In this document: piece by piece, positions 1-64,000 of the stretch
Numbering within the stretch: position 1 is the stretch's first letter
How the letters are laid out: the number at the start of each line of letters is the position of its first letter
Virus record (IMG/VR): IMGVR_UViG_3300023179_000090
Strand: one strand, 5' to 3'
DNA from: an uncultured virus (IMG/VR IMGVR_UViG_3300023179_000090)
Taxonomy: Duplodnaviria; Heunggongvirae; Uroviricota; Caudoviricetes; Demerecviridae
DNA: 64,000 bases
Notes under the pieces: model-generated
The model's database searches: none
Told to the model about the DNA's origin: nothing
The model's input: the letters and a program-made list of their open reading frames with translations, nothing else
Translations under genes and position numbers: made by a program

Positions 1-203
1 GCGACTATATAGAAGCAGCAAGATATGCTTGTGAATTTCAAAAAGTTTGGAAGTAATTTTTATGGCTCTGTGCAAAATGTTTGACTAACAGCCCGACTAC
101 TAGGGTAAGACAGAATCCGTGATGTAGCCTAGTCAACTGCAACCAAGCACGGAGAGACATTAGTCTCTTAAACAGGTAGTAGTAGCCATAAAAATTATTT
201 TAT

Positions 204-280
204 CTCGGAGTAGTTCCAATTGGCAGAACGCTGGTCTCCAAAACCAGATGTTGGCGGTTCAAATCCGTCCTCCGAGGCCA
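204..280 (+). tRNA. tRNA-Trp (CCA)
   Basis: Acceptor stem CTCGGAG/CTCCGAG, anticodon arm CTGGT-CTCCAAA-ACCAG, T-loop GTTCAAATC, encoded 3' CCA. Confidence 0.95.
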
Positions 281-285
281 GATTA

Positions 286-361
286 GCACCCATCGTCTAG
301 AGGTCTAGGACACTGCCCTTTCACGGCGGCGACACCGGTTCGAATCCGGTTGGGTGTGCCA
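286..361 (+). tRNA. tRNA-Glu (TTC)
   Basis: GCACCCA/TGGGTGT acceptor stem, anticodon loop CTTTCAC, GTTCGAATC T-loop, encoded CCA. Confidence 0.95.
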
Positions 362-367
362 AAACAA

Positions 368-442
368 GCTGAATTAGCTCAGTGGTAGAGCAACCGCCTT
401 GTAAGCGGTAGGTCATCAGTTCAAATCCGATATTCAGCACCA
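368..442 (+). tRNA. tRNA-Thr (TGT)
   Basis: GCTGAAT/ATTCAGC acceptor stem, ACCGC-CTTGTAA-GCGGT anticodon arm, GTTCAAATC T-loop with one T-stem mismatch, encoded CCA. Confidence 0.93.
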
Positions 443-456
443 ACTAAGGACAAATA

Positions 457-546
457 ATGGAACCAGAAGATTACGAAGATTATAGTGAAGATGACGGCCA
501 GCCTGATGAAAGTCAAGAATGGTATGATTTTGATCCAAACTGTTAA
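457..546 (+). CDS. 29-aa acidic peptide MEPEDYEDYSEDDGQPDESQEWYDFDPNC
   Basis: AAGGA RBS at 446-450; ORF fills the gap between tRNA-Thr and the next gene; too short for the ORF track. Confidence 0.6.
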   Translation: MEPEDYEDYSEDDGQPDESQEWYDFDPNC

Positions 547-554
547 TAGTAAAA

Positions 555-1541
555 ATGATAGTAGATTTGCAATGTAGCGACTTATTAAAGGTAATCTACA
601 GTAGATATGTGCTTAATCAAGGGTTAAAATATGGCTGGAAAGCTAATAATGCAAAAGCTTATGACCAAGGGCACTGGAATACTAAAATATTAAATTGTTC
701 AAAAAATGAACCATTTGATCATGGGCTGATGCCGTTTATAAATAAGCATCCAGAGGTCAAACAATTATGGCACACACTAAAACAGTATACTTCAGATGCA
801 ATACTACTTAGATGTTATATAAATGGCTATACATTTGGCACAGATGGATATGCACACAAAGATGATCCTTGGATACCACAAAAGTTTGGTGAAGATGCAC
901 TAAGCGAAACCATTATAGTATACTTAAACGATACATGGAATATAGATTGGGCAGGTGAAACAGTTATATTTAGCAGTAACAATGAAATAGAACAAAGTAT
1001 ATTACCTAAATTTGGCAGAGTGTTTATATTTAACAGTAATAAACTTCATGCGGCTAGACCATTGAGTAGATTGTGCCCAGTTTTACGCACTGTGCTTGTT
1101 TATAAAACCGCTACTAAAAATATTAGTAGTATTAAAATCAAATGGTTAGTTAAACACACAGTAAATATACCTCATACAAACAGAACTCTATTTGAACACC
1201 TATACAATACCATGCTTAGGCTTGAAAATAGCGGTGCTAATGAGTGTGTAAGAAGTGCTGGACTATTTCACAGTGTTTATGACACAGAATATTTTAAAGC
1301 TAATCTCTCTCTATCAAGAGAGACTATTCAACAATTAATTGGTACTTATTCTGAAACACTTGTATATGAATTTTGTACACTAACTAATAGACTTCAATCA
1401 CTATTAACTAATAGCAATAATTATAGTGATAGTATTGTTAGAGATTTACTACTAATAGAGCGCGCCAATTTAGAAGATCAAAATAGTACTGGTAAATACA
1501 ATAAACAGCTTAATGATATTAATACTAAACTAGGAAGTTAA
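555..1541 (+). CDS. 2OG-Fe(II) oxygenase fused to a C-terminal HD-like (DUF6817-type) domain
   Basis: HKD...H...R triad pattern (AHKDD, WAGETV, KLHAARP, LRTVLV); C-terminal H-TNRTLFEHL...AGLFHSVY motif. Confidence 0.75.
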   Translation: MIVDLQCSDLLKVIYSRYVLNQGLKYGWKANNAKAYDQGHWNTKILNCSKNEPFDHGLMPFINKHPEVKQLWHTLKQYTSDAILLRCYINGYTFGTDGYAHKDDPWIPQKFGEDALSETIIVYLNDTWNIDWAGETVIFSSNNEIEQSILPKFGRVFIFNSNKLHAARPLSRLCPVLRTVLVYKTATKNISSIKIKWLVKHTVNIPHTNRTLFEHLYNTMLRLENSGANECVRSAGLFHSVYDTEYFKANLSLSRETIQQLIGTYSETLVYEFCTLTNRLQSLLTNSNNYSDSIVRDLLLIERANLEDQNSTGKYNKQLNDINTKLGS

Positions 1542-1542
1542 T

Positions 1543-2106
1543 ATGAGCAACACCTGGCTAATTAGCGACACACACTTTGGTCACGAAAATATACTTAAGT
1601 TTACTAGAGATGATGGCACTAAGCTACGTGACTTTACAAGTGTTGAGGCCATGGACGAGTGCATGATTAACAACTGGAATAGTGTGGTTGACGCAAAGGA
1701 CCGCGTTTACCACCTTGGTGATGTGGTTATCAATCGCAAGGCACTCAGCACACTTGGCCGCCTCAATGGCCGTAAGATGCTTATCAAAGGCAACCACGAT
1801 ATTTTTAAGGCCAACGAATATCTAGAGTACTTTGATGATATTAAGGCCTATCATGTTCTAGATGGAATGTTTCTCAGCCATGTGCCAGTACATCCAGATA
1901 GTCTAGGTAAATTTGGTTGTAACATACATGGCCACTTACACTATCGTGAAGTACTTAACCACAATGGTGTAGCAGATATGCGCTACTGGAATGTGAGTGT
2001 AGAACGCATTGGCTACACACCTATCAGTCTAGAAGGGCTAAAGCACATGATTGTAGGCCTTGGTGGCAGTGTTACAATGCGTCCAAATCCCCATGAAGTT
2101 ACTTAA
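1543..2106 (+). CDS. Calcineurin-like metallophosphoesterase
   Basis: DTHFGH, HLGDV, KGNHD, SH and HGHLH motifs. Confidence 0.9.
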   Translation: MSNTWLISDTHFGHENILKFTRDDGTKLRDFTSVEAMDECMINNWNSVVDAKDRVYHLGDVVINRKALSTLGRLNGRKMLIKGNHDIFKANEYLEYFDDIKAYHVLDGMFLSHVPVHPDSLGKFGCNIHGHLHYREVLNHNGVADMRYWNVSVERIGYTPISLEGLKHMIVGLGGSVTMRPNPHEVT

Positions 2107-2112
2107 CTACAC

Positions 2113-2141
2113 TTGACAAGCCTTGCCAAACAGTGTAAAAT
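2113..2141 (+). promoter_or_regulatory. sigma70-type promoter
   Basis: TTGACA-17 bp-TAAAAT upstream of the RBS and ORF 2175. Confidence 0.75.
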
Positions 2142-2174
2142 ATTATTTTAATTGACAGAAATCAAGGACACACT

Positions 2175-2393
2175 ATGGAACAGAAATCTGCACTAGAAGT
2201 ATTGCAAGCCTATGAAAAGCTGTTAAAAACTGTGGAAGCAGCTCGTAGTTGTGGTGTTAGTGAACAAAAGATGACCAGAAAGCTGGTAGCTATGCTTATC
2301 TGGAACATGGATGACCTTCCTAGTGACAAGTTTGACAAGCTGCACGACTTTAATGTTAAGTACTTGGGCAGATTAGATTTTGAGGTTGAGTAA
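2175..2393 (+). CDS. hypothetical protein
   Basis: AAGGA RBS; follows a promoter; coupled to the next ORF by TAATG. Confidence 0.7.
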   Translation: MEQKSALEVLQAYEKLLKTVEAARSCGVSEQKMTRKLVAMLIWNMDDLPSDKFDKLHDFNVKYLGRLDFEVE

Positions 2394-2656
2394 TGAATAG
2401 CCAAGAAATTAGTAATGCGGTGTATAACTACGCAAAGAGTCGTAGTGACTTTACAGCACCTTATGGTGTTTTACAAGGTGAGCATGTCAACAAGAAAGGC
2501 ACTAAGTACAAGAGTGTGACTTTTGGTCGTGCTAGATCACTCGATGCTACAGTAGAAATCTATAATCGCAATTTCATAATTCTCCGATGTAGTCGTGCTG
2601 CTGACCAAGTATACAAGAATTATGACGATTTAATGGTCGCATTGCAGAAATTGTAA
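2393..2656 (+). CDS. hypothetical protein
   Basis: TAATG overlap with the upstream gene; co-oriented. Confidence 0.7.
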   Translation: MNSQEISNAVYNYAKSRSDFTAPYGVLQGEHVNKKGTKYKSVTFGRARSLDATVEIYNRNFIILRCSRAADQVYKNYDDLMVALQKL

Positions 2657-2658
2657 TA

Positions 2659-2880
2659 ATGAGTACAGAATTTTGGATTGGCATAATTTTTTGGTGTATT
2701 GGTACGGACTGTGGTATGATTACTACAAGAAATACTTTTGCTTCTAAAGCAGAATGTCGAGTAGAAGTAGATAAAATGGAGCGCCGTCTCAAGGAAGAAC
2801 CCACCAAAAAAGACATCATAGATGGGAGATGCAGTGACCATAGTATTACATTTGATAAAAAATATGATTTCAATACATGA
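2659..2880 (+). CDS. hypothetical protein with hydrophobic N-terminus and four Cys
   Basis: Tightly packed in the operon; FWIGIIFWC N-terminus. Confidence 0.6.
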   Translation: MSTEFWIGIIFWCIGTDCGMITTRNTFASKAECRVEVDKMERRLKEEPTKKDIIDGRCSDHSITFDKKYDFNT

Positions 2881-3064
2881 ACAAGCAGCTTAAGCTAAAG
2901 TGTCGCCATTTTGGATTTTGAAACAATTTAGGCTGTTGAAGGCTCGGCACACTGCCCCTGCTAGCCGTGCGGTGTGATGCCTAAAACGCCAAGCCTGAAC
3001 GGTGTGTGCTTGGTGAAAGTGAGGAATAGTCAATGGTCTATAATTTTTATTTAGTGGAGATAGT

Positions 3065-3223
3065 ATGTTGTATCCAGACATTGAAGTTACTGATGAAGAA
3101 GAATTGTTTTTTGAAAGACTAGCACAACAACAGCTAGAACAATTATACTTTGAAGAGATGTTTAGTAACTATATGCCTCAAGGCGGTACTAAACAGGTAA
3201 TCGGCGGAGTAGTACACTACTAA
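3065..3223 (+). CDS. 52-aa acidic hypothetical protein
   Basis: GGAG RBS; MLYPDIEVTDEEELFF...VVHY; ends 2 nt before the next start. Confidence 0.55.
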   Translation: MLYPDIEVTDEEELFFERLAQQQLEQLYFEEMFSNYMPQGGTKQVIGGVVHY

Positions 3224-3225
3224 TT

Positions 3226-3639
3226 ATGATAGCCGAAACTGTACTATGCTTAATCCTAGGCGACTCAATTGCTATTGGACTGCATCGATTCTTACCAGAG
3301 TGTGAAGTTCGTGCTAAAACAGGAATTACTACTAGTGCTTTTGCTAAACTTTCAAACTATGAAGAGATCAATGCGCCTATAGTAATTATTAGCTTAGGTA
3401 CTAACGATCTTTATAGTACTCGATTACTAGATCAACTTGACTTAGTGCGTAAAAATATTCGTAGCAATCGTGTTTATTGGGTGTTACCCAACACCACAAC
3501 AAAACGTCAAGAATCACTAGCAGTTACTACAACAGCTATTCGTTGGGGTGATCGCGTTATATGGACTGATAGGTACACAACAGATCACGTACACCCTAGT
3601 CTGGTTGGTTATAAGCAACTTGTAGAACAGATCAAATAA
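3226..3639 (+). CDS. SGNH/GDSL hydrolase-like protein
   Basis: LGDSIA, SLGTND and DHVHP motifs. Confidence 0.8.
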   Translation: MIAETVLCLILGDSIAIGLHRFLPECEVRAKTGITTSAFAKLSNYEEINAPIVIISLGTNDLYSTRLLDQLDLVRKNIRSNRVYWVLPNTTTKRQESLAVTTTAIRWGDRVIWTDRYTTDHVHPSLVGYKQLVEQIK

Positions 3640-3646
3640 TTTTTAC

Positions 3647-3675
3647 TTGAACTAGAGACCACAATACTGTATAAT
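3647..3675 (+). promoter_or_regulatory. sigma70-type promoter
   Basis: TTGAAC-17 bp-TATAAT with AT-rich upstream sequence. Confidence 0.7.
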
Positions 3676-3679
3676 TATA

Positions 3680-3757
3680 TTATTGTGTTAGAGAACAATC
3701 GCCAGAAAGCACAACCAACTAAATATCACTATTGCGGTGCTTCCTCTAACACAATAA
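3680..3757 (+). ncRNA. candidate small structured RNA
   Basis: Perfect 14-bp closing stem TTATTGTGTTAGAG/CTCTAACACAATAA starting right at the promoter; no ORF. Confidence 0.45.
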
Positions 3758-3768
3758 AAATTATTTAC

Positions 3769-3797
3769 TTGAAGCCACAACTCAAACCCTGTATAAT
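3769..3797 (+). promoter_or_regulatory. sigma70-type promoter
   Basis: TTGAAG-17 bp-TATAAT. Confidence 0.7.
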
Positions 3798-3837
3798 ATT
3801 TATATTGAGTCAGAGAACAACACAAAGCAACTCTGAC

Positions 3838-3985
3838 CTATTTGTTTAGTGTTATCAAGGTACTGTGTATAGACGTATACACTATTCGGGTTCAATCAGC
3901 CGGAGACGAATCCTAAGATAACTGCATCGGCTTTGCAAGGGAAGCACCCTATTGCTAAATTTGCACGATAGCACTAAACAAATAG
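3838..3985 (+). ncRNA. candidate structured RNA of about 150 nt
   Basis: 19-bp closing stem (3838-3856/3967-3985, one G-U pair) enclosing further hairpins such as GTGTATA..TATACAC; no ORF. Confidence 0.55.
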
Positions 3986-4002
3986 TTAAAAGGAGATAAA
4001 CA

Positions 4003-4179
4003 GTGATTACTTATGGTGAATTGCTTAAGAGGTTGCAAGGTTTTTCTAAAGAACAGCTCAACTGCACAGTAGTAGTCTTAGACCGTGCTTATGATGAGTA
4101 TAACGACATGAGCACTATCTACTTTAGCGGTAGCGAGAATGATGTGTTCGATGAAGACCACCCCATTCTTGTGATCTAA
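4003..4179 (+). CDS. 58-aa hypothetical protein
   Basis: AAGGAG RBS, GTG start, MITYGELLKRLQ...HPILVI. Confidence 0.6.
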   Translation: MITYGELLKRLQGFSKEQLNCTVVVLDRAYDEYNDMSTIYFSGSENDVFDEDHPILVI

Positions 4180-4189
4180 AAATTCTTAC

Positions 4190-4219
4190 TTGATTTATCA
4201 AACCCCCTAGTGCTATAAT
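4190..4219 (+). promoter_or_regulatory. sigma70-type promoter upstream of the large ncRNA candidate
   Basis: TTGATT-18 bp-TATAAT with extended -10 (TGCTATAAT). Confidence 0.65.
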
Positions 4220-4321
4220 ATTATATAAATTGATCTTTTGGGTAAACCAGGACTGCGACCCACCGAGCAGATAAGTTTTTAATTGTTGCTGAACCATTAT
4301 CCTTAGCAACAGCCCAGCCCT

Positions 4322-5140
4322 AACACTGTGTTTTATTAAAATTTAGAGACTGTATGCATCAGGTTGTGTTGTAACTAGTGCAAGGTTTCAAGGTACCAGT
4401 AGGTTCAGGCCAGAACGCGAAAGTACTATAACCAAACACACTACAACCATTTACTCTAAGTTTTAATAAAGCACACTGTAGCTCTGTGGACATGATGGTA
4501 GCAATACCTGAAACGCTGTGGACCTCAGTAGGCTTAGCTAAACCCTGCAACTTGTAGCGGTTTAGGGTCGGACGCACAATGACCTAAAATGAAACGTGCC
4601 TCAGCTAAGTACCCTGAGTTACAAATGGTACAGGTAGCAACTACCAAGTGTTGCGGCTTGCTTACCCGAGAGTTAGGCATCACGGTAGCTCTAAACGCGC
4701 TCAGAGCGAAGGTGTGCTAGGACATAAGCCCCTAGCCCGTGATTAAAATAGTGGTTGTTGACTAGGCTCAAAGATGGTGTGCCATCAACCTAAGTTTCAT
4801 CTAAAGCCACCAAGCCCTAAAGTAACTACAGGCAGAGATGTAGTAGCTACTCTAGGGGCAAACTGCGCCAACAGACTAAAACTGGCAAGGCTATTACACC
4901 AGTGCCGTGTAAGTCGCTATCTACTAATTGCAAGACACCACCTATGAGTGGTGATGTAGGTGCAAGCCCTACTAGCGCCAACTAGCCCATCTCTACTGAT
5001 ACTAGAGACCTAAAGCAGTTGAGAACCCTAATGTTCGTACTAGCACTCCTAGACCCTGGCTAGCTATCCAGCGAAGTCGACGAGCAAAGCTAGACTAGCA
5101 GTAGCAAGCTACTACATAAGTCTACAAAAAACGTACGTTC
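4322..5140 (+). ncRNA. large structured non-coding RNA candidate (GOLLD/ROOL size class)
   Basis: About 800 nt with no credible ORF, bounded by a promoter and a terminator, with dense hairpins including a 21-bp stem at 4328-4348/4454-4474. Confidence 0.6.
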
Positions 5141-5181
5141 TAAAGCCCGCATGTGCCTAGCACGGCGGGCTTTAGTTTTTC
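5141..5181 (+). terminator. Rho-independent terminator
   Basis: TAAAGCCCGC...GCGGGCTTTA stem followed by GTTTTT. Confidence 0.8.
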
Positions 5182-5243
5182 TAAAAACCCCTAGAAAAAA
5201 CAGACTATGCCTTCCAAAAAACTTTTTCCTTGTTTTTTAACAC

Positions 5244-5438
5244 ATGCATGACCCTAAACTGGAACAACTTACAGAAGATGTATGGGAAACAGTGCAGAAG
5301 CTAGATTTCCATCATACCAGATTTGAAATAGCAGCAGCACTAGTACAAATAGGTTTAATCATTTACAAGCAAAACCTTACTAAACAAGAATTTGAAGACC
5401 TCACTAACTATATCGTAAAAACCACACACCTCCTATAG
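5244..5438 (+). CDS. hypothetical protein
   Basis: 64-aa ORF with helical, protein-like composition; weak RBS. Confidence 0.5.
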   Translation: MHDPKLEQLTEDVWETVQKLDFHHTRFEIAAALVQIGLIIYKQNLTKQEFEDLTNYIVKTTHLL

Positions 5439-5454
5439 CAAAGAAAATTTTAGC

Positions 5455-5484
5455 TTGAAAAAGTATCTGAGTGTATGTTATAAT
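5455..5484 (+). promoter_or_regulatory. sigma70-type promoter
   Basis: TTGAAA-18 bp-TATAAT with extended -10 (TGTTATAAT). Confidence 0.65.
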
Positions 5485-5511
5485 CTAGTATAAATTATAA
5501 AATTTAAAAAC

Positions 5512-5645
5512 TAGGGTTGTAGTAAGCGCTAAGGCAGCGGCAAGTACAAAAAACATTGGGAGGATCCACACGGTGGCGGGGCCCAAGATGTTTTTAGGTA
5601 CGTAGCATAGACGCGGCTAGTTAGTGCAATTACTACCAACCCCTA
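5512..5645 (+). ncRNA. rod-like hairpin RNA candidate with a central bubble
   Basis: Nested arms GGGTTG/CAACCC, TAGTAA/TTACTA, GCGCTAA/TTAGTGC, an internal loop, then GTAC/GTAC, AAAAACAT/ATGTTTTT and TGGG/CCCA. Confidence 0.5.
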
Positions 5646-5740
5646 AAGTTAAAAGAGTAAAAATCCGCTAAAAATTAAGTAATTATATTAAATTTTTTTA
5701 CCCCCCCTATTTTTCCACAATTTTCCTAAATAGCTTAAAA

Positions 5741-6487
5741 ATGATCATACAAAAGCAACAATTAAATTCCCTGGACATAGCAGATTGGTCAGAACTAAGT
5801 GACGAAGATTTTAGTAGCTGTGTTGAAAGTGCAAATCTTAGTAATTATAGTAGTTGGTTGTTACCACAGCTAGTTGCCCACTTTGGTAACTGGCAAAAGG
5901 CAGCAACAGGCCTAGAAACTGTAGTTAACAATTGCCAAACCAAGCACCAGCGTAGTCTTTATAGGCTTGCTAGAGTTCGCAGAAGCTTACTAATAAAAAA
6001 CCAAACTAAACAGCCTGAATATGGGCAACTAACTCCACTTATACTACTAGGATTTCGTCGCAATCAAAATTTTAGCTATGAAAGTTGGAGAGGCTACACC
6101 GGCCTAGAATGGTTGGTAGAACCAGACCTGTTACAAACAATGCACAGCCAACAGCCACAGTTAACTGTGGCTAGAATACTAGAAATACGCGAGCAAGGCT
6201 TGACATATCGCAGCGGAACTTATGTTGGCACACAACGTAATCCTCTTAGCACCTGGCAGTTATATGGCATACAAGACACGGAATTTGGTGACTTGCCAAA
6301 ACTACAACAAGCTCAGTTAGCACAAATATGGCTAGCACATCCCAAACACAGACGAGAAACTATGGTACTTACAAGTAGTAACTGGGATGAAATGCCACCA
6401 CCAATTATTAGTGATGAACTATTTGAACCAGCAAATATAACAATTGCAAATGTCAGTCAAAACCAACAACTACCTTGGAATCAGTAG
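5741..6487 (+). CDS. hypothetical protein (248 aa)
   Basis: Long ORF; no motif recognised. Confidence 0.75.
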   Translation: MIIQKQQLNSLDIADWSELSDEDFSSCVESANLSNYSSWLLPQLVAHFGNWQKAATGLETVVNNCQTKHQRSLYRLARVRRSLLIKNQTKQPEYGQLTPLILLGFRRNQNFSYESWRGYTGLEWLVEPDLLQTMHSQQPQLTVARILEIREQGLTYRSGTYVGTQRNPLSTWQLYGIQDTEFGDLPKLQQAQLAQIWLAHPKHRRETMVLTSSNWDEMPPPIISDELFEPANITIANVSQNQQLPWNQ

Positions 6488-6520
6488 GTGCCGATGCTGG
6501 TATTTGGATATCTGGGTATT

Positions 6521-6555
6521 ACGGTTAACGGTTAACGATTAACGATTAACGGTTT
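6521..6555. repeat. five tandem copies of the heptamer ACG(G/A)TTA
   Basis: acggtta acggtta acgatta acgatta acggttt, running into a GGTTTAGGGTCAGA motif. Confidence 0.9.
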
Positions 6556-6576
6556 AGGGTCAGAATGGAAAAACAT

Positions 6577-6906
6577 ATGAAATATACTAAAGAAATTACA
6601 GACAAAATTGTTGAAGAATATAAAGCAGGAAGATTGGTTGAGGACATTGCTCAAAGTCTAGATGTCCCTGACCGTAGTATTATAGCTAAATTATCGAGTT
6701 TAGGTGTCTACCAAAAAAAGGTCTACGTCAACAAACGTGGCGAGGTGCCAATCAAAAAGTGGGAGATGATTGAGAGCCTAGCACAAATTTTACAAGTTCC
6801 CAGCGATCAACTAGAATCACTAGAAAAAGTAAACAAAAATGTACTTGTTCTTATAAAAAACCGTTTACTTGACCCTAAACCGCAAAAATTGGACATAATT
6901 AGCTAA
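6577..6906 (+). CDS. T5 A2-like DNA-binding protein, paralog 1
   Basis: Shares IA..L....RSI.AKLS...VY..K.YVNK.GE.P.KK and ESL.K.NK motifs with 8115-8441 and 12618-12941. Start may be 6565. Confidence 0.65.
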   Translation: MKYTKEITDKIVEEYKAGRLVEDIAQSLDVPDRSIIAKLSSLGVYQKKVYVNKRGEVPIKKWEMIESLAQILQVPSDQLESLEKVNKNVLVLIKNRLLDPKPQKLDIIS

Positions 6907-6910
6907 AACT

Positions 6911-6934
6911 AACCCGCCCCTTGGCGGGTTTTTT
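6911..6934 (+). terminator. Rho-independent terminator ending the plus-strand early block
   Basis: AACCCGCC-CCTT-GGCGGGTT followed by TTTT. Confidence 0.85.
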
Positions 6935-7338
6935 ATTGTGTAGACTTGTGAGTTCGGTGCGGTTTAGGGTCAGAAAAATTTACTTGACTGGTTAAGGATT
7001 TGCACTGTATAATGTTGGCGCAAAACCACTAAAATTCTGACCCTAAATTGTGGTTGTTTGTGGGTGCCGAAATGGCCGGTTGAAATTTATGGACTTGATC
7101 AGCTTCTGCAGTTTAGGGTCAGAAATATTTACTTGACAATTGTCAAAGTTTTGCACTATAATGTTGGCGCAGGCGTTCAAAGTTTTCCACTTGTCAAGGA
7201 TTTGCACTGGCGCAGCACACCCTTAGGTGTGCTGAGTTCTAGAACCTAAACCGTTGTGGTTTTTATATCGCTACAAATTCTAGAATTTGGCACGGAATTG
7301 TGATAAATTCTAGAATTTGGTACGGCTTAGGGTCAGAC

Positions 7339-7418
7339 GACAAACGGCGGATTTGACCCGACCAACGGCGGCCGAAACCCTTGACACGTCGCCAAATTTT
7401 ATGGTAAAATTTGGCGCC
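7339..7418 (+). promoter_or_regulatory. cassette 1: paired LytTR-type boxes, sigma70 promoter, TTGGCGCC
   Basis: GACAAACGG (7339) and GACCAACGG (7360); TTGACA at 7381, 18-bp spacer, TAAAAT. Confidence 0.7.
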
Positions 7419-7541
7419 ACATGGTTCTAAATTATATAATTTATAATTGGGCTATGTACATAGCGAGCGCTATAGTTCGTATATAATGAGAATTACTGCG
7501 CTTATGATTTTTATAACAAAATTTGTCGACAAATTTCAGCC

Positions 7542-7620
7542 GACCAGCGGCAGGTTTTAGCCGATAAACGGCGGTGAAAACCCTTGACACGCTGCAATTT
7601 TATATGATAAAATTGGCGCC
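7542..7620 (+). promoter_or_regulatory. cassette 2
   Basis: GACCAGCGG (7542) and GATAAACGG (7563); TTGACA at 7584; TGATAAAAT; TTGGCGCC. Confidence 0.7.
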
Positions 7621-7713
7621 CCCGCTATAAAAATTATAGCGGTCTAAATTCTATAATTTAGACCGCTATAATTTTTATATCATTCTAAATTATAGAATTT
7701 AGAATGATATACG

Positions 7714-7742
7714 AAAAATAACGGCCCTGATCGGGCCGTTAT
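7714..7742 (-). terminator. terminator for the minus-strand operon
   Basis: ATAACGGCCC/GGGCCGTTAT stem followed by a T-run on the minus strand. Confidence 0.7.
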
Positions 7743-7754
7743 GGTTTCTAGAAC

Positions 7755-8060
7755 CTAGTCAACTAGGTCATGCTCAACGAATACGTCTACAATGTGAGCA
7801 GGCATCTTTACAGTTTCCATATCGCTCCAGCGTCTAAGTGCGATAAGCTCGCCCATCTTGCGATCAAACTTATCATTACTAGAACACCAAGCAAAGCTTA
7901 CGTTATAAAATTTAGCATTGCCACGGTCGATGGTAGGTTCGCAAACCATAGTCATGCCAGGTTCTAGATCGTTCGGTTTTTTAGAATGAACAAATCCGCC
8001 AAATTCGCGCAAAAACGCTTTGAGGTTTTTACGTTCCAATTTTTGAGTAGTGGTAAGCAT
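7755..8060 (-). CDS. hypothetical protein
   Basis: AGGA RBS; WCSSNDKFDRKMGELIAL motif typical of small phage proteins. Confidence 0.7.
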   Translation of the reverse strand: MLTTTQKLERKNLKAFLREFGGFVHSKKPNDLEPGMTMVCEPTIDRGNAKFYNVSFAWCSSNDKFDRKMGELIALRRWSDMETVKMPAHIVDVFVEHDLVD

Positions 8061-8114
8061 AGTATAATTCCTAGAGTGTTGTGAATTTTATAGCGGGGCC
8101 GAAGCCCCTAAGAT

Positions 8115-8441
8115 CTATAACGGCTTGCTATTTGCTAGCGCATCGAAAATCGCCTTGAGAGCCGATTTGTTCGCTTTGGTAAGCGATTCGATGTCGTTTT
8201 CGCTCAAGCGCAGGATCGCGCCGATAGCATCAGCCGTTACATCTTTTTTAACGGGTTTTTCGCCGTTCTTGTTTACATAACTTTTAGCGATGTAAACTTT
8301 TTCACGGGAAAGTTTCGCTACAATTGAGCGAACGGTTTTACCAAGTGCCGACGCAATTTCAGCGACGGGCACACCTGCCTGATAATCTGCTATAATCTTA
8401 GCAGTTTGCTCAGGCGTATAGTTGACAGCCTTTTCAGCCAT
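8115..8441 (-). CDS. T5 A2-like DNA-binding protein, paralog 2
   Basis: AGGAG RBS; HTH-like IASALGKTVRSIVAKLS; resembles my recollection of T5 A2 in size, position and motifs. Confidence 0.7.
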   Translation of the reverse strand: MAEKAVNYTPEQTAKIIADYQAGVPVAEIASALGKTVRSIVAKLSREKVYIAKSYVNKNGEKPVKKDVTADAIGAILRLSENDIESLTKANKSALKAIFDALANSKPL

Positions 8442-8581
8442 TGCTATAACTCCTAGATCGTGGGGGCTTGCGGTATTGCTTCCCTGCCACAGAAACCATT
8501 ATACACGCTTTATGGGCCTAGAATGTCGCCCAGACGACAATTGGCTGCCATTTGTCGGACGAATGGTCGGCGGTATCGTCC

Positions 8582-8664
8582 GACCAGCGGCACCTACCCC
8601 CCGACGAACGGCGGTCCGCGGGGGTTGACACGCGGCCAAAAATTATGATATAATTTTTGGCGCC
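8582..8664 (+). promoter_or_regulatory. cassette 3
   Basis: GACCAGCGG (8582) and GACGAACGG (8603); TTGACA at 8625, 18-bp spacer, TATAAT; TTGGCGCC. Confidence 0.7.
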
Positions 8665-8699
8665 ATATGGCTATAATTTTTATAACGATTTGATGTGCC

Positions 8700-8790
8700 G
8701 ATAAACGGCAGACACCACCCGACAAATGGCAGCAAAATCCCTTGACACGCGGCAAAAAATTATGATATAATTATATCATAATTTTGGCGC
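8700..8790 (+). promoter_or_regulatory. cassette 4
   Basis: GATAAACGG (8700) and GACAAATGG (8721); TTGACA at 8742; TATAAT; TTGGCGCC, then an AGCGCTC...GAGCGCT palindrome. Confidence 0.7.
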
Positions 8791-8828
8791 CAGCGCTCTA
8801 AATTCTATAATTTGGAGCGCTAAATTAT

Positions 8829-9218
8829 TTATAACATTCTAACAATTGGATCGTTTTTATTTATATAATATTCATGGGTTGCCGCTGGTGGCAAGCCATA
8901 CTGTTGCATCATCTTGCACCACATAGGCCCATGCCAAAAGTTGGTAGGATCTTCGCCGTTGATTATAAAATCTGCAACGTGGATTAGTTCATGCGGTACA
9001 ATTACACAAAGCATCTCATGTTTATAACGGTTAAAAAACTTGCTACCAAATTCTACCTCATGAACCTCGCAGTGGGCAAAGCCCGCAGTGCGATACAGTC
9101 TGTTATTGATTCTAACTTTTGGAACCTTATGGTTTTTTAGTTGGGGCCACAATTCCTGCATTGCCGACCAATGCAGGGCTACAGCGGCTGTTACAACTTT
9201 TATCAACGAATCGGCCAT
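8829..9218 (-). CDS. SprT-like Zn metallopeptidase
   Basis: RLYRTAG, PHELIH (HExxH) and WHGPMW motifs. Confidence 0.8.
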   Translation of the reverse strand: MADSLIKVVTAAVALHWSAMQELWPQLKNHKVPKVRINNRLYRTAGFAHCEVHEVEFGSKFFNRYKHEMLCVIVPHELIHVADFIINGEDPTNFWHGPMWCKMMQQYGLPPAATHEYYINKNDPIVRML

Positions 9219-9454
9219 ATCTTATACCTTAAAATTATTGCTACAAGAAACAGATTGATTGCGTAGTTTGCTATAAGAATTATATCGCCCTTGGGTACGA
9301 TATAAACAATCATGAAAACTTCACCCCAAAACCACATCATTAAAAAAGGCCAGGTTAGACCGTCTGAATTTTTACAACGATATGATTCTAGGGCTTGGGG
9401 TACTGCCGAAAAGGCGAGCATTAGCCCGCCAAGCCAACCTAGAATGTCAAGCAT
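9203..9454 (-). CDS. PQ-loop / SemiSWEET-like small membrane protein
   Basis: 83 aa, three hydrophobic helices, GWLGG...AVPQ...KNSDGLT, W..G and AN motifs. Confidence 0.75.
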   Translation of the reverse strand: MLDILGWLGGLMLAFSAVPQALESYRCKNSDGLTWPFLMMWFWGEVFMIVYIVPKGDIILIANYAINLFLVAIILRYKIWPIR

Positions 9455-10133
9455 TGAAATGATCCTTGACCTGAAAGTTAGCCCATGAATAGTTACAAAT
9501 TTTAGATTGCCAATCTTTAGTTGCTATAACTTTTAGTAGCACAGGAATTTCATAGCCTGTTATATCTTCTAGAGCAGTATGTGGTTCTTTGGTGAAAGTA
9601 CCCGTTACAAAACCTGCAACAGCTTCTGCATCTGTTCTAAAAGTCATATTGCCACGCTCGGTGGGAGCATTGAACAGATGGTTCTGCAAAACATAACGCA
9701 AGTATGCTTTGCGGTGGCAAATGATTGCCGATGCCGCGTGCCATAGGCAAAACCTATTAGTGAAACCGTCTAGTATAATTCCTGTATTGCTACATTTTTC
9801 AGAATCAAATGTTAGGTTGTATGCGGTAAGCGTAGGGTTATAAAGTGTAATACATTTATCAAGCCAGCGATTGATAGCACCTACTGATGCCACAACGCGA
9901 CGACCATCATCTAGCATAGTGTTATAATTTTTGATACGACGCTCAAGATTAGCAGCATTGAAAAAACCGGTTTTCTCATTGTACCAAAGTGTAGAAAGTT
10001 CTAAATCTTTGACAATGACGGCAATACTGTCATAGATTTTACCACGACGATCAACGATAACTGCTGCAAAATCTATAACCTTGTTGTCGATGGTGGTTTC
10101 GGTATCGACGATGCAAAAGTATTGCTGTTTCAT
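9447..10133 (-). CDS. DEDDh (DnaQ-like) 3'-5' exonuclease
   Basis: VDTETT, AYNLTFD and EPHTALED motifs. Confidence 0.85.
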   Translation of the reverse strand: MKQQYFCIVDTETTIDNKVIDFAAVIVDRRGKIYDSIAVIVKDLELSTLWYNEKTGFFNAANLERRIKNYNTMLDDGRRVVASVGAINRWLDKCITLYNPTLTAYNLTFDSEKCSNTGIILDGFTNRFCLWHAASAIICHRKAYLRYVLQNHLFNAPTERGNMTFRTDAEAVAGFVTGTFTKEPHTALEDITGYEIPVLLKVIATKDWQSKICNYSWANFQVKDHFNA

Positions 10134-10230
10134 AATTTATAACCTAATAAAGTGAGTGAGATGCTAGTATAGCACAAAAAAGCTGCAAGTGCGTGCCATT
10201 CGTCAGCCCCAGACCGCCGCTCATCCGACC

Positions 10231-10309
10231 GACCAGCGGTCGATAGCACCCGACGAACGGTCGACGAAACCCTTGACACGCTGCAATTTTATATGATAAA
10301 ATTGGCGCC
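10231..10309 (+). promoter_or_regulatory. cassette 5
   Basis: GACCAGCGG (10231) and GACGAACGG (10252); TTGACA at 10273; promoter sequence identical to cassette 2. Confidence 0.7.
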
Positions 10310-10355
10310 ACCGATATAAAAATTATATCGGTATGTTTTTTATAACGTGGAACCA

Positions 10356-10371
10356 TGTTCCACGTGGAACC
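10356..10371. promoter_or_regulatory. parS: parS-like site
   Basis: TGTTCCACGTGGAACC, with an extra half-site ACGTGGAACC just upstream. Confidence 0.75.
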
Positions 10372-10544
10372 TAGTCCCAAAACTCTTCAGGTTCGCTGTT
10401 ATAAAGTTTGTAAAGGTCATCGTACATTCTAGCCAGCCAGCTAGGATCGTTCCAATCTTTGAATGTTCCAAAACTTGGAACAACCGCATACATTTTCTCG
10501 TAGAGTGTTATAAAATCTAGCTGAAGTTGTGTTATGGTTTTCAT
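10371..10544 (-). CDS. hypothetical protein (57 aa)
   Basis: AAGGA RBS before MKTITQ; start adjusted from the ORF track. Confidence 0.6.
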   Translation of the reverse strand: MKTITQLQLDFITLYEKMYAVVPSFGTFKDWNDPSWLARMYDDLYKLYNSEPEEFWD

Positions 10545-10545
10545 A

Positions 10546-11019
10546 TTAGTGTCCTTGTTTGCTTGGAATGTAAACGCCTTCGATACAAAAATAATCACAA
10601 ACCGCTTTGAGATATTGGATGTTATCCTCATAGAAGGTTATATCTTCTATATCGAACATATCTCTGTATTCTTCAATGATAGGCTTGAGTCCGTAAACCT
10701 TGAGAGTAGCACCCGACGAAACATCGCCTTCCGCTCTACTAACTATATGGTCAGGATCGCCTAACTTTGTGCTAATAAATGTAAGATCAGCGTCCCGCAA
10801 AATGCGGGCAGTAGCGATAATAACAATACAGTCTGGATCAGCGTTATCTTTTTTATATTGTTCTGCAAGTGGTAACAAGCTGTCGTCCATTGCACGATGC
10901 TCATTCGCACGCCAGTAGCCAAGGTCGATACGCTCGCCGTTGTTATCAAAAATAGTACGGTAGCGATGTAGTGAGCAAACGATTGTGCCATCCATGTCAT
11001 AAATTGCTATCCTTTTCAT
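10546..11019 (-). CDS. HAD-superfamily phosphatase
   Basis: YDMDGT (motif I), IATAR (II), K (III), FYEDN (IV). Confidence 0.85.
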   Translation of the reverse strand: MKRIAIYDMDGTIVCSLHRYRTIFDNNGERIDLGYWRANEHRAMDDSLLPLAEQYKKDNADPDCIVIIATARILRDADLTFISTKLGDPDHIVSRAEGDVSSGATLKVYGLKPIIEEYRDMFDIEDITFYEDNIQYLKAVCDYFCIEGVYIPSKQGH

Positions 11020-11105
11020 TACAGTGTTCCTTGTTGGTTGCTATGCGCTAATTATACATGCAAGTCAATGCCGTTGAAACCCCCTAAATCGACCACAGAT
11101 CAGAC

Positions 11106-11186
11106 GACCAGCGGCGGATTTGAGCCGACGAACGGTCACCAAAACCCTTGACACGCTGCAAAATTATATAGTATAATTTTGGCGCC
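11106..11186 (+). promoter_or_regulatory. cassette 6
   Basis: GACCAGCGG (11106) and GACGAACGG (11127); TTGACA at 11148; TATAAT; TTGGCGCC. Confidence 0.7.
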
Positions 11187-11208
11187 ATCGCTATAAAAAT
11201 TTGAGCGT

Positions 11209-11370
11209 TCAAATTTTTATAGGTTCCACGTGGAACCTGTGCTTGGTTTCACCGTTTTTCTGTTCTAGTTTTTTATTACGATGCTTGCCTGCACCGGTTT
11301 GGGTACGCAAGTGCCCCTGTCGGGGCTTTTGTCCTAGTTTATAGATCGGTTGTACAGGTATAATTTTCAT
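11209..11370 (-). CDS. 53-aa basic peptide MKIIPVQPIYKLGQKPRQGHLRTQTGAGKHRNKKLEQKNGETKHRFHVEPIKI
   Basis: ATGA overlap with the upstream gene; not in the ORF track. Confidence 0.55.
   Translation of the reverse strand: MKIIPVQPIYKLGQKPRQGHLRTQTGAGKHRNKKLEQKNGETKHRFHVEPIKI
11222..11237. promoter_or_regulatory. parS: parS-like site
   Basis: Perfect palindrome GGTTCCACGTGGAACC. Confidence 0.7.
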
Positions 11371-11591
11371 AATAGTCTAGGCTTTCCAAAACCGCGTTTG
11401 TCCATTTCACCACGAACGCTATCAATCATATAACAGTTGCGCTCGTAGCTAATGTAATCGTTTTCATAATCCCAATAACTGGCCGCGCTACCATCAAAAT
11501 AGTCTAGCAGTTCATCGTTGAGATCTAGCAACTCTTGGTTTGATATAGTTGCTAGATCAGTGCCATCAGGCAACATAATTGTAAAATTCAT
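11367..11591 (-). CDS. hypothetical protein
   Basis: Overlap-coupled within the operon; GAGGAG upstream. Confidence 0.65.
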   Translation of the reverse strand: MNFTIMLPDGTDLATISNQELLDLNDELLDYFDGSAASYWDYENDYISYERNCYMIDSVRGEMDKRGFGKPRLL

Positions 11592-11878
11592 AACATCAGC
11601 TCCTCAGCAGGGTAAGTAATTTTCCCATCAAATTCAAGTTGTTGTTGTTCAAATTGTGTAACATAATCATCATTAACCAGTTCCCAGCCAATGATATATT
11701 CTTTAGTATAGTCGCCATCGTGTTCGATCATATCTTTAGCTAAAAGCATTTTAGCCAATGCCTCAGCATCATCTGCTACGTTTTTTATAAAGTAATCATT
11801 GCCACCCTTCATTTTCCAGTAGGGGTTATGGGCTGAACCGTAGTTCTCGCAAAATTGTGTAGTGATTATAATTTTCAT
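11588..11878 (-). CDS. hypothetical phage protein
   Basis: GAGG RBS; TQFCENYG...PYWKMKGG motif. Confidence 0.75.
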   Translation of the reverse strand: MKIIITTQFCENYGSAHNPYWKMKGGNDYFIKNVADDAEALAKMLLAKDMIEHDGDYTKEYIIGWELVNDDYVTQFEQQQLEFDGKITYPAEELML

Positions 11879-11879
11879 A

Positions 11880-12065
11880 TCAAACCTCGTATCGTTTAGC
11901 TAATTGTTCCTGATGCTTTGCCATTTTAGCATAAGCGTCGCTTTTTGCAATATTGCCTGCAACTGTTTCATTTTTTGAAATGATCCAGTATGCTTCAGCA
12001 TTGCGACGAGCAATGCGAAGCTTTACTTGTCGCATAAACTCGCTATATTTTCTGTTACGGTTCAT
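11880..12065 (-). CDS. basic hypothetical protein
   Basis: GAGGA RBS before MNRNRKY; start adjusted from the ORF track. Confidence 0.6.
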   Translation of the reverse strand: MNRNRKYSEFMRQVKLRIARRNAEAYWIISKNETVAGNIAKSDAYAKMAKHQEQLAKRYEV

Positions 12066-12159
12066 CTTGCTATCCTCTGTCTTGCTATGCTTGTAATTAT
12101 ACACCTATTCTAGTCTGCTGTTGTGCTATCTGTCGGCTATAACCTGCCACACATCAGCC

Positions 12160-12241
12160 GACCAGTGGTAGCTATAACCCGACGAACGGTAGCTGCAAGG
12201 GGTTGACACGCTGCAAAATTATATAGTATAATTTTGGCGCC
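12160..12241 (+). promoter_or_regulatory. cassette 7
   Basis: GACCAGTGG (12160) and GACGAACGG (12181); TTGACA at 12203; promoter sequence identical to cassette 6. Confidence 0.7.
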
Positions 12242-12278
12242 AGCGCTATAAAAATTATAGCGATTTAATTTTTATAGC

Positions 12279-12294
12279 TGTTTCACGTGAAACA
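12279..12294. promoter_or_regulatory. parS: parS site (perfect consensus)
   Basis: TGTTTCACGTGAAACA. Confidence 0.8.
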
Positions 12295-12363
12295 GTAGCG
12301 CGCTAAAAATGTTATCATAAACATAACGTAGCTCCATAATACAAAAACCATAATGTTATTCAT
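12283..12363 (-). CDS. 26-aa hydrophobic peptide MNNIMVFVLWSYVMFMITFLARYCFT
   Basis: ATGA overlap with the upstream gene; single TM-like stretch; stop codon lies inside the parS site. Confidence 0.4.
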   Translation of the reverse strand: MNNIMVFVLWSYVMFMITFLARYCFT

Positions 12364-12572
12364 TCTGCCATAATCCCAGTTATAATATTTGTAGCCTTAT
12401 TAAACTTGGGGTTAGTCAGCTTGCGCCCTAACAGCTTTTGCTTGGCAAGCCACATTAGCCCTGCCATTGAAGTGGGTACAACAAAAAACTGTAACGGTTC
12501 CTCGATGGCAACTTCAGTGCGACGATTAAATGATACAATCTTTGGATCAATTGATAAGCTGGTAAGTTTCAT
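12360..12572 (-). CDS. hypothetical protein
   Basis: AAGGA RBS before MKLTSL; start adjusted from the ORF track. Confidence 0.6.
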   Translation of the reverse strand: MKLTSLSIDPKIVSFNRRTEVAIEEPLQFFVVPTSMAGLMWLAKQKLLGRKLTNPKFNKATNIITGIMAE

Positions 12573-12617
12573 AGCATTATCCTTTTTAGAGCGGGGGAGC
12601 ATAGCTCCCCCTTGGTT

Positions 12618-12941
12618 CTACTGGTTAGAACGGATGAAGGCTACAATTGCGGCAAGCGCAGTCTTGTTCGCCTTCGTCAGAGAATCTATATCATTCTCTG
12701 AAAGGTTGAGAGCCGCACCAATGAAGTCCGCGTGAACGTCCTTTTTGATGGGAGCTTCACCGTTCTTGTTTACATAACTCTTGGCTACGTAAACCTTTTC
12801 ACGTGAGAGCTTAGCAACCACGCTACGAACAGTCTTGCCAAGATTGTGGGCAATCTGATCTACAGCCATGCCAGCTTGGTAATCGCTTACCATGCGAGCA
12901 GTCTGCTCTGGTGTATAATTAGGGGCTTTGGCTTCTGCCAT
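12618..12941 (-). CDS. T5 A2-like DNA-binding protein, paralog 3
   Basis: Close paralog of 8115-8441; AGGAG RBS; first gene of the minus-strand block. Confidence 0.7.
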   Translation of the reverse strand: MAEAKAPNYTPEQTARMVSDYQAGMAVDQIAHNLGKTVRSVVAKLSREKVYVAKSYVNKNGEAPIKKDVHADFIGAALNLSENDIDSLTKANKTALAAIVAFIRSNQ

Positions 12942-12974
12942 TTTTGCTACTCCTGAGTTGTTGAAAGAAATTCT

Positions 12975-13045
12975 ATTATAGGCTAATCGGGCAGGGATTG
13001 CAAGTGAGAATTTCGCCGCCTGTCGGCCTGTATCTACCGTCTGTC
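12975..13045 (-). promoter_or_regulatory. sigma70 promoter with paired LytTR-type boxes
   Basis: On the minus strand: GACAGACGG and GACAGGCGG 21 bp apart, 12 bp gap, then TTGCAA-17 bp-TATAAT. Confidence 0.75.
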
Positions 13046-13289
13046 GGGTTGAGTTGATTCTAATCTTTAGTACAACTTTTGTAATAGATTATAGAATTTA
13101 TATTATAATAGATTATAGAATTTATAACATACTAGGGCGGTTATTAGACCGTTATATTATCTAGAACGGTGGGGCCCTCCAACACGGCCTATTTTTAAAA
13201 ATTTTTGAAAATCCCTAAGGTGCCAAAATCTACACTTGATTATAATTAACAAATCAGATATAATCAAACTAACCACAGGAGCACAGATC

Positions 13290-14069
13290 ATGGACTACAA
13301 AACCATAGCAATCTCCGACGTACACCTAGGCAGTCGTGGATGTAAGGCTAAATTATTGCTCAACTTCTTAAAAAGTAATAACTGTGAAACACTATATCTC
13401 ATAGGAGATATAATAGATGCATGGAAAATACAACAAAACAAGTGGTACTGGCACCAATCACACACAGATGTAGTTCGTGAAATACTTAAAAAAGCCAAAC
13501 GTGGCACCCAAGTTGTATGGATTGCAGGTAATCACGACGAATTTTTACGCCCACTAATTCCTTATAATATTACCTTTGGTAGTATAGTAATAGCCAATCA
13601 GTGGGTACACAGTGGCATAGATGGTAACCGTTACCTATTAGTACACGGCGACTTATTTGATGGTATTACTAGACTAGCCCCATGGATAAGCTTTTTAGGC
13701 GATAAAGCCTACGATGTCTTATTAACCGTCAATACTAAGTATAACTGGTGGAGACATAAATTGGGATTTGGTTATTGGTCGCTGTCAAAGTACTTAAAGC
13801 ATAAAGTAAAGCGCGCTATAGATTTTATGTTTCAATTTGAGCTAAACTTAGCCAACTACTGTACCAGAAAAAAATTTGATGGTATAATTTGCGGACATAT
13901 ACATCGTGCTGAAATCAAAGAACTAAATGGTATAGTATACATGAACACCGGCGATTGGGTTGAGTCATGTACTGCAATATTAGAACACTATAATGGTACC
14001 TGGGAGTTGGCAGAGTGGCACGAGATAAAGCATGAAGATAATATGGACCCTAAGCCTCCTAGTCATTAA
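13290..14069 (+). CDS. PlcP-like / LpxH2-type metallophosphoesterase (putative phospholipase C)
   Basis: SDVHLGSRGCKA, GDIIDAW, WYWHQSH.DVV, GNHDEFLR, HGDLFD, LGDKAYD, YWSLS, ICGHIH and Y.NTGDWVESCTA motifs; AGGAG RBS before MDYKT. Confidence 0.8.
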   Translation: MDYKTIAISDVHLGSRGCKAKLLLNFLKSNNCETLYLIGDIIDAWKIQQNKWYWHQSHTDVVREILKKAKRGTQVVWIAGNHDEFLRPLIPYNITFGSIVIANQWVHSGIDGNRYLLVHGDLFDGITRLAPWISFLGDKAYDVLLTVNTKYNWWRHKLGFGYWSLSKYLKHKVKRAIDFMFQFELNLANYCTRKKFDGIICGHIHRAEIKELNGIVYMNTGDWVESCTAILEHYNGTWELAEWHEIKHEDNMDPKPPSH

Positions 14070-14223
14070 CATCTACGACCCTAACGATATACCAGGTCGT
14101 ATTACACTACAATTACCCAGTCAACAAGTATGCGAACAAGCCATACAATCTATAACAAGCTATGTAAAATTTCCCTGGTTCAAGGTAGAGGCTCGCTGTG
14201 AAAAAAATCTTAGTAATAACTGA
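14032..14223 (+). CDS. small hypothetical protein, possibly secreted, with two Cys
   Basis: Bridges the two enzyme genes with overlaps; hydrophobic N-terminus. Confidence 0.55.
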   Translation: MKIIWTLSLLVINIYDPNDIPGRITLQLPSQQVCEQAIQSITSYVKFPWFKVEARCEKNLSNN

Positions 14224-15190
14224 TAATCTACCAGACCAAGTCAATGGAGTGGTTACTACCTATGCGAATTTGGCCAAGGTTGCACTTGGTCATGGTTATC
14301 TTATTGATTACTGTGATCCCTCTAGGTTCTACTATATTGATTGCCCTGGCTATAAAGAAGTCAAGCTTGCCTTACCTTACAAAATGGCCCAGGCGATTTC
14401 GTCGTCAGCTGCAGATTATTATCACATCGCCACAGAAGGTCCTGTTGGTCTTAGTGCTAGAGCATATCTTACAAGTCGTGGTATTAGGTATAATACTAGC
14501 TATCATACTAGATTTCCTGAAGGTCTGGACACTCTTTTAGGCATTCCACCCAATTTAACTTGGCGTTATATACGCTGGTTTCATAAACATAGTGGTCGTT
14601 GCTTAGCAACTACTCAAAGTGTTGCTAGTGAACTACAATCTCGTGGTATTGACAATGTTGTGTGTTGGACTCGTGGAGTTGATCAAATGTTATTCAACCC
14701 ACAACCACGCAACCCTAAACCTTATAAGACACTGTTATGTGTTAGTCGTGTTAGTCGTGAGAAAAGTTTAGAGCGTTTTTGTGAGCTCCAGATCCCAGGT
14801 ACCAAGAAGGTCCTAGTAGGAGACGGCCCACATCTTAATTATTTACGTAGTCACTATAGTGATGTAGAATTTGTGGGAATGAAACTAGGAGTAGAGTTAG
14901 CCGACTACTATCAACAAGCAGATGTGTTTGTGTTCCCCAGCCGTTGGGATACTTTTGGTATTGTTATGCTAGAAGCAATTGCCTGCGGCACGCCTATAGC
15001 AGCCTACCCCTGCAATGGACCACTAGATGTTGTTGAGTCGGGTGTTAATGGTTATTTGAATGAAGATTTAAGTTTAGCTGTTCAACAGTGTTTTAGTCTT
15101 AATAAAGCTAAGGTATACCTTTCAAGTACAAAGTGGACCTGGCAGCGTTGCTGGGAAATTTTTCACAACAATTTAGTGGAGCCACTATGA
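14198..15190 (+). CDS. GT4 family glycosyltransferase (Agt-like)
   Basis: TD...QVNGVV, HIATEGPVG, TSYHTRFPE, RVSREK, VGDGP and FVFPSRWDTFGIVMLEAIACGTP motifs. Confidence 0.9.
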   Translation: MKKILVITDNLPDQVNGVVTTYANLAKVALGHGYLIDYCDPSRFYYIDCPGYKEVKLALPYKMAQAISSSAADYYHIATEGPVGLSARAYLTSRGIRYNTSYHTRFPEGLDTLLGIPPNLTWRYIRWFHKHSGRCLATTQSVASELQSRGIDNVVCWTRGVDQMLFNPQPRNPKPYKTLLCVSRVSREKSLERFCELQIPGTKKVLVGDGPHLNYLRSHYSDVEFVGMKLGVELADYYQQADVFVFPSRWDTFGIVMLEAIACGTPIAAYPCNGPLDVVESGVNGYLNEDLSLAVQQCFSLNKAKVYLSSTKWTWQRCWEIFHNNLVEPL

Positions 15191-15660
15191 CAACTCATCT
15201 ACCAGCAGAAACTATTAGGATTAGTCCAGAAGCACTTGAAATAGCTAACTGCTACTTACAAGTGCAAGATGCACGTAAGGTTGCCAACGAACTAGACATA
15301 GACCAAGACATAGTAATAACTACACTAGCTCGTCGTGAGGTACGTGGCTATATTGATCAAGTATTTTTTGATACCGGCTACAACAACAAATTTTTAATGC
15401 GACGTGCCATGGACGCACTTATACAGCAAAAGTTTCAGGAGTTAGAGGAGTCGGGAGTTGGCAGCTCAAAAGACATTGCTGAACTGCTCAGCTTATCACA
15501 CAAAATGAGCATGGACCTACTAGATCGTGAAATTCAATTAGAAAAACTCAAGCAAGGTAGTAGTGGGCCGCAAAAGCAGGTAAATGTGCAAATCAATGAA
15601 GGTGATGGATCAAAGTACGGTCAATTAATACACAAACTAATTAGTGGTGATGGTGTATAA
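15187..15660 (+). CDS. terS: terminase small subunit (T5-like)
   Basis: ISPE...YL, EV..YI..VF...G, KFQELEESG.GSSKDI and HKM motifs; directly upstream of TerL. Confidence 0.8.
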   Translation: MTTHLPAETIRISPEALEIANCYLQVQDARKVANELDIDQDIVITTLARREVRGYIDQVFFDTGYNNKFLMRRAMDALIQQKFQELEESGVGSSKDIAELLSLSHKMSMDLLDREIQLEKLKQGSSGPQKQVNVQINEGDGSKYGQLIHKLISGDGV

Positions 15661-15717
15661 TGTTGTTCGCACTACTGTTAAGCATTTTAGCAACAATATT
15701 ATTAGTAGAAATTTTAC

Positions 15718-17010
15718 ATGCTAATCGTAAGTCGTGAAGATATAGACTGTGAACATATCACAGAGTTTGACCCTAGTAGTAGGTTTATTAAGCTACCTAT
15801 AGACAACTACTTAAAGCTCCTAAATCTCTACGATACGATAAATCGTCCACAGATTGCACTAATCAATAGTGTCAATAATCCTAAATATAGATTTATCTGT
15901 GCAGCACTTGCACGTAGACTAGGAAAAACTTATATAGCCAATGTGATCGGTCAATTGGTAACACTAGTACCAAATTGCAATGTACTTATTATTAGTCCAA
16001 ACTATAATCTTAGCAGCATTTCATTCGAGCTGCAGCGTAGGTTGATCAAACACTTTGACCTAGAAGTACAGCGTGATAATATTAAAGATCGTGTTATTGA
16101 ACTACAAAATGGTTCAACTATTAGAATGGGTTCAGTAGGCACAGTAGATTCAACAGTTGGCAGGTCGTACGATCTTATTATATTTGATGAAGCTGCTCTT
16201 AGTGAGCGTGGAGAAGAAGCATTTAATATTGCACTGCGCCCAACACTAGACAAGCCTCATGCTAAGGCCATATTTATTAGTACGCCACGCGGCAAAAACA
16301 ACTGGTTTAGTCGTTTTTGGCAGCGTGGATTTGATAGTAATTTTCCAGAGTGGTGTAGCTTGCAAGCTGACTATACAGAAAATGTTCGCATGGCTGAATC
16401 AGATGTGGAAGAGGCACGTCGTACGTTGCCTAAATCAGAGTTTGAGCAAGAATATATGGCTAGTTTTAGTAGCTATCTAGGACAAATTTACGAAGGCTTT
16501 AGTAGTGAGTATATCTTAGATGAGTTACCAGAAGGTTTACGTGGTGAAGCAATTGCTGGATGTGATCCAGGTTATCGAGATGCAACAGCTTGGGTTAATA
16601 TCATCTATGATCATAGTAGTGATAAATTCTACTGTGTTAGTGACTACTTAGAGTCAGAGCGTACCACTCGTGATCATGCACAAGCATTTCAGCAAATGAT
16701 AGATCATTGGCAAACATCAATAATATTTATTGATAGTGCAGCAGCACAGTTTGCATCGGATCTAGCTTACAACTACGATATAGCAACTACACGCGCTAAA
16801 AAAGATGTATTACCTGGTATTGCTTATGTGCAAACCATTATACAACAAGGCAGATTATTAGTACACAAAGATTGCCAACATGTACTAGCAATGTTAGATC
16901 AATATCGTTGGGATAATCGTGAAGGATTAACCAAAGAACGCCCTAAGCATGATGAATATAGTCACATAGCTGATGCCCTACGCTATGCACTGTACAGCTA
17001 TGTTATTTAG
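15718..17010 (+). CDS. terL: terminase large subunit
   Basis: Walker A RRLGKT, Walker B IIFDEAA, ISTP coupling motif, RNase H-like DPG and DALRYA. Confidence 0.95.
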   Translation: MLIVSREDIDCEHITEFDPSSRFIKLPIDNYLKLLNLYDTINRPQIALINSVNNPKYRFICAALARRLGKTYIANVIGQLVTLVPNCNVLIISPNYNLSSISFELQRRLIKHFDLEVQRDNIKDRVIELQNGSTIRMGSVGTVDSTVGRSYDLIIFDEAALSERGEEAFNIALRPTLDKPHAKAIFISTPRGKNNWFSRFWQRGFDSNFPEWCSLQADYTENVRMAESDVEEARRTLPKSEFEQEYMASFSSYLGQIYEGFSSEYILDELPEGLRGEAIAGCDPGYRDATAWVNIIYDHSSDKFYCVSDYLESERTTRDHAQAFQQMIDHWQTSIIFIDSAAAQFASDLAYNYDIATTRAKKDVLPGIAYVQTIIQQGRLLVHKDCQHVLAMLDQYRWDNREGLTKERPKHDEYSHIADALRYALYSYVI

Positions 17011-17028
17011 GGATAGTAAATTTAGCTA

Positions 17029-17058
17029 TTGACATTTAGGTGCCTTTTAGGCTATAAT
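17029..17058 (+). promoter_or_regulatory. late promoter candidate
   Basis: TTGACA-18 bp-TATAAT. Confidence 0.75.
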
Positions 17059-17081
17059 AGTGAAAATTGTAGAGGTAATTT

Positions 17082-17543
17082 GTGGCAATTAACACAAACA
17101 AAAGAATAGCTGTTAAGTGGATTAGGGATAAAGCTAAAAGTGCCTATGAAAAACAGTCTCAGTGCTATATATGTAAAAGTACTAGTGAATTAGAGTTGCA
17201 TCACCTACACTCAATAACTTGGTTACTTGAGTCATGGGCAAAGCGTAACAATATAGATATTAGTACTGATCAAGCTGTGTTAGCAATTCGTGATAGTTTT
17301 ATTAGTGAACACCATGAAGAAATATATGATCTTGTATATACCCTATGCAATCGTCATCATGTTCAACTGCATGGTATTTATGGCAAAAGTCCGCCACCTA
17401 GTTCAGTAATGAAGCAAAAACGTTGGATTGAGCTACAGTGTGAAAAACATATATCAGGTGACAGTAATTTTAGAGGTAGTAGCTATGGTTCCTATTTCTC
17501 ACAATTTTTAGGGGAAATAGATGGCGTTCGAAAAAATTCGTAG
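17082..17543 (+). CDS. HNH endonuclease (T5-type nicking endonuclease position)
   Basis: CYIC...LELHH...TLCNRHHVQLH; lies between terL and portal as in T5. Confidence 0.8.
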   Translation: MAINTNKRIAVKWIRDKAKSAYEKQSQCYICKSTSELELHHLHSITWLLESWAKRNNIDISTDQAVLAIRDSFISEHHEEIYDLVYTLCNRHHVQLHGIYGKSPPPSSVMKQKRWIELQCEKHISGDSNFRGSSYGSYFSQFLGEIDGVRKNS

Positions 17544-18705
17544 TTGGATAGTTGAAAAACTTAATCCAGCACAGTATAGTATACATACAGACGAAGGTAC
17601 AAACATAGGGTCACAAGCCCGCATTGTAAACTTTCGCAGTGCATTTAAAAATATTGATAGTGTTAATAGATCTATCAATATGGTAGTTAGCGCTTGCGCT
17701 AGCTTAGACTATGATATAAAAGATAAAGTACATGAAGGTGTTGTTAATGGCATGCGTCAAAAAACCTTAGCAACACTACTAAATTTTAGACCAAATCCTT
17801 ATCAAAGCGCCGTAGAATTTCGTACCGAACTATTTAAAGATATACTACTAGATGGCAATGCATTTGTGCATTTTGACGGTGCTTTTATGTATCATCTACC
17901 GGCTAACAATGTAGAAATTATCACAGATCCTAAAACGTATATTCGTGGCTTTCGCTATAATGGCAAAGTTGATTTTGGCGATAGTGAGGTATTCTACTTT
18001 AAAGACCTAAACGGTGATAGTATCTATCGTGGAGCTAGCCGACTAGAAGCTTGCTTAGAAAATATAAGCATACTTTACAGCATGCAAGAATTTCAGCAAA
18101 AGTTTTTTGATAATGGCACGATATTTGGACTAGTACTAACAACTGACAATACACTATCGCAGGTTGCCAAGGAAAAAACTATACAGTACTGGCAACAGAG
18201 ATACAATGCTAAAAGTGGTGGACGTCGTCCAATTATCTTGGACTCGGGATTAAAACCACAAAAATTAAGTGAGCAGAATTTTAGTGATTTAGACTTTGAT
18301 GTTGCTATGCGCACTCATAGTGAGCGCATAATGACTGCAGTAGGAGTTCCACCTATATTATTAAATGGTGGTAATAATGCTAATATATCTCCTAATCTTA
18401 GATTATTTTACTTAGAAACTGTTTTACCGCTAGTAAGATTATACAACAGCGCACTTGAAAGATATTTTGGCTATGATATAGCACCAGTTATTAGTAATGT
18501 TAGCGCATTGCAACCAGAACTAAAAGATGTTGCCAGCTATCATCAAACACTGGTAAATGGCGGTATTATAACACCAAATGAAGCCAGAGTAGAACTAAGG
18601 TATCCAACCATAGCAGGCGGAGATACCATAAGAATACCTGCTAATATAGCAGGTTCAGCAGCCAATCCATCCTTGGGTGGTAGGCCTAGTGAAAAGAAGG
18701 AGTAA
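17521..18705 (+). CDS. portal protein (HK97 type)
   Basis: LNFRPNPYQS, LLDGNAF, GVPPILL and GIITPNEAR motifs. Confidence 0.93.
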   Translation: MAFEKIRSWIVEKLNPAQYSIHTDEGTNIGSQARIVNFRSAFKNIDSVNRSINMVVSACASLDYDIKDKVHEGVVNGMRQKTLATLLNFRPNPYQSAVEFRTELFKDILLDGNAFVHFDGAFMYHLPANNVEIITDPKTYIRGFRYNGKVDFGDSEVFYFKDLNGDSIYRGASRLEACLENISILYSMQEFQQKFFDNGTIFGLVLTTDNTLSQVAKEKTIQYWQQRYNAKSGGRRPIILDSGLKPQKLSEQNFSDLDFDVAMRTHSERIMTAVGVPPILLNGGNNANISPNLRLFYLETVLPLVRLYNSALERYFGYDIAPVISNVSALQPELKDVASYHQTLVNGGIITPNEARVELRYPTIAGGDTIRIPANIAGSAANPSLGGRPSEKKE

Positions 18706-18706
18706 T

Positions 18707-20782
18707 ATGAAAACAAAACTGGAAAAATTACTCTATTTAAGCAGTAAGTTTACAGCTAGTACAGACTCTGATGATAGCATTTTTATTGAAGGATATGCTA
18801 GCACAGTAGACCGCGATCGTCAAGGTGATGTAATTCCCATGTCTGCATGGACACAGGGATTAAAAAATTACCTTAAAAATCCAATCATACTAGCCTATCA
18901 CAATCATCAGATGCCAATTGGTAAAATGGTTGAGCATAAGGTTACTGACCAGGGTTTGTGGATTAGAGCACAGATTCCTGCGGAAGTAGGTGACGTATAC
19001 AAACTGGTTAAAAAGGGTATATTAAGTGCATTTAGCGTAGGTTTTAGAGTACGTGATGCAGATTATGATCACGCTAGTGAATCGTTTTTGATTAAAGACC
19101 TAGAACTGCATGAAATCAGTGTAGTTTCAGTACCTGCAAATCAAAACACACTATTTAGTTTAGCCAAGGCATTTGACACTGCCGAAGATTTTGAGTCATT
19201 TAAACAGCAATTTGCACTAGCACCAAAGGCATCAGCTAAACAGCTAGATACCCCACGAGCAGCAAAAAGCACAACAAACGAGGAATGGGACATGGATCCA
19301 AAAGAATTAGAGAAATTATTAGCAGATGCTGCTGCTAAAGCTGCTGAACAAACTGCTAAAGCTGTGCTAGAAGCACAAACAAAAGCTGCTGAAGACGCAA
19401 AGCGTAAAGAAGCCGAAGAAGAAATGCTACAAGCTAAGATCAAGGCCGCAGTTAACGCCGTTGCTCCTACAGCCCCAGTAATTCAAACAGTTGATACAGG
19501 TGCAGAACGCCTCCTAGCAGACGTTGAAAAGCGCCTAGAAGATCAAGCCAATGAGCACAAGAGTGCTATTGAGAATCTACAAGCTGCTATCAAAGAAAAG
19601 GCCAAAGAGCTAGAGCAGCTACAAAACAAGAGTGGCGAAATTGAAGCTCTACAAAAGAGCCGTATGCAGTTTACTGAGCCCAAGCATGACGACGTTTCCT
19701 ACGAAGATAAGGAAAAGGCCGTTCTAATCAGTAAGATCATGCGCAAACAAATGCATGAAACCAAGTTTGGTAAGCAGTTACTAGAAAAAGCTGCTGCTAG
19801 CTTTGGTGCTTATGGTGGTACAACCGGTAGTGCACGTCTACCAGACCAGCGCTGGGAAGAAGAAGTTAGCACAAACATTCAAAACGAAATGCGCCGTCAG
19901 CTAGTAGTAACACCTACAATTCGTAGTATTGCTATGGCACAACCAGTTATGAAGATTCCTGTAAACCCAGAAGCAGGCGAAGCAACATGGGTTATTGGAG
20001 CAGGTGCTAGTGAGCGTTTAGTTTATAATACTAGTGCTAGTAGTGGAGACGCCGTTGTACATCAGCTAAAAGAAGTTACTCTAACAGCTTATAAACTAGC
20101 TACTAAAGAGTATATCGCATTTGAAGAAGATGAAGATGTACTACTTCCAATCCTACCTCTAGTACGTGATGCTATGGCACGTCGTATGGCTAAGAGTGTT
20201 GATAAAGCAATGCTACTAGGAGCCGCTGGAGCTGCAGACCCAATTAAAGGTCTAGCTACATACGATCCAGCCCTAGGTACAAGTGGTGATCCAACAGCTC
20301 CTCTAGTTACAATCAGCTTAGCTGGTAATGCAGATAGTACTGGTGCAGTTACAAGCAAGAAGTTTACTGTTGCCAAGGCAATGGAAGCTCGCCGTAACTT
20401 AGGTGCTTGGGGTCTAAATCCTAGCGAACTAATTATGTTTGTAAGCACACAAGCTTATTATGAACTAATGGAAGATAGTAACTTCCTAACAGTTGACAAA
20501 GCTGGTCCTGCTGCTACTCTATTTACAGGTCAAGTAGGTAGCGTTGGTAACACACCAGTTCTAGTTAGCTCAATGTTCCCAGCTGCAACAGCCGGTAATC
20601 CAGCTGCTGTAATTTTCAATCCAATGAACTTTATGGCTGGTACACACCGTGGTATGCGCGTTGACAGTGATGACGAAGTTATCAATCAGCGTAGCGTACT
20701 AGTTGCAAGTATGCGTATTGGTTTAACACAGCTATCAACAGTTGATGGCCAAGGTGTTGTAGCAGTTCGTTATATCGCTTAA
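18707..20782 (+). CDS. prohead protease fused in frame to the HK97-fold major capsid protein
   Basis: N-terminal IEGYAST..DRQGD, HNH..PIG, FSVGF and EISVVSVPAN; a coiled-coil delta-like domain; capsid-like C-terminal half; AAGGAG RBS before MKTKL. Confidence 0.9.
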   Translation: MKTKLEKLLYLSSKFTASTDSDDSIFIEGYASTVDRDRQGDVIPMSAWTQGLKNYLKNPIILAYHNHQMPIGKMVEHKVTDQGLWIRAQIPAEVGDVYKLVKKGILSAFSVGFRVRDADYDHASESFLIKDLELHEISVVSVPANQNTLFSLAKAFDTAEDFESFKQQFALAPKASAKQLDTPRAAKSTTNEEWDMDPKELEKLLADAAAKAAEQTAKAVLEAQTKAAEDAKRKEAEEEMLQAKIKAAVNAVAPTAPVIQTVDTGAERLLADVEKRLEDQANEHKSAIENLQAAIKEKAKELEQLQNKSGEIEALQKSRMQFTEPKHDDVSYEDKEKAVLISKIMRKQMHETKFGKQLLEKAAASFGAYGGTTGSARLPDQRWEEEVSTNIQNEMRRQLVVTPTIRSIAMAQPVMKIPVNPEAGEATWVIGAGASERLVYNTSASSGDAVVHQLKEVTLTAYKLATKEYIAFEEDEDVLLPILPLVRDAMARRMAKSVDKAMLLGAAGAADPIKGLATYDPALGTSGDPTAPLVTISLAGNADSTGAVTSKKFTVAKAMEARRNLGAWGLNPSELIMFVSTQAYYELMEDSNFLTVDKAGPAATLFTGQVGSVGNTPVLVSSMFPAATAGNPAAVIFNPMNFMAGTHRGMRVDSDDEVINQRSVLVASMRIGLTQLSTVDGQGVVAVRYIA

Positions 20783-20797
20783 TTTTATTAAGTTTAG

Positions 20798-20822
20798 GCA
20801 GGATTCGCAAGAGTCCTGCTTC
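20798..20822 (+). terminator. hairpin / terminator after the capsid gene
   Basis: GCAGGATTC-GCAA-GAGTCCTGC with a weak U tail. Confidence 0.6.
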
Positions 20823-20866
20823 TAAAGCTCACTTAGGTGGTCTTTAGAAGCAAACAGGAGTTTTAT

Positions 20867-21436
20867 ATGGCTATTGACTTAGTTACTAGAAATGAATACA
20901 AAAACTATTTAGGTATTACTAGTAGCAATAAGGATCAAGAAATTGATCTACTAATTCCTAAAGTTAGTAGTCTTGTAAAAACTTATTGCCGCAGAACATT
21001 TGTAGATCACTATAATGACCCTAAAACTGAAGTATTTGAGGGTGGCTTTGACAGGTTATATTTAAGAGAATATCCTGTTAGAGAAATATTATATGCTGAA
21101 ACTAGTACAGACTATGGTCAAACATATACTAATATGCAGCAGTATACAGACTGGGTACTAGATGGCGATAGTATAAGATCAATAAAAGATCCTTACTATT
21201 TTAAACCTTTAATCAAAGGTTATCAGATTACTTATTTAGGTGGTTATGAAGATCCACCTGAAGATCTTAAACTAGCAGTGCTCGACTTAGTAGAATACTA
21301 CTCAAAGAATAACAGTGCTGTGCATGTAAATCGTGATGTTACACCTAATGTAACACAAATACAGTATGTAGCTACTACAAACTTTCCTGCACATATTAAG
21401 CGCGTACTAGATCAGTACGTATCGGATTATGCATAA
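20867..21436 (+). CDS. head completion / head-tail connector protein
   Basis: YKNYLGI...DQEID.LI..VS..VK.YC.R and PEDLKLAVL motifs; position; CAGGAG RBS. Confidence 0.8.
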   Translation: MAIDLVTRNEYKNYLGITSSNKDQEIDLLIPKVSSLVKTYCRRTFVDHYNDPKTEVFEGGFDRLYLREYPVREILYAETSTDYGQTYTNMQQYTDWVLDGDSIRSIKDPYYFKPLIKGYQITYLGGYEDPPEDLKLAVLDLVEYYSKNNSAVHVNRDVTPNVTQIQYVATTNFPAHIKRVLDQYVSDYA

Positions 21437-23145
21437 TGTCAGATAAATTCGATAAAGCCGTTAAAGACGCAGCAAGTAGTGCTAATAAAAAAGCTGCTCG
21501 GCGAGTTAGTGAGCAGCGCACAAAGCTTAATGTTCGTCCACATTTTGTGCCTATTAATATAGGCGGCTTAGATATTTTAGAGTTTACTCTATCAGAGTAT
21601 ATTAAATTTCCAGACGATGTAGCTGAAAAGATTTTACAAGATCTTATAGCGGCCACTGAGAAAGAAATACAAAATATGCCTGAGTATAAGATTAAAGATG
21701 ATAAAACTAAATCTAATTGGCAAAATGCTCAACAAAAAATAGATAGATACTATAAAGACGAGGTAGAACCACTTAAAAGAAGGCAAAACTTACGTACTTT
21801 CAAAGATATTACTAATGCTTTCATAAAGTTTGCTAAAGATAAGCATAAAGGACGAATGATTTGGAAATCTGGACAAAATATACAAACAAGGTGGTCAGGA
21901 GTAGATGGTACACCACTAGTATTAAATAAACCAGATGGTAGTACAGATGTAAGTTTGTTTATAAATACTACTCCAGCAATTGTATATAAAAATTCAGTTA
22001 GCGACAGTAATATTATAGGTATTATGTATAGCAGCTATAATGCTGCTGGCAGTGGAATATTTACACCATTCTTTAATAACATATTAGGCAAATCGCCTGG
22101 CCCAGGATTTCCCAGCATATTTCAGATAACTGATGACTATGTTAAGAAGATCGCTGCGGCACAGGAAAAAACAGAAGAGTTTATTAGAACTAATCTTGGC
22201 ATAGATATTGGACACTTAGCAGGTACTAGTCAAGCTATACGAACAGCATTACAGCAAAAATTTAGTGATCTTATAGACTATGTAAATACTAGTTTAGCTA
22301 GCGGAAAAATAACTGAAGAAAAAGCTGGCGAGTATATAGGTGTAATAAATTCGTTAAATAGTCAGCTATTAAATGATCCAGAAGTAACTTATGGTAAAAG
22401 AGTACAACAAGCACTAGATATAGAAGTAGGACTAGAAATTGCTTTAAACGAAGTTAATGCTTTAATAGTAGTACCACAAGAGCGATATGAAAATCAATAT
22501 TTCTTTGGTACATTAAAAGAAGCATTTCTAGAAAGACAGCTGCCAGATGAACTGGTGAACAAACGGCTATCACCATCACTACTAGATCATGTAACTAATT
22601 TAATAAAAAGTACTATACTAACAGGTAGAAGTAATCCTGTAGCTGCTAAACGGGCTAAACTAAAATTTAAAGTACCTAAAGTTAATTTAAGTAGTACTGG
22701 ATTAAATGTAACTGCTGGTAGCAGAGAGAAAAAAATAGCTACAAATAATTTGCCGAATATTACTACTGGTAGTAGCACTAAGCCTAGGGCAGTTACAGAA
22801 AAGCCAGTAGAGCTACCTATATCTCCAGTAAATATTGCAAACTTAATAAATCTTAGCTTAGCCGAAGTTATTAAAAGCAATATGGGCACTGGTACTCGCA
22901 AGGATATACTTAACTTGCGTAGCGGTAGATTTGCAGAAACTGTGCGAGTAGAAAATGTTACAGAGAGTCGCAGAGGAGCTATTACTGCATTTTATACTTA
23001 TATGCGTAATCCATACGCAACTTTTAGTCAAGGTGGTAAGCAGCAATATCCTAGAACTAGAGACCCTAAACTGCTAATAAGCAAGTCAATTAGACAAATT
23101 GCACAGCAGTTAAAAATACAACAACTAAGGGCTGTAGAATTATGA
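21436..23145 (+). CDS. tail completion / neck protein (T5 p143 position), extended
   Basis: Synteny; C-terminal LNLRSGRFAETV...YTYMRNPY.TF...RDPK.LISKSIR. Confidence 0.55.
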   Translation: MSDKFDKAVKDAASSANKKAARRVSEQRTKLNVRPHFVPINIGGLDILEFTLSEYIKFPDDVAEKILQDLIAATEKEIQNMPEYKIKDDKTKSNWQNAQQKIDRYYKDEVEPLKRRQNLRTFKDITNAFIKFAKDKHKGRMIWKSGQNIQTRWSGVDGTPLVLNKPDGSTDVSLFINTTPAIVYKNSVSDSNIIGIMYSSYNAAGSGIFTPFFNNILGKSPGPGFPSIFQITDDYVKKIAAAQEKTEEFIRTNLGIDIGHLAGTSQAIRTALQQKFSDLIDYVNTSLASGKITEEKAGEYIGVINSLNSQLLNDPEVTYGKRVQQALDIEVGLEIALNEVNALIVVPQERYENQYFFGTLKEAFLERQLPDELVNKRLSPSLLDHVTNLIKSTILTGRSNPVAAKRAKLKFKVPKVNLSSTGLNVTAGSREKKIATNNLPNITTGSSTKPRAVTEKPVELPISPVNIANLINLSLAEVIKSNMGTGTRKDILNLRSGRFAETVRVENVTESRRGAITAFYTYMRNPYATFSQGGKQQYPRTRDPKLLISKSIRQIAQQLKIQQLRAVEL

Positions 23146-23582
23146 GTAAGAGAACATCAATCTTAAAAGCCCTTGCTGAAAAGTTTAAAACTATAGATGG
23201 CTATACACCATACATAACCAACCTGCAAGGCAACAGTTTTGCAAAATTAAAATTTTGGGACGAAGTACAAGACTTTCCAAGTGTGTATTTAACTCCAGGA
23301 ACAGAAACCAGACAATATCATCCCAGTGGGTTTGAGTGGGGATTTTTACGAGTATGCGTAAAAGTTTACTGTAAAAGTGAAGATGAGGCACAAGAGCAAT
23401 TAGAAGAACTGCTAAGTGATCTAGAAACTTGCATAGATCGTAATCGCAGACTAGTTTATGATACAACCAACAACTATGAAACAACAGAAATATTAATAGA
23501 CTCAATAACTACGGACGAGGGATTGTTAGCCCCCTATGCAGTTGGCGAGATATACTTACAGGTCCGATACCAGGTCATGTAA
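23142..23582 (+). CDS. tail terminator protein (T5 p142-like)
   Basis: Synteny; KFWDEVQDFP.V and SITTDEGLLAPY motifs. Confidence 0.75.
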   Translation: MSKRTSILKALAEKFKTIDGYTPYITNLQGNSFAKLKFWDEVQDFPSVYLTPGTETRQYHPSGFEWGFLRVCVKVYCKSEDEAQEQLEELLSDLETCIDRNRRLVYDTTNNYETTEILIDSITTDEGLLAPYAVGEIYLQVRYQVM

Positions 23583-23661
23583 GCAACCGTACCAAAACAG
23601 CCTATACAGATAAATGTCTAGTTATGGCTATAGTGGTACATAAACTATAGGGATAATTGAT

Positions 23662-24861
23662 ATGTCAATTAATTTATTACGTAATAGTAAAGTTTACTTT
23701 ACTACTAATGTAGATACCGCAGCGCCAAACATAGGTAAAATTCTTACGGGTGTAGGAGCATTAGCAGATCATACTAGTAGTACAACATTTGAAATACAGG
23801 TGTTAGACGATCTTAGCTTTAGCCAAACTACTGCTGTAGAAACAATTGCTGTTAATGAAACTGGTAGTGCACCTATTCGTGGACAACGTACTTTTAACAC
23901 TGCATTAAATCCAGTAGATTTTAACTTTACTACCTACATGCGTCCTTATGACAACACTACGACTAAAGTAAGTTGTGAAGAAAGTGTATTGTGGAACGCA
24001 ATGTTTGGAGTAGATGCTATTGGTGGTACTAATCCTGCTTGGACTGATGGTACTACTGGCACAGACCCAGCAGTTTGTGTACTAACTAATAGTGCTCAAC
24101 ATCAATTACAACGTTTTGGTATAATTGTAATTTTTGATCAAAACTGCTTTTTACTACACGATTGTTCACTAAATACAGCAACAATTGATTTTGGTATTGA
24201 TGCTATTGCTAGTATACAGTGGAGTGGTCAAGCCAGATCAATTGAGCGAATAACAGCACCTACTGATACTAGTGGAACTTGGAGTGGTTCACTAGTAGGT
24301 ACTTATACACCCAAAGTTACTACAGCTCCATTTATTGCTAATAAATTAAGTACAGTTAGTTTAGTAAGTAAGATTGGTGCTTATGGTAGTGCACCCAGTC
24401 ATAATGGTGCACCTAATGGTACTGGCACAACTTATAATATGCCATTAACAGGTGGTAGTATTACACTAACAAATAATATTACTTATCTAACACCTGCTTA
24501 TATGGGTGCAATTAATCAACCAATTACTTATTTTACAGGTAGTCGCAGCGTTACCGGTAGTTTAACCGCATATTTACGTACTGGTAGTGGTGGTAGTAAT
24601 TATAGTGCAAATTTATTTAGTGATTTAATTGCACAGGTAAATACTGACAGTGATCCTGAGTTTTACTTGCAGGTAGAAATTGGTGGTGCAAGCAACAATG
24701 TAAGAGTTGAATTAGAGATGCCAGGTGTTGTATTAACAATACCTACTGTTAATGCTGAAAGCGTAATTACTACAACAGTTAACTTTACAGCTCAAGGTAC
24801 TGGCAGCGGCATCTTCAATATCTTACAAGATAACGAAATTAAGGTTAAATATTTTGCCTAA
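23662..24861 (+). CDS. major tail tube protein (T5 pb6-like)
   Basis: MSINLLRN, EIQVLDDLSFSQ, RGQRTFNTALNP and FIANKLS motifs; position. Confidence 0.85.
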   Translation: MSINLLRNSKVYFTTNVDTAAPNIGKILTGVGALADHTSSTTFEIQVLDDLSFSQTTAVETIAVNETGSAPIRGQRTFNTALNPVDFNFTTYMRPYDNTTTKVSCEESVLWNAMFGVDAIGGTNPAWTDGTTGTDPAVCVLTNSAQHQLQRFGIIVIFDQNCFLLHDCSLNTATIDFGIDAIASIQWSGQARSIERITAPTDTSGTWSGSLVGTYTPKVTTAPFIANKLSTVSLVSKIGAYGSAPSHNGAPNGTGTTYNMPLTGGSITLTNNITYLTPAYMGAINQPITYFTGSRSVTGSLTAYLRTGSGGSNYSANLFSDLIAQVNTDSDPEFYLQVEIGGASNNVRVELEMPGVVLTIPTVNAESVITTTVNFTAQGTGSGIFNILQDNEIKVKYFA

Positions 24862-24913
24862 TAGTTTTATAAACCAGAGCCAGTTAGCTGGCTCTATTAA
24901 TCAATAAAGATCC

Positions 24914-25330
24914 ATGACACAACTAAGTTTAAAAACCCTACTTGTTCCTTCAAAAGCAGTTGAAGTAGAATTTCCTGGTATGCCAGGATTTTTAGTAAAT
25001 GTTGCATTTTTAAGCCGTGAAACATTAATTAATGTTCGCAAAAAAGCAACTAAAACTACATTTAAAAATCGTCAGCCACAAGAAGAACTAGACGACGAAT
25101 TATTTTTACAGCTATATGTTGAAAATGCTGTAAAAGGCTGGACAGGTCTAAAGATTAAATATCTTGAACAACTAGCACCTGTTGATGTTAGTCATCTAGA
25201 TCCAGAAGATGAGTTAACCTACACTGCAGAAAATGCACTGTACTTAATGAAAAACAGCACTAATTTTGATAGCTTTATTAGTGAGCAGGTAAGTGACCTG
25301 GGAAACTTTTCCAAGAACAAATCAGCTTAG
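24914..25330 (+). CDS. tail assembly chaperone (gpG-like)
   Basis: Between tube and tape measure genes; G GGA AAC slippery site near the 3' end. Confidence 0.8.
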   Translation: MTQLSLKTLLVPSKAVEVEFPGMPGFLVNVAFLSRETLINVRKKATKTTFKNRQPQEELDDELFLQLYVENAVKGWTGLKIKYLEQLAPVDVSHLDPEDELTYTAENALYLMKNSTNFDSFISEQVSDLGNFSKNKSA

Positions 25331-25692
25331 TTGAACAACAGTTTAAAAATTATTTTGAAAATCAACTAGCTGGCGGCATGACTAAAGAAATGTATTTAGA
25401 AATGTGCAGTCAATTAGGTACTGAGCCCGTAGACAGTGAAATACCCGTTGAGGTCGAAGACTTCCCACTAGAAGCACAACAAGCATTACTAGCTTATCGC
25501 ATGCTACGTGATGAGTGGGAAGGTTTCAATGGTTTATACTTAGGTAAAAGCTTAGTTGGTTTGACGGAGGTATTAGATTTTATTGAAGCTAGTGATCAAG
25601 CAGATAGAAAATTAATAGTTATACTTATACAAACTATAGATGGTATACGTGGTAACCTAATAAATGAAAAACAAAAAAAGCCCGCCAAATAG
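25300..25692 (+). CDS. tail assembly chaperone, -1 frame extension (gpGT-like)
   Basis: The -1 frame is open from the slippery site at 25300 through ORF 25378-25692. Confidence 0.75.
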   Translation, partial: GKLFQEQISLVEQQFKNYFENQLAGGMTKEMYLEMCSQLGTEPVDSEIPVEVEDFPLEAQQALLAYRMLRDEWEGFNGLYLGKSLVGLTEVLDFIEASDQADRKLIVILIQTIDGIRGNLINEKQKKPAK

Positions 25693-25711
25693 TAATTTTG
25701 CGGGCTTTTTT
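25674..25711 (+). terminator. Rho-independent terminator
   Basis: AAAGCCCGC...GCGGGCTTTTTT. Confidence 0.85.
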
Positions 25712-25731
25712 ATTGCGTAAAATTTTTTATA

Positions 25732-25760
25732 TTGACATTCTTACGCCCTTATGTTATAAT
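25732..25760 (+). promoter_or_regulatory. late promoter candidate
   Basis: TTGACA-17 bp-TATAAT with extended -10. Confidence 0.8.
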
Positions 25761-25814
25761 TGGTTTAAATTTACCAAAAGTCATATGACTTTAACCTAAA
25801 TACCTGGAGCAAAC

Positions 25815-28800
25815 ATGGCAGGTAATAAAATAGAAATTGATTTAAGTGTACAAGATAAAAGTGGTACAATTAAACAGCGCACTAATGAAGTCAAAGAACT
25901 TCATCAAGAATTAAAAAGTACCAAAACTACTGCTAGTAATTTTGGGATGCCCACAGGTACTCAAGCTGGGTATCAAGCTATGCGCGCTAGTTATGGAACC
26001 TCAGCACAACGAGCAAGCGAAGACTCTACTGTTGGATTACAGCGCACTACTGTAACTACTGGTTTTCAGCGTAGCGGCCAACAAGCTAGCAGACAATCGA
26101 CCTATAGCCCTACTCAAAACGAAATGAGTGACTATACTATTGCTGGTGGAGTTACAGGACGTGGTGGTGCAGCTGCACGTGATTTTGCCAATCAAGCTCA
26201 GGGATTAGATGGACTAGTTAGACTTTATGCAGAATATGCAGCTAGATTGTTTGCAGCGAGTGCTGCATTTACAGCACTTAGAAATGCTATGGACACAGAT
26301 ATAATGGTTCGAGGCATGGAGCAGTTAAGTGCAGCTAGTGGAACAAGTTTAGCTAGTATGACTAAAAGTTTTATAACGGCTAGTGATGGCATGATTAGTT
26401 TTAGAGAAGCCGCTGAAGCAGTTACTAAAGCTACTAGTAGTGGTATGGGTCGTGAACAGGTTATGCAAATAGCAGAGGTTGCTAAAGGAGCAAGTCAAGC
26501 TTTAGGCTTAAATATGAATGATGCTGTTAGTAGACTTACTCGTGGTATTACTAAACTAGAACCAGAACTATTAGATGAATTAGGAATATTTACTAAATTA
26601 GATAAAGCTGTAACAGATTATGCACGTACTGTAGGCAAAAGTGAAAGTGCATTAACTGATTTTGAACGCAGACAAGCTTTTGCTAATGCTGTGCTTAAAG
26701 AAGGTAGAGATAAATTTAGTGAAATTGCTCAGCAGGGTAATCCATACGATAAATTATTAGCAAGCTTAAAAGATGTAGCTCAACAAATGTTAAGTGTAGT
26801 TAATACTGTAATTACTCCTATAGTCAAATTATTTGCTGATAATAGTACGCTTATTGCTGGATCTATTGCAATTATAGCTACTAAAATAGTAAGTAAAGCC
26901 ATACCTGCTCTAGGGGCCTACAGTGAATATTTACGTAAAACAGCTGCTGCCAGTGCAGTTATGGCTACTGGGGAAGCCCATGATGCCTATGCAGGCCAAG
27001 AAAAATTTTTAGCAAAAAAATTAGGCAGAAATGCCGCTCAAGAATCTTTAGCAAAATTAAGTACAGTACGAGTAGATATAGAAAATGAGATAGAATCTGT
27101 TTCTAAAAGGGTAGGAGCTAATTATCAGCAACAATTGCAGCAACAACAAAAAATATTAGATCTTAAAAAGCAAGCATTAATAATAGATAAAGCAATTGAG
27201 GCAGAACAAAAGAAAATTGCTGATATAAATCAAAAGATAGAGGAAAGAACAAGTACACAACCAAAATTTTTATTAGAACCTTGGCAGTATATGAAGAAAC
27301 AAATAGCAGATACTGCTGTAGCTAAAACTATGGGTGATCAAATCAAATCTAAAGTGGTAACTGCTACCGAAGAACAGGGACCAGTTGCTGCTTTTGGTAT
27401 ATTAAAAGATTTATTGGGTAGTGCAGAAGATACCAAAGGCATGGGTAAAGTTTCAAAAGTAATTACCGCTATAAGTTCAGCTTTTGGTATATTAGGTCAA
27501 ACTATTTTAACAGTTACAAGATATTTGAGTAGATTTATTCCATTTATAGGTCAAGCAATAGCTTTATATGAAATATATGCAGCATTTTTTAGTAATAATA
27601 CTAAAGAAGTAGCTAAATTTGATTCTGCTATTGATCAATTAAACGATACCGTAAAAACTGCTACAGATGTTAATGATAAATATAAACAAAGCATGAGTAT
27701 AGAAGCTGTATTGGCCTATGCTAATAGTTTTAATGAAATAACAGAAAGTGTTAGAAAAACAGCAGATGCTTATAATGAAGCTAATCAGGCAGCCGGATTT
27801 TTAGATAATGTAGCTAATGCCATTAAAGTAGTAATACCTCTATGGGATAGTCTTGAAGAAAAAGCAGCTGAAAGTACAGGTACAGCTGTAGGTGCACTAA
27901 TAAAGCAACTAGGAAATAGACCCGAAACAGAAGAATATAAGAAAAGTATAGGTAATATACTAGGTATTGAAGATACTAGACGAGTAAATAACAAAAGTGT
28001 TGAAGAAGCTCTTAGAGACCTACGCGGTGATTCTGAAAAATTTGCACAAGTTCAAGGTCTTATAGTTGATGCTACTGAAAAGGCTAATAAAAAACTACAA
28101 GAACAAACACTTTATTTACGAGGACTAAAAGATGCTGCACAAAATGCAGAAAAATCTGCTACATCATTTATGAATAGTTTAAGAGATACTAGTAATCTAT
28201 CTATTATGATGGAAAATAATATTAAATATTTAACTCAACTAGATAAAGCATTAACTTCTACAGATCAATCTACTAGAATCGCTGCTGTTGATAGTTTAAA
28301 AGATGTTAATTTTGCCGCAATTTTTGGTGAAGCAGCGGTAGAAGTAGCTAGATTAAGCGAAGAATTTGAAGAGCTGCAAGGTCCAGCTGATGCAGCTAAT
28401 AAGGAATTAGTAAAGGTTAATAAACGAATTGATGAATTAAATAGTAAAACACTAAGAACTTGGTGGCAAGAAAATGAATTAGAGGGATTGAAAGCATTAA
28501 AAGGTGGACTAGATCAAGTAGTAACAATGGCTACTGAAAAAGCAGCCCAAATAGCTAATTTAGTATCACAAGCTGTATCTAAGAGTGTTGATGCGCAAAT
28601 AGAACAAACAGTAAAAAAATATAATTTGGAAGTCCAAAAGCTAGGTGTAGAGCAGGCTAAATTCATGGCTAGTAAAGCACCAGTAAAAACTGTTGGGATG
28701 ATTGATTATCAAGCTAAATTAGACAAGGAATTAGTAAATATTGAAACTCAGCTATTATCTGCACAATATGATTTAGCTGATAGTATTGATAGATTAAATT

Positions 28801-31046
28801 CAACAATTAAGCAAGAATCAGATATAAGAAGAAAAGACTTATTAGAAAAAGCAGGAGTAACTGTAGATGGTACAGATAAAAGATCTATAGAACTACAAGG
28901 CATTAATAAAAGATTAGAATCTAAAGTAGGATCTGGTGGCGAAATGATAGGTACTAGCTACCAAATAGCCGATAAATTTTTAGAAGATTTTAAAAGCGGC
29001 AAATTAAAACTATCTCCTCAAAAATTAATAGAAGAAGCTCAAGTATATTTACGAGAATTTCCTGAGAAATTAGCACAGTTTGATAGAATTTTAAAAAATC
29101 AATTAAGAAAAACTGCAGCTGCTAATAAAGCTCAACAAATAGATATTACTGCAACTATAGACAAGATAAATTTAACTACTCAACAAGCAGTTGAGCAAAT
29201 AGATAATGAAATACAGTCTATAAATGTAGCTATTAGTAACATTGGCAGTGATACTCCAGCTAGGATACAATTAGCTATGGATGCTGCTAATTTAATACTT
29301 ACAAAAGAGTTAGATAAAATAGACCTAATAACTCAAGCAAAATTAGATAATTTAAGTAAATTAAAATTACCAGCAGATCAGGTAGAAGAACAAAAACGTA
29401 GAATAGCAACTGAAGATAAAATGGCTAGATTTAAAATTGAACAGGCCGCTAAAGAAAAAGAATTAGAAAATACTGCCCAAAAAACCTTATTAGTAGAAAA
29501 ACAAAAACAAGATATAATTATTAAAACAGCTGAAGCTCAAAAAGGATTAGTAATTGGTGAAGGCTTAATGTTTGATCTACAAAGACAAAGCTTAGATAGA
29601 GTCATAAGACAAGCACAGGATAGTATAGAAATAGCCGAGTTACAGAAAAAACTAATAATAAGCGAAAAGAAATTACAAGAGTTTGAATCTAAAACTGCTG
29701 CCGAGGGGATGACAGCCGCACAATTAATACAGGGTGGTAATTTAATTGCAGCTGTCCAAGAAGATAAAGATGCTTTACAGCGTGCAAAAAATCTACAAGG
29801 ACTTCGTAACCGAGGTGTAGAGGCACAAAATAATTACAATAATTTATTAACACAGCAAAAAACAATAATGGCAGAATTTGACGCTAGTCAGGAAAGACAA
29901 GCAGCACTAGACTCAAAAAGTATTGCTGATCGTACATTTATAGTTAACAAAGCAGAACAACAATTAAATATACAACAAAAATTAGGCTTTTTAACTGATA
30001 GAGAAATTCAAGTAGGACAAGCTGCAATAGCTCAAGCAAAATTAGAAATAGAAAGAGATACAGAACTACTAAACCTTGCTAGAGAACGGTTACGAATAGA
30101 AAAATTACTGGATTTAGAAAAAGAAAAACCCCAGCAATTTGTATATACCGAAATGGGTGATCGTGTTCGAGTTAAGAGTGACACAGAAATACAACTAGAA
30201 AGTCAATTAAAAGGTATTGGTGAAAAAGTTGATGCAACTAAAATAAAAGCTAAAGAAGGCGTAGAAAGCATACAAAGAGATTTAGATATTACACCTAGAA
30301 TGGAAAAATATAGTAAAGCGTTTATAGGTTTTTTTGATAGTATGGGTGATGCTATTGCAAATTGGGCAGCAACAGGTAAATGGAATGGAAAAGAACTAGT
30401 TAATAGTTTAATACAAGACTTACTTAGATACGAAATGCGCTTACAGATGCACGCTCTATTTGTACAAGGCTTAAAACCTTTAATTGGTAACTTTTTTAGT
30501 AATTTAAATTTTGGAAGTGGAATAGGGTATGGTAGTCAAGATTTAGGTCAATATTTTGCCAAAGGTGGCGCATTTGACACTATGGGCAGTGTACCTGGTT
30601 ATGCAAAAGGCGGCATGTTTACAAATAAAGTAGTGGATAAGCCAACATTTTTTATGGCTGCAAAAGGTCTTGGCGTTATGGGTGAAGCAGGTCCAGAAGC
30701 TATAATGCCCCTAAGGCGTGATAAGAGTGGCAAACTAGGTATTATGACATTTGCTCAAGGAGATATATTACCATTGGGTAGAAATGATAATGGGGACTTA
30801 GCCGCTAGTATTAGTGGTACAAATAATAGTAGTAGTTCTAATACTATGGGTAATACTACTATAAATGTACATAATTATACTGGTAAAGAAGTTAATACGC
30901 AAGAGTCTACAGATGCTCGTGGTAATCGTAGAATAGAGGTAACAGTAGGCGAAATGGTAGGAGCAGAAGTTTCTAGAGTTGGTGGAGCTCCTAGACAGTC
31001 TATAAATGCTACTTATGGTTTAAAACCGTTATTAATTAGGAGATAA
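25815..31046 (+). CDS. tail tape measure protein
   Basis: 1743 aa, Ala/Gln/Lys-rich and helical; RDFANQAQGL and LEPELLDELGI motifs; C-terminal FAKGG...MGEAGPEAIMPL. Confidence 0.92.
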   Translation: MAGNKIEIDLSVQDKSGTIKQRTNEVKELHQELKSTKTTASNFGMPTGTQAGYQAMRASYGTSAQRASEDSTVGLQRTTVTTGFQRSGQQASRQSTYSPTQNEMSDYTIAGGVTGRGGAAARDFANQAQGLDGLVRLYAEYAARLFAASAAFTALRNAMDTDIMVRGMEQLSAASGTSLASMTKSFITASDGMISFREAAEAVTKATSSGMGREQVMQIAEVAKGASQALGLNMNDAVSRLTRGITKLEPELLDELGIFTKLDKAVTDYARTVGKSESALTDFERRQAFANAVLKEGRDKFSEIAQQGNPYDKLLASLKDVAQQMLSVVNTVITPIVKLFADNSTLIAGSIAIIATKIVSKAIPALGAYSEYLRKTAAASAVMATGEAHDAYAGQEKFLAKKLGRNAAQESLAKLSTVRVDIENEIESVSKRVGANYQQQLQQQQKILDLKKQALIIDKAIEAEQKKIADINQKIEERTSTQPKFLLEPWQYMKKQIADTAVAKTMGDQIKSKVVTATEEQGPVAAFGILKDLLGSAEDTKGMGKVSKVITAISSAFGILGQTILTVTRYLSRFIPFIGQAIALYEIYAAFFSNNTKEVAKFDSAIDQLNDTVKTATDVNDKYKQSMSIEAVLAYANSFNEITESVRKTADAYNEANQAAGFLDNVANAIKVVIPLWDSLEEKAAESTGTAVGALIKQLGNRPETEEYKKSIGNILGIEDTRRVNNKSVEEALRDLRGDSEKFAQVQGLIVDATEKANKKLQEQTLYLRGLKDAAQNAEKSATSFMNSLRDTSNLSIMMENNIKYLTQLDKALTSTDQSTRIAAVDSLKDVNFAAIFGEAAVEVARLSEEFEELQGPADAANKELVKVNKRIDELNSKTLRTWWQENELEGLKALKGGLDQVVTMATEKAAQIANLVSQAVSKSVDAQIEQTVKKYNLEVQKLGVEQAKFMASKAPVKTVGMIDYQAKLDKELVNIETQLLSAQYDLADSIDRLNSTIKQESDIRRKDLLEKAGVTVDGTDKRSIELQGINKRLESKVGSGGEMIGTSYQIADKFLEDFKSGKLKLSPQKLIEEAQVYLREFPEKLAQFDRILKNQLRKTAAANKAQQIDITATIDKINLTTQQAVEQIDNEIQSINVAISNIGSDTPARIQLAMDAANLILTKELDKIDLITQAKLDNLSKLKLPADQVEEQKRRIATEDKMARFKIEQAAKEKELENTAQKTLLVEKQKQDIIIKTAEAQKGLVIGEGLMFDLQRQSLDRVIRQAQDSIEIAELQKKLIISEKKLQEFESKTAAEGMTAAQLIQGGNLIAAVQEDKDALQRAKNLQGLRNRGVEAQNNYNNLLTQQKTIMAEFDASQERQAALDSKSIADRTFIVNKAEQQLNIQQKLGFLTDREIQVGQAAIAQAKLEIERDTELLNLARERLRIEKLLDLEKEKPQQFVYTEMGDRVRVKSDTEIQLESQLKGIGEKVDATKIKAKEGVESIQRDLDITPRMEKYSKAFIGFFDSMGDAIANWAATGKWNGKELVNSLIQDLLRYEMRLQMHALFVQGLKPLIGNFFSNLNFGSGIGYGSQDLGQYFAKGGAFDTMGSVPGYAKGGMFTNKVVDKPTFFMAAKGLGVMGEAGPEAIMPLRRDKSGKLGIMTFAQGDILPLGRNDNGDLAASISGTNNSSSSNTMGNTTINVHNYTGKEVNTQESTDARGNRRIEVTVGEMVGAEVSRVGGAPRQSINATYGLKPLLIRR

Positions 31047-31048
31047 TT

Positions 31049-31411
31049 ATGGCTAGTGTATCATGGCCTTCTACTATCCCGCAAAATCCGCAAAAAGGGT
31101 TCACAGAAAAAGGAGGAGTTCTACTAGCTAGAACTCCTATGGATAAAGGCTTACCAAAAGTTCGTAGACTAGGACAGTCTCCTAAAATGTTAAATATGAC
31201 ATTTTTATTTACAGCTAGCGAATTGCAAACTTTCGAAACTTTTGTCTATAGTACAATAAAAGGTGTATTAAGATTTAATTTTAAACATCCTAGAACTGGT
31301 GCAATAGAAGAAATGCGTATAGTTGGGTCAAATGATGGACAATTATTTACAGTAACATATCTAGCTCCAGGTTATTATAATGTTGATTTACAAATGGAGG
31401 TATTACCTTGA
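31049..31411 (+). CDS. distal tail protein (lambda gpM-like)
   Basis: 120 aa directly after the tape measure gene; WP..., RTPMDKG.PKVRR and F.FKHP motifs. Confidence 0.65.
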   Translation: MASVSWPSTIPQNPQKGFTEKGGVLLARTPMDKGLPKVRRLGQSPKMLNMTFLFTASELQTFETFVYSTIKGVLRFNFKHPRTGAIEEMRIVGSNDGQLFTVTYLAPGYYNVDLQMEVLP

Positions 31412-31977
31412 GAGTAGGAATGAGTCCAGCTGCAATAAAAGCTGTATTAGCACCCGAAAGCGGCGATGATTTTATAATACTCATAACTATATATGATCCA
31501 GATATACCTAGTACTATTATTGCTAGAATTTGTGATAATTGGACTGGTAGGTTATCTGGTAGTATAAATATAGGTAGTACAGGTACTGGTGGTGTTATAA
31601 CTTACACTACAGATGATGATGATATATTATACGGTGTACAGCGAGCTGATGGTACAAAATTTCTATTTTTACCAATAGAAATAACTTTACCAGATGAGCG
31701 AGATGGAACTCCTCCACGTGCAAATATAGTATTTCATGATATTACTCAGTATTTAGTACCAATGATAAGAAGTCTAAGAAGTCCTCCATTGGTAAAAATG
31801 GAAATAGTGTTAAGTAGTAATGTAGATACTCCAGAAGTAACATTTACAGATTTTTATATCTACAATATAACCTACAATAGAGACACTATTTCTGCAGAAC
31901 TAGGTATGATTAATTATGAGTTAGAGCCATTTCCTCAACATAGTTTTACACCAGCATATTTTCCAGGAATTTTTTAA
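31408..31977 (+). CDS. tail tip protein (gpL / DUF1833-like)
   Basis: F.FLPIEITLPDE and EPFP...FTPAYFPGIF motifs; position. Confidence 0.65.
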   Translation: MRVGMSPAAIKAVLAPESGDDFIILITIYDPDIPSTIIARICDNWTGRLSGSINIGSTGTGGVITYTTDDDDILYGVQRADGTKFLFLPIEITLPDERDGTPPRANIVFHDITQYLVPMIRSLRSPPLVKMEIVLSSNVDTPEVTFTDFYIYNITYNRDTISAELGMINYELEPFPQHSFTPAYFPGIF

Positions 31978-34900
31978 TGTGGTCAAATAAATATATTGAT
32001 ATACCATTCAAAGATGGTGGTAGAGATAGCAATGGATTAGATTGCTGGGGATTAGTTCGTTTAATTTATAAAGATGAATATAATATTCATCTACCAAGCT
32101 TTTCAAATAGTTATACAACTACAGAAGATACTGAAAGATTACAAGAATTAATTAATCAGTATAAAGAAGGCTGGAAGCAAGTAGACGCTCCCAGAGAGGG
32201 ATTAGTTGTATTATTAAAAACTATGGGTTATGGTACCCATGTAGGTGTATTAATTAATAATACTGAATTTTTACATATTAACGAAGGTACCAATGTAACC
32301 GTAGAAAGTTTATTAAATACTCGTTGGAGTAAACGAGTATTAGGATTTTATGAGTACGACACTCAAAAATCTGCTATATTAACTGCAATGCCACATCCAT
32401 TAAAAACGCAACAATATACTCTGCCAGTTGTTGCTGGTACAACTCTAAAAGAGTTATCTGAATGGTTATTTGAAAAGTGGAATTTTAGCAAAAAATTTGC
32501 TCAAAAAATTATAATTATAGTTAATGGTGTATTAGTAGAGCAAGATAAATGGGCTGTATACACCCTACAAGAAAAAGATAAAATAGAATATAGAGCACTT
32601 GCTGGAAAAGGTAATGGCGGCAACTTATTTAAAATGATTGCTATGATAGCAATTAGTATTGCTGCACCTTATATAGCAGGGTATATAATGACAGCTGCTG
32701 GCTACGGTGGAGCAGTGGCAGCAAGTTGGGTTTCTGCTACAACTTTTGGTGCTTTGGGAATGATGGCAACAGCAGGAGTAGCTCTTGCCGGTAGTTTACT
32801 AATAAATGCAATTGCTCCAATACGGCCACCTAAAACACCAGAGACAACAGATCCTGGTAGTGCTGAATCGCAACTAATAGCTACAGGAAATGGTAATAGA
32901 ATTACACCCTATGATGCAATTCCTGTAGTTTTAGGAAAAATGCGTATAACTCCACCTCTTGGAGCTGTAAATTATATAACCTATCAAAATGATAGAGATA
33001 CTTATCTATCTAGTTTATTAATTTGGGGATATGGACCATTAGTGTTACATAATTATTCAGCTACACCTGGTACTGGATTAAAAATTGGAGAGTTAGCTGC
33101 TACTGATTATACTATTGATAGAATACAGCATCATAATTTATATAATGGTGCTACAGCTATACCTAATAACATAAGTAATTTAAATGATATATACGGCACT
33201 GATATAGCACAAGATTTTAAGAATATAGAATTAGTTAATAATGTTCATAGATTTTTACCATCACATCCTACGCCATTACAAGTAGAGGCCGAAGTACCCA
33301 GCCTAGCAGCTGGACAGAGTGGCTATACTAGTGCACAGATAGCTGTTCATTTTCCGCAAGGATTAAGAAAAATACGAGCACAAGGCAACGATGCTGGTAA
33401 GTCATATGCTTTAACAGATAGTGCTAATGGTGGAAACTACCCAGTTCAAGTAAAATTTGAATATGCCGTTGGTGGAGGAGCATATTTACCAATAACTAGC
33501 TTAGGTACAGCAGGAGTTGTTGATTATGGTAGTAATATTAAAAAAGATGCTTTTACTATTACTCATGAAATAGATTTTACTAATACACCAATAACAAGTA
33601 GTATAAAAGTTAGATTAACAAGATTAAATGGTTCTATTGGAGAAGCACCTGCAGAAAATACTACTGAATATACTGCACTATCAGGACTTGGAGGTATTTG
33701 TTATATTGATCAATATTCTACAGATACACAAGGTCAAAAATATGTATCTGCTTCAGTAGCCAATGGTTCATTAACAAAGGAACAATGTGAGCAACAAGAA
33801 GGTAGATGGGATCCCGCTACAGGATCTTTAATAGAACAAGCGAAAGATTGGAGACTTTGTCATCAAGTAAACTTTTTATCTTTTACAGCACGTAGACTGG
33901 AAAATCCAGTAAAAGAACCAGTTGATGTAGATTTATCAAAAACAGCAATTAGATTAAAGTCTAGTCAAGAAATTAATGGACAGCTAGAGGGTATTAATGC
34001 TATAGTACAAACTCGTGGTAAAGATTTAATAGGTGCCACTTTTACGCCGAATACTACAACAACACCAGGATCTAGTACTGGAGGAACTTGGCAGGATGCA
34101 GCTATAAATAACCCAGCTAGTTTATTTTTACATGTATTAAGTAGTTCTGCTAATCCAAAAAGTATACCTTGGGGCGAAATAGTTAGCGGACTAAGGGTAG
34201 ATATTGCCAAGATAAATTACTGGCATGGTTATTGTAAAGCTAAAAATTTTACTTTTAATGCAACAATAGGGCAACAACGTAGCATAGTAGATATATTAAG
34301 AGATATATGTGCAGCGGGCAGGGCAAGTCCTACATTAGTAGATGGTAAATGGACAGTAACTATTGATGAACCAAAACCTACTGTTTCACAATTTTTTAGT
34401 CCACATAATAGTTGGGGTTTTGAAGGCTCTAAAGTATTAACTAAAACGCCTGACGGATTAAAAGTAAGTTATATTGATGAAGATCAAGAATATAAACAAG
34501 TAGAAGAAATTGTTTATAATTTTGGATATAATGGAGATGGTAGCGGTGGTAAAATAGCTGCAAAATTATTTGAACAAATATCACTACCTGGCGTAACTAA
34601 AAATACTTTAGCTATTGATCATGCTAAGTGGGCTATGGCTCAAACAAAGTTACGCAGAGAAAGTTACATTTTAAATACTGACTTAGAATATATCGTATGT
34701 AATAGAGGCGATAGAGTTATTGTCGCGCATGATGTTCCGTTATGGGGAGTGGGTAGTGGGCGAATTAAGAAAATATTTGCCGGAGATACAATACTAGAGT
34801 TAGATGAAGCAGTATTGCTGGATCCTAGTAAACAGTATCAAGTAAAAATAAGAAATAATGAAAATCCTACATTAAATATATTTGGTACATTTGATCCAAG

Positions 34901-37900
34901 TAGTACTAATATTAATATAATTAGAAATATTCCTGTAACGGATATATTACCAGGCAGAGAATATAAAATATCTAGTCCAGGAACTACAGATTTTACATTA
35001 ATAGGAGCTAGTTCTTCTACTGTAAATAATATTTTTACTGCTAAAAGTGCTGGATCAGGTACTGGTACAGTTCAATATGTTGAGAATATAGTTAGAGCAA
35101 CTACTACAAATCCTCATCAATATTATGCTAATCAAGTAGTTAGTATTACTGCCGGAACATTTACAAGTACAGTAGTTGCAATTACAGATAGTGGTACAAA
35201 TTGGTTTGAATTTAAAACTAGTTCAACCGACAATAGTTCTTCTGGTTATGTACAATATATACCTGGATATAGCTTTTATCAAAGAATAAAATTAACCACT
35301 GCAATTAATGCAAAAGCGGAAGAATTATTTTTAATTGGAGAATTAAATAGGCAGTTTACTGATTTATTAGTTCTAGGTATTGAACCCACTAGTAATAAAA
35401 CAGCCAGAATAAATTTAGTAGACTATGGTGTATATACAGACCCCGACCCTACTAAAAGTTATAATATATTTACAGATTATTTGAATTTAACAGAAGCACA
35501 AACTTTTAGTACAAATATTACATTAGCTGGAAATATTACAGCAATTAAGTTAACTGATCTACCGGTAATAAATTCAATAACAAGTGAGGCACTAGTAGCT
35601 GGTGATACACAGGCAGCTGGTAGTAATATAAAATATCAGATAAAAATAAGTTATAGTAATCCACCAAATTTAAATGCTAATATAACTCATATAGAATGTG
35701 AGTATGCTTTACAAGGAGATATGAGTGGAGCATTTAGTAAATTAACTCTAATAATTAATCAAAGTAGTCAAATAACACTAACTGATAATATAGTAGTAGG
35801 CAGTACATATCATATAAGATTAAGATATGTAGCTGGTGGCGAAACTATTTCTGGTTATACTGGAAAATGGACTAATATTGTATCACATACTGTATTAGGC
35901 AAAGCAATAAATTATAATTCACCTACAAGTATTGCTGTAGTACAAAAAAATAAATATTTATATTTAACACCTAAAACTCTGGGAGAATTACAAGACATTA
36001 AAGGTTTTGAAATTAGAGTATATAAAGATAATAGTACTTCTGATTTTTGGAATACTAGTTCTTTATATAATGTTGGTGCAAATGGTGAAATTACATCAAA
36101 TAATTCTGGTTTGCTTAAAATAGTAAGAACTACAGCATCAGATTCTACAGCAATAGTTGATTTATCAGAGTTTAGTAGACCTAGACTTAATGCAACTGGT
36201 GTAAGATATAGAGTAGCCTGTCGTACTATTGATAGTGCCGGAAAATATAGTATTAATGCTGCTTATAATTCATATGTATTACAAACATTACAGCCAAGAC
36301 CATTTAAAATTAAGCTATCAACAACAGGATTTTTAAGTATAAACATAGATCCGCCAACACAAATTATCAATGGAGTACAAAAATTTAGGGATGATTTTTT
36401 AGGCATAAGAGTATGGCTTGATACTTCTCCAGTAAGCGCTACACCTAGCAATAGTTTACTAAAATTTGAAGGAGCTTCATTAGAAGCAAATATTCCTATT
36501 ATAAGCAATATAGAGCAAACACATTATTTTAGATATGCATTTATAAGCATGATAGATGATGATACAAATAAAGATTATCCAAGTGCTTATACTATATCTA
36601 ATCAAGAACAATTTATACCTTCGGCATTTTTAGATGTAATTGATAAAGCAAATCCACCTCCTATACCTGCACTTCCAACAATTATTGCTGGAATGTCTGT
36701 TATATCAATTACTATGGTTGCTACAACCAACTCAGACCCTAAACTTACGCAAGGCATAGACTATAATTTTAGTGCGTATACTTATAGCACAGACCCAAAA
36801 TCATTATATCAGCGAGCTTCTAGCTCACACAGATCTACAATTGTATATGGCAAAGAAATAACATCATTATCAGCAAATGCCACAACTGTACCATTTGCTG
36901 ATGTAAAAGACAAAATATTGGGTGAATGGGAAAATGATATTACATTTAGTTTTACTGCTGATCCTGGCAAAATATATGCATTATACTTTGCTTATAAAAA
37001 TAAAGGTGGTATAGTAGGACCACCAACTACTATACCTAGGATTGTGCAAACAGGACTAGATATACAAAAATTTTTAGATTTAATGGCTAATCAAATAACA
37101 GAAGGTCTACTCTATAAAAAGCTACAAGAAAGACTGTCTAGAATAGATAGAACCGATGACACGCCTATTAATGAAATTAGTAATTTAGCTGGACAGTATA
37201 CAGTAAAAATTGACGCTGGTGGACAAGTTGCTGGGTTTGGTCTAAGTAATAATGTTAGTCGTGCAAAATATGATTCTACAGGAAAAGAAGTAACTGGTCA
37301 ACTTGAAGATGGTAAGCCATTTAGTGAATTTGGTGTTATTGCTAATAGATTTTGGATTGGGGCACCAGCTGAAATTAGTGCTACTAAGCCTACTACTAAT
37401 TTGTGGAATGGAAAAATATGGATAGATGCAAATGGTGGTGGACAAAATGCAGGTATAGTACTAGGTGTTACAGCATATCATAAGGCATACAATCCAATAA
37501 TATTTAACCCTATAACTATGCCAAATGATTTAGCTTATTGGTACTGGGAATTAAAAACACAAACAGAACTAGAAAGATTAATTGCTGCAGGAGCTGGTGG
37601 TTATGTAAATCGTGGTGTTTGGAGTAAAGTTCAGTCTTATGCTGTAAAAAATTATATATTTGATCTAGCCAGTGGTTGTTACTATATATGTACCAAAGCT
37701 TATACTCCTACAAAATTAACTAGTATATCAACTAAAAATCCAAAAATAACAGGTGGATTTACAGCCAGTGGTGCTACTATAAGTGTAGGCGATGTTATTT
37801 ATATAGAGGGCAACGAAAGAATACCTACAGCCGCTGATACAGGAGTAGGTGATAATCCTAGCCTTAAAATGGGCCCTAGTTATAATAGTAATGGAACATA

Positions 37901-38783
37901 TTATTATGTTATAAGTGGTAATACTAGCGAATTTACACTAAGTTTAAGCAGATCTGGCAAGCCTATTATAACTGGTATTCAGCATGAAGTAGAGTACTAC
38001 AGAAAAGCTCGCAAACTTAATCCTAATTTTAATATAAGTGTAGATGCAACTGATGCAAAATATGATGCAAGATATTGGCTAGATGATACAGCTAATTCTG
38101 GCTGGTCTCCATTTCCAGAAAGAAGTATGTTTCCTTTTGTAGTTGAATCAACAGGAGATAATCCTGGCGTTTATATTAATGATGTTTTTATTAAGGAAGC
38201 ATCAATTGATAATGCAATGATTAAAAATGCCACTATTGATAGTTCAAAAATTACTTTTTTAAATGCAGATAAAATCAAAGCTGGTGTTATCGATGCCGAT
38301 AGAATTAATGCTGGTGCAATAAGTATTAAAAATGTTGATATTGGCAGCTTACGCGGAGCATTTAATACTAGTTGGACACTTGTAATGCCTACACTAACTA
38401 CCTCAGAAGTAAGTAGAACTATAGACCTAGCACCAGGTTCTTATGAAATAGTTTTACAAGCCACTTTTGCTAGAATGGATGAAAAAATGGGGTATAATAC
38501 TGATAAATCAGAACTTGCAGAAATAGAAGCAACTGTTACTGGTACTGGAGTAACAGGCAGTGTTAAGTGTATAGCCTATTGGAGAAAACATGTTCCACAA
38601 CTGTCTACTGCTAATATTAAGATAAAGAATAAATTAGCAGATATTACTACACAACCAACTTATACATTTAGTGGTGGTGTTACAGCTGATATACCTCCAG
38701 GACCTCCAGGACCTCCAGGACCTCCTGGTGGTGGTGGTGGATCAGATGGCGGCGTTCCTAGTGATGGTGGTGGTGATAGTTAA
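31977..38783 (+). CDS. central tail fibre / tip attachment protein: NlpC/P60, ubiquitin-like (gpI-like) and gpJ-like regions in one ORF
   Basis: GRD..GLDCWGLV...HVG; IIVNG...LQEKDKIEYRA; IPVVLGK, NNPA, RGDRV.V.HD, YTVKID..G.VAGFGL, FGVIANRF and GVYIND.FIK.ASI.NA.I motifs. Confidence 0.85.
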   Translation: MWSNKYIDIPFKDGGRDSNGLDCWGLVRLIYKDEYNIHLPSFSNSYTTTEDTERLQELINQYKEGWKQVDAPREGLVVLLKTMGYGTHVGVLINNTEFLHINEGTNVTVESLLNTRWSKRVLGFYEYDTQKSAILTAMPHPLKTQQYTLPVVAGTTLKELSEWLFEKWNFSKKFAQKIIIIVNGVLVEQDKWAVYTLQEKDKIEYRALAGKGNGGNLFKMIAMIAISIAAPYIAGYIMTAAGYGGAVAASWVSATTFGALGMMATAGVALAGSLLINAIAPIRPPKTPETTDPGSAESQLIATGNGNRITPYDAIPVVLGKMRITPPLGAVNYITYQNDRDTYLSSLLIWGYGPLVLHNYSATPGTGLKIGELAATDYTIDRIQHHNLYNGATAIPNNISNLNDIYGTDIAQDFKNIELVNNVHRFLPSHPTPLQVEAEVPSLAAGQSGYTSAQIAVHFPQGLRKIRAQGNDAGKSYALTDSANGGNYPVQVKFEYAVGGGAYLPITSLGTAGVVDYGSNIKKDAFTITHEIDFTNTPITSSIKVRLTRLNGSIGEAPAENTTEYTALSGLGGICYIDQYSTDTQGQKYVSASVANGSLTKEQCEQQEGRWDPATGSLIEQAKDWRLCHQVNFLSFTARRLENPVKEPVDVDLSKTAIRLKSSQEINGQLEGINAIVQTRGKDLIGATFTPNTTTTPGSSTGGTWQDAAINNPASLFLHVLSSSANPKSIPWGEIVSGLRVDIAKINYWHGYCKAKNFTFNATIGQQRSIVDILRDICAAGRASPTLVDGKWTVTIDEPKPTVSQFFSPHNSWGFEGSKVLTKTPDGLKVSYIDEDQEYKQVEEIVYNFGYNGDGSGGKIAAKLFEQISLPGVTKNTLAIDHAKWAMAQTKLRRESYILNTDLEYIVCNRGDRVIVAHDVPLWGVGSGRIKKIFAGDTILELDEAVLLDPSKQYQVKIRNNENPTLNIFGTFDPSSTNINIIRNIPVTDILPGREYKISSPGTTDFTLIGASSSTVNNIFTAKSAGSGTGTVQYVENIVRATTTNPHQYYANQVVSITAGTFTSTVVAITDSGTNWFEFKTSSTDNSSSGYVQYIPGYSFYQRIKLTTAINAKAEELFLIGELNRQFTDLLVLGIEPTSNKTARINLVDYGVYTDPDPTKSYNIFTDYLNLTEAQTFSTNITLAGNITAIKLTDLPVINSITSEALVAGDTQAAGSNIKYQIKISYSNPPNLNANITHIECEYALQGDMSGAFSKLTLIINQSSQITLTDNIVVGSTYHIRLRYVAGGETISGYTGKWTNIVSHTVLGKAINYNSPTSIAVVQKNKYLYLTPKTLGELQDIKGFEIRVYKDNSTSDFWNTSSLYNVGANGEITSNNSGLLKIVRTTASDSTAIVDLSEFSRPRLNATGVRYRVACRTIDSAGKYSINAAYNSYVLQTLQPRPFKIKLSTTGFLSINIDPPTQIINGVQKFRDDFLGIRVWLDTSPVSATPSNSLLKFEGASLEANIPIISNIEQTHYFRYAFISMIDDDTNKDYPSAYTISNQEQFIPSAFLDVIDKANPPPIPALPTIIAGMSVISITMVATTNSDPKLTQGIDYNFSAYTYSTDPKSLYQRASSSHRSTIVYGKEITSLSANATTVPFADVKDKILGEWENDITFSFTADPGKIYALYFAYKNKGGIVGPPTTIPRIVQTGLDIQKFLDLMANQITEGLLYKKLQERLSRIDRTDDTPINEISNLAGQYTVKIDAGGQVAGFGLSNNVSRAKYDSTGKEVTGQLEDGKPFSEFGVIANRFWIGAPAEISATKPTTNLWNGKIWIDANGGGQNAGIVLGVTAYHKAYNPIIFNPITMPNDLAYWYWELKTQTELERLIAAGAGGYVNRGVWSKVQSYAVKNYIFDLASGCYYICTKAYTPTKLTSISTKNPKITGGFTASGATISVGDVIYIEGNERIPTAADTGVGDNPSLKMGPSYNSNGTYYYVISGNTSEFTLSLSRSGKPIITGIQHEVEYYRKARKLNPNFNISVDATDAKYDARYWLDDTANSGWSPFPERSMFPFVVESTGDNPGVYINDVFIKEASIDNAMIKNATIDSSKITFLNADKIKAGVIDADRINAGAISIKNVDIGSLRGAFNTSWTLVMPTLTTSEVSRTIDLAPGSYEIVLQATFARMDEKMGYNTDKSELAEIEATVTGTGVTGSVKCIAYWRKHVPQLSTANIKIKNKLADITTQPTYTFSGGVTADIPPGPPGPPGPPGGGGGSDGGVPSDGGGDS
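38745..38777 (+). repeat. 33-bp direct repeat, copy 1 (encodes DGGVPSDGGGD)
   Basis: Identical to 40698-40730. Confidence 0.95.
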
Positions 38784-38807
38784 TAGTTATATAACAAAGA
38801 GGTAAAT

Positions 38808-40748
38808 ATGCCAACATATCCAGTAACCGGTACCGTAACAGGTACCGGTGGCGAAACAACACTAAAAAGTGATGAACTAGAATTTTTAGATACAGAAATA
38901 ATTTACTATGATATAGCACCAACAACTATAAATGTTGGTACTTTTACAGTACCTAGTCCTGGTGGTAGTTATACATTTAAAATAAAAGCTCCAGTGCTTC
39001 CAAATGCAACACACTGGAAGCATGGAGGAACACTAGCAACAATAAATTTTTTAGCTCCAGCAAGTGCAGGTACAGCTACTTTTAGTACACAACCTACTAC
39101 AGTTGCTGAAGGTGCAGAAGCTACTTTTACTGTAACCACCACAGATATAGAACCAGGCAGTTCACTAGGATGGAGATTAGTACATGTAGGAGTTGTTAGT
39201 AATGATTCTCATTATGATTCTTCTTATGGTACCGTTGGTTCTATTACTTTAGATAATACTGCTACACCAAAAGGTACTTTTAAAATAAAAACTATAATTG
39301 ATGGAGTAACTAATCCAACCGGATTTAAAAAAGAATTTAAAATACAAATTACTAAAAGTGGAACAGTAATTGCTACTTCTAATACTGTAGAAGTAACAGA
39401 GGGAGCTGGAACACCCGGCTCTTTAGGCCCTACATATGCTTTATCATTAGCTGGTAGCTCAGTTAATGAAGGTAGTACAATAACTGGTACTATAACAGTA
39501 ACAAATCCTCCTATTGAAGCCAGAATTATTAATTGGCAGTTAGTAGATGTAAGTAATCCATACGGTAAAAGTGCTAGTAAATATTTTAGTACTAGTGGCA
39601 GTGTTACAATACCTGCTGGTGCAACTACTGCTACTTTTGATATATCAGTATATGAAGATAATATTGATAGTCCAGGAAAAACTTTTAAGGTTATGTTAAC
39701 AAATTCTCAAGGAGTTAAAATATTAACTAGTGCTGTAGGTCCAATAACTGTTAATGATACTTCTAAATCTCCTGCTACAGCTGTAGCTACAACAGGAGGT
39801 AGTTTAACAGTTAGTACACTAAATCGTACTGATTATAATGTAGGCGTTTCTAGCGGCGCGGGTTTAGCTGGTAGTGAGATAACAAGAAATTCTGGTAGTT
39901 ATTTATATATTTTTCCTAATGGAACCTGGCAAGTAAGGTTTGATGATGCTAGTGATGTTAATGGTAATTGGTTTACTCCAACTACACCAAATATTGGTAA
40001 TGATTATTATATTAGAATTTCAAGATTAGGTAGTCCAACTGTTGCAGGAGATGGTGGAGAAAATTTACGAAATGTTGGATTGAGTCAATTAAACACTACA
40101 AAAACCGTTGGAGCCTACGCCTATGGATTTAGATGTGTAGATCCAGAAGCAGAAATATTAGTAGATTCTGATGGAACAACTAAGTTAGCTGCTGATTTAG
40201 AAGTTGGTGATGAAGTTTATACAATGCATGAAGCTACTAAAATATGGGGATATTATAAAGTACTTAATCATGAAATAGTAACACAGCCAAAACTACTATT
40301 AACATTTACAGATGGAACCACACTATTAGCTTCTAAATCCCACAAAGTATATCTAGGGAAAAATATTTGGAGAACTATTGATAGTTTAAATTTAGGAGAA
40401 AGACTAGTAACTTTTTCTGGAATCATGAAAGAATTACTTAGTATAGAAGATGTTGGTGATGGTTTAGTGATTAGTATGGAAATTAATGATGCTCATACTT
40501 ATGTAGCTAATGAAGTAATATCACATAATAAAGCATCTGTATCTCAATATCATTATGCATCCTATAATATTACATATCAAATTGAAATTGCTAAAGATTC
40601 GGCAGGTACTGGTATGCAAATTGCTACTATATCACTAGGTGGTTCAATAGGTGACATAGCTTATATTAATGGTGATCCAAATATTAGTGGTCCTGGTGAT
40701 GGCGGCGTTCCTAGTGATGGTGGTGGTGATGGTGGTGGTGATAGTTAA
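38808..40748 (+). CDS. tail protein with two Calx-beta/Ig-like repeats and an internal Hint domain
   Basis: TVAEGAEATFTVTT and SVNEGSTITGTITV repeats; Hint domain CVDPEAEI...ISHN at 40134-40529. Confidence 0.75.
   Translation: MPTYPVTGTVTGTGGETTLKSDELEFLDTEIIYYDIAPTTINVGTFTVPSPGGSYTFKIKAPVLPNATHWKHGGTLATINFLAPASAGTATFSTQPTTVAEGAEATFTVTTTDIEPGSSLGWRLVHVGVVSNDSHYDSSYGTVGSITLDNTATPKGTFKIKTIIDGVTNPTGFKKEFKIQITKSGTVIATSNTVEVTEGAGTPGSLGPTYALSLAGSSVNEGSTITGTITVTNPPIEARIINWQLVDVSNPYGKSASKYFSTSGSVTIPAGATTATFDISVYEDNIDSPGKTFKVMLTNSQGVKILTSAVGPITVNDTSKSPATAVATTGGSLTVSTLNRTDYNVGVSSGAGLAGSEITRNSGSYLYIFPNGTWQVRFDDASDVNGNWFTPTTPNIGNDYYIRISRLGSPTVAGDGGENLRNVGLSQLNTTKTVGAYAYGFRCVDPEAEILVDSDGTTKLAADLEVGDEVYTMHEATKIWGYYKVLNHEIVTQPKLLLTFTDGTTLLASKSHKVYLGKNIWRTIDSLNLGERLVTFSGIMKELLSIEDVGDGLVISMEINDAHTYVANEVISHNKASVSQYHYASYNITYQIEIAKDSAGTGMQIATISLGGSIGDIAYINGDPNISGPGDGGVPSDGGGDGGGDS
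40698..40730 (+). repeat. 33-bp direct repeat, copy 2
   Basis: Identical to 38745-38777. Confidence 0.95.
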
Positions 40749-40789
40749 TAAATGATAAAATCTATAATTAACTAAATTAAAATTATATT

Positions 40790-40829
40790 TATCCCTGCAC
40801 TAGTGTTATAGAGTGCAGGGATATTTTTT
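40790..40829 (+). terminator. Rho-independent terminator
   Basis: TATCCCTGCACT/AGTGCAGGGATA stem followed by TTTTTT. Confidence 0.85.
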
Positions 40830-40832
40830 GCA

Positions 40833-40861
40833 TTGACTTTATTGAGCCCTTGTGGTATAAT
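40833..40861 (+). promoter_or_regulatory. late promoter candidate
   Basis: TTGACT-17 bp-TATAAT with extended -10. Confidence 0.8.
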
Positions 40862-40957
40862 AGGTTTAAATTGTAAAAAACCGGTATAATTTCGATTGCA
40901 TTTTTAATCGACAAGAGTATCTCTAAATAAATATACCTAATACTAGGAGATTGTATT

Positions 40958-41287
40958 GTGGAAACTCAAAACCAAGACTTAATTCAAACAATCTCGCTAG
41001 TAGCCCTAGCCGCTATAGGACTAATTGTAGGGGTACAAAAACTAGTAAGAGATTGGCGTTCTACACAAGCAGAAACTAATATTATACAAGTTATGCACAC
41101 AGAAATAGAACGTATGTCAGATCAAAATACAAAACTTAGTAATGAACTTGGAAAATTACAAGAGGAAATTATTAGATTAAATCAAGAATTAACTAAGTTA
41201 AGCATTGAGAATAATAAGCTTCAGCAAGAAGTTTCTCAATTAACACTAGAATTGTCAAAGTTTAAAAGAACTACTAGAGGTGCCTAA
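40958..41287 (+). CDS. single-TM coiled-coil protein (possible lysis-related)
   Basis: AGGAG RBS; N-terminal TM segment and a long heptad repeat. Confidence 0.55.
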   Translation: METQNQDLIQTISLVALAAIGLIVGVQKLVRDWRSTQAETNIIQVMHTEIERMSDQNTKLSNELGKLQEEIIRLNQELTKLSIENNKLQQEVSQLTLELSKFKRTTRGA

Positions 41288-41895
41288 TGAATCCAGCAAG
41301 AATTAACTATAAGGTATATCAAGGAAGTACTTTTGAAGAAGTATTTCGCTGGGAAAGTGCTACCAAAAACTATGCTACTATAGGTGCAATACCTAATGTA
41401 GCGCCATGTAGAGTGATCGTAGGTATGACTGATCCTACACCACCTCCACAATGGAGAATACGTATTACTGGTGTAGCTGGCATGAAAGAAATAAACTTAT
41501 TAAATGAAGAAGATTATTATTTAAGTACTGGCATTACAGGTACAAATAATAACGAAATAATTATTAATAGTATTAATGCCGCCAATTTTAGTACTTATAC
41601 TAGTGGTGGTATTGTTAGTTGGAATACACCAGTACCTTTAAATAACTATACTGGTGTAATGCAAATTAGAGAAAATCTAGACAGTACAGTTTTACTAGAA
41701 TTAACAACTACCAATGGTGGGATTGTTATAAATCCTACAGATTATACGATTACTGTTAAAATAACCAGTGCTCAAACAAAAGCATTTACTTTTTCAACAG
41801 CTATTTATAGCTTAGAGCTTACCAATACATTAAGTGAAAAAGTAACAACATTTTTAACTGGTAATCTTTCGCTAGTAAGGGAGGTTACACGATGA
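41287..41895 (+). CDS. fibre collar / attachment protein (T5 p132-like)
   Basis: YQGSTFE...Y.G.MQIR...YSLEL...[11 protein letters not shown]; directly precedes the fibre gene. Confidence 0.65.
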   Translation: MNPARINYKVYQGSTFEEVFRWESATKNYATIGAIPNVAPCRVIVGMTDPTPPPQWRIRITGVAGMKEINLLNEEDYYLSTGITGTNNNEIIINSINAANFSTYTSGGIVSWNTPVPLNNYTGVMQIRENLDSTVLLELTTTNGGIVINPTDYTITVKITSAQTKAFTFSTAIYSLELTNTLSEKVTTFLTGNLSLVREVTR

Positions 41896-44800
41896 CTACT
41901 TCTACAGTAGTTACTTCTACTGGTAATACAGTAATCATTGAAGATCTGCAGCAGCAAACAGTTATTGGTGGTTATTTAGGCATACAAGGTGTACAAGGTG
42001 TACAAGGTTTTCCAGGTATTCCTGGCGATTTTGCTGGTCAAGGTGTACAAGGTGCTCAAGGTATTCAAGGACCCCAAGGCACACAAGGTGTGCAAGGTCG
42101 GCAAGGTGTACAAGGCCTACAGGGATTACAAGGCCTACAGGGAAATCAAGGTACACAAGGCTTAGCGCTTACATGGCGTGGCCCTTATAATCCTAGTGCC
42201 ATATATAATAAAAATGATGCTATATATTTCAATGGTAGTAGTTTTGTAGCAGTATTTAACTTACCATTTATGAATGAAAGTCCAGAGCTAGCATTTGGAA
42301 CTACAAATGTTATTTACTGGAACAGAATGGTTCAAGGTGCGCAAGGTGCTGATGGATCTATAGGTATACAGGGATTTCCTGGAACACAAGGTACTCAAGG
42401 TTTTGGACTACAGGGTATACAGGGATTAATAGGCCCAAGGGGATATAATCCTGGAATAGTATATCAATGGTCAACTAGTATAAATGAAAGCGATCCTGGT
42501 ACAGGACGTGTACGTTTTAATAACCAAAATCTGTTAGATGTAACAGAAATATATTTTGATATATTAGACCATAGTCGGGTAAATCAAGGTGCTTGGTATG
42601 AAAGCTTTAATCAATCAACTAGTGGCCCAGTAAAAGGTTTATTATATTTTAAATCTATTGATAGTCTTAATTCAGCTGTAGCTGTATTTGAAGTATTAGA
42701 TACACAAGATAATACAGATTGGTATTCTATTACAGTTAATTATCTTACTGGAAATTGGAGCTATTTAGTAGCACTTAATGAATTAATTACTGTAACATTT
42801 GTACCAAGTGGTGTACAAGGAGTACAAGGTATTCAAGGTTTATTAGGTAAATCTTTGAGTTGGATGGGTGTTTATAACTTTAATACCACTTATGAATTAA
42901 ATGCATCAGTAACTTATAATGGTAGTAGTTATGTATCTATAGCACCAGTACCTGCTGGAGTCAGTCCTGAAATATCTCCTGGTGTAGTTAATAGTGCCTA
43001 TTGGAGTTTAACTAATTCACAAGGTATACAGGGTACTAGAGGCTTTCAAGGTTTACAAGGTATACAAGGATTTACTGGTTTACAAGGATTTACTGGTTTA
43101 CAAGGTGCCCAAGGCATACAAGGTAATCGAGGTCTAAGAGGCGGTATATTATATCGTTTTGAAACTAGTACAAGTATGATCCAGGCACCTAGTGCAGGTA
43201 GATTTAAATTTAATGTACCTCCTCTAAATGTATTCAATGGCCAAAGTCGTGCCAGTGAAATAACACAAATAGCTATACACCCATACTCTTGGGAGGGTAT
43301 AGATGTAACTGGCTGGATAGGTAATTTTACTCAAAATCCAGTACATCCAGTAGCTGGACAGCTAATAATTCAACCAGATAATAATTTATTTACAGCTAGT
43401 ATTAGTAATCCATTACTACTAACTAATGATTACTTAATTTTTAATGTAACAGGATCTAGTCAAGAAATTGAATATGATCAGTTAGGTAATGCTACAATAT
43501 TTTATAAGTTACAAGTACAATATTTAGCAGGTAAAGCAGATAATTTTATTGCTGGTTCTACAAGTGGCGCTGTTTGCTCACTATTTTATGCTAATACTGG
43601 TGCTCAGGGTACTCAAGGTATTCAGGGCTTACAAGGTATTCAGGGCTTACAAGGTATACAAGGTCAAGTTGGTGGTTTTGGTGGAGCAAGCTTTGATTAT
43701 ACATTTGACAATGCTACTATAGAAAGTAGCCCTAATAGCGGTAATCTAAGATTTAATAATTTAGTATTAGCTAATGTTACAAAAATGTACATTAGCAAAC
43801 AGCAAGACGGCCCTTTTAGTATAGAACAATTTTTATATACTATTAGTTTAAGTACTAGTACAATTAAAGGCCATTTTAGAATTGGACCTAAAAATAATCC
43901 TAGTGCCTTTGCAATGTTTACTGTTGATAGCATTGTTGATAGTGCAACCTATTATACTGTTAATTGTACTTACTTAACAGCAACTGGAGCTACGTTTGTA
44001 AATGGTGATGATGTTATTATCACTTTTGCTAGAACTGGTGACAAAGGTGATCAAGGTATACAAGGTGTACAGGGTACACAAGGTATTCAAGGTGTACAAG
44101 GTCTACTAGGCCCAGGATTAAAGTGGCGTGGTACTTATGACTTTACAGCTTATTATCAGCGTGATGATGTTGTATACTTTAATGGCAATAGTTTTATTTG
44201 TATATACAATGGTCTGTTCCAAGAAGAAGCACCAGAATTTAGTCCTGGAGTATTAAATACAACATATTGGAATCGTTTAACTGCACAAGGTATGCAGGGT
44301 ACTCAAGGTATACAAGGTCTACAGGGATTACAAGGACTACAAGGTATACAAGGAGATCAAGGGCTACAAGGTATACAAGGTGTACAAGGACTACAAGGTT
44401 TAGGTTTTGTTTGGCGAAATCTATGGAGTCCTAGTGTTACATATTATGTTAATCAAGTAGTTATATATAATGGACATGTATGGATTAATACAGTAAATGG
44501 TAATTTTGGTTTAGAGCCAGATCAGCCGGGCAGTAATTGGTCTATAATGGTTTCTCAAGGACTACAAGGTTTACAGGGACTACAGGGTCTGCAGGGACCA
44601 CAAGGATTGCAAGGACCACAAGGTTTACAAGGTATTCAGGGTTTAGACGGTATTAGTCATAATCAAGGTTTACAAGGTATTCAAGGTGTACAAGGTCCTC
44701 AAGGTGTACAAGGTCCAATTGGAGTAGCCTTTAAAGGAGAGTATAGTAATGCTGCGTTCTATGATACTAATGATGTAGTATTTTATATTAGTGATAGTTA

Positions 44801-47800
44801 TGTAGCTATATATCCAACAACTTTTAGTGAACAAAGTCCAGAATTAAGTCCTGGTGTATTAAATAATACATACTGGAAAAGAGTTACTAAGAGTGTACAA
44901 GGTGCACAAGGTATTCAAGGCCCTATAGGAATAAAGTGGCAGGGTACGTGGACAGCAGATAAATACTACTTTGTAAATGATGTAGTTTTATTTGATGGTA
45001 ATTCTTATATTAGTTTAGGAAATAGTAATCTTGGTAATACTCCTAATTCGTCTATTGATAATTGGGCTGTAATTACTAGTCGTGGTTTACAAGGTATACA
45101 AGGCTTTGAAGGTATACAAGGTCCAGTAGGTTTAATTGGTCAAGAAGGGCCACAAGGCGATCAGGGTATACAGGGTGTACAGGGTATTCGTGGTATGTAC
45201 GATGCTCAGGGTATACAAGGTGTACAAGGTATTGGTTTTGTTTGGCGTGGCGAATATAGTCCATATGCTAATTACTCAAAAAATCATGCCGTTAGTTACA
45301 ATGGTAGCGCTTGGGTAAGTATTAATAATAATATTACTACAGCATCTACTCCTGGTGAAGATAATGTTTATTGGCAACTAATTAGTAGTCAAGGTGTACA
45401 AGGACGTCAAGGTACTCAAGGTTTACGAGGTGCTTATGATGCTCAAGGTATACAAGGTCCACAAGGTATACAGGGTACTCAAGGTTTTGAAGGGTTACAA
45501 GGTTTTAAAGGAGAAGGTTTTGTATTTCGTGGTGAATATACTCAGTTTTATATAGGATATGTAAAAGATGATGTAGTATATTATCGTGGCAAAGCTTTTA
45601 TCTGTGTTAGCACTACACCTTTTCAAGAAGAAGCTCCTGAAATTAGTGATGGTGTAGTAAATACAGCATTTTGGAACTTACTAGTAGATCGTGGTATCCA
45701 AGGATTAACTGGAATTCAAGGATTACGTGGACCCCAAGGTGATCAAGGTTTACAAGGTTTACAAGGTATACAAGGTGCACAAGGTTATAGTATTTTATGG
45801 AAAGGTGATTGGAATTCCCAAACTAACTATCACATAAATGACGTAGTTTATTATCGTGGTAACAGTTATATAGCCATATATCCAGATAGTAATGTACCTC
45901 CTTATGGAATATTTTATGGACAAGTGCCAGAATTTCCAACTGGTTTAGTAAATACATTATACTGGCAGCGTATGACTGCACAGGGTGTGCAAGGCATACA
46001 GGGTATTCAAGGCTTAGATGGTATTAGTCATAATCAAGGCTTACAAGGTATACAAGGCGTACAAGGCCCGCAAGGCCCGCAAGGCTTACATGGAATGTAC
46101 GCAGGTCAAGGTGTACAGGGTACTCAAGGTCTTAAAGGTATACAAGGCATATTTGGACCTCAAGGTACACAAGGTATACAAGGTATAGTAGGTATTGGTT
46201 TTGAATGGCGTGGAGAATGGTTACCACAAAATCAATATGAAAAATATGATGTTATTAATTATAAAGGTGGTTGGTATGTAGCTCAGAACAATTACATATC
46301 AAATACACTCAATAATCCACAAATTATTAATACTCAAGGTACTATTGATTTTGATACTACAATAAATCAAAATTACCAAGTAGGTGATCCAATTTATGTA
46401 GTCGGTATTAATACTGGTAGTGGTGTGCTTGATGACTATAGTGAAAGTGGCAAAGTTTACTATATAGCAGCTTATTATCAATCTGCTAGTACAAATAATG
46501 GTCAAGTAATACCTGGCAGAAGTAGAATTATATTGGCCAAAGATCCACAAAGAACTCAGCCTGTTATAACTATTCCAGGAACACCGACTGGTAGTGGTTT
46601 ATTAAATGTACCTGGCATAGATAGAATAGTAGGAACTTCTACAGGACCAATTACTTTTACACTTCCTACCTATGTACCAGATATACATAATGATAAAAAT
46701 TATACATTAGACATAACATATAGATTATGGGATAGAGCAGTAAGTCAAGGTGTTCAAGGTTTACAAGGACCACAAGGCGTACAGGGTGTACAAGGTAATC
46801 TAGGTATACAAGGTAGCACTGGACAAGGTATACAGGGTACTAGAGGCTTTCAAGGTTTACAAGGTATACAAGGATTTACTGGTTTACAGGGTGTACAAGG
46901 CCTACAAGGTGCCCAAGGTGCCCAAGGTTTGCATGGAATGTATGCCGGTCAAGGCATTCAAGGACGTCAAGGTATACAGGGCATACAAGGTATAACAATA
47001 CAAGGTATTCGTGGATTCCAAGGATTACAAGGGTTTACTGGTAGCCAAGGTACTTTTGGTACTCAAGGCATACAAGGACGTCAAGGTACTCAAGGTTTAC
47101 GAGGTGCTTATGATGCTCAAGGTATTCAAGGTTCACAAGGTTGGCAAGGTATTCAAGGACCATTTGGTGCACAAGGCCGTCAAGGTCCACAAGGTTTAAT
47201 AGGTATACAAGGTATACAAGGCATACAAGGCAATCCAGGCGTACAAGGACTGCATGGACAATTTGCTGGGCAAGGTATACAGGGACGTCAAGGTATCCAA
47301 GGTAATCAAGGACGTCAAGGCGTTCAAGGCAGTATAGGGCGTCAAGGACCACAAGGTACTGGTGGTATACAAGGATTATTTGGTATACAAGGTTTTCAAG
47401 GTGTACAGGGACTAGACGGACAATATGCCGCACAAGGTATTAGAGGCTTTCAAGGTGTACAGGGTATACAAGGATCACAAAGTATACAAGGTACCAGAGG
47501 TTTTCAAGGTATAGCTGGTGGAGAAGGTTCCCAAGGTATACAAGGTGCTAGTGGTGCTGCTGCATTTATGGGTACTCCAGGTAGTCAAGGTGTACAAGGT
47601 ATAAAAGGTCAAGATGGTGTTATTGGTTCTAATGGTTCCCAAGGTATAGCGGGCACTCAAGGTGCTCAAGGTATTGCAGGTCAATATGCTGCACAAGGTA
47701 TTCAAGGTCCACAAGGTTATGGCTCACAAGGTACATTAGGTGAACGCGGTACACAAGGTATACAAGGTTTAACCGGAGCTTTTGCTGCACAAGGTATACA

Positions 47801-50800
47801 AGGTACACAAGGTTTACAAGGTCCTCCAGGAACTGGTACACAAGGTATTGCAGGTCAATATGCTGCACAAGGTGTACAAGGTGTACAGGGTGTACAGGGT
47901 CCTCCAGGAGCTGGAGCACAAGGTAGTAGTGGTGCTGCAGTTTTCCAAGGTTCACAGGGTGTACAAGGTGCTCAAGGTGCCCAAGGTACTATTGGTAAAG
48001 GTATTGATTGGACAGGTACTTATAATGCTAATAGAGTATATAAACTTGGCGAAGCAGTACACTATGATGGAGGCAGTTATGTAGCAGTTTATCCATTAGA
48101 GTTCCAAAATGAAGCTCCAAAATTAACAGTTGGAGGAGCAACAAATACTATATATTGGAATCTACTTGTACAAGCAACTCAGGGTACTCAAGGTACTTTT
48201 GGTAATCAAGGTGTACAAGGTATACGTGGTGCTTATGATGCTCAAGGTGTACAAGGACCGGCTGGTAGTAATGGTACAAATGGTAGTCAAGGTATCCAAG
48301 GTACTCAAGGTATCCAAGGTTTAGATGGACAATATGTTGCTCAAGGTATTCAAGGTCGTCAAGGTATTCAAGGTGGCGGAGGTTCACAGGGTGTTCAAGG
48401 TACAAAAGGTTTACAGGGTAGTATAGGTGCTGATTTATCAAATGTAGCACAAAATATTATACCAAGTGTTGATCTTGTATTTGACCTAGGAAGTCCTTCA
48501 CGTCGTTGGAGAGAACTATGGCTTAGTGGTTCAACCATTTATCTTGGCGGAACTAAACTTGGTACTGATCCTAGTACAGGAGCAATTACACTTCCTAGTG
48601 GAACTACAATTGGTGGCGTTAATCCTGGTACTATAACTATTAAAGGTAGTAAAAATAGTCCTGGAGATTTACCTACAAATAATTTAGAGCCTGGTGATAG
48701 TTGGATAATTCAAGGTTATTTATGGGTTTGGACAACTACTAACTGGGTTAATGTAGGTAAAATAGAAGGCCCGCAGGGTACACAGGGTACGCAAGGGGTG
48801 CAAGGACCTACTGGATTAATTGGAATACAAGGAGATCTTGGTGTACAAGGTATTCAAGGTCTAGATGGTGCATTTGCTGCTCAAGGTATTCAAGGTATTC
48901 AAGGTGATTTTGGTATCCAAGGTATTCAGGGTATCCCAGGACAATATGCTGCTCAAGGTATACAAGGTATACAAGGTAATCTAGGTATTCAAGGAGATTT
49001 AGGTCCACAAGGTACGCAAGGTTTACGTGGTGCCTATGATGCACAAGGTATTCAAGGTACAATAGGTAGTCAAGGTGCACAAGGATTTATTGGTGCCATA
49101 GGATCTATAGGTACACAAGGTGTACAAGGTACAATCGGTATCCAAGGTATTAGCGGACCACCAGGACCTATAGGTAATCAAGGTACTCAAGGTGTACAAG
49201 GCACTACTGGCAGTCAAGGAACTCAAGGAACTATAGGTAGTCAAGGCGTACAAGGTCTACATGGTCAATATGCTGGTCAAGGCGTACAAGGTATACAAGG
49301 TAATTTAGGATTACAGGGCGTTCAAGGTGTACAAGGTCTACCAGGACAATATGCTGCTCAAGGTATACAGGGATCACAAGGTGTCCAAGGTGTCCAAGGT
49401 ATGCTTGGATGGCAAGGTTTAGCAGGTGAATATGCTGGCCAAGGTATTCAAGGTATTCAAGGTGACTTTGGTATACAAGGTATACAAGGTGCTTTAGGGC
49501 CTGTAGGTAATACTGGTGTACAAGGTAGAACAGGTAGTCAGGGTATATTTGGACCTACTGGACCTGTAGGTAGTCAGGGTACAACTGGTGCTCAAGGTAT
49601 AACTGGTACACAAGGTGCTTTAGGTATACAAGGAGCTGCTGGATATATAGGAGCAGATGGTACACAAGGTGTTCAAGGTACTCAAGGTATCATTGGTATT
49701 CAGGGTGCACAAGGAAATACTGGTAATCAAGGTATTCAAGGATTACATGGTGAATACGCTGGTCAAGGCGTACAAGGTATTCAAGGTAATTTGGGATCAC
49801 AAGGTATACAGGGTGATATAGGTTTATATGGTCCTCAAGGTGTACAAGGTATACAAGGATTACCTGGTCAATTTGCAGCTCAAGGTATTCAAGGTTCGGC
49901 AGGTGGTGCTGGAATACAAGGTGCTGCTGGAATAGGTTTCACAGTATCAAAAGTTTATAGTAGTATCTCTGCTTTAGCTACTGATGTTAGTCCAACAGGA
50001 ATATATGCCGGACAATTTGCACTTATTGATACTGGTGATATTAATAATCCAGATAATGCTAAATTGTTTTTATGGAATGGTACTGCTTATCAATACATAA
50101 ATGATTTATCTGGTTCTGCTGGTATACAAGGTATTGCAGGAAGTAATGGTGCACAAGGTATTCAAGGTACTACAGGAATTGGCATACAGGGTATTCAAGG
50201 TAGTACTGGTATACAAGGTATTGCAGGAAGTAATGGTGCACAAGGTATTCAAGGTACTACAGGAATTGGCATACAGGGTATTCAAGGTAGTGCAGGCTAT
50301 ATAGGTGCTGATGGTGCTCAAGGTATTCAAGGTGCTGCTGGAATAGGTTTCACAGTATCAAAAGTTTATAGTAGTATCTCTGCTTTAGCTACTGATGTTA
50401 GTCCAACAGGAATATATGCCGGACAATTTGCACTTATTGATACTGGTGATATTAATAATCCAGATAATGCTAAATTGTTTTTATGGAATGGTACTGCTTA
50501 TCAATACATAAATGATTTATCTGGTTCTGCTGGTATACAAGGTATTGCAGGAAGTAATGGTGCACAAGGTATTCAAGGTACTACAGGAATTGGCATACAG
50601 GGTATTCAAGGTAGTGCAGGCTATATAGGTGCTGATGGTGCTCAAGGTATTCAAGGTATTACAGGAAGTGGCACACAAGGCGTACAAGGCGTACAAGGTA
50701 TAATTGGTGAACAAGGCTATGCCGCAGGATTACCATACATATTTAATTCTAGCACAGTAGCAGAAGATCCTAGTAGTGGCAGAATTAGATTTAATAATAG

Positions 50801-52424
50801 CACAGTACAATTTGTATCACAAATAATTATAGATATAAATACTGCTACAAATAGAAATGTAGATGATTATATAATATCTTGGAATAATTCTACTTCTAGT
50901 GTTAAAGGCCACTTATTAATAAAATCTAATCAAAACTTAGATAATACACTATTAGTATTTGAAGTAAATAGTGTACAAGATTTAACAGGTTATAATATAG
51001 TTAATGTAACCTATGTATCTGGAGCACTGCCAGATAATGATGAGTTATGTGTAGTAGAATTTTATAGAGCTGGTGATAGTGGAACACAAGGTATAGCTGG
51101 TAGTGGTGGTGGTACTGCTAATATAGCTATTTTTGATGAAGGTATTCAATTAACATCTTCGGTAAATAGTATTAATTTTACAGGTCCTGGTATTACTGCT
51201 ACAAATTCTGGCAGCAGTGTTACTGTTACTGTTACAGCTACTGGCACAGGAGGTGGAGGAGGCGGAACTCTAGCACCATGGGCTAAAAAGACTAGTAATT
51301 ATACTGCAGTTAATGGTGATAGATTAATAGCTGATACAACTGGTGGTATTTTTACAATTACATTACCAGCAACACCAACAGTAGGTGATTACGTAGTTAT
51401 TACTGATGGCGCTAATTTTAATACAAATAATTTAATTGTAGATAGAAATAATTCAACAATAGAAGGTATAGCTGATAACTTTTATTTGGATATTCCTGGA
51501 ACAAGCTTTGAGTTTATATATAATGCAACAACTTGGTTAGTAACAGCTACATCTGGCCCTACTGGTATACAAGGTGTACAAGGATATGCTGGTTATGTGG
51601 GCATGGATGGTCCACAAGGATTACAAGGATTAGCAGGTATTTTTGCTGGTCAAGGTATACAAGGATTACAGGGCATACAAGGAATTCAAAGCATACAAGG
51701 ATTGCAGGGCATACAAGGAACTCAAAGCATACAAGGTATGCAAGGTTTACAGGGTACTCAAGGCTTTGTAGGTAATCCAGGTATACAGGGTATTGCAGGT
51801 CAATATGCTGCACAAGGTATACAAGGTGTTCAAGGACGCGGGGGTTCACAGGGTCTTCAAGGTGGTCAAGGATTAGCTGGTCAATACGCTGCACAAGGTA
51901 TACAAGGCACACAAGGTTGGCAAGGCATTCAAGGTAATTTTGGTGTTCAAGGTATACAGGGTATTCCAGGCTCATATGCCGCGCAAGGCATACAAGGTAG
52001 CCAAGGTATACAAGGATCACTAGGGTTGCAAGGACTAGCTGGTCAATATGCTGCACAAGGCATACAAGGAGTACAAGGTGGTCAAGGTGCTAATGTATAT
52101 TTGGAACGACACTATACTTATCCAGGAACATTATCACTAAGTACTGGTACTTCTAGATGGTGGAGTATTAGTAATACTAGTATTACTAAAATATCTGCCA
52201 GAGTTTCTACTGCTCCAACTGGTTCTAGTATTATAGCATATGTTAAAAATAATGGTGCTGTAGTGCACACTATAAATGTTGCATCAGGATCAAATTCAGT
52301 TGTTAGTAGTAATTTAAATATAGTTATTTCTGAAGGCGATTATATTACTATAGATATAGTAGCAGTAGGAACTTCAGTAACTGGTTCTGATTTGGTAATA
52401 AGCTTTTTATATTTAAGGACATAG
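41892..52424 (+). CDS. giant collagen-like tail fibre (Gly-X-Gln repeats interspersed with small aromatic beta modules)
   Basis: Hundreds of G-X-Q triplets; repeated W.G.Y....Y..ND.V.YNGSS[YF] modules. Confidence 0.85.
49917..50657 (+). repeat. identical intragenic tandem duplication
   Basis: 49917-50204 equals 50328-50615; 50206-50333 equals 50530-50657; includes a nested repeat of about 87 bp. Confidence 0.9.
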
Positions 52425-52652
52425 ATGATAACCACAAATTTTAATAATGGCACACTAGAAGTATATAAAAATGGTCAGTGTATCATAAGTCAACCATTTA
52501 AGCCCACTAGTACTGGTCAACAACCTAACTGGGAAAACGAAGCCGAAGCATTAGAATGGTGGAATAGTATAAAAGAGCCTTATGAATATGAGCCACCACC
52601 AATTGAATTAACCAAAGAATCGTCTACACCATCTACAGAAGGAGCTCAATAA
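52425..52652 (+). CDS. small protein, possible fibre assembly chaperone
   Basis: QPFKP..GQQPNWENEAEALEW motif; immediately follows the fibre gene. Confidence 0.55.
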   Translation: MITTNFNNGTLEVYKNGQCIISQPFKPTSTGQQPNWENEAEALEWWNSIKEPYEYEPPPIELTKESSTPSTEGAQ

Positions 52653-54973
52653 TGGCACTAATAGCTAGGTCACGAATAGGTAATAGATATCCTTCTTTAT
52701 GGGTAGATCCTGATCCTACTAAAAATAGAGTATTTATAGACACATATGCTTATGATTTAACTACACTGGCTCCTAGAGCTAATGAGCAATTTATGTGGCA
52801 AGATAGACGTGGAATTTTTAATACTAATAGTTCAACATTTAATAATCCTGATGCTTTTACACCTATTCAAACAGGATTTATGGATGCCAATGCTTGGGCA
52901 GACGGTCATCAAACTGAGCATGCCAAAATTGGCATATTTGATCTTTGGCAATGTAGCCTAGATTATCAAAACTATAAGCCCACACGTATTTGGCGAACAG
53001 CACAAAATAGAATCTTATGTACATATCCTAGACTTGCTGACACTAACTATCAGTATATGGATTGGTGGATGGGTTTTGATATGTCTAAGAAGTCACAGGC
53101 ATACATATTTCAAAGTGAAATGTCGCTGGCTTATCTATTTGAGCATGTAGATAGTAGAAATTTTAATGCGACTAGTTGGAGCTATAGCACAACTACAATT
53201 ACTGTTAACCTTAATAACCATGGCCTATACTATGGCGATAGAATAACAGTTACTGGTGCTGTAATGACTAGTGGCACAAATGCACCTAATGGCGAATATA
53301 TTATTACACAAGCAACTGATGCTAATAGTTTTCAATTTACAGTAGGTACAGCACCTACTGGTACAGCTGCAGGTACTATGAATATTGTCTGTACTACACG
53401 CAGAGCCTGGGGATTTAGACATAAGGCCAGTAGTAGTGCATATACAAATGGTGGTATGAGTTTTGACATGATCCAAGGCTATGACTATTTATTAGGTGAT
53501 AATAATGGTAGCGGTTATGGAATGTTTAAAGGACAAGCTGGAGCAAGTAGACCTTATACATTAAATGAAACTAATGAAGGCGGTCAAAAGTTTTTTATTG
53601 GTAAAGATACTGCTAACACATATGCTTATGTAGTTCATGTAAATACAGCTAGTACTGGTGTAACTTCACAAACTGGTGATAGTCCGTATGTAATTAAAAG
53701 ATATTTGTTGACCACAGGTCAAGCAACAGCAACAACAGTACTAGCAGCTACAAAACCAACAGGCACAATGCTAGTAAATACGATTACTATGTGTCCAAGT
53801 AATTTACGTATTGATAGCGCTTCACGAAGAGTATTTTATAGCAGCCATTATAGATCTACTGATCAGGCTCCAATGAGATTTGTTGTAGATATAGAAGCCG
53901 GCACAGCTGTCGCTACTCAATGCTCACTAACCTATCCTAGTGGAACCACTTATGCAACCTATGCAACAGTTCCTACTAGTAGTAGTTATGGCATCTATGG
54001 GTATAATACTTGGTGGAGCAAACCACATCAGTGGACCCAAAGCGGTGTTAGATATATAACTTTTTGCACACATGATAAATATTTTTGGGCTAGTACAGCA
54101 AGATTTCCTACTAGACTAGCACGCACTTGGTTAACATTTACAATTGGTGCTAGTACAGGCGATGATATTTTAACTTTTCACAGTGCTATAACTTTTGAAA
54201 ATGCTTCTGATTTCCCACTTAGTTGGATGCCTTACACTCAAACTGGTGAAAAATTAGTAATTGTTAGTACAACAAATACTAGTGTTTGGACATTTACACC
54301 TACAAACCAAACTGCTACAAGCTGGAATTTTTCTACAAGTGGCAGCGTATCAACAGTTACAGTTACTTTAGCTAATCATGGATATAAAGTAGGCGATAGA
54401 ATTACTACTAGTGGTACTACTGCTACAAGTAATACTCCAAATGGAACATATCAAGTATTGAGTGTACCTAGTACTAGTACTTTTACATTTAACTGTGATA
54501 CTAATAATACTGGCGTAATTACTGGAACTGCTGGTGGCACAATGTCAGTTCGTAGTGGTTGGCAACAAACTTTTGCTAGTGGAATTAGAGCTCGCGGATA
54601 TGGTGTTGACAGCTTAGGTAGATTATGGGTAGGTACAGCAACTACAGGTATAGGTAATACTGAAATACACTTGTTAAAAGAAAATACACCTTATAAAATA
54701 GTTATTAATTTTCAAAATCCAGTAGCCAGTAGCGTAAATACTTTTGAATATACTGGATCAACTACTAGTACAAACATACTAGTTAGTGCTTATAATATTA
54801 GTGGAAGTAGAATGGCTACTAAATTAACACTAACTATTAAAAGTGGCAATATGACATTTACAGGTAGTTTTCTTTCATTAAATGTAACAACAAGTGCTGC
54901 TGGAGATATTAGTGTTCCAGTTATTATTACTGGACCAGGACAGGTTTTAATTTCAACTACTACGGTGGCCTAA
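52652..54973 (+). CDS. virion / tail-associated protein, paralog A
   Basis: Shares DP.P.KNRVFI, PSN, RVFYSSHY, WW.KPH and RGYGVDS.GR with the next paralogs; two inserted TVT..NHG...GDRIT modules. Confidence 0.7.
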   Translation: MALIARSRIGNRYPSLWVDPDPTKNRVFIDTYAYDLTTLAPRANEQFMWQDRRGIFNTNSSTFNNPDAFTPIQTGFMDANAWADGHQTEHAKIGIFDLWQCSLDYQNYKPTRIWRTAQNRILCTYPRLADTNYQYMDWWMGFDMSKKSQAYIFQSEMSLAYLFEHVDSRNFNATSWSYSTTTITVNLNNHGLYYGDRITVTGAVMTSGTNAPNGEYIITQATDANSFQFTVGTAPTGTAAGTMNIVCTTRRAWGFRHKASSSAYTNGGMSFDMIQGYDYLLGDNNGSGYGMFKGQAGASRPYTLNETNEGGQKFFIGKDTANTYAYVVHVNTASTGVTSQTGDSPYVIKRYLLTTGQATATTVLAATKPTGTMLVNTITMCPSNLRIDSASRRVFYSSHYRSTDQAPMRFVVDIEAGTAVATQCSLTYPSGTTYATYATVPTSSSYGIYGYNTWWSKPHQWTQSGVRYITFCTHDKYFWASTARFPTRLARTWLTFTIGASTGDDILTFHSAITFENASDFPLSWMPYTQTGEKLVIVSTTNTSVWTFTPTNQTATSWNFSTSGSVSTVTVTLANHGYKVGDRITTSGTTATSNTPNGTYQVLSVPSTSTFTFNCDTNNTGVITGTAGGTMSVRSGWQQTFASGIRARGYGVDSLGRLWVGTATTGIGNTEIHLLKENTPYKIVINFQNPVASSVNTFEYTGSTTSTNILVSAYNISGSRMATKLTLTIKSGNMTFTGSFLSLNVTTSAAGDISVPVIITGPGQVLISTTTVA

Positions 54974-54974
54974 T

Positions 54975-56792
54975 ATGACTGCTAGATTATTAAATCACCT
55001 TATTATGACTAATGGTACTGGTGGTGAATATATTATAGAAGATCCGGACTTATCAAAGAATCGTATTTTTATACAAAATCAAGCATATAATACTACTGAT
55101 CTTAAACCAAATAGTGGAGAACAGTTTCTTCATCAGACTCAATCATTAACTGAAGGTAGTGCAGCTAGTTTATATACACAGCCATATGTAGTTACTAATA
55201 ATAAATTTTATTATGGTTATGTATATGGTAATACTGATTTTCAAGCACTTTCTGGATTATTTGATCCTTGGATTACAAGTTTAGATTATGAAAGACTTCC
55301 AGGTAGACATTCTGTTCAGTGTAGATCAGGAATAATACATCTACAAACTTATTATGACTTACAAACTAACGCTCCCAGAACTACTTTTTGGGAGGGTTAT
55401 GATATGAATGGTCCATCTACTTATCCAGCACAAATTTATGGTGGAGTTTTAACACTATATTATGAAGATCCCTATAATGTAAATACTTGGTATGGTATAA
55501 ACTATCAACATACTAGTAGTGGACAGGTCGCTAATAATTATATAGGTAAATTAAGAATTACGCCTAGTGGTCCAAGTTGGTCTACTACTGGTGGTGATAG
55601 GGGTAGTGGAAATTATCAAAATCATATGTTCTTTTTAGGCGTAAATACTGATAGTTCGGCTATGTGGTTAGAGTTAGATGGAAATACTAGTAATATCTCA
55701 CTACATAAACAAACTAGTAGTAATGTAACTTATAATACATTTAACTGGATCCATCCAGGTATGCCTCAGTGGCATTATCAGTATCCTAGTAATATACGTC
55801 ACGATACTGATACAAGAAAAGTATTTTATCAAGGTGGCTGGAATAATTTTGATGCTAGTTTTCAAATAGCAGATGAATATAAAGAAATAATGTTTCATAG
55901 ATTTATATGGAACCCAATAACTGGATTGATGGATGTAAAAAGATGTACTGTAAATTGGCCTAGTAATACATATTCTTTTACCTATGCGAGAACTGTAAGA
56001 TGGGAACCAAGTTGGCACAATAAATATTATAATAATTGGTACTATAAACCACATCAGTTTACAGTAGGTAATAGAAATTATATAACATATATATATGCAG
56101 ATAAAACTGCTTATAATTACTACACATATAGAACACATTATAACCGTAGAGAATTAGGACCTAGATGGGTAACTTTTATACTAGGTATACAAGAAAATGA
56201 TGATCAACTAACATATCATAGTTCTATAGGTTGGGATCAAGCAAGAAACTATCCAAGATATTGGATGCCTATTAATAGTGCTGGTAATCAAATGGTAATA
56301 TGTAAACGTGATAGTACTTCAACACTTACATTTGATAGTGATTTAGGTTGGATGGAGCACGATACAGAAGATTTATCAATGCGATCTATAGCACAAGACG
56401 GTTCGGGAAGAATTTATATAATTACTGGTGGTGCTAATAACTATCAAGATACTACTAGTGAACAATACGATCAAAATAATGGATATGGATATAATAGAAT
56501 TTGGGAATATATACCAAATAGTCCTATTGCTATAAGAGCAGTAGCAGCATCATCTACTTATACCTATAGTGGAGTACCTATAATTACATCATTATCTGCA
56601 ACCGCCAGAAATTCTCTAAAAGATACACTTATAGCAACCACAATTAAACTAGTAATAAATGGTACTATGGCACAATTTAGTAATGGTACTAATTCCATTA
56701 TAGTTACTACTAGTTCATCTGGAGCAATCACTATTCCATTTACCATTTTAGGAGCTGGGCAGCCGACAATAAGTGCCCATGTAATAGTATGA
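54975..56792 (+). CDS. virion / tail-associated protein, paralog B
   Basis: EDPDLSKNRIFI, YPSN, RKVFY, WYYKPHQF and QDGSGRIY motifs. Confidence 0.7.
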   Translation: MTARLLNHLIMTNGTGGEYIIEDPDLSKNRIFIQNQAYNTTDLKPNSGEQFLHQTQSLTEGSAASLYTQPYVVTNNKFYYGYVYGNTDFQALSGLFDPWITSLDYERLPGRHSVQCRSGIIHLQTYYDLQTNAPRTTFWEGYDMNGPSTYPAQIYGGVLTLYYEDPYNVNTWYGINYQHTSSGQVANNYIGKLRITPSGPSWSTTGGDRGSGNYQNHMFFLGVNTDSSAMWLELDGNTSNISLHKQTSSNVTYNTFNWIHPGMPQWHYQYPSNIRHDTDTRKVFYQGGWNNFDASFQIADEYKEIMFHRFIWNPITGLMDVKRCTVNWPSNTYSFTYARTVRWEPSWHNKYYNNWYYKPHQFTVGNRNYITYIYADKTAYNYYTYRTHYNRRELGPRWVTFILGIQENDDQLTYHSSIGWDQARNYPRYWMPINSAGNQMVICKRDSTSTLTFDSDLGWMEHDTEDLSMRSIAQDGSGRIYIITGGANNYQDTTSEQYDQNNGYGYNRIWEYIPNSPIAIRAVAASSTYTYSGVPIITSLSATARNSLKDTLIATTIKLVINGTMAQFSNGTNSIIVTTSSSGAITIPFTILGAGQPTISAHVIV

Positions 56793-57211
56793 AACAAAAC
56801 TGGGAAGGATTAGATTGGTTTCCGGATATATTACGCATATCGGAGGAATTAAAAAGTCCTCCAGTAATTCCTGACAGTAGTCACAAAGGTCAAACATTTA
56901 TAGATCAAGACGTGTTTGATAATAGAGATGTTTTTGATACTACAGAAATTTTTTTAAAAATAAGTTCGGTAAGTAGAGGAGTAATACCAAGAGTAGCAAT
57001 ACCTATAATAGGTTCTTATTCTTCAGGAACACAAACAAATTTAATGCCATTAGAACAATTGCGTGTTTATAAAGCTACAAATGACATGGATAATACATAT
57101 TACATGCAAAATAATAATGTACTATCAAATTTAAATATATTAAATGATCAAAAAGTAGTAGATGAAATTCCTACATTAATTTCTAATGCTACATTACCAT
57201 TTTGGGGTTAA
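56789..57211 (+). CDS. hypothetical protein
   Basis: ATGA-coupled within the operon. Confidence 0.65.
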   Translation: MKQNWEGLDWFPDILRISEELKSPPVIPDSSHKGQTFIDQDVFDNRDVFDTTEIFLKISSVSRGVIPRVAIPIIGSYSSGTQTNLMPLEQLRVYKATNDMDNTYYMQNNNVLSNLNILNDQKVVDEIPTLISNATLPFWG

Positions 57212-57214
57212 AAT

Positions 57215-60200
57215 ATGCCATTATTAACAACTATTCCTAGAACTGATCTATGTGGCGGAGTAGTGGAAGATCCTAATCCAGTACGTAATCGTGTTTATAT
57301 TAATAATTTAGCATATAATAAAGATACACTCGAAGTTATTGCTAATGCTGATATGGGTATTCCAGGATTCTTTTTTCAAAATGGTACTAGTGATACTGCT
57401 AATAGTGGTACTAATTGGACTGATTATCCTGTAATAATAACTACAAATAAATATGGTGGAACGTTTGCTACAGCTAGACAAGAGTGGCAAGCTAGAATAG
57501 GTAGTTGGGATCCATGGCTACTATTTTTAGACTATAATAATAGTCAAATAACCGGAACAACCGGTAGAGCATTCTATAATCCTGTTACGAGATTAACCAA
57601 TATTTATTGGCCAAGAGATATAACTGGCGATAATATGCGTCAAGATGTATGGGTAGGTGAAAATTTAGAATTTGGCACTAGCTACTATGCACAGTATCAA
57701 AATGATTTTATTATACCAGCAATATTGCGCGAAGATAATCAATGGCTAGCACTAGATCAAAATTTTTATGGTAGTAGTATAGTATGGAATGCATTTAATG
57801 CTTCTGGTACAAGCATAACCCAAACAATTACCTATAATAATAATATACAACATTTTGTGCTAGGCAACGATGATTTGGGTAGATGTTGGTTCTTAGAAGT
57901 TCATGGTGGAACACATGCTTATACTGCTCAAGTAGTAGGATTTAATAGTTCCAGTGGTGCTATAATAACTTCTCAAATGAGAGGTATTACTGGTGGCTAT
58001 AGCAATATTATTAATCAATTTCCTAGTAACTTTATACCTACTAGCTCAAAAAGAAAAGTATTTTATAGTAGTCATTATAATGCTAGTGGTATATTATCTC
58101 CATATAGATTTGTTTGGAATAAGGCCGTAGGTACTATAGAGCACAGTCTTTGTACTATGACATATCCTAATGTGGGAGATACATATGGTACATATGGTGC
58201 TGTATGTACAGATAGTACTACTAACTATAATACTTATGGTAATAATAGTTGGTGGATGAAACCACATATATTTACTAAAGGTGGTAAGAATTATATAATA
58301 TTTTGTACAATTGAAAAAAGTCAGCCATACTTTAGAAGTGAAAGATGGTTGGCAAGTTCTAAACAAAGAGCTTGGTTAACTTATGAAATAAATAGTACTA
58401 ATGACAACAATTTAATATATCACAGCTCTATAACTTGGCCTAGTGTAGATGATATGCCGCGAGGTTTTCTACCCATGAACTCAGATGGGGATAGAATGTT
58501 GGTATTTCAAACTAATAGATTACAAGAATTAGTATTTAATACAACTACTGGATGGGCTATAAGAAAAACAACTAGTTTAGATGTGCGAGCATATGGTATA
58601 GATAGTTCAGACAGAATATATTTAATTACTAGAAGTGGTTCTAGACCCGCTACTACTAGTACAACTGCTGATACTGATGCCAAACTTGGTTATAATGCTA
58701 TTTATATATACGACTCAAATTTACCAAATTCTGTAGAAGTAACATTTAGCAATCCAAGCGGATATACCTATTCTGGTACAAATATTAATACTAATTGTAT
58801 AGTTAGAACTGCTGATGAAAGAGCTGTAAGTATACGAGATCAAGGTCAAATATCTGATTGGTCTCCATTCAATGGTTATTGGAGTAATTTTTTTTCAAGT
58901 ACTACTGGAACTGGAGGACTTGTAAACTTAAGTGTTTCTTCGGGTTTAACTACTGGTACAAATACTATATTTACTATAGAATTTTGGTTATATAAATTTA
59001 CTAATAATGTTCAAAAAACTATATTTGGCAGTGATTTTAAAAATGGAGCAGGTGGTATAAATAATCAAATAGTTTATGATTACGGTGGAGCTTCAGGCAG
59101 ACTAGGATTATATAATGGCACTACCTGGTTAACTTTAGATACTACTGTTAGCCCAAATAATACTTGGTTTCATGTAGCACTAGTACGTAATGATACTAGT
59201 GCTACTGGTACAATTACAGTATATGTAAATGGTATTAGCAGAGGTACTTTCAATAGTTCTGGATTTAATTATCAATTTAGTGGTGGTGCTATAGGCGGAT
59301 TGCGTGGATATAATGAAACTAATAGTGGCGGATGGTATGGATATATAAGTAATTTTAGAATGGTTAAAGGATTAGCTGTTTATACAGGAAATTTTACTGT
59401 ACCAACACAACAACTTACAATTACACAATCAGCTAGTACTAATATTAGTGCAATTACTGGTAATGAGACCTCTATACTTACTTGTCAAGAACGTTTTTTC
59501 AGAGATAGTAGTAACAATAATATAGCAATTAGTGCATTTGGCACAGTTAGTAGTGAACAAATATCACCATTTGTAGTACCTAATAATAATAAAAGTTGGA
59601 GTATGAGAACTAGTTGGTATACTGGTACAGCAGGTAGAATTGGTGTTGAAGGTGGACCGCATTTTGACTTTGATACTGGAGATTTTTGTGTAGAATTTTG
59701 GATGTTTAATAACTACACATTTAATACACAAACTGATGGTTGTGGTATTATAGGACATAAAACAAGTGACAATTTTACTGGCTGGGAAATATTTAGAAGT
59801 GGAGATAGTAAACTTACATTAAGATTAGGTACTGGTACTATAGGTACAACGCTTACTAATTTTGATTTTAAAACTACTTCTAATGTACCACAAGATAATC
59901 TATGGCATCATTGGGCTCTTATCAGACAAAGCAATGGTTTAAAATGGTATATAGATGGAATATTAGATGCAAGTGTAGCTAGTACTCATGATATTAAAGA
60001 TCATCATGCACAATTATGGATTGGATATAATGAAAGAACTACCGCATATTGGAGTGGATGGATAAGTAATTTGCGTATTACTAAAGGTAATTGTGTATAT
60101 ACAAATGCTTTTATACCTCCAACTAGCCCATTAACAGCTATACAAAGTGCTGGCACAAATATTAATGCTATTACTGCTGGCCAATGTACATTATTATTGG

Positions 60201-62056
60201 GTGGTAATACAACATATGATATACGAGATACTGGTAATTTAGTAAATGCTACAGTTAGATTAAAAATAAATGGTCCTAGCGCAACATTTAGTGATGGCAG
60301 TATTATTAAAAATGTAACAACAGTTAATGGCACAGTATCAGTACCTATTATAATTACTGGGTCAGACTATACATCTATAGATGCTTATGGAATTATCCCA
60401 CTTAGCTGGATTACAGCAGCTGGAAGTTTAACGGCTGCAGCTAGAAATGAAAGTTATTCTTATCAAATATTAGTAGATGGCATTAGTGAATTAGTACCTA
60501 CTTATTCAATTAGCAGCGGCAGTCTGCCACCTGGATTAACACTTAATTCTACTACTGGTCTAATAAGTGGGACTCCTACTAATACATCTGGTCAAACGTA
60601 TACTTTTATTATAAGAGTCACTAATGCTACAGATGTTATAGAAAGAAATTTTAGCATATATAGTAGTTTAGATAGACCAGTAATAACTTCACTTGGATAT
60701 CCAAATGCTGCTAATAATATTTATGTAGCAAATATTACTGGAGGCGAAACAGTTACTGTATATGGTAACAATTTCAGAACAAATGCTCAAGTAAGAATAA
60801 ACGAAGCTGCTCAAACAACTACATATTTTAGCGACAGTTATTTAACATTTGTTACTCCTGCTTTAGCAGCTAATACTTATGATTTAACTGTATACAATGA
60901 TGATAATGTTATAAGTACTAAATTTAATATAATTTTTAGTTCTATACCAAGTTTTACAACTAGTGCTACATTAACTGGAATAATGGAAAGTGTAACAACT
61001 ACTATACCTATTAATTATACTGCAGATTCAGCAATAACTTGGACAGTACTATCATCTACACTACCTGGTACATTAACTTTTGATACTTCAATTGGAAGTA
61101 TTGTTGGTAATCCAGGTACAATTCCTACAAATACGGCGAATTATACAATAGCTTTAAAAATAACAGATAGTGAAAATCAAAGCGTTCAAACTATATTTAC
61201 TTTACCTATTTATAAAGTAGGTACTGTTGGACAACAAACTTATACAACACCTGGAAATTATAGTTGGGTATGTCCAGCTAATATAACCTCTGTTAATGTT
61301 CTTTGTGTAGGTGGTGGAGGCAGTGGAGCAGATGGTCAAGGTGGAGGTGGTGGAGGTGGTACTGGGTATAGAAATAATATATCAGTAACTCCTGGTACAT
61401 CATATAGTGTAGTAGTTGGAGCAGGTGGAGTAAATGGATATAGTGGTGGAAATAGCTATTTCAATAATATATCAGTTGTAGCAGGTTATGGTGGTTCAGG
61501 CGGCACAAGCACTAGAGTTGGTGGATCTTATGCTGGTACTGCTGGTGGTCAAGGTGGTTCTGGAGGTTCTGGAGCCGGTGCCGGAGGTGGAGGTACTGGT
61601 GGTTATATTGGTAATGGTGGTTTTGGCGGTGCGGGTGGCTATGTATCTAATACTGCTACTCAAAGTGGTGGAAATGGAGCCGGTGGAGGTGGTGGAGGTG
61701 GTGGCGGAGCATTTAATGCTTATAATACTGAAAATGGCCGAAATGCTGGAGGTGGTGGTGGAGGTATAGGTATATTAGGCCAATCCACTAGTGGTACTGG
61801 TGCTGTTATGATCTATGAAACTGTTTGGGGAGGCGTTGGTCGTGGTGGTACTGGAGGTAGTAATGGCACTAATGGAAGTGATGGTAGTGGAAATTATTTA
61901 TACTTAGATCCTGATCCAGGCGGTGCTGGTGGTACATATGGTGGTGGCGGCGGAGCACCTTCAGGCAGTTCAATAAGTAATGGTGGAAATGGAGCTGTTA
62001 GAATTATCTGGGGACCAAATAGATTTTGGCCTTCTACTAATACTACTGACCAATAA
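57215..62056 (+). CDS. tail / receptor-binding protein, paralog C, with two LamG-like, Ig/IPT-like and Gly-rich domains
   Basis: FTIEFW...WFHVALVR...GYISNFR and FCVEFW...WHHWALIR...WISNLRITKG; SGSLPPGLTLNSTTGLISGTP; YSWVCPA...V.VLCVGGGG...GAVRIIWG. Confidence 0.8.
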   Translation: MPLLTTIPRTDLCGGVVEDPNPVRNRVYINNLAYNKDTLEVIANADMGIPGFFFQNGTSDTANSGTNWTDYPVIITTNKYGGTFATARQEWQARIGSWDPWLLFLDYNNSQITGTTGRAFYNPVTRLTNIYWPRDITGDNMRQDVWVGENLEFGTSYYAQYQNDFIIPAILREDNQWLALDQNFYGSSIVWNAFNASGTSITQTITYNNNIQHFVLGNDDLGRCWFLEVHGGTHAYTAQVVGFNSSSGAIITSQMRGITGGYSNIINQFPSNFIPTSSKRKVFYSSHYNASGILSPYRFVWNKAVGTIEHSLCTMTYPNVGDTYGTYGAVCTDSTTNYNTYGNNSWWMKPHIFTKGGKNYIIFCTIEKSQPYFRSERWLASSKQRAWLTYEINSTNDNNLIYHSSITWPSVDDMPRGFLPMNSDGDRMLVFQTNRLQELVFNTTTGWAIRKTTSLDVRAYGIDSSDRIYLITRSGSRPATTSTTADTDAKLGYNAIYIYDSNLPNSVEVTFSNPSGYTYSGTNINTNCIVRTADERAVSIRDQGQISDWSPFNGYWSNFFSSTTGTGGLVNLSVSSGLTTGTNTIFTIEFWLYKFTNNVQKTIFGSDFKNGAGGINNQIVYDYGGASGRLGLYNGTTWLTLDTTVSPNNTWFHVALVRNDTSATGTITVYVNGISRGTFNSSGFNYQFSGGAIGGLRGYNETNSGGWYGYISNFRMVKGLAVYTGNFTVPTQQLTITQSASTNISAITGNETSILTCQERFFRDSSNNNIAISAFGTVSSEQISPFVVPNNNKSWSMRTSWYTGTAGRIGVEGGPHFDFDTGDFCVEFWMFNNYTFNTQTDGCGIIGHKTSDNFTGWEIFRSGDSKLTLRLGTGTIGTTLTNFDFKTTSNVPQDNLWHHWALIRQSNGLKWYIDGILDASVASTHDIKDHHAQLWIGYNERTTAYWSGWISNLRITKGNCVYTNAFIPPTSPLTAIQSAGTNINAITAGQCTLLLGGNTTYDIRDTGNLVNATVRLKINGPSATFSDGSIIKNVTTVNGTVSVPIIITGSDYTSIDAYGIIPLSWITAAGSLTAAARNESYSYQILVDGISELVPTYSISSGSLPPGLTLNSTTGLISGTPTNTSGQTYTFIIRVTNATDVIERNFSIYSSLDRPVITSLGYPNAANNIYVANITGGETVTVYGNNFRTNAQVRINEAAQTTTYFSDSYLTFVTPALAANTYDLTVYNDDNVISTKFNIIFSSIPSFTTSATLTGIMESVTTTIPINYTADSAITWTVLSSTLPGTLTFDTSIGSIVGNPGTIPTNTANYTIALKITDSENQSVQTIFTLPIYKVGTVGQQTYTTPGNYSWVCPANITSVNVLCVGGGGSGADGQGGGGGGGTGYRNNISVTPGTSYSVVVGAGGVNGYSGGNSYFNNISVVAGYGGSGGTSTRVGGSYAGTAGGQGGSGGSGAGAGGGGTGGYIGNGGFGGAGGYVSNTATQSGGNGAGGGGGGGGGAFNAYNTENGRNAGGGGGGIGILGQSTSGTGAVMIYETVWGGVGRGGTGGSNGTNGSDGSGNYLYLDPDPGGAGGTYGGGGGAPSGSSISNGGNGAVRIIWGPNRFWPSTNTTDQ

Positions 62057-62066
62057 TACTAATAAT

Positions 62067-62100
62067 CTAATATAGCTACTAGTATTAGTAGCTATATTAG
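62067..62100. terminator. perfect 15-bp inverted repeat (possible terminator or processing stem)
   Basis: CTAATATAGCTACTA-GTAT-TAGTAGCTATATTAG; no U-tract. Confidence 0.5.
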
Positions 62101-62121
62101 TCAACTGTATAGGTTAAAATA

Positions 62122-62538
62122 ATGTTTATATTAAATTTTATACCAGATTGGTTTTTTCCGGCCATAACCATATTATCATTATTAATATTTATAATTAGTC
62201 GTTATATTAAGTTACCTCAAGCTCAACTTATACACTATACTAGTATAATATTTTTTGCAATAGGATTATTTATGGTTGGTGCTAATTGGAATAATAACCA
62301 TTGGTTAGCAAAAGTAAAAGAAGTAGAAGCTCAACTTGCAATAGTACAAGCAGAAGCCGCTAAAGAAAATATTAAAATAGTAGAAAAAATAATTACTCGC
62401 CGCGAATTAGTACGTATACAAGGTAATGAGTTAATTAAATATATTGATCGTGAAAAGGTAGTAATTGATGAAAACTGTAAACTACCACAACCAGTAATAG
62501 ATGCACATAATAAAGCAGTACAACCAAATAAGGAGTAG
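62122..62538 (+). CDS. membrane protein, possible Rz-like inner spanin
   Basis: Two N-terminal TM segments, a coiled coil, C-terminal C.LP...IDAHN.A. Confidence 0.5.
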   Translation: MFILNFIPDWFFPAITILSLLIFIISRYIKLPQAQLIHYTSIIFFAIGLFMVGANWNNNHWLAKVKEVEAQLAIVQAEAAKENIKIVEKIITRRELVRIQGNELIKYIDREKVVIDENCKLPQPVIDAHNKAVQPNKE

Positions 62539-62541
62539 TAA

Positions 62542-63231
62542 ATGCCAACCTCAGTAAGGTCAGTTATTTCATCAAATTTTCAAGGTATACAAGGTATACA
62601 AGGTATATCTGGTCAATATGCTAGTCAAGGCGTACAAGGAGCACAAGGACCTTCAGGTGGCCCAACAGGAGCTCAAGGTTTTAGAGGTATACAAGGATTT
62701 AGAGGTTTTCAAGGCGTTCAAGGTACTCTTGGTATTCAGGGTATTCAAGGATTAGATGGTTTATACGTTTCTCAAGGTATTCAAGGTATTCAAGGTATTC
62801 AAGGTAGACAAGGTTTACAGGGTATACAAGGTACCTTTATACAAGGAAGTCAAGGACAAAGTGGTATAAGTTTTAATCAAGGTTTACAAGGTTTACAAGG
62901 CGTACAGGGTCCAGGATTTCAAAACTTACCTAGATCAGGAAATGCAAAAGGATCTGCATATACTTTGGTAAAAACAGACGTAGGCCAATATATAGAAATA
63001 GCTAATACTAATGGTAGTATAATAGTACCACGAGATATATTTGATGCTGGTGATATAGTTTCTATAGCTAATAATTGTGCTGGTAGTATTAATATTACTA
63101 CTAGTAGTACTACTATGTATCTTGCAGGACAAGATACAGCAAAAGCAAGTATTATACTTGCTACTAGAGGAGTAGCAAGTATTTTATTTATGTCACCTAC
63201 TATTTGTATTGTTAGCGGAACCATAGGATAA
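62542..63231 (+). CDS. short collagen-like (G-X-Q) fibre protein
   Basis: G-X-Q repeats, then a YTLVKTDVGQYI...IVP...F.AGD.VSI.N domain. Confidence 0.75.
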   Translation: MPTSVRSVISSNFQGIQGIQGISGQYASQGVQGAQGPSGGPTGAQGFRGIQGFRGFQGVQGTLGIQGIQGLDGLYVSQGIQGIQGIQGRQGLQGIQGTFIQGSQGQSGISFNQGLQGLQGVQGPGFQNLPRSGNAKGSAYTLVKTDVGQYIEIANTNGSIIVPRDIFDAGDIVSIANNCAGSINITTSSTTMYLAGQDTAKASIILATRGVASILFMSPTICIVSGTIG

Positions 63232-63235
63232 TATT

Positions 63236-64000
63236 ATGGCAATAGCACCAGGCATAGCAGGTTTATTTGTTGGAAGTATTAATCCACAAATTGATCTTAC
63301 AACCGCTGTAGCTGGACAAGCTGCTTATACTACTGCTGGTACATATACCTGGACCTGTCCAGCAGGAGTATATAAGGTATCTGTATTGGCTATAGGTGGT
63401 GGTGGAGCAGGTAATAATAGTGGAGGCAGTGGTGGTGGAGGTGGATTATGTTGGAGAAATGAAATTTCTGTTTCTCCAGGATCAGGTTATACAGTGGTAG
63501 TAGGTGCTGGTGGTTCATCTGGAGGAAATGGTGGTGATAGTTATTTTATTAATACTAGTACTATTGTAGCATATGGTGGTGCTGGTGGACTTACAAGAAC
63601 AGGTGGATCCTATCTTAATGTTTTTCGTAGTGGTGGTGGTCAAGGTGGTACTGGTGGTTTAGGTGGTGCTAGTGGCGGAGGTGGGGCTGGCGGCTATACT
63701 GGTAATGGTGGTTATGGTGGCAGAGGCGATTATATACAAAATAGCGCTTTGCAAGTAGGTGGAAATGGAGATGGAGGTGCTGCTGGTGGCGGTGGTGGTG
63801 CTTTTAATACTTATGGTAATGGAAATGGTGTTTTCCCAGGAGGAAGTGGTGGAGGAACAGGTATATTCGGTATTGGTACTAGTGGTCTTGGTGGATACTC
63901 TACTTATGGTTATTGGGGTGTAGATGGTGGCGGAGGTGCGGCTGGTAGTGGTGGATTTAATGGTAGTAACGGCGGCGGTAATTTCTATTGGCAAGTAGCA
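63236..64000 (+). CDS. glycine-rich tail protein (runs off the window)
   Basis: MAIAPG...GQAAYTTAGTYTWTCPAGVYKVSVLAIGGGG; paralogous to the C-terminus of 57215-62056. Confidence 0.75.
   Translation, partial: MAIAPGIAGLFVGSINPQIDLTTAVAGQAAYTTAGTYTWTCPAGVYKVSVLAIGGGGAGNNSGGSGGGGGLCWRNEISVSPGSGYTVVVGAGGSSGGNGGDSYFINTSTIVAYGGAGGLTRTGGSYLNVFRSGGGQGGTGGLGGASGGGGAGGYTGNGGYGGRGDYIQNSALQVGGNGDGGAAGGGGGAFNTYGNGNGVFPGGSGGGTGIFGIGTSGLGGYSTYGYWGVDGGGGAAGSGGFNGSNGGGNFYWQVA

Follow-up and report, generated by a model that had tools for sequence, protein, structure and literature searches.

The window, by which we mean the whole stretch of 64,000 nucleotides that was analysed, belongs to an uncultured freshwater T5-like siphovirus that has Dmp and A2-like genes and no A1 (features in Table 1). 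The Dmp homologue falls in the same PHROG as T5 Dmp, and the first A2-like protein was assigned by profile only, the pairwise comparison alone not being significant. For the 228-aa protein, the nearest named clusters lie at 0.93–0.95 and there is no Pfam match. The terminase is 45–48% identical to that of Vibrio Demerecviridae in the best 40 matches listed, and no cultured relative among the matches listed exceeds 48%. The phage shares with the Demerecviridae the dmp and A2 pre-early genes (A2 by profile) as well as a T5-type terminase and head-tail module, while protease and capsid are fused here and separate in Vibrio Demerecviridae. A1 is described as conserved in all Demerecviridae in the accessible part of 10.64898/2026.04.02.716235, and was found in none of nine records of this phage's family, with a positive T5 control; we therefore treat the phage as T5-like and do not file it as a member of that family. 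A phosphoesterase at 13236, considered as a stand-in for A1, gave no significant alignment with it.

Table 1 Features of the pre-early region and its surroundings (window coordinates)
Feature	Position	Strand	Remarks
Third A2-like protein	6565..6906	+	Beyond the palindrome cluster
Palindrome and repeat cluster	6930..7750		Non-coding, between converging gene blocks
Second A2-like protein	8115..8441	-	77% identical to the first
Two cassettes without parS	8582..8821	+	Promoters at 8625 and 8742
228-aa protein	9447..10133	-	Probably DEDDh/RNase T-like exonuclease; a lead only
AlgR/LytTR-type box pair, cassette 1	10231..10261	-	21 bp apart; proximal box is the exact published AlgR element
Promoter, cassette 1	10273..10302	+	Gene-less, near-consensus sigma-70 (11 of 12, 18-bp spacer)
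First cargo palindrome, cassette 1	10310..10332		AT-rich
Decayed tandem parS copy	10339..10354		One half-site intact, 17 bp ahead of site 1
parS site 1	10356..10371		5C/12G variant; about +48 to +63 from inferred promoter start
Dmp homologue (dNMP phosphatase)	10546..11019	-	T5 pre-early; E 4e-13, 35% over 85 aa
AlgR/LytTR-type box pair, cassette 2	11106..11136	-	21 bp apart; proximal box exact
Promoter, cassette 2	11148..11177	+	Gene-less, consensus sigma-70 (12 of 12)
First cargo palindrome, cassette 2	11191..11222
parS site 2	11222..11237		5C/12G variant; about +39 to +54 from inferred promoter start
AlgR/LytTR-type box pair, cassette 3	12160..12190	-	21 bp apart; proximal box exact
Promoter, cassette 3	12203..12232	+	Gene-less, consensus sigma-70 (12 of 12)
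First cargo palindrome, cassette 3	12244..12278
parS site 3	12279..12294		Identical to the canonical chromosomal sequence; about +41 to +56 from inferred promoter start
First A2-like protein	12618..12941	-	T5 A2-like DNA-binding protein, phrog_1725
Terminase small and large subunits	15133..17010	+	Landmark for inferred first-entering end, about 13.0–15.1 kb

The region with the parS sites matches the pre-early, first-injected terminal repeat of T5, to which the block is homologous. The layout, with a putative long direct terminal repeat that ends next to the terminase genes, is as in T5 and the two Vibrio relatives PG07 and Ceto. From the sequence we infer the physical genome end and the boundaries of the repeat; contig depth is higher at about 6.7–13.3 kb, but this depth is summed over strains. 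The host is a probable proteobacterium, judging from the AlgR-, SlmA- and Fur-type boxes discussed below. Four matches in genome assemblies were discarded as a clue to the host, being phage contigs in taxonomically scattered bins.

The block is built around a repeated cassette of paired AlgR-type boxes, a gene-less consensus sigma-70 promoter and palindromic operators, in which parS is interchangeable cargo. The original prediction that each parS lies at the 3' end of a minus-strand operon, just after a promoter/palindrome cassette, stands with the refinement that the promoter is on the plus strand and faces parS; each of these promoters runs head-on into the operon end and has no gene of its own. 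Six more promoter copies without parS occur at 6984–8771, and the palindrome cluster, which by its position may be the analogue of the T5 injection stop signal, has plus-strand promoters at 6984, 7133, 7381 and 7584. LytTR proteins follow a tandem-site rule. In all seven window cassettes checked, two boxes precede the −35 region at a distance of exactly 21 bp from each other, and the published 10-bp AlgR element (consensus in PMC3592444, Table 1) occurs exactly three times, against a shuffle mean of 0.025, so that these tandem elements can be regarded as putative AlgR/LytTR sites. The geometry is fixed, with boxes at about −53/−74 and the first operator over +8 to +30, and a perfect palindrome arm of at least 7 bp begins at most 20 nt from the start site in 159 of 240 cassettes versus 14 of 237 controls. 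The −10 region of the cassette 3 promoter is itself palindromic, as in 150 of 240 cassettes family-wide. The spacing of the first cargo palindrome of cassette 3 resembles that of LysR-type sites. Cassette geometry of this kind resembles transcription control, which tells against a role in holding DNA.

In relatives, the parS slot can be taken by Fur-, SlmA-, Zur- or sigma-54-type sites, the last in arrays of up to seven (G023). Downstream of the 240 cassettes, FNR, CRP, LexA and NarL-like patterns were found in none and a Pho box in one, while five patterns, sigma-54 and DnaA among them, occurred more often upstream than downstream. When cassette 3 was searched as DNA against cultured phages, all matches were short.

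It could be argued that the cassettes are divergent control regions through which host regulators tie lytic progress to host physiology: an AlgR-type activator and Fur, Zur or other repressors would set the head-on and weak leftward pre-early promoters, and ParB at about +40 to +60 would act as a roadblock or spreading silencer. The regular box pairs with their exact AlgR elements and the palindrome arms near the start site fit this idea, and the accessible part of PMC9437464 offers precedents in the Spo0A sites of phi29 and in the CtrA sites of terminal repeats or gaps of phages of Alphaproteobacteria, where they serve lytic deferment. We nevertheless consider it rather unlikely, since the strong promoter is gene-less, gene control poorly accounts for parS, SlmA sites and sigma-54 arrays, and unrelated operators occur in relatives with the same genes. 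The present phage resembles the CtrA phages in that (predicted) host-regulator sites of a lytic phage cluster in its (here putative) direct terminal repeats, but there one regulator controls phage genes, whereas here a mosaic of unrelated binders, non-regulatory chromosome sites among them, is found at gene-less promoters; parS is not mentioned in the accessible part of that paper.

The three parS 16-mers lie where they had first been reported. The 14-bp core, allowing at most one mismatch, occurs exactly three times in the 64-kb window, compared to a mean of 0.12 and a maximum of 1 in 100 shuffles, and the absence of further copies was borne out as well, no additional one being present with at most two mismatches outside positions 5 and 12. 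With 0.12 sites expected, and none in the shuffles of the cassette scan, chance is ruled out. Bacterial contamination or misassembly was also rejected, because the sites are flanked by phage genes in dozens of independent contigs. Site 3 is exact, and sites 1 and 2 depart from the chromosomal consensus only at positions 5/12 and at the ends. The variant had been attributed to Pseudomonas; the exact site-1 sequence is present in 41 of the 251 genomes sampled from one class, near parB where checked, and thus does not point to that genus.

Conservation in relatives, which the original prediction had made a condition, was found: parS lies inside the cassette in 33 of 35 related terminase loci that show the cassette. 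It follows 33 of 240 dereplicated cassettes, versus 0 of 225 upstream, 5 of 237 farther off and none in shuffles, and the expected enrichment in the pre-early block is reflected by strict matches there in nine of ten long records having a match. The slot of site 1, between Dmp and the 228-aa gene, most often retains parS in relatives, and three of these (L008, L035 and L187) have intact pairs at the same 17-bp spacing as the decayed copy and site 1. In a set of 41 sites, collected with positions 5 and 12 unconstrained, position 5 was T or C and position 12 was A or G in every case, while the flanks were 32–68% conserved. According to work on Burkholderia cenocepacia (PMC5450999), ParB tolerates changes at 1/16 and transitions at 5/12; changes at 8 or 9 (4 of 41) and at 14 or 15 (2 of 41) are not listed there as tolerated. 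Nearly all of the variation among the sites is thus of a kind that chromosomal ParB accepts, which supports selection for ParB-like recognition. They share the 16-bp sequence and tolerated variants of a chromosomal ParABS centromere, but are located on a phage, distant from any parAB or oriC.

Two explanations that dispense with ParB are hard to reconcile with this pattern. The palindromes might be operators of a phage protein, e.g. an A2-like one, that resemble parS by convergence; three A2-like DNA-binding proteins are encoded in the block and the palindromic −10 region may well be such an operator, but site 3 is the exact chromosomal consensus, the variation follows ParB tolerance, site 1 is a bacterial sequence found near parB, and A2-like genes occur in relatives both with and without parS, which makes this very improbable. 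That the palindromes act not as protein sites but in RNA, as hairpins or terminators of short transcripts from the cassettes, is to be rated lower still. The predicted transcripts do fold strongly (z −3.6 to −5.7), and hairpins resembling terminators are overrepresented downstream of the cassettes (53 sense and 56 antisense of 240, versus 11 and 11 of 237). However, positions 5/12 form a C-A mismatch in 8 of 41 sites and the 1/16 positions pair in only 20 of 41, from which it follows that sequence rather than pairing is conserved; moreover, in two of the three folds computed for the window the arms of parS pair with bases other than each other, and a structured RNA family was rejected for lack of an Rfam match. 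Replacement of terminators by parS was not significant, an operon-strand terminator being present in 5 of 33 parS cassettes compared to 57 of 207 others (p 0.20). Taken on their own, the sites are very probably genuine host-ParB loading sites.

In the virulent Bacillus phage phi29 it is the right end that enters the cell first. The phi29 genome (EU771092) contains five parS sites, all in the right half and three within the last 3.4 kb, and no annotated parB; the accessible part of PMC9437464 describes that it uses host Spo0J/ParB, combines these sites with Spo0A boxes at promoters, and (as cited there) is entrapped in the spore by Spo0J. Use of host ParB by a lytic phage is therefore already known. 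The absence of partition genes noted in the original prediction was upheld: no ParA or ParB family was detected among 50 window proteins in a PHROGs scan (best five families each) or among 19 window proteins in a Pfam scan. ParB_N was absent from 36 related records (completeness 90% or more in 13) and HTH_ParB from five, by which a partition system of the phage's own was rejected; a complete ParABS system, in which the replicon itself carries the matching parA and parB, is thus lacking as far as the window and the parB of relatives are concerned. Phage-plasmids of the P1 and N15 type have a centromere of their own and genes for the ParA and ParB that go with it. The phage under study likewise has parS-type sites on phage DNA, but no ParB of its own was found in its relatives, and with several chromosome-type parS sites, no parB, host-regulator boxes and a lytic lifestyle inferred from T5-type genes it is closer to phi29. 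The two phages are unrelated, with a probable proteobacterial host versus a Gram-positive sporulating one, and parS here is a swappable module of a repeated promoter cassette, whereas in phi29 its role is spore entrapment.

The phi29 precedent, with its five sites and Spo0J entrapment in a genome without annotated parB, also makes it conceivable that host ParAB positions or segregates the phage genome as a mini-chromosome while lake bacteria that grow slowly harbour it in a deferred or carrier state, the more so since without A1 the host chromosome and ParA may persist. This seems quite unlikely, as partition would not require sites within promoter cassettes or the terminal block, and parS is missing from 23 of 40 rows of the terminase tree (two are outgroup phages and one a truncated locus), many of which retain the same cassettes and genes. 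The tree implies four changes in parS, one owing to the truncated locus, and parS stands beside different partner sites among relatives; the cargo is a mosaic.

T5 requires A1 for second-step transfer. This family lacks it (0 of 9 records), and a paused two-step entry is thus not a given here, which counts against docking at entry. The region resembles the T5 injection stop signal in being from a related phage, at the same genomic position, and consisting of non-coding DNA rich in repeats and palindromes with (predicted) host-protein sites. It differs in that the eight ordered DnaA boxes of the T5 first-step-transfer region are not found in the window, a single DnaA box at 5711 being present between 3.7 and 13.2 kb, in that cassettes are distributed between operons, and in that dmp and A2 are on the strand opposite the terminase. 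The DnaA boxes of the T5 stop signal were earlier proposed as anchors (Davison, 10.1101/866236), in a paper the main text of which contains no parS, ParB, LexA or Fur box. In T5, PG07 and Ceto, all Fur-like and LexA-like boxes proved to be confined to the repeat region, with none in controls. The Fur, LexA and DnaA boxes of T5 form two blocks, at 6.1–6.2 kb and 9.4–9.7 kb.

These boxes bear on the idea of titration, according to which the hundreds of repeat copies present after replication would sequester ParB, SlmA, Fur, Zur, LexA, DnaA and polymerase, so that host segregation and division are blocked and metal uptake is derepressed. Cell-cycle and metal regulators are well represented among the cargo, A1, a nuclease of host DNA, is missing from the family, and the T5 pre-early genes include a division inhibitor, filamentation possibly being helpful to phages (accessible part of 10.64898/2026.04.02.716235). 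Yet any genome position would do for a decoy, and the sites keep to the pre-early block; three sites would be unable to drain ParB at entry; and T5, which destroys host DNA within minutes according to the same part of that source, keeps its boxes all the same, which favours action in cis. We regard titration as a reading of low probability.

Of the initial proposal that the phage loads host ParB on its leading end, the chromosome-type sites, the lytic T5-like phage, the lack of a detectable parB and the location in the pre-early block were substantiated, and the loading itself would fit a wider scheme, our preferred reading though we give it somewhat less than an even chance, in which the block is a docking array and the DNA that enters first is held in cis by host proteins. 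The block of about 6 kb would enter the cell first with the terminase side leading, as in T5, and bring in the parS sites within the first few kb. By its sequence, each cassette holds a strong gene-less promoter for host RNA polymerase and (predicted) high-affinity sites for other DNA-binding proteins that are abundant in the host, the cargo being AlgR-type boxes and parS in this clade and Fur-, SlmA-, Zur- or sigma-54-type sites in relatives. Acting at entry, when a single genome copy is present, bound polymerase, spreading ParB clamps and repressors may be too bulky to slip back via the ejection channel, and would thus form a non-return catch and a coat on the entered DNA; ParB could also tether it to the nucleoid through host ParA. 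Since any tight, abundant binder would suffice, cargo could be freely swapped between lineages. That parS is interchangeable and absent from many relatives speaks against any mechanism with a specific requirement for ParA or SMC. By our own reasoning, few sites per kb would give little pulling force, which is a point against the scheme.

An extension to T5-like phages in general, with the first-injected DNA as a host-matched array of ParB, SlmA, Fur, Zur, LexA, DnaA, AlgR and sigma-54/sigma-70 polymerase sites per lineage and the bound proteins as ratchet, anchor or stop, is more doubtful. If it were true, the T5 injection stop signal would be a plug of Fur, LexA and DnaA proteins and the parS cassettes the counterpart in freshwater phages. 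How T5 stops and restarts DNA transfer is a decades-old question, for which the stop signal has so far been described as repeats and DnaA boxes. The previously unreported Fur- and LexA-like boxes of T5, together with the parS, SlmA, Zur and sigma-54 sites of its large freshwater sister group, make it testable in laboratory Escherichia coli. Use of host ParB by lytic phages would be extended beyond phi29 to probable Gram-negative hosts, and cargo sets may help to predict the hosts of uncultured phages. A T5 mutant without hegG to 017 remains infectious but makes smaller plaques (accessible part of 10.64898/2026.04.02.716235), an observation unfavourable to docking; that deletion, if contiguous, would remove one LexA/DnaA block.

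The three 16-bp palindromes described earlier as bacterial chromosome-type parS sites were found again at their positions by sequence search, and they are not a product of chance: with at most one mismatch, the parS core occurs three times in the 64 kb, whereas shuffles gave 0.12 on average and never more than 1. A fourth, decayed copy lies 17 bp ahead of site 1, and in three related loci (L008, L035 and L187) two intact sites occur at that same spacing. The original prediction that the sites lie just after a promoter/palindrome cassette held with a refinement, as the promoter is on the plus strand and is directed at the 3' end of an operon on the minus strand. Each parS terminates one repeated unit. 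This unit has two 10-bp boxes at a distance of 21 bp, as in 7 of 7 cassettes checked, and a gene-less consensus sigma-70 promoter whose -10 region is palindromic; a first palindrome follows over about +8 to +30, and parS lies at about +40 to +60. The proximal box in all three parS cassettes exactly matches the AlgR element listed in Table 1 of PMC3592444 (shuffles, 0.025). Activator and repressor sites are arranged in this way, which favours control of transcription by host state, a doubtful explanation but the strongest rival to the reading preferred below. A box like that of AlgR also adjoins the -35 element in LUZ24/PaP3-like phages, inside or near the short terminal repeat. A 53-codon frame runs through site 2; since tblastn matched it only in the two closest relatives, it probably does not constrain the site. 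We take its basic middle to resemble ribosome-rescue peptides.

Conservation in relatives, the check proposed with the prediction, was borne out. Among the best 80 of 327 terminase loci a cassette is visible in 35, of which 33 have parS inside; the remaining 45 show none, nearly always because the contig ends too early. A cassette pattern scan gave at least 237 loci, dereplicated to 240 cassettes including the window's own. Here parS is found downstream in 33 of 240, upstream in 0 of 225, farther off in 5 of 237 and never in shuffles. The search fixed the core and left positions 1, 5, 12 and 16 free, and in all 41 flank-distinct sites position 5 is T or C and position 12 is A or G, while position 1 is T in 39. 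According to PMC5450999, chromosomal ParB accepts these changes; contrary to this tolerance, central positions 8/9 vary in 4 of the 41. A C-A mismatch at 5/12 occurs in 8 of 41, and base pairing is therefore not the conserved property; an RNA hairpin fits poorly and is hardly credible. On these comparisons the palindromes are real and conserved, and very probably sites for host ParB.

The absence of a phage parB also stood, since ParB_N was found in none of 36 related records (13 of them at least 90% complete) and HTH_ParB in none of 5. A phage-encoded binder of the palindromes likewise fits poorly and is very improbable. One relative, G023, is 93% complete and has parS in the block that we compare to the T5 pre-early terminal repeat, with no parB; two others with identical terminases, G001 and G002, both with parS, would jointly cover about 104 kb where the estimate for the whole is 105 kb. 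Of 251 genomes sampled in the class to which the Methylococcaceae bin G040 belongs, 41 contain the exact site-1 sequence (control, 1). Five such copies were checked; the distance to parB is 17-28 kb for three, while one is at the far end of the parB contig and one on a different contig. At least 132 other viral loci (L330-L461) carry canonical parS, with the cassette family in none of those listed, and ParB_N was not found in six of their eight records that are at least 90% complete; ParB-less viruses with chromosome-type parS may be widespread.

The window phage is a siphovirus whose terminase, portal and tail genes are of T5 type. Its terminase is closest, among cultured phages, to Vibrio T5-like phages (45-48%), and the best 80 of the 327 IMG/VR stretches match at 72-90%. 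The runs with at least half of the sampled words, 6 from 3 studies, all come from lake or freshwater metagenomes, perhaps including the source sample. The block corresponds in place to the pre-early terminal repeat of T5 and of the Vibrio phages PG07 and Ceto, with a non-coding palindrome cluster, minus-strand small genes and then the terminase. Its products include a homologue of Dmp (E 4e-13), three members of the T5 A2 profile family (pairwise comparison not significant) and a probable exonuclease. Since A1 was not found in nine family records, in a search whose T5 positive control worked, and dmp and A2 are on the opposite strand from their T5 position, the phage is considered T5-like but is not filed in Demerecviridae. 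Repeat ends and entry order are inferred from T5, of which the terminase-side end enters first according to annotation; in three DNA runs the contig depth, summed over strains, is raised between about 6.7 and 13.3 kb, which is only a hint. The lack of A1 favours two other explanations, partition of phage DNA as in phi29, which is unlikely, and late decoy titration of host proteins, to which we give an equally low probability. Use of host ParB by a virulent phage, as proposed here, is already known from phi29 (as cited in PMC9437464), in whose genome we found five parS sites, three in the last 3.4 kb. Terminal repeats with host-protein sites have been described for DnaA in T5 (10.1101/866236) and for CtrA (PMC9437464). 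Among the open-access papers listed by the searches, none dealt with parS in T5-like phages or with the cassette; subscription papers and the 2015 T5 review may mention them.

As judged from motif matches, parS is one cargo among many. A Fur-like palindrome lies downstream in 15 of 240 cassettes and a SlmA-type site (consensus from PMC3020112) in 11, with shuffles below 1 for both; the Fur variant searched differs from the published consensus. G023 carries 3 SlmA-type, 7 sigma-54-type, 4 Zur-type, 1 Fur-type and 1 parS site, G028 has 5 parS and 6 Fur-type sites, and some other relatives lack both of the latter. The labels Zur, sigma-54 and PhaR are putative. On a terminase tree of 40 rows (3 of 43 loci omitted for a short or missing terminase) parS changes four times, once due to the incomplete locus L072; the distribution is patchy, and no more is claimed since long branches join near the root. 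Loci L462-L480 hold a frequent cargo that resembles the published PsrA element, with as many as 11 copies in one genome, and a second short palindrome, also a putative cargo.

No parS was found in the matching region of cultured T5, PG07 and Ceto, and the single one-mismatch match in T5 is outside it. All three carry Fur-like and LexA-like boxes there, and whole-genome scans, with an assumed LexA consensus, placed such boxes only in the T5 and Ceto repeats and the matching PG07 block (controls 0), with 4 Fur-like and 2 LexA-like boxes per T5 repeat. No report of them in the T5 stop signal was found among the open-access papers listed, though subscription papers and preprint supplements may have some; the main text of the T5 preprint 10.1101/866236 has no parS, ParB, Fur- or LexA-box terms, and a term search found neither Fur nor LexA in the BF23 paper PMC10644984.

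What these sites appear to have in common is predicted tight binding of an abundant host protein, restriction to the putative first-entering block and interchangeability. We tentatively favour action in cis at entry, a possible rather than a secure reading, in which bound host polymerase, ParB clamps and repressors would coat the DNA that has entered and hold it, with ParB perhaps tethering it to the host nucleoid. It is preferred because T5 keeps such sites though A1 destroys host DNA (10.64898/2026.04.02.716235). Against it count the lack of A1, and hence of any sign of an entry pause, the genome ends, which are inferred from T5, and the viability of a T5 mutant without hegG to 017 reported in the same source. 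Such a wider docking array is more surprising than parS alone and is directly testable in T5.

Positions of sites, boxes and neighbouring features in the window and in related loci
Feature	Location	Remark
parS site 1	window 10356	start
parS site 2	window 11222	start
parS site 3	window 12279	start
Cassette-type promoters	window 6984-8771	six, without parS
53-codon frame	window 11209-11370 (-)	crosses parS site 2
T5 boxes	L322 (AY543070) 6213, 9411, 9552-9709	two near-perfect LexA-like and a run of Fur-like, repeat/stop-signal DNA
PG07 sites	L323 2025-2445	Fur-like, DnaA, sigma-54-type, LexA-like (with Ceto)
Ceto sites	L324 487-790	as for PG07
Dense site array	L326 6123-6446 (G023)	SlmA-, sigma-54-, Fur-type, at stop-signal position
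Dense site array	L319 465-776	as for L326
AlgR-like box	L325 100-125	Pseudomonas phage Clew-1 terminal repeat
Stretch of about 2 kb without long frame	window 3700-5700	beyond palindrome cluster; several promoters and inverted repeats; no Rfam match
SprT-like protease, PQ-loop membrane protein	window 8829-9454 (-)	among pre-early genes
Phosphoesterase, glycosyltransferase genes	window 13236-15190	between block and terminase; in some relatives, not others
Prohead protease fused to major capsid protein	window 18677-20782	one 701-aa frame; separate in cultured T5-like phages
Tape measure gene		followed by several other very large tail proteins
Collagen-like tail fibre	window 41892-52424	3510 aa
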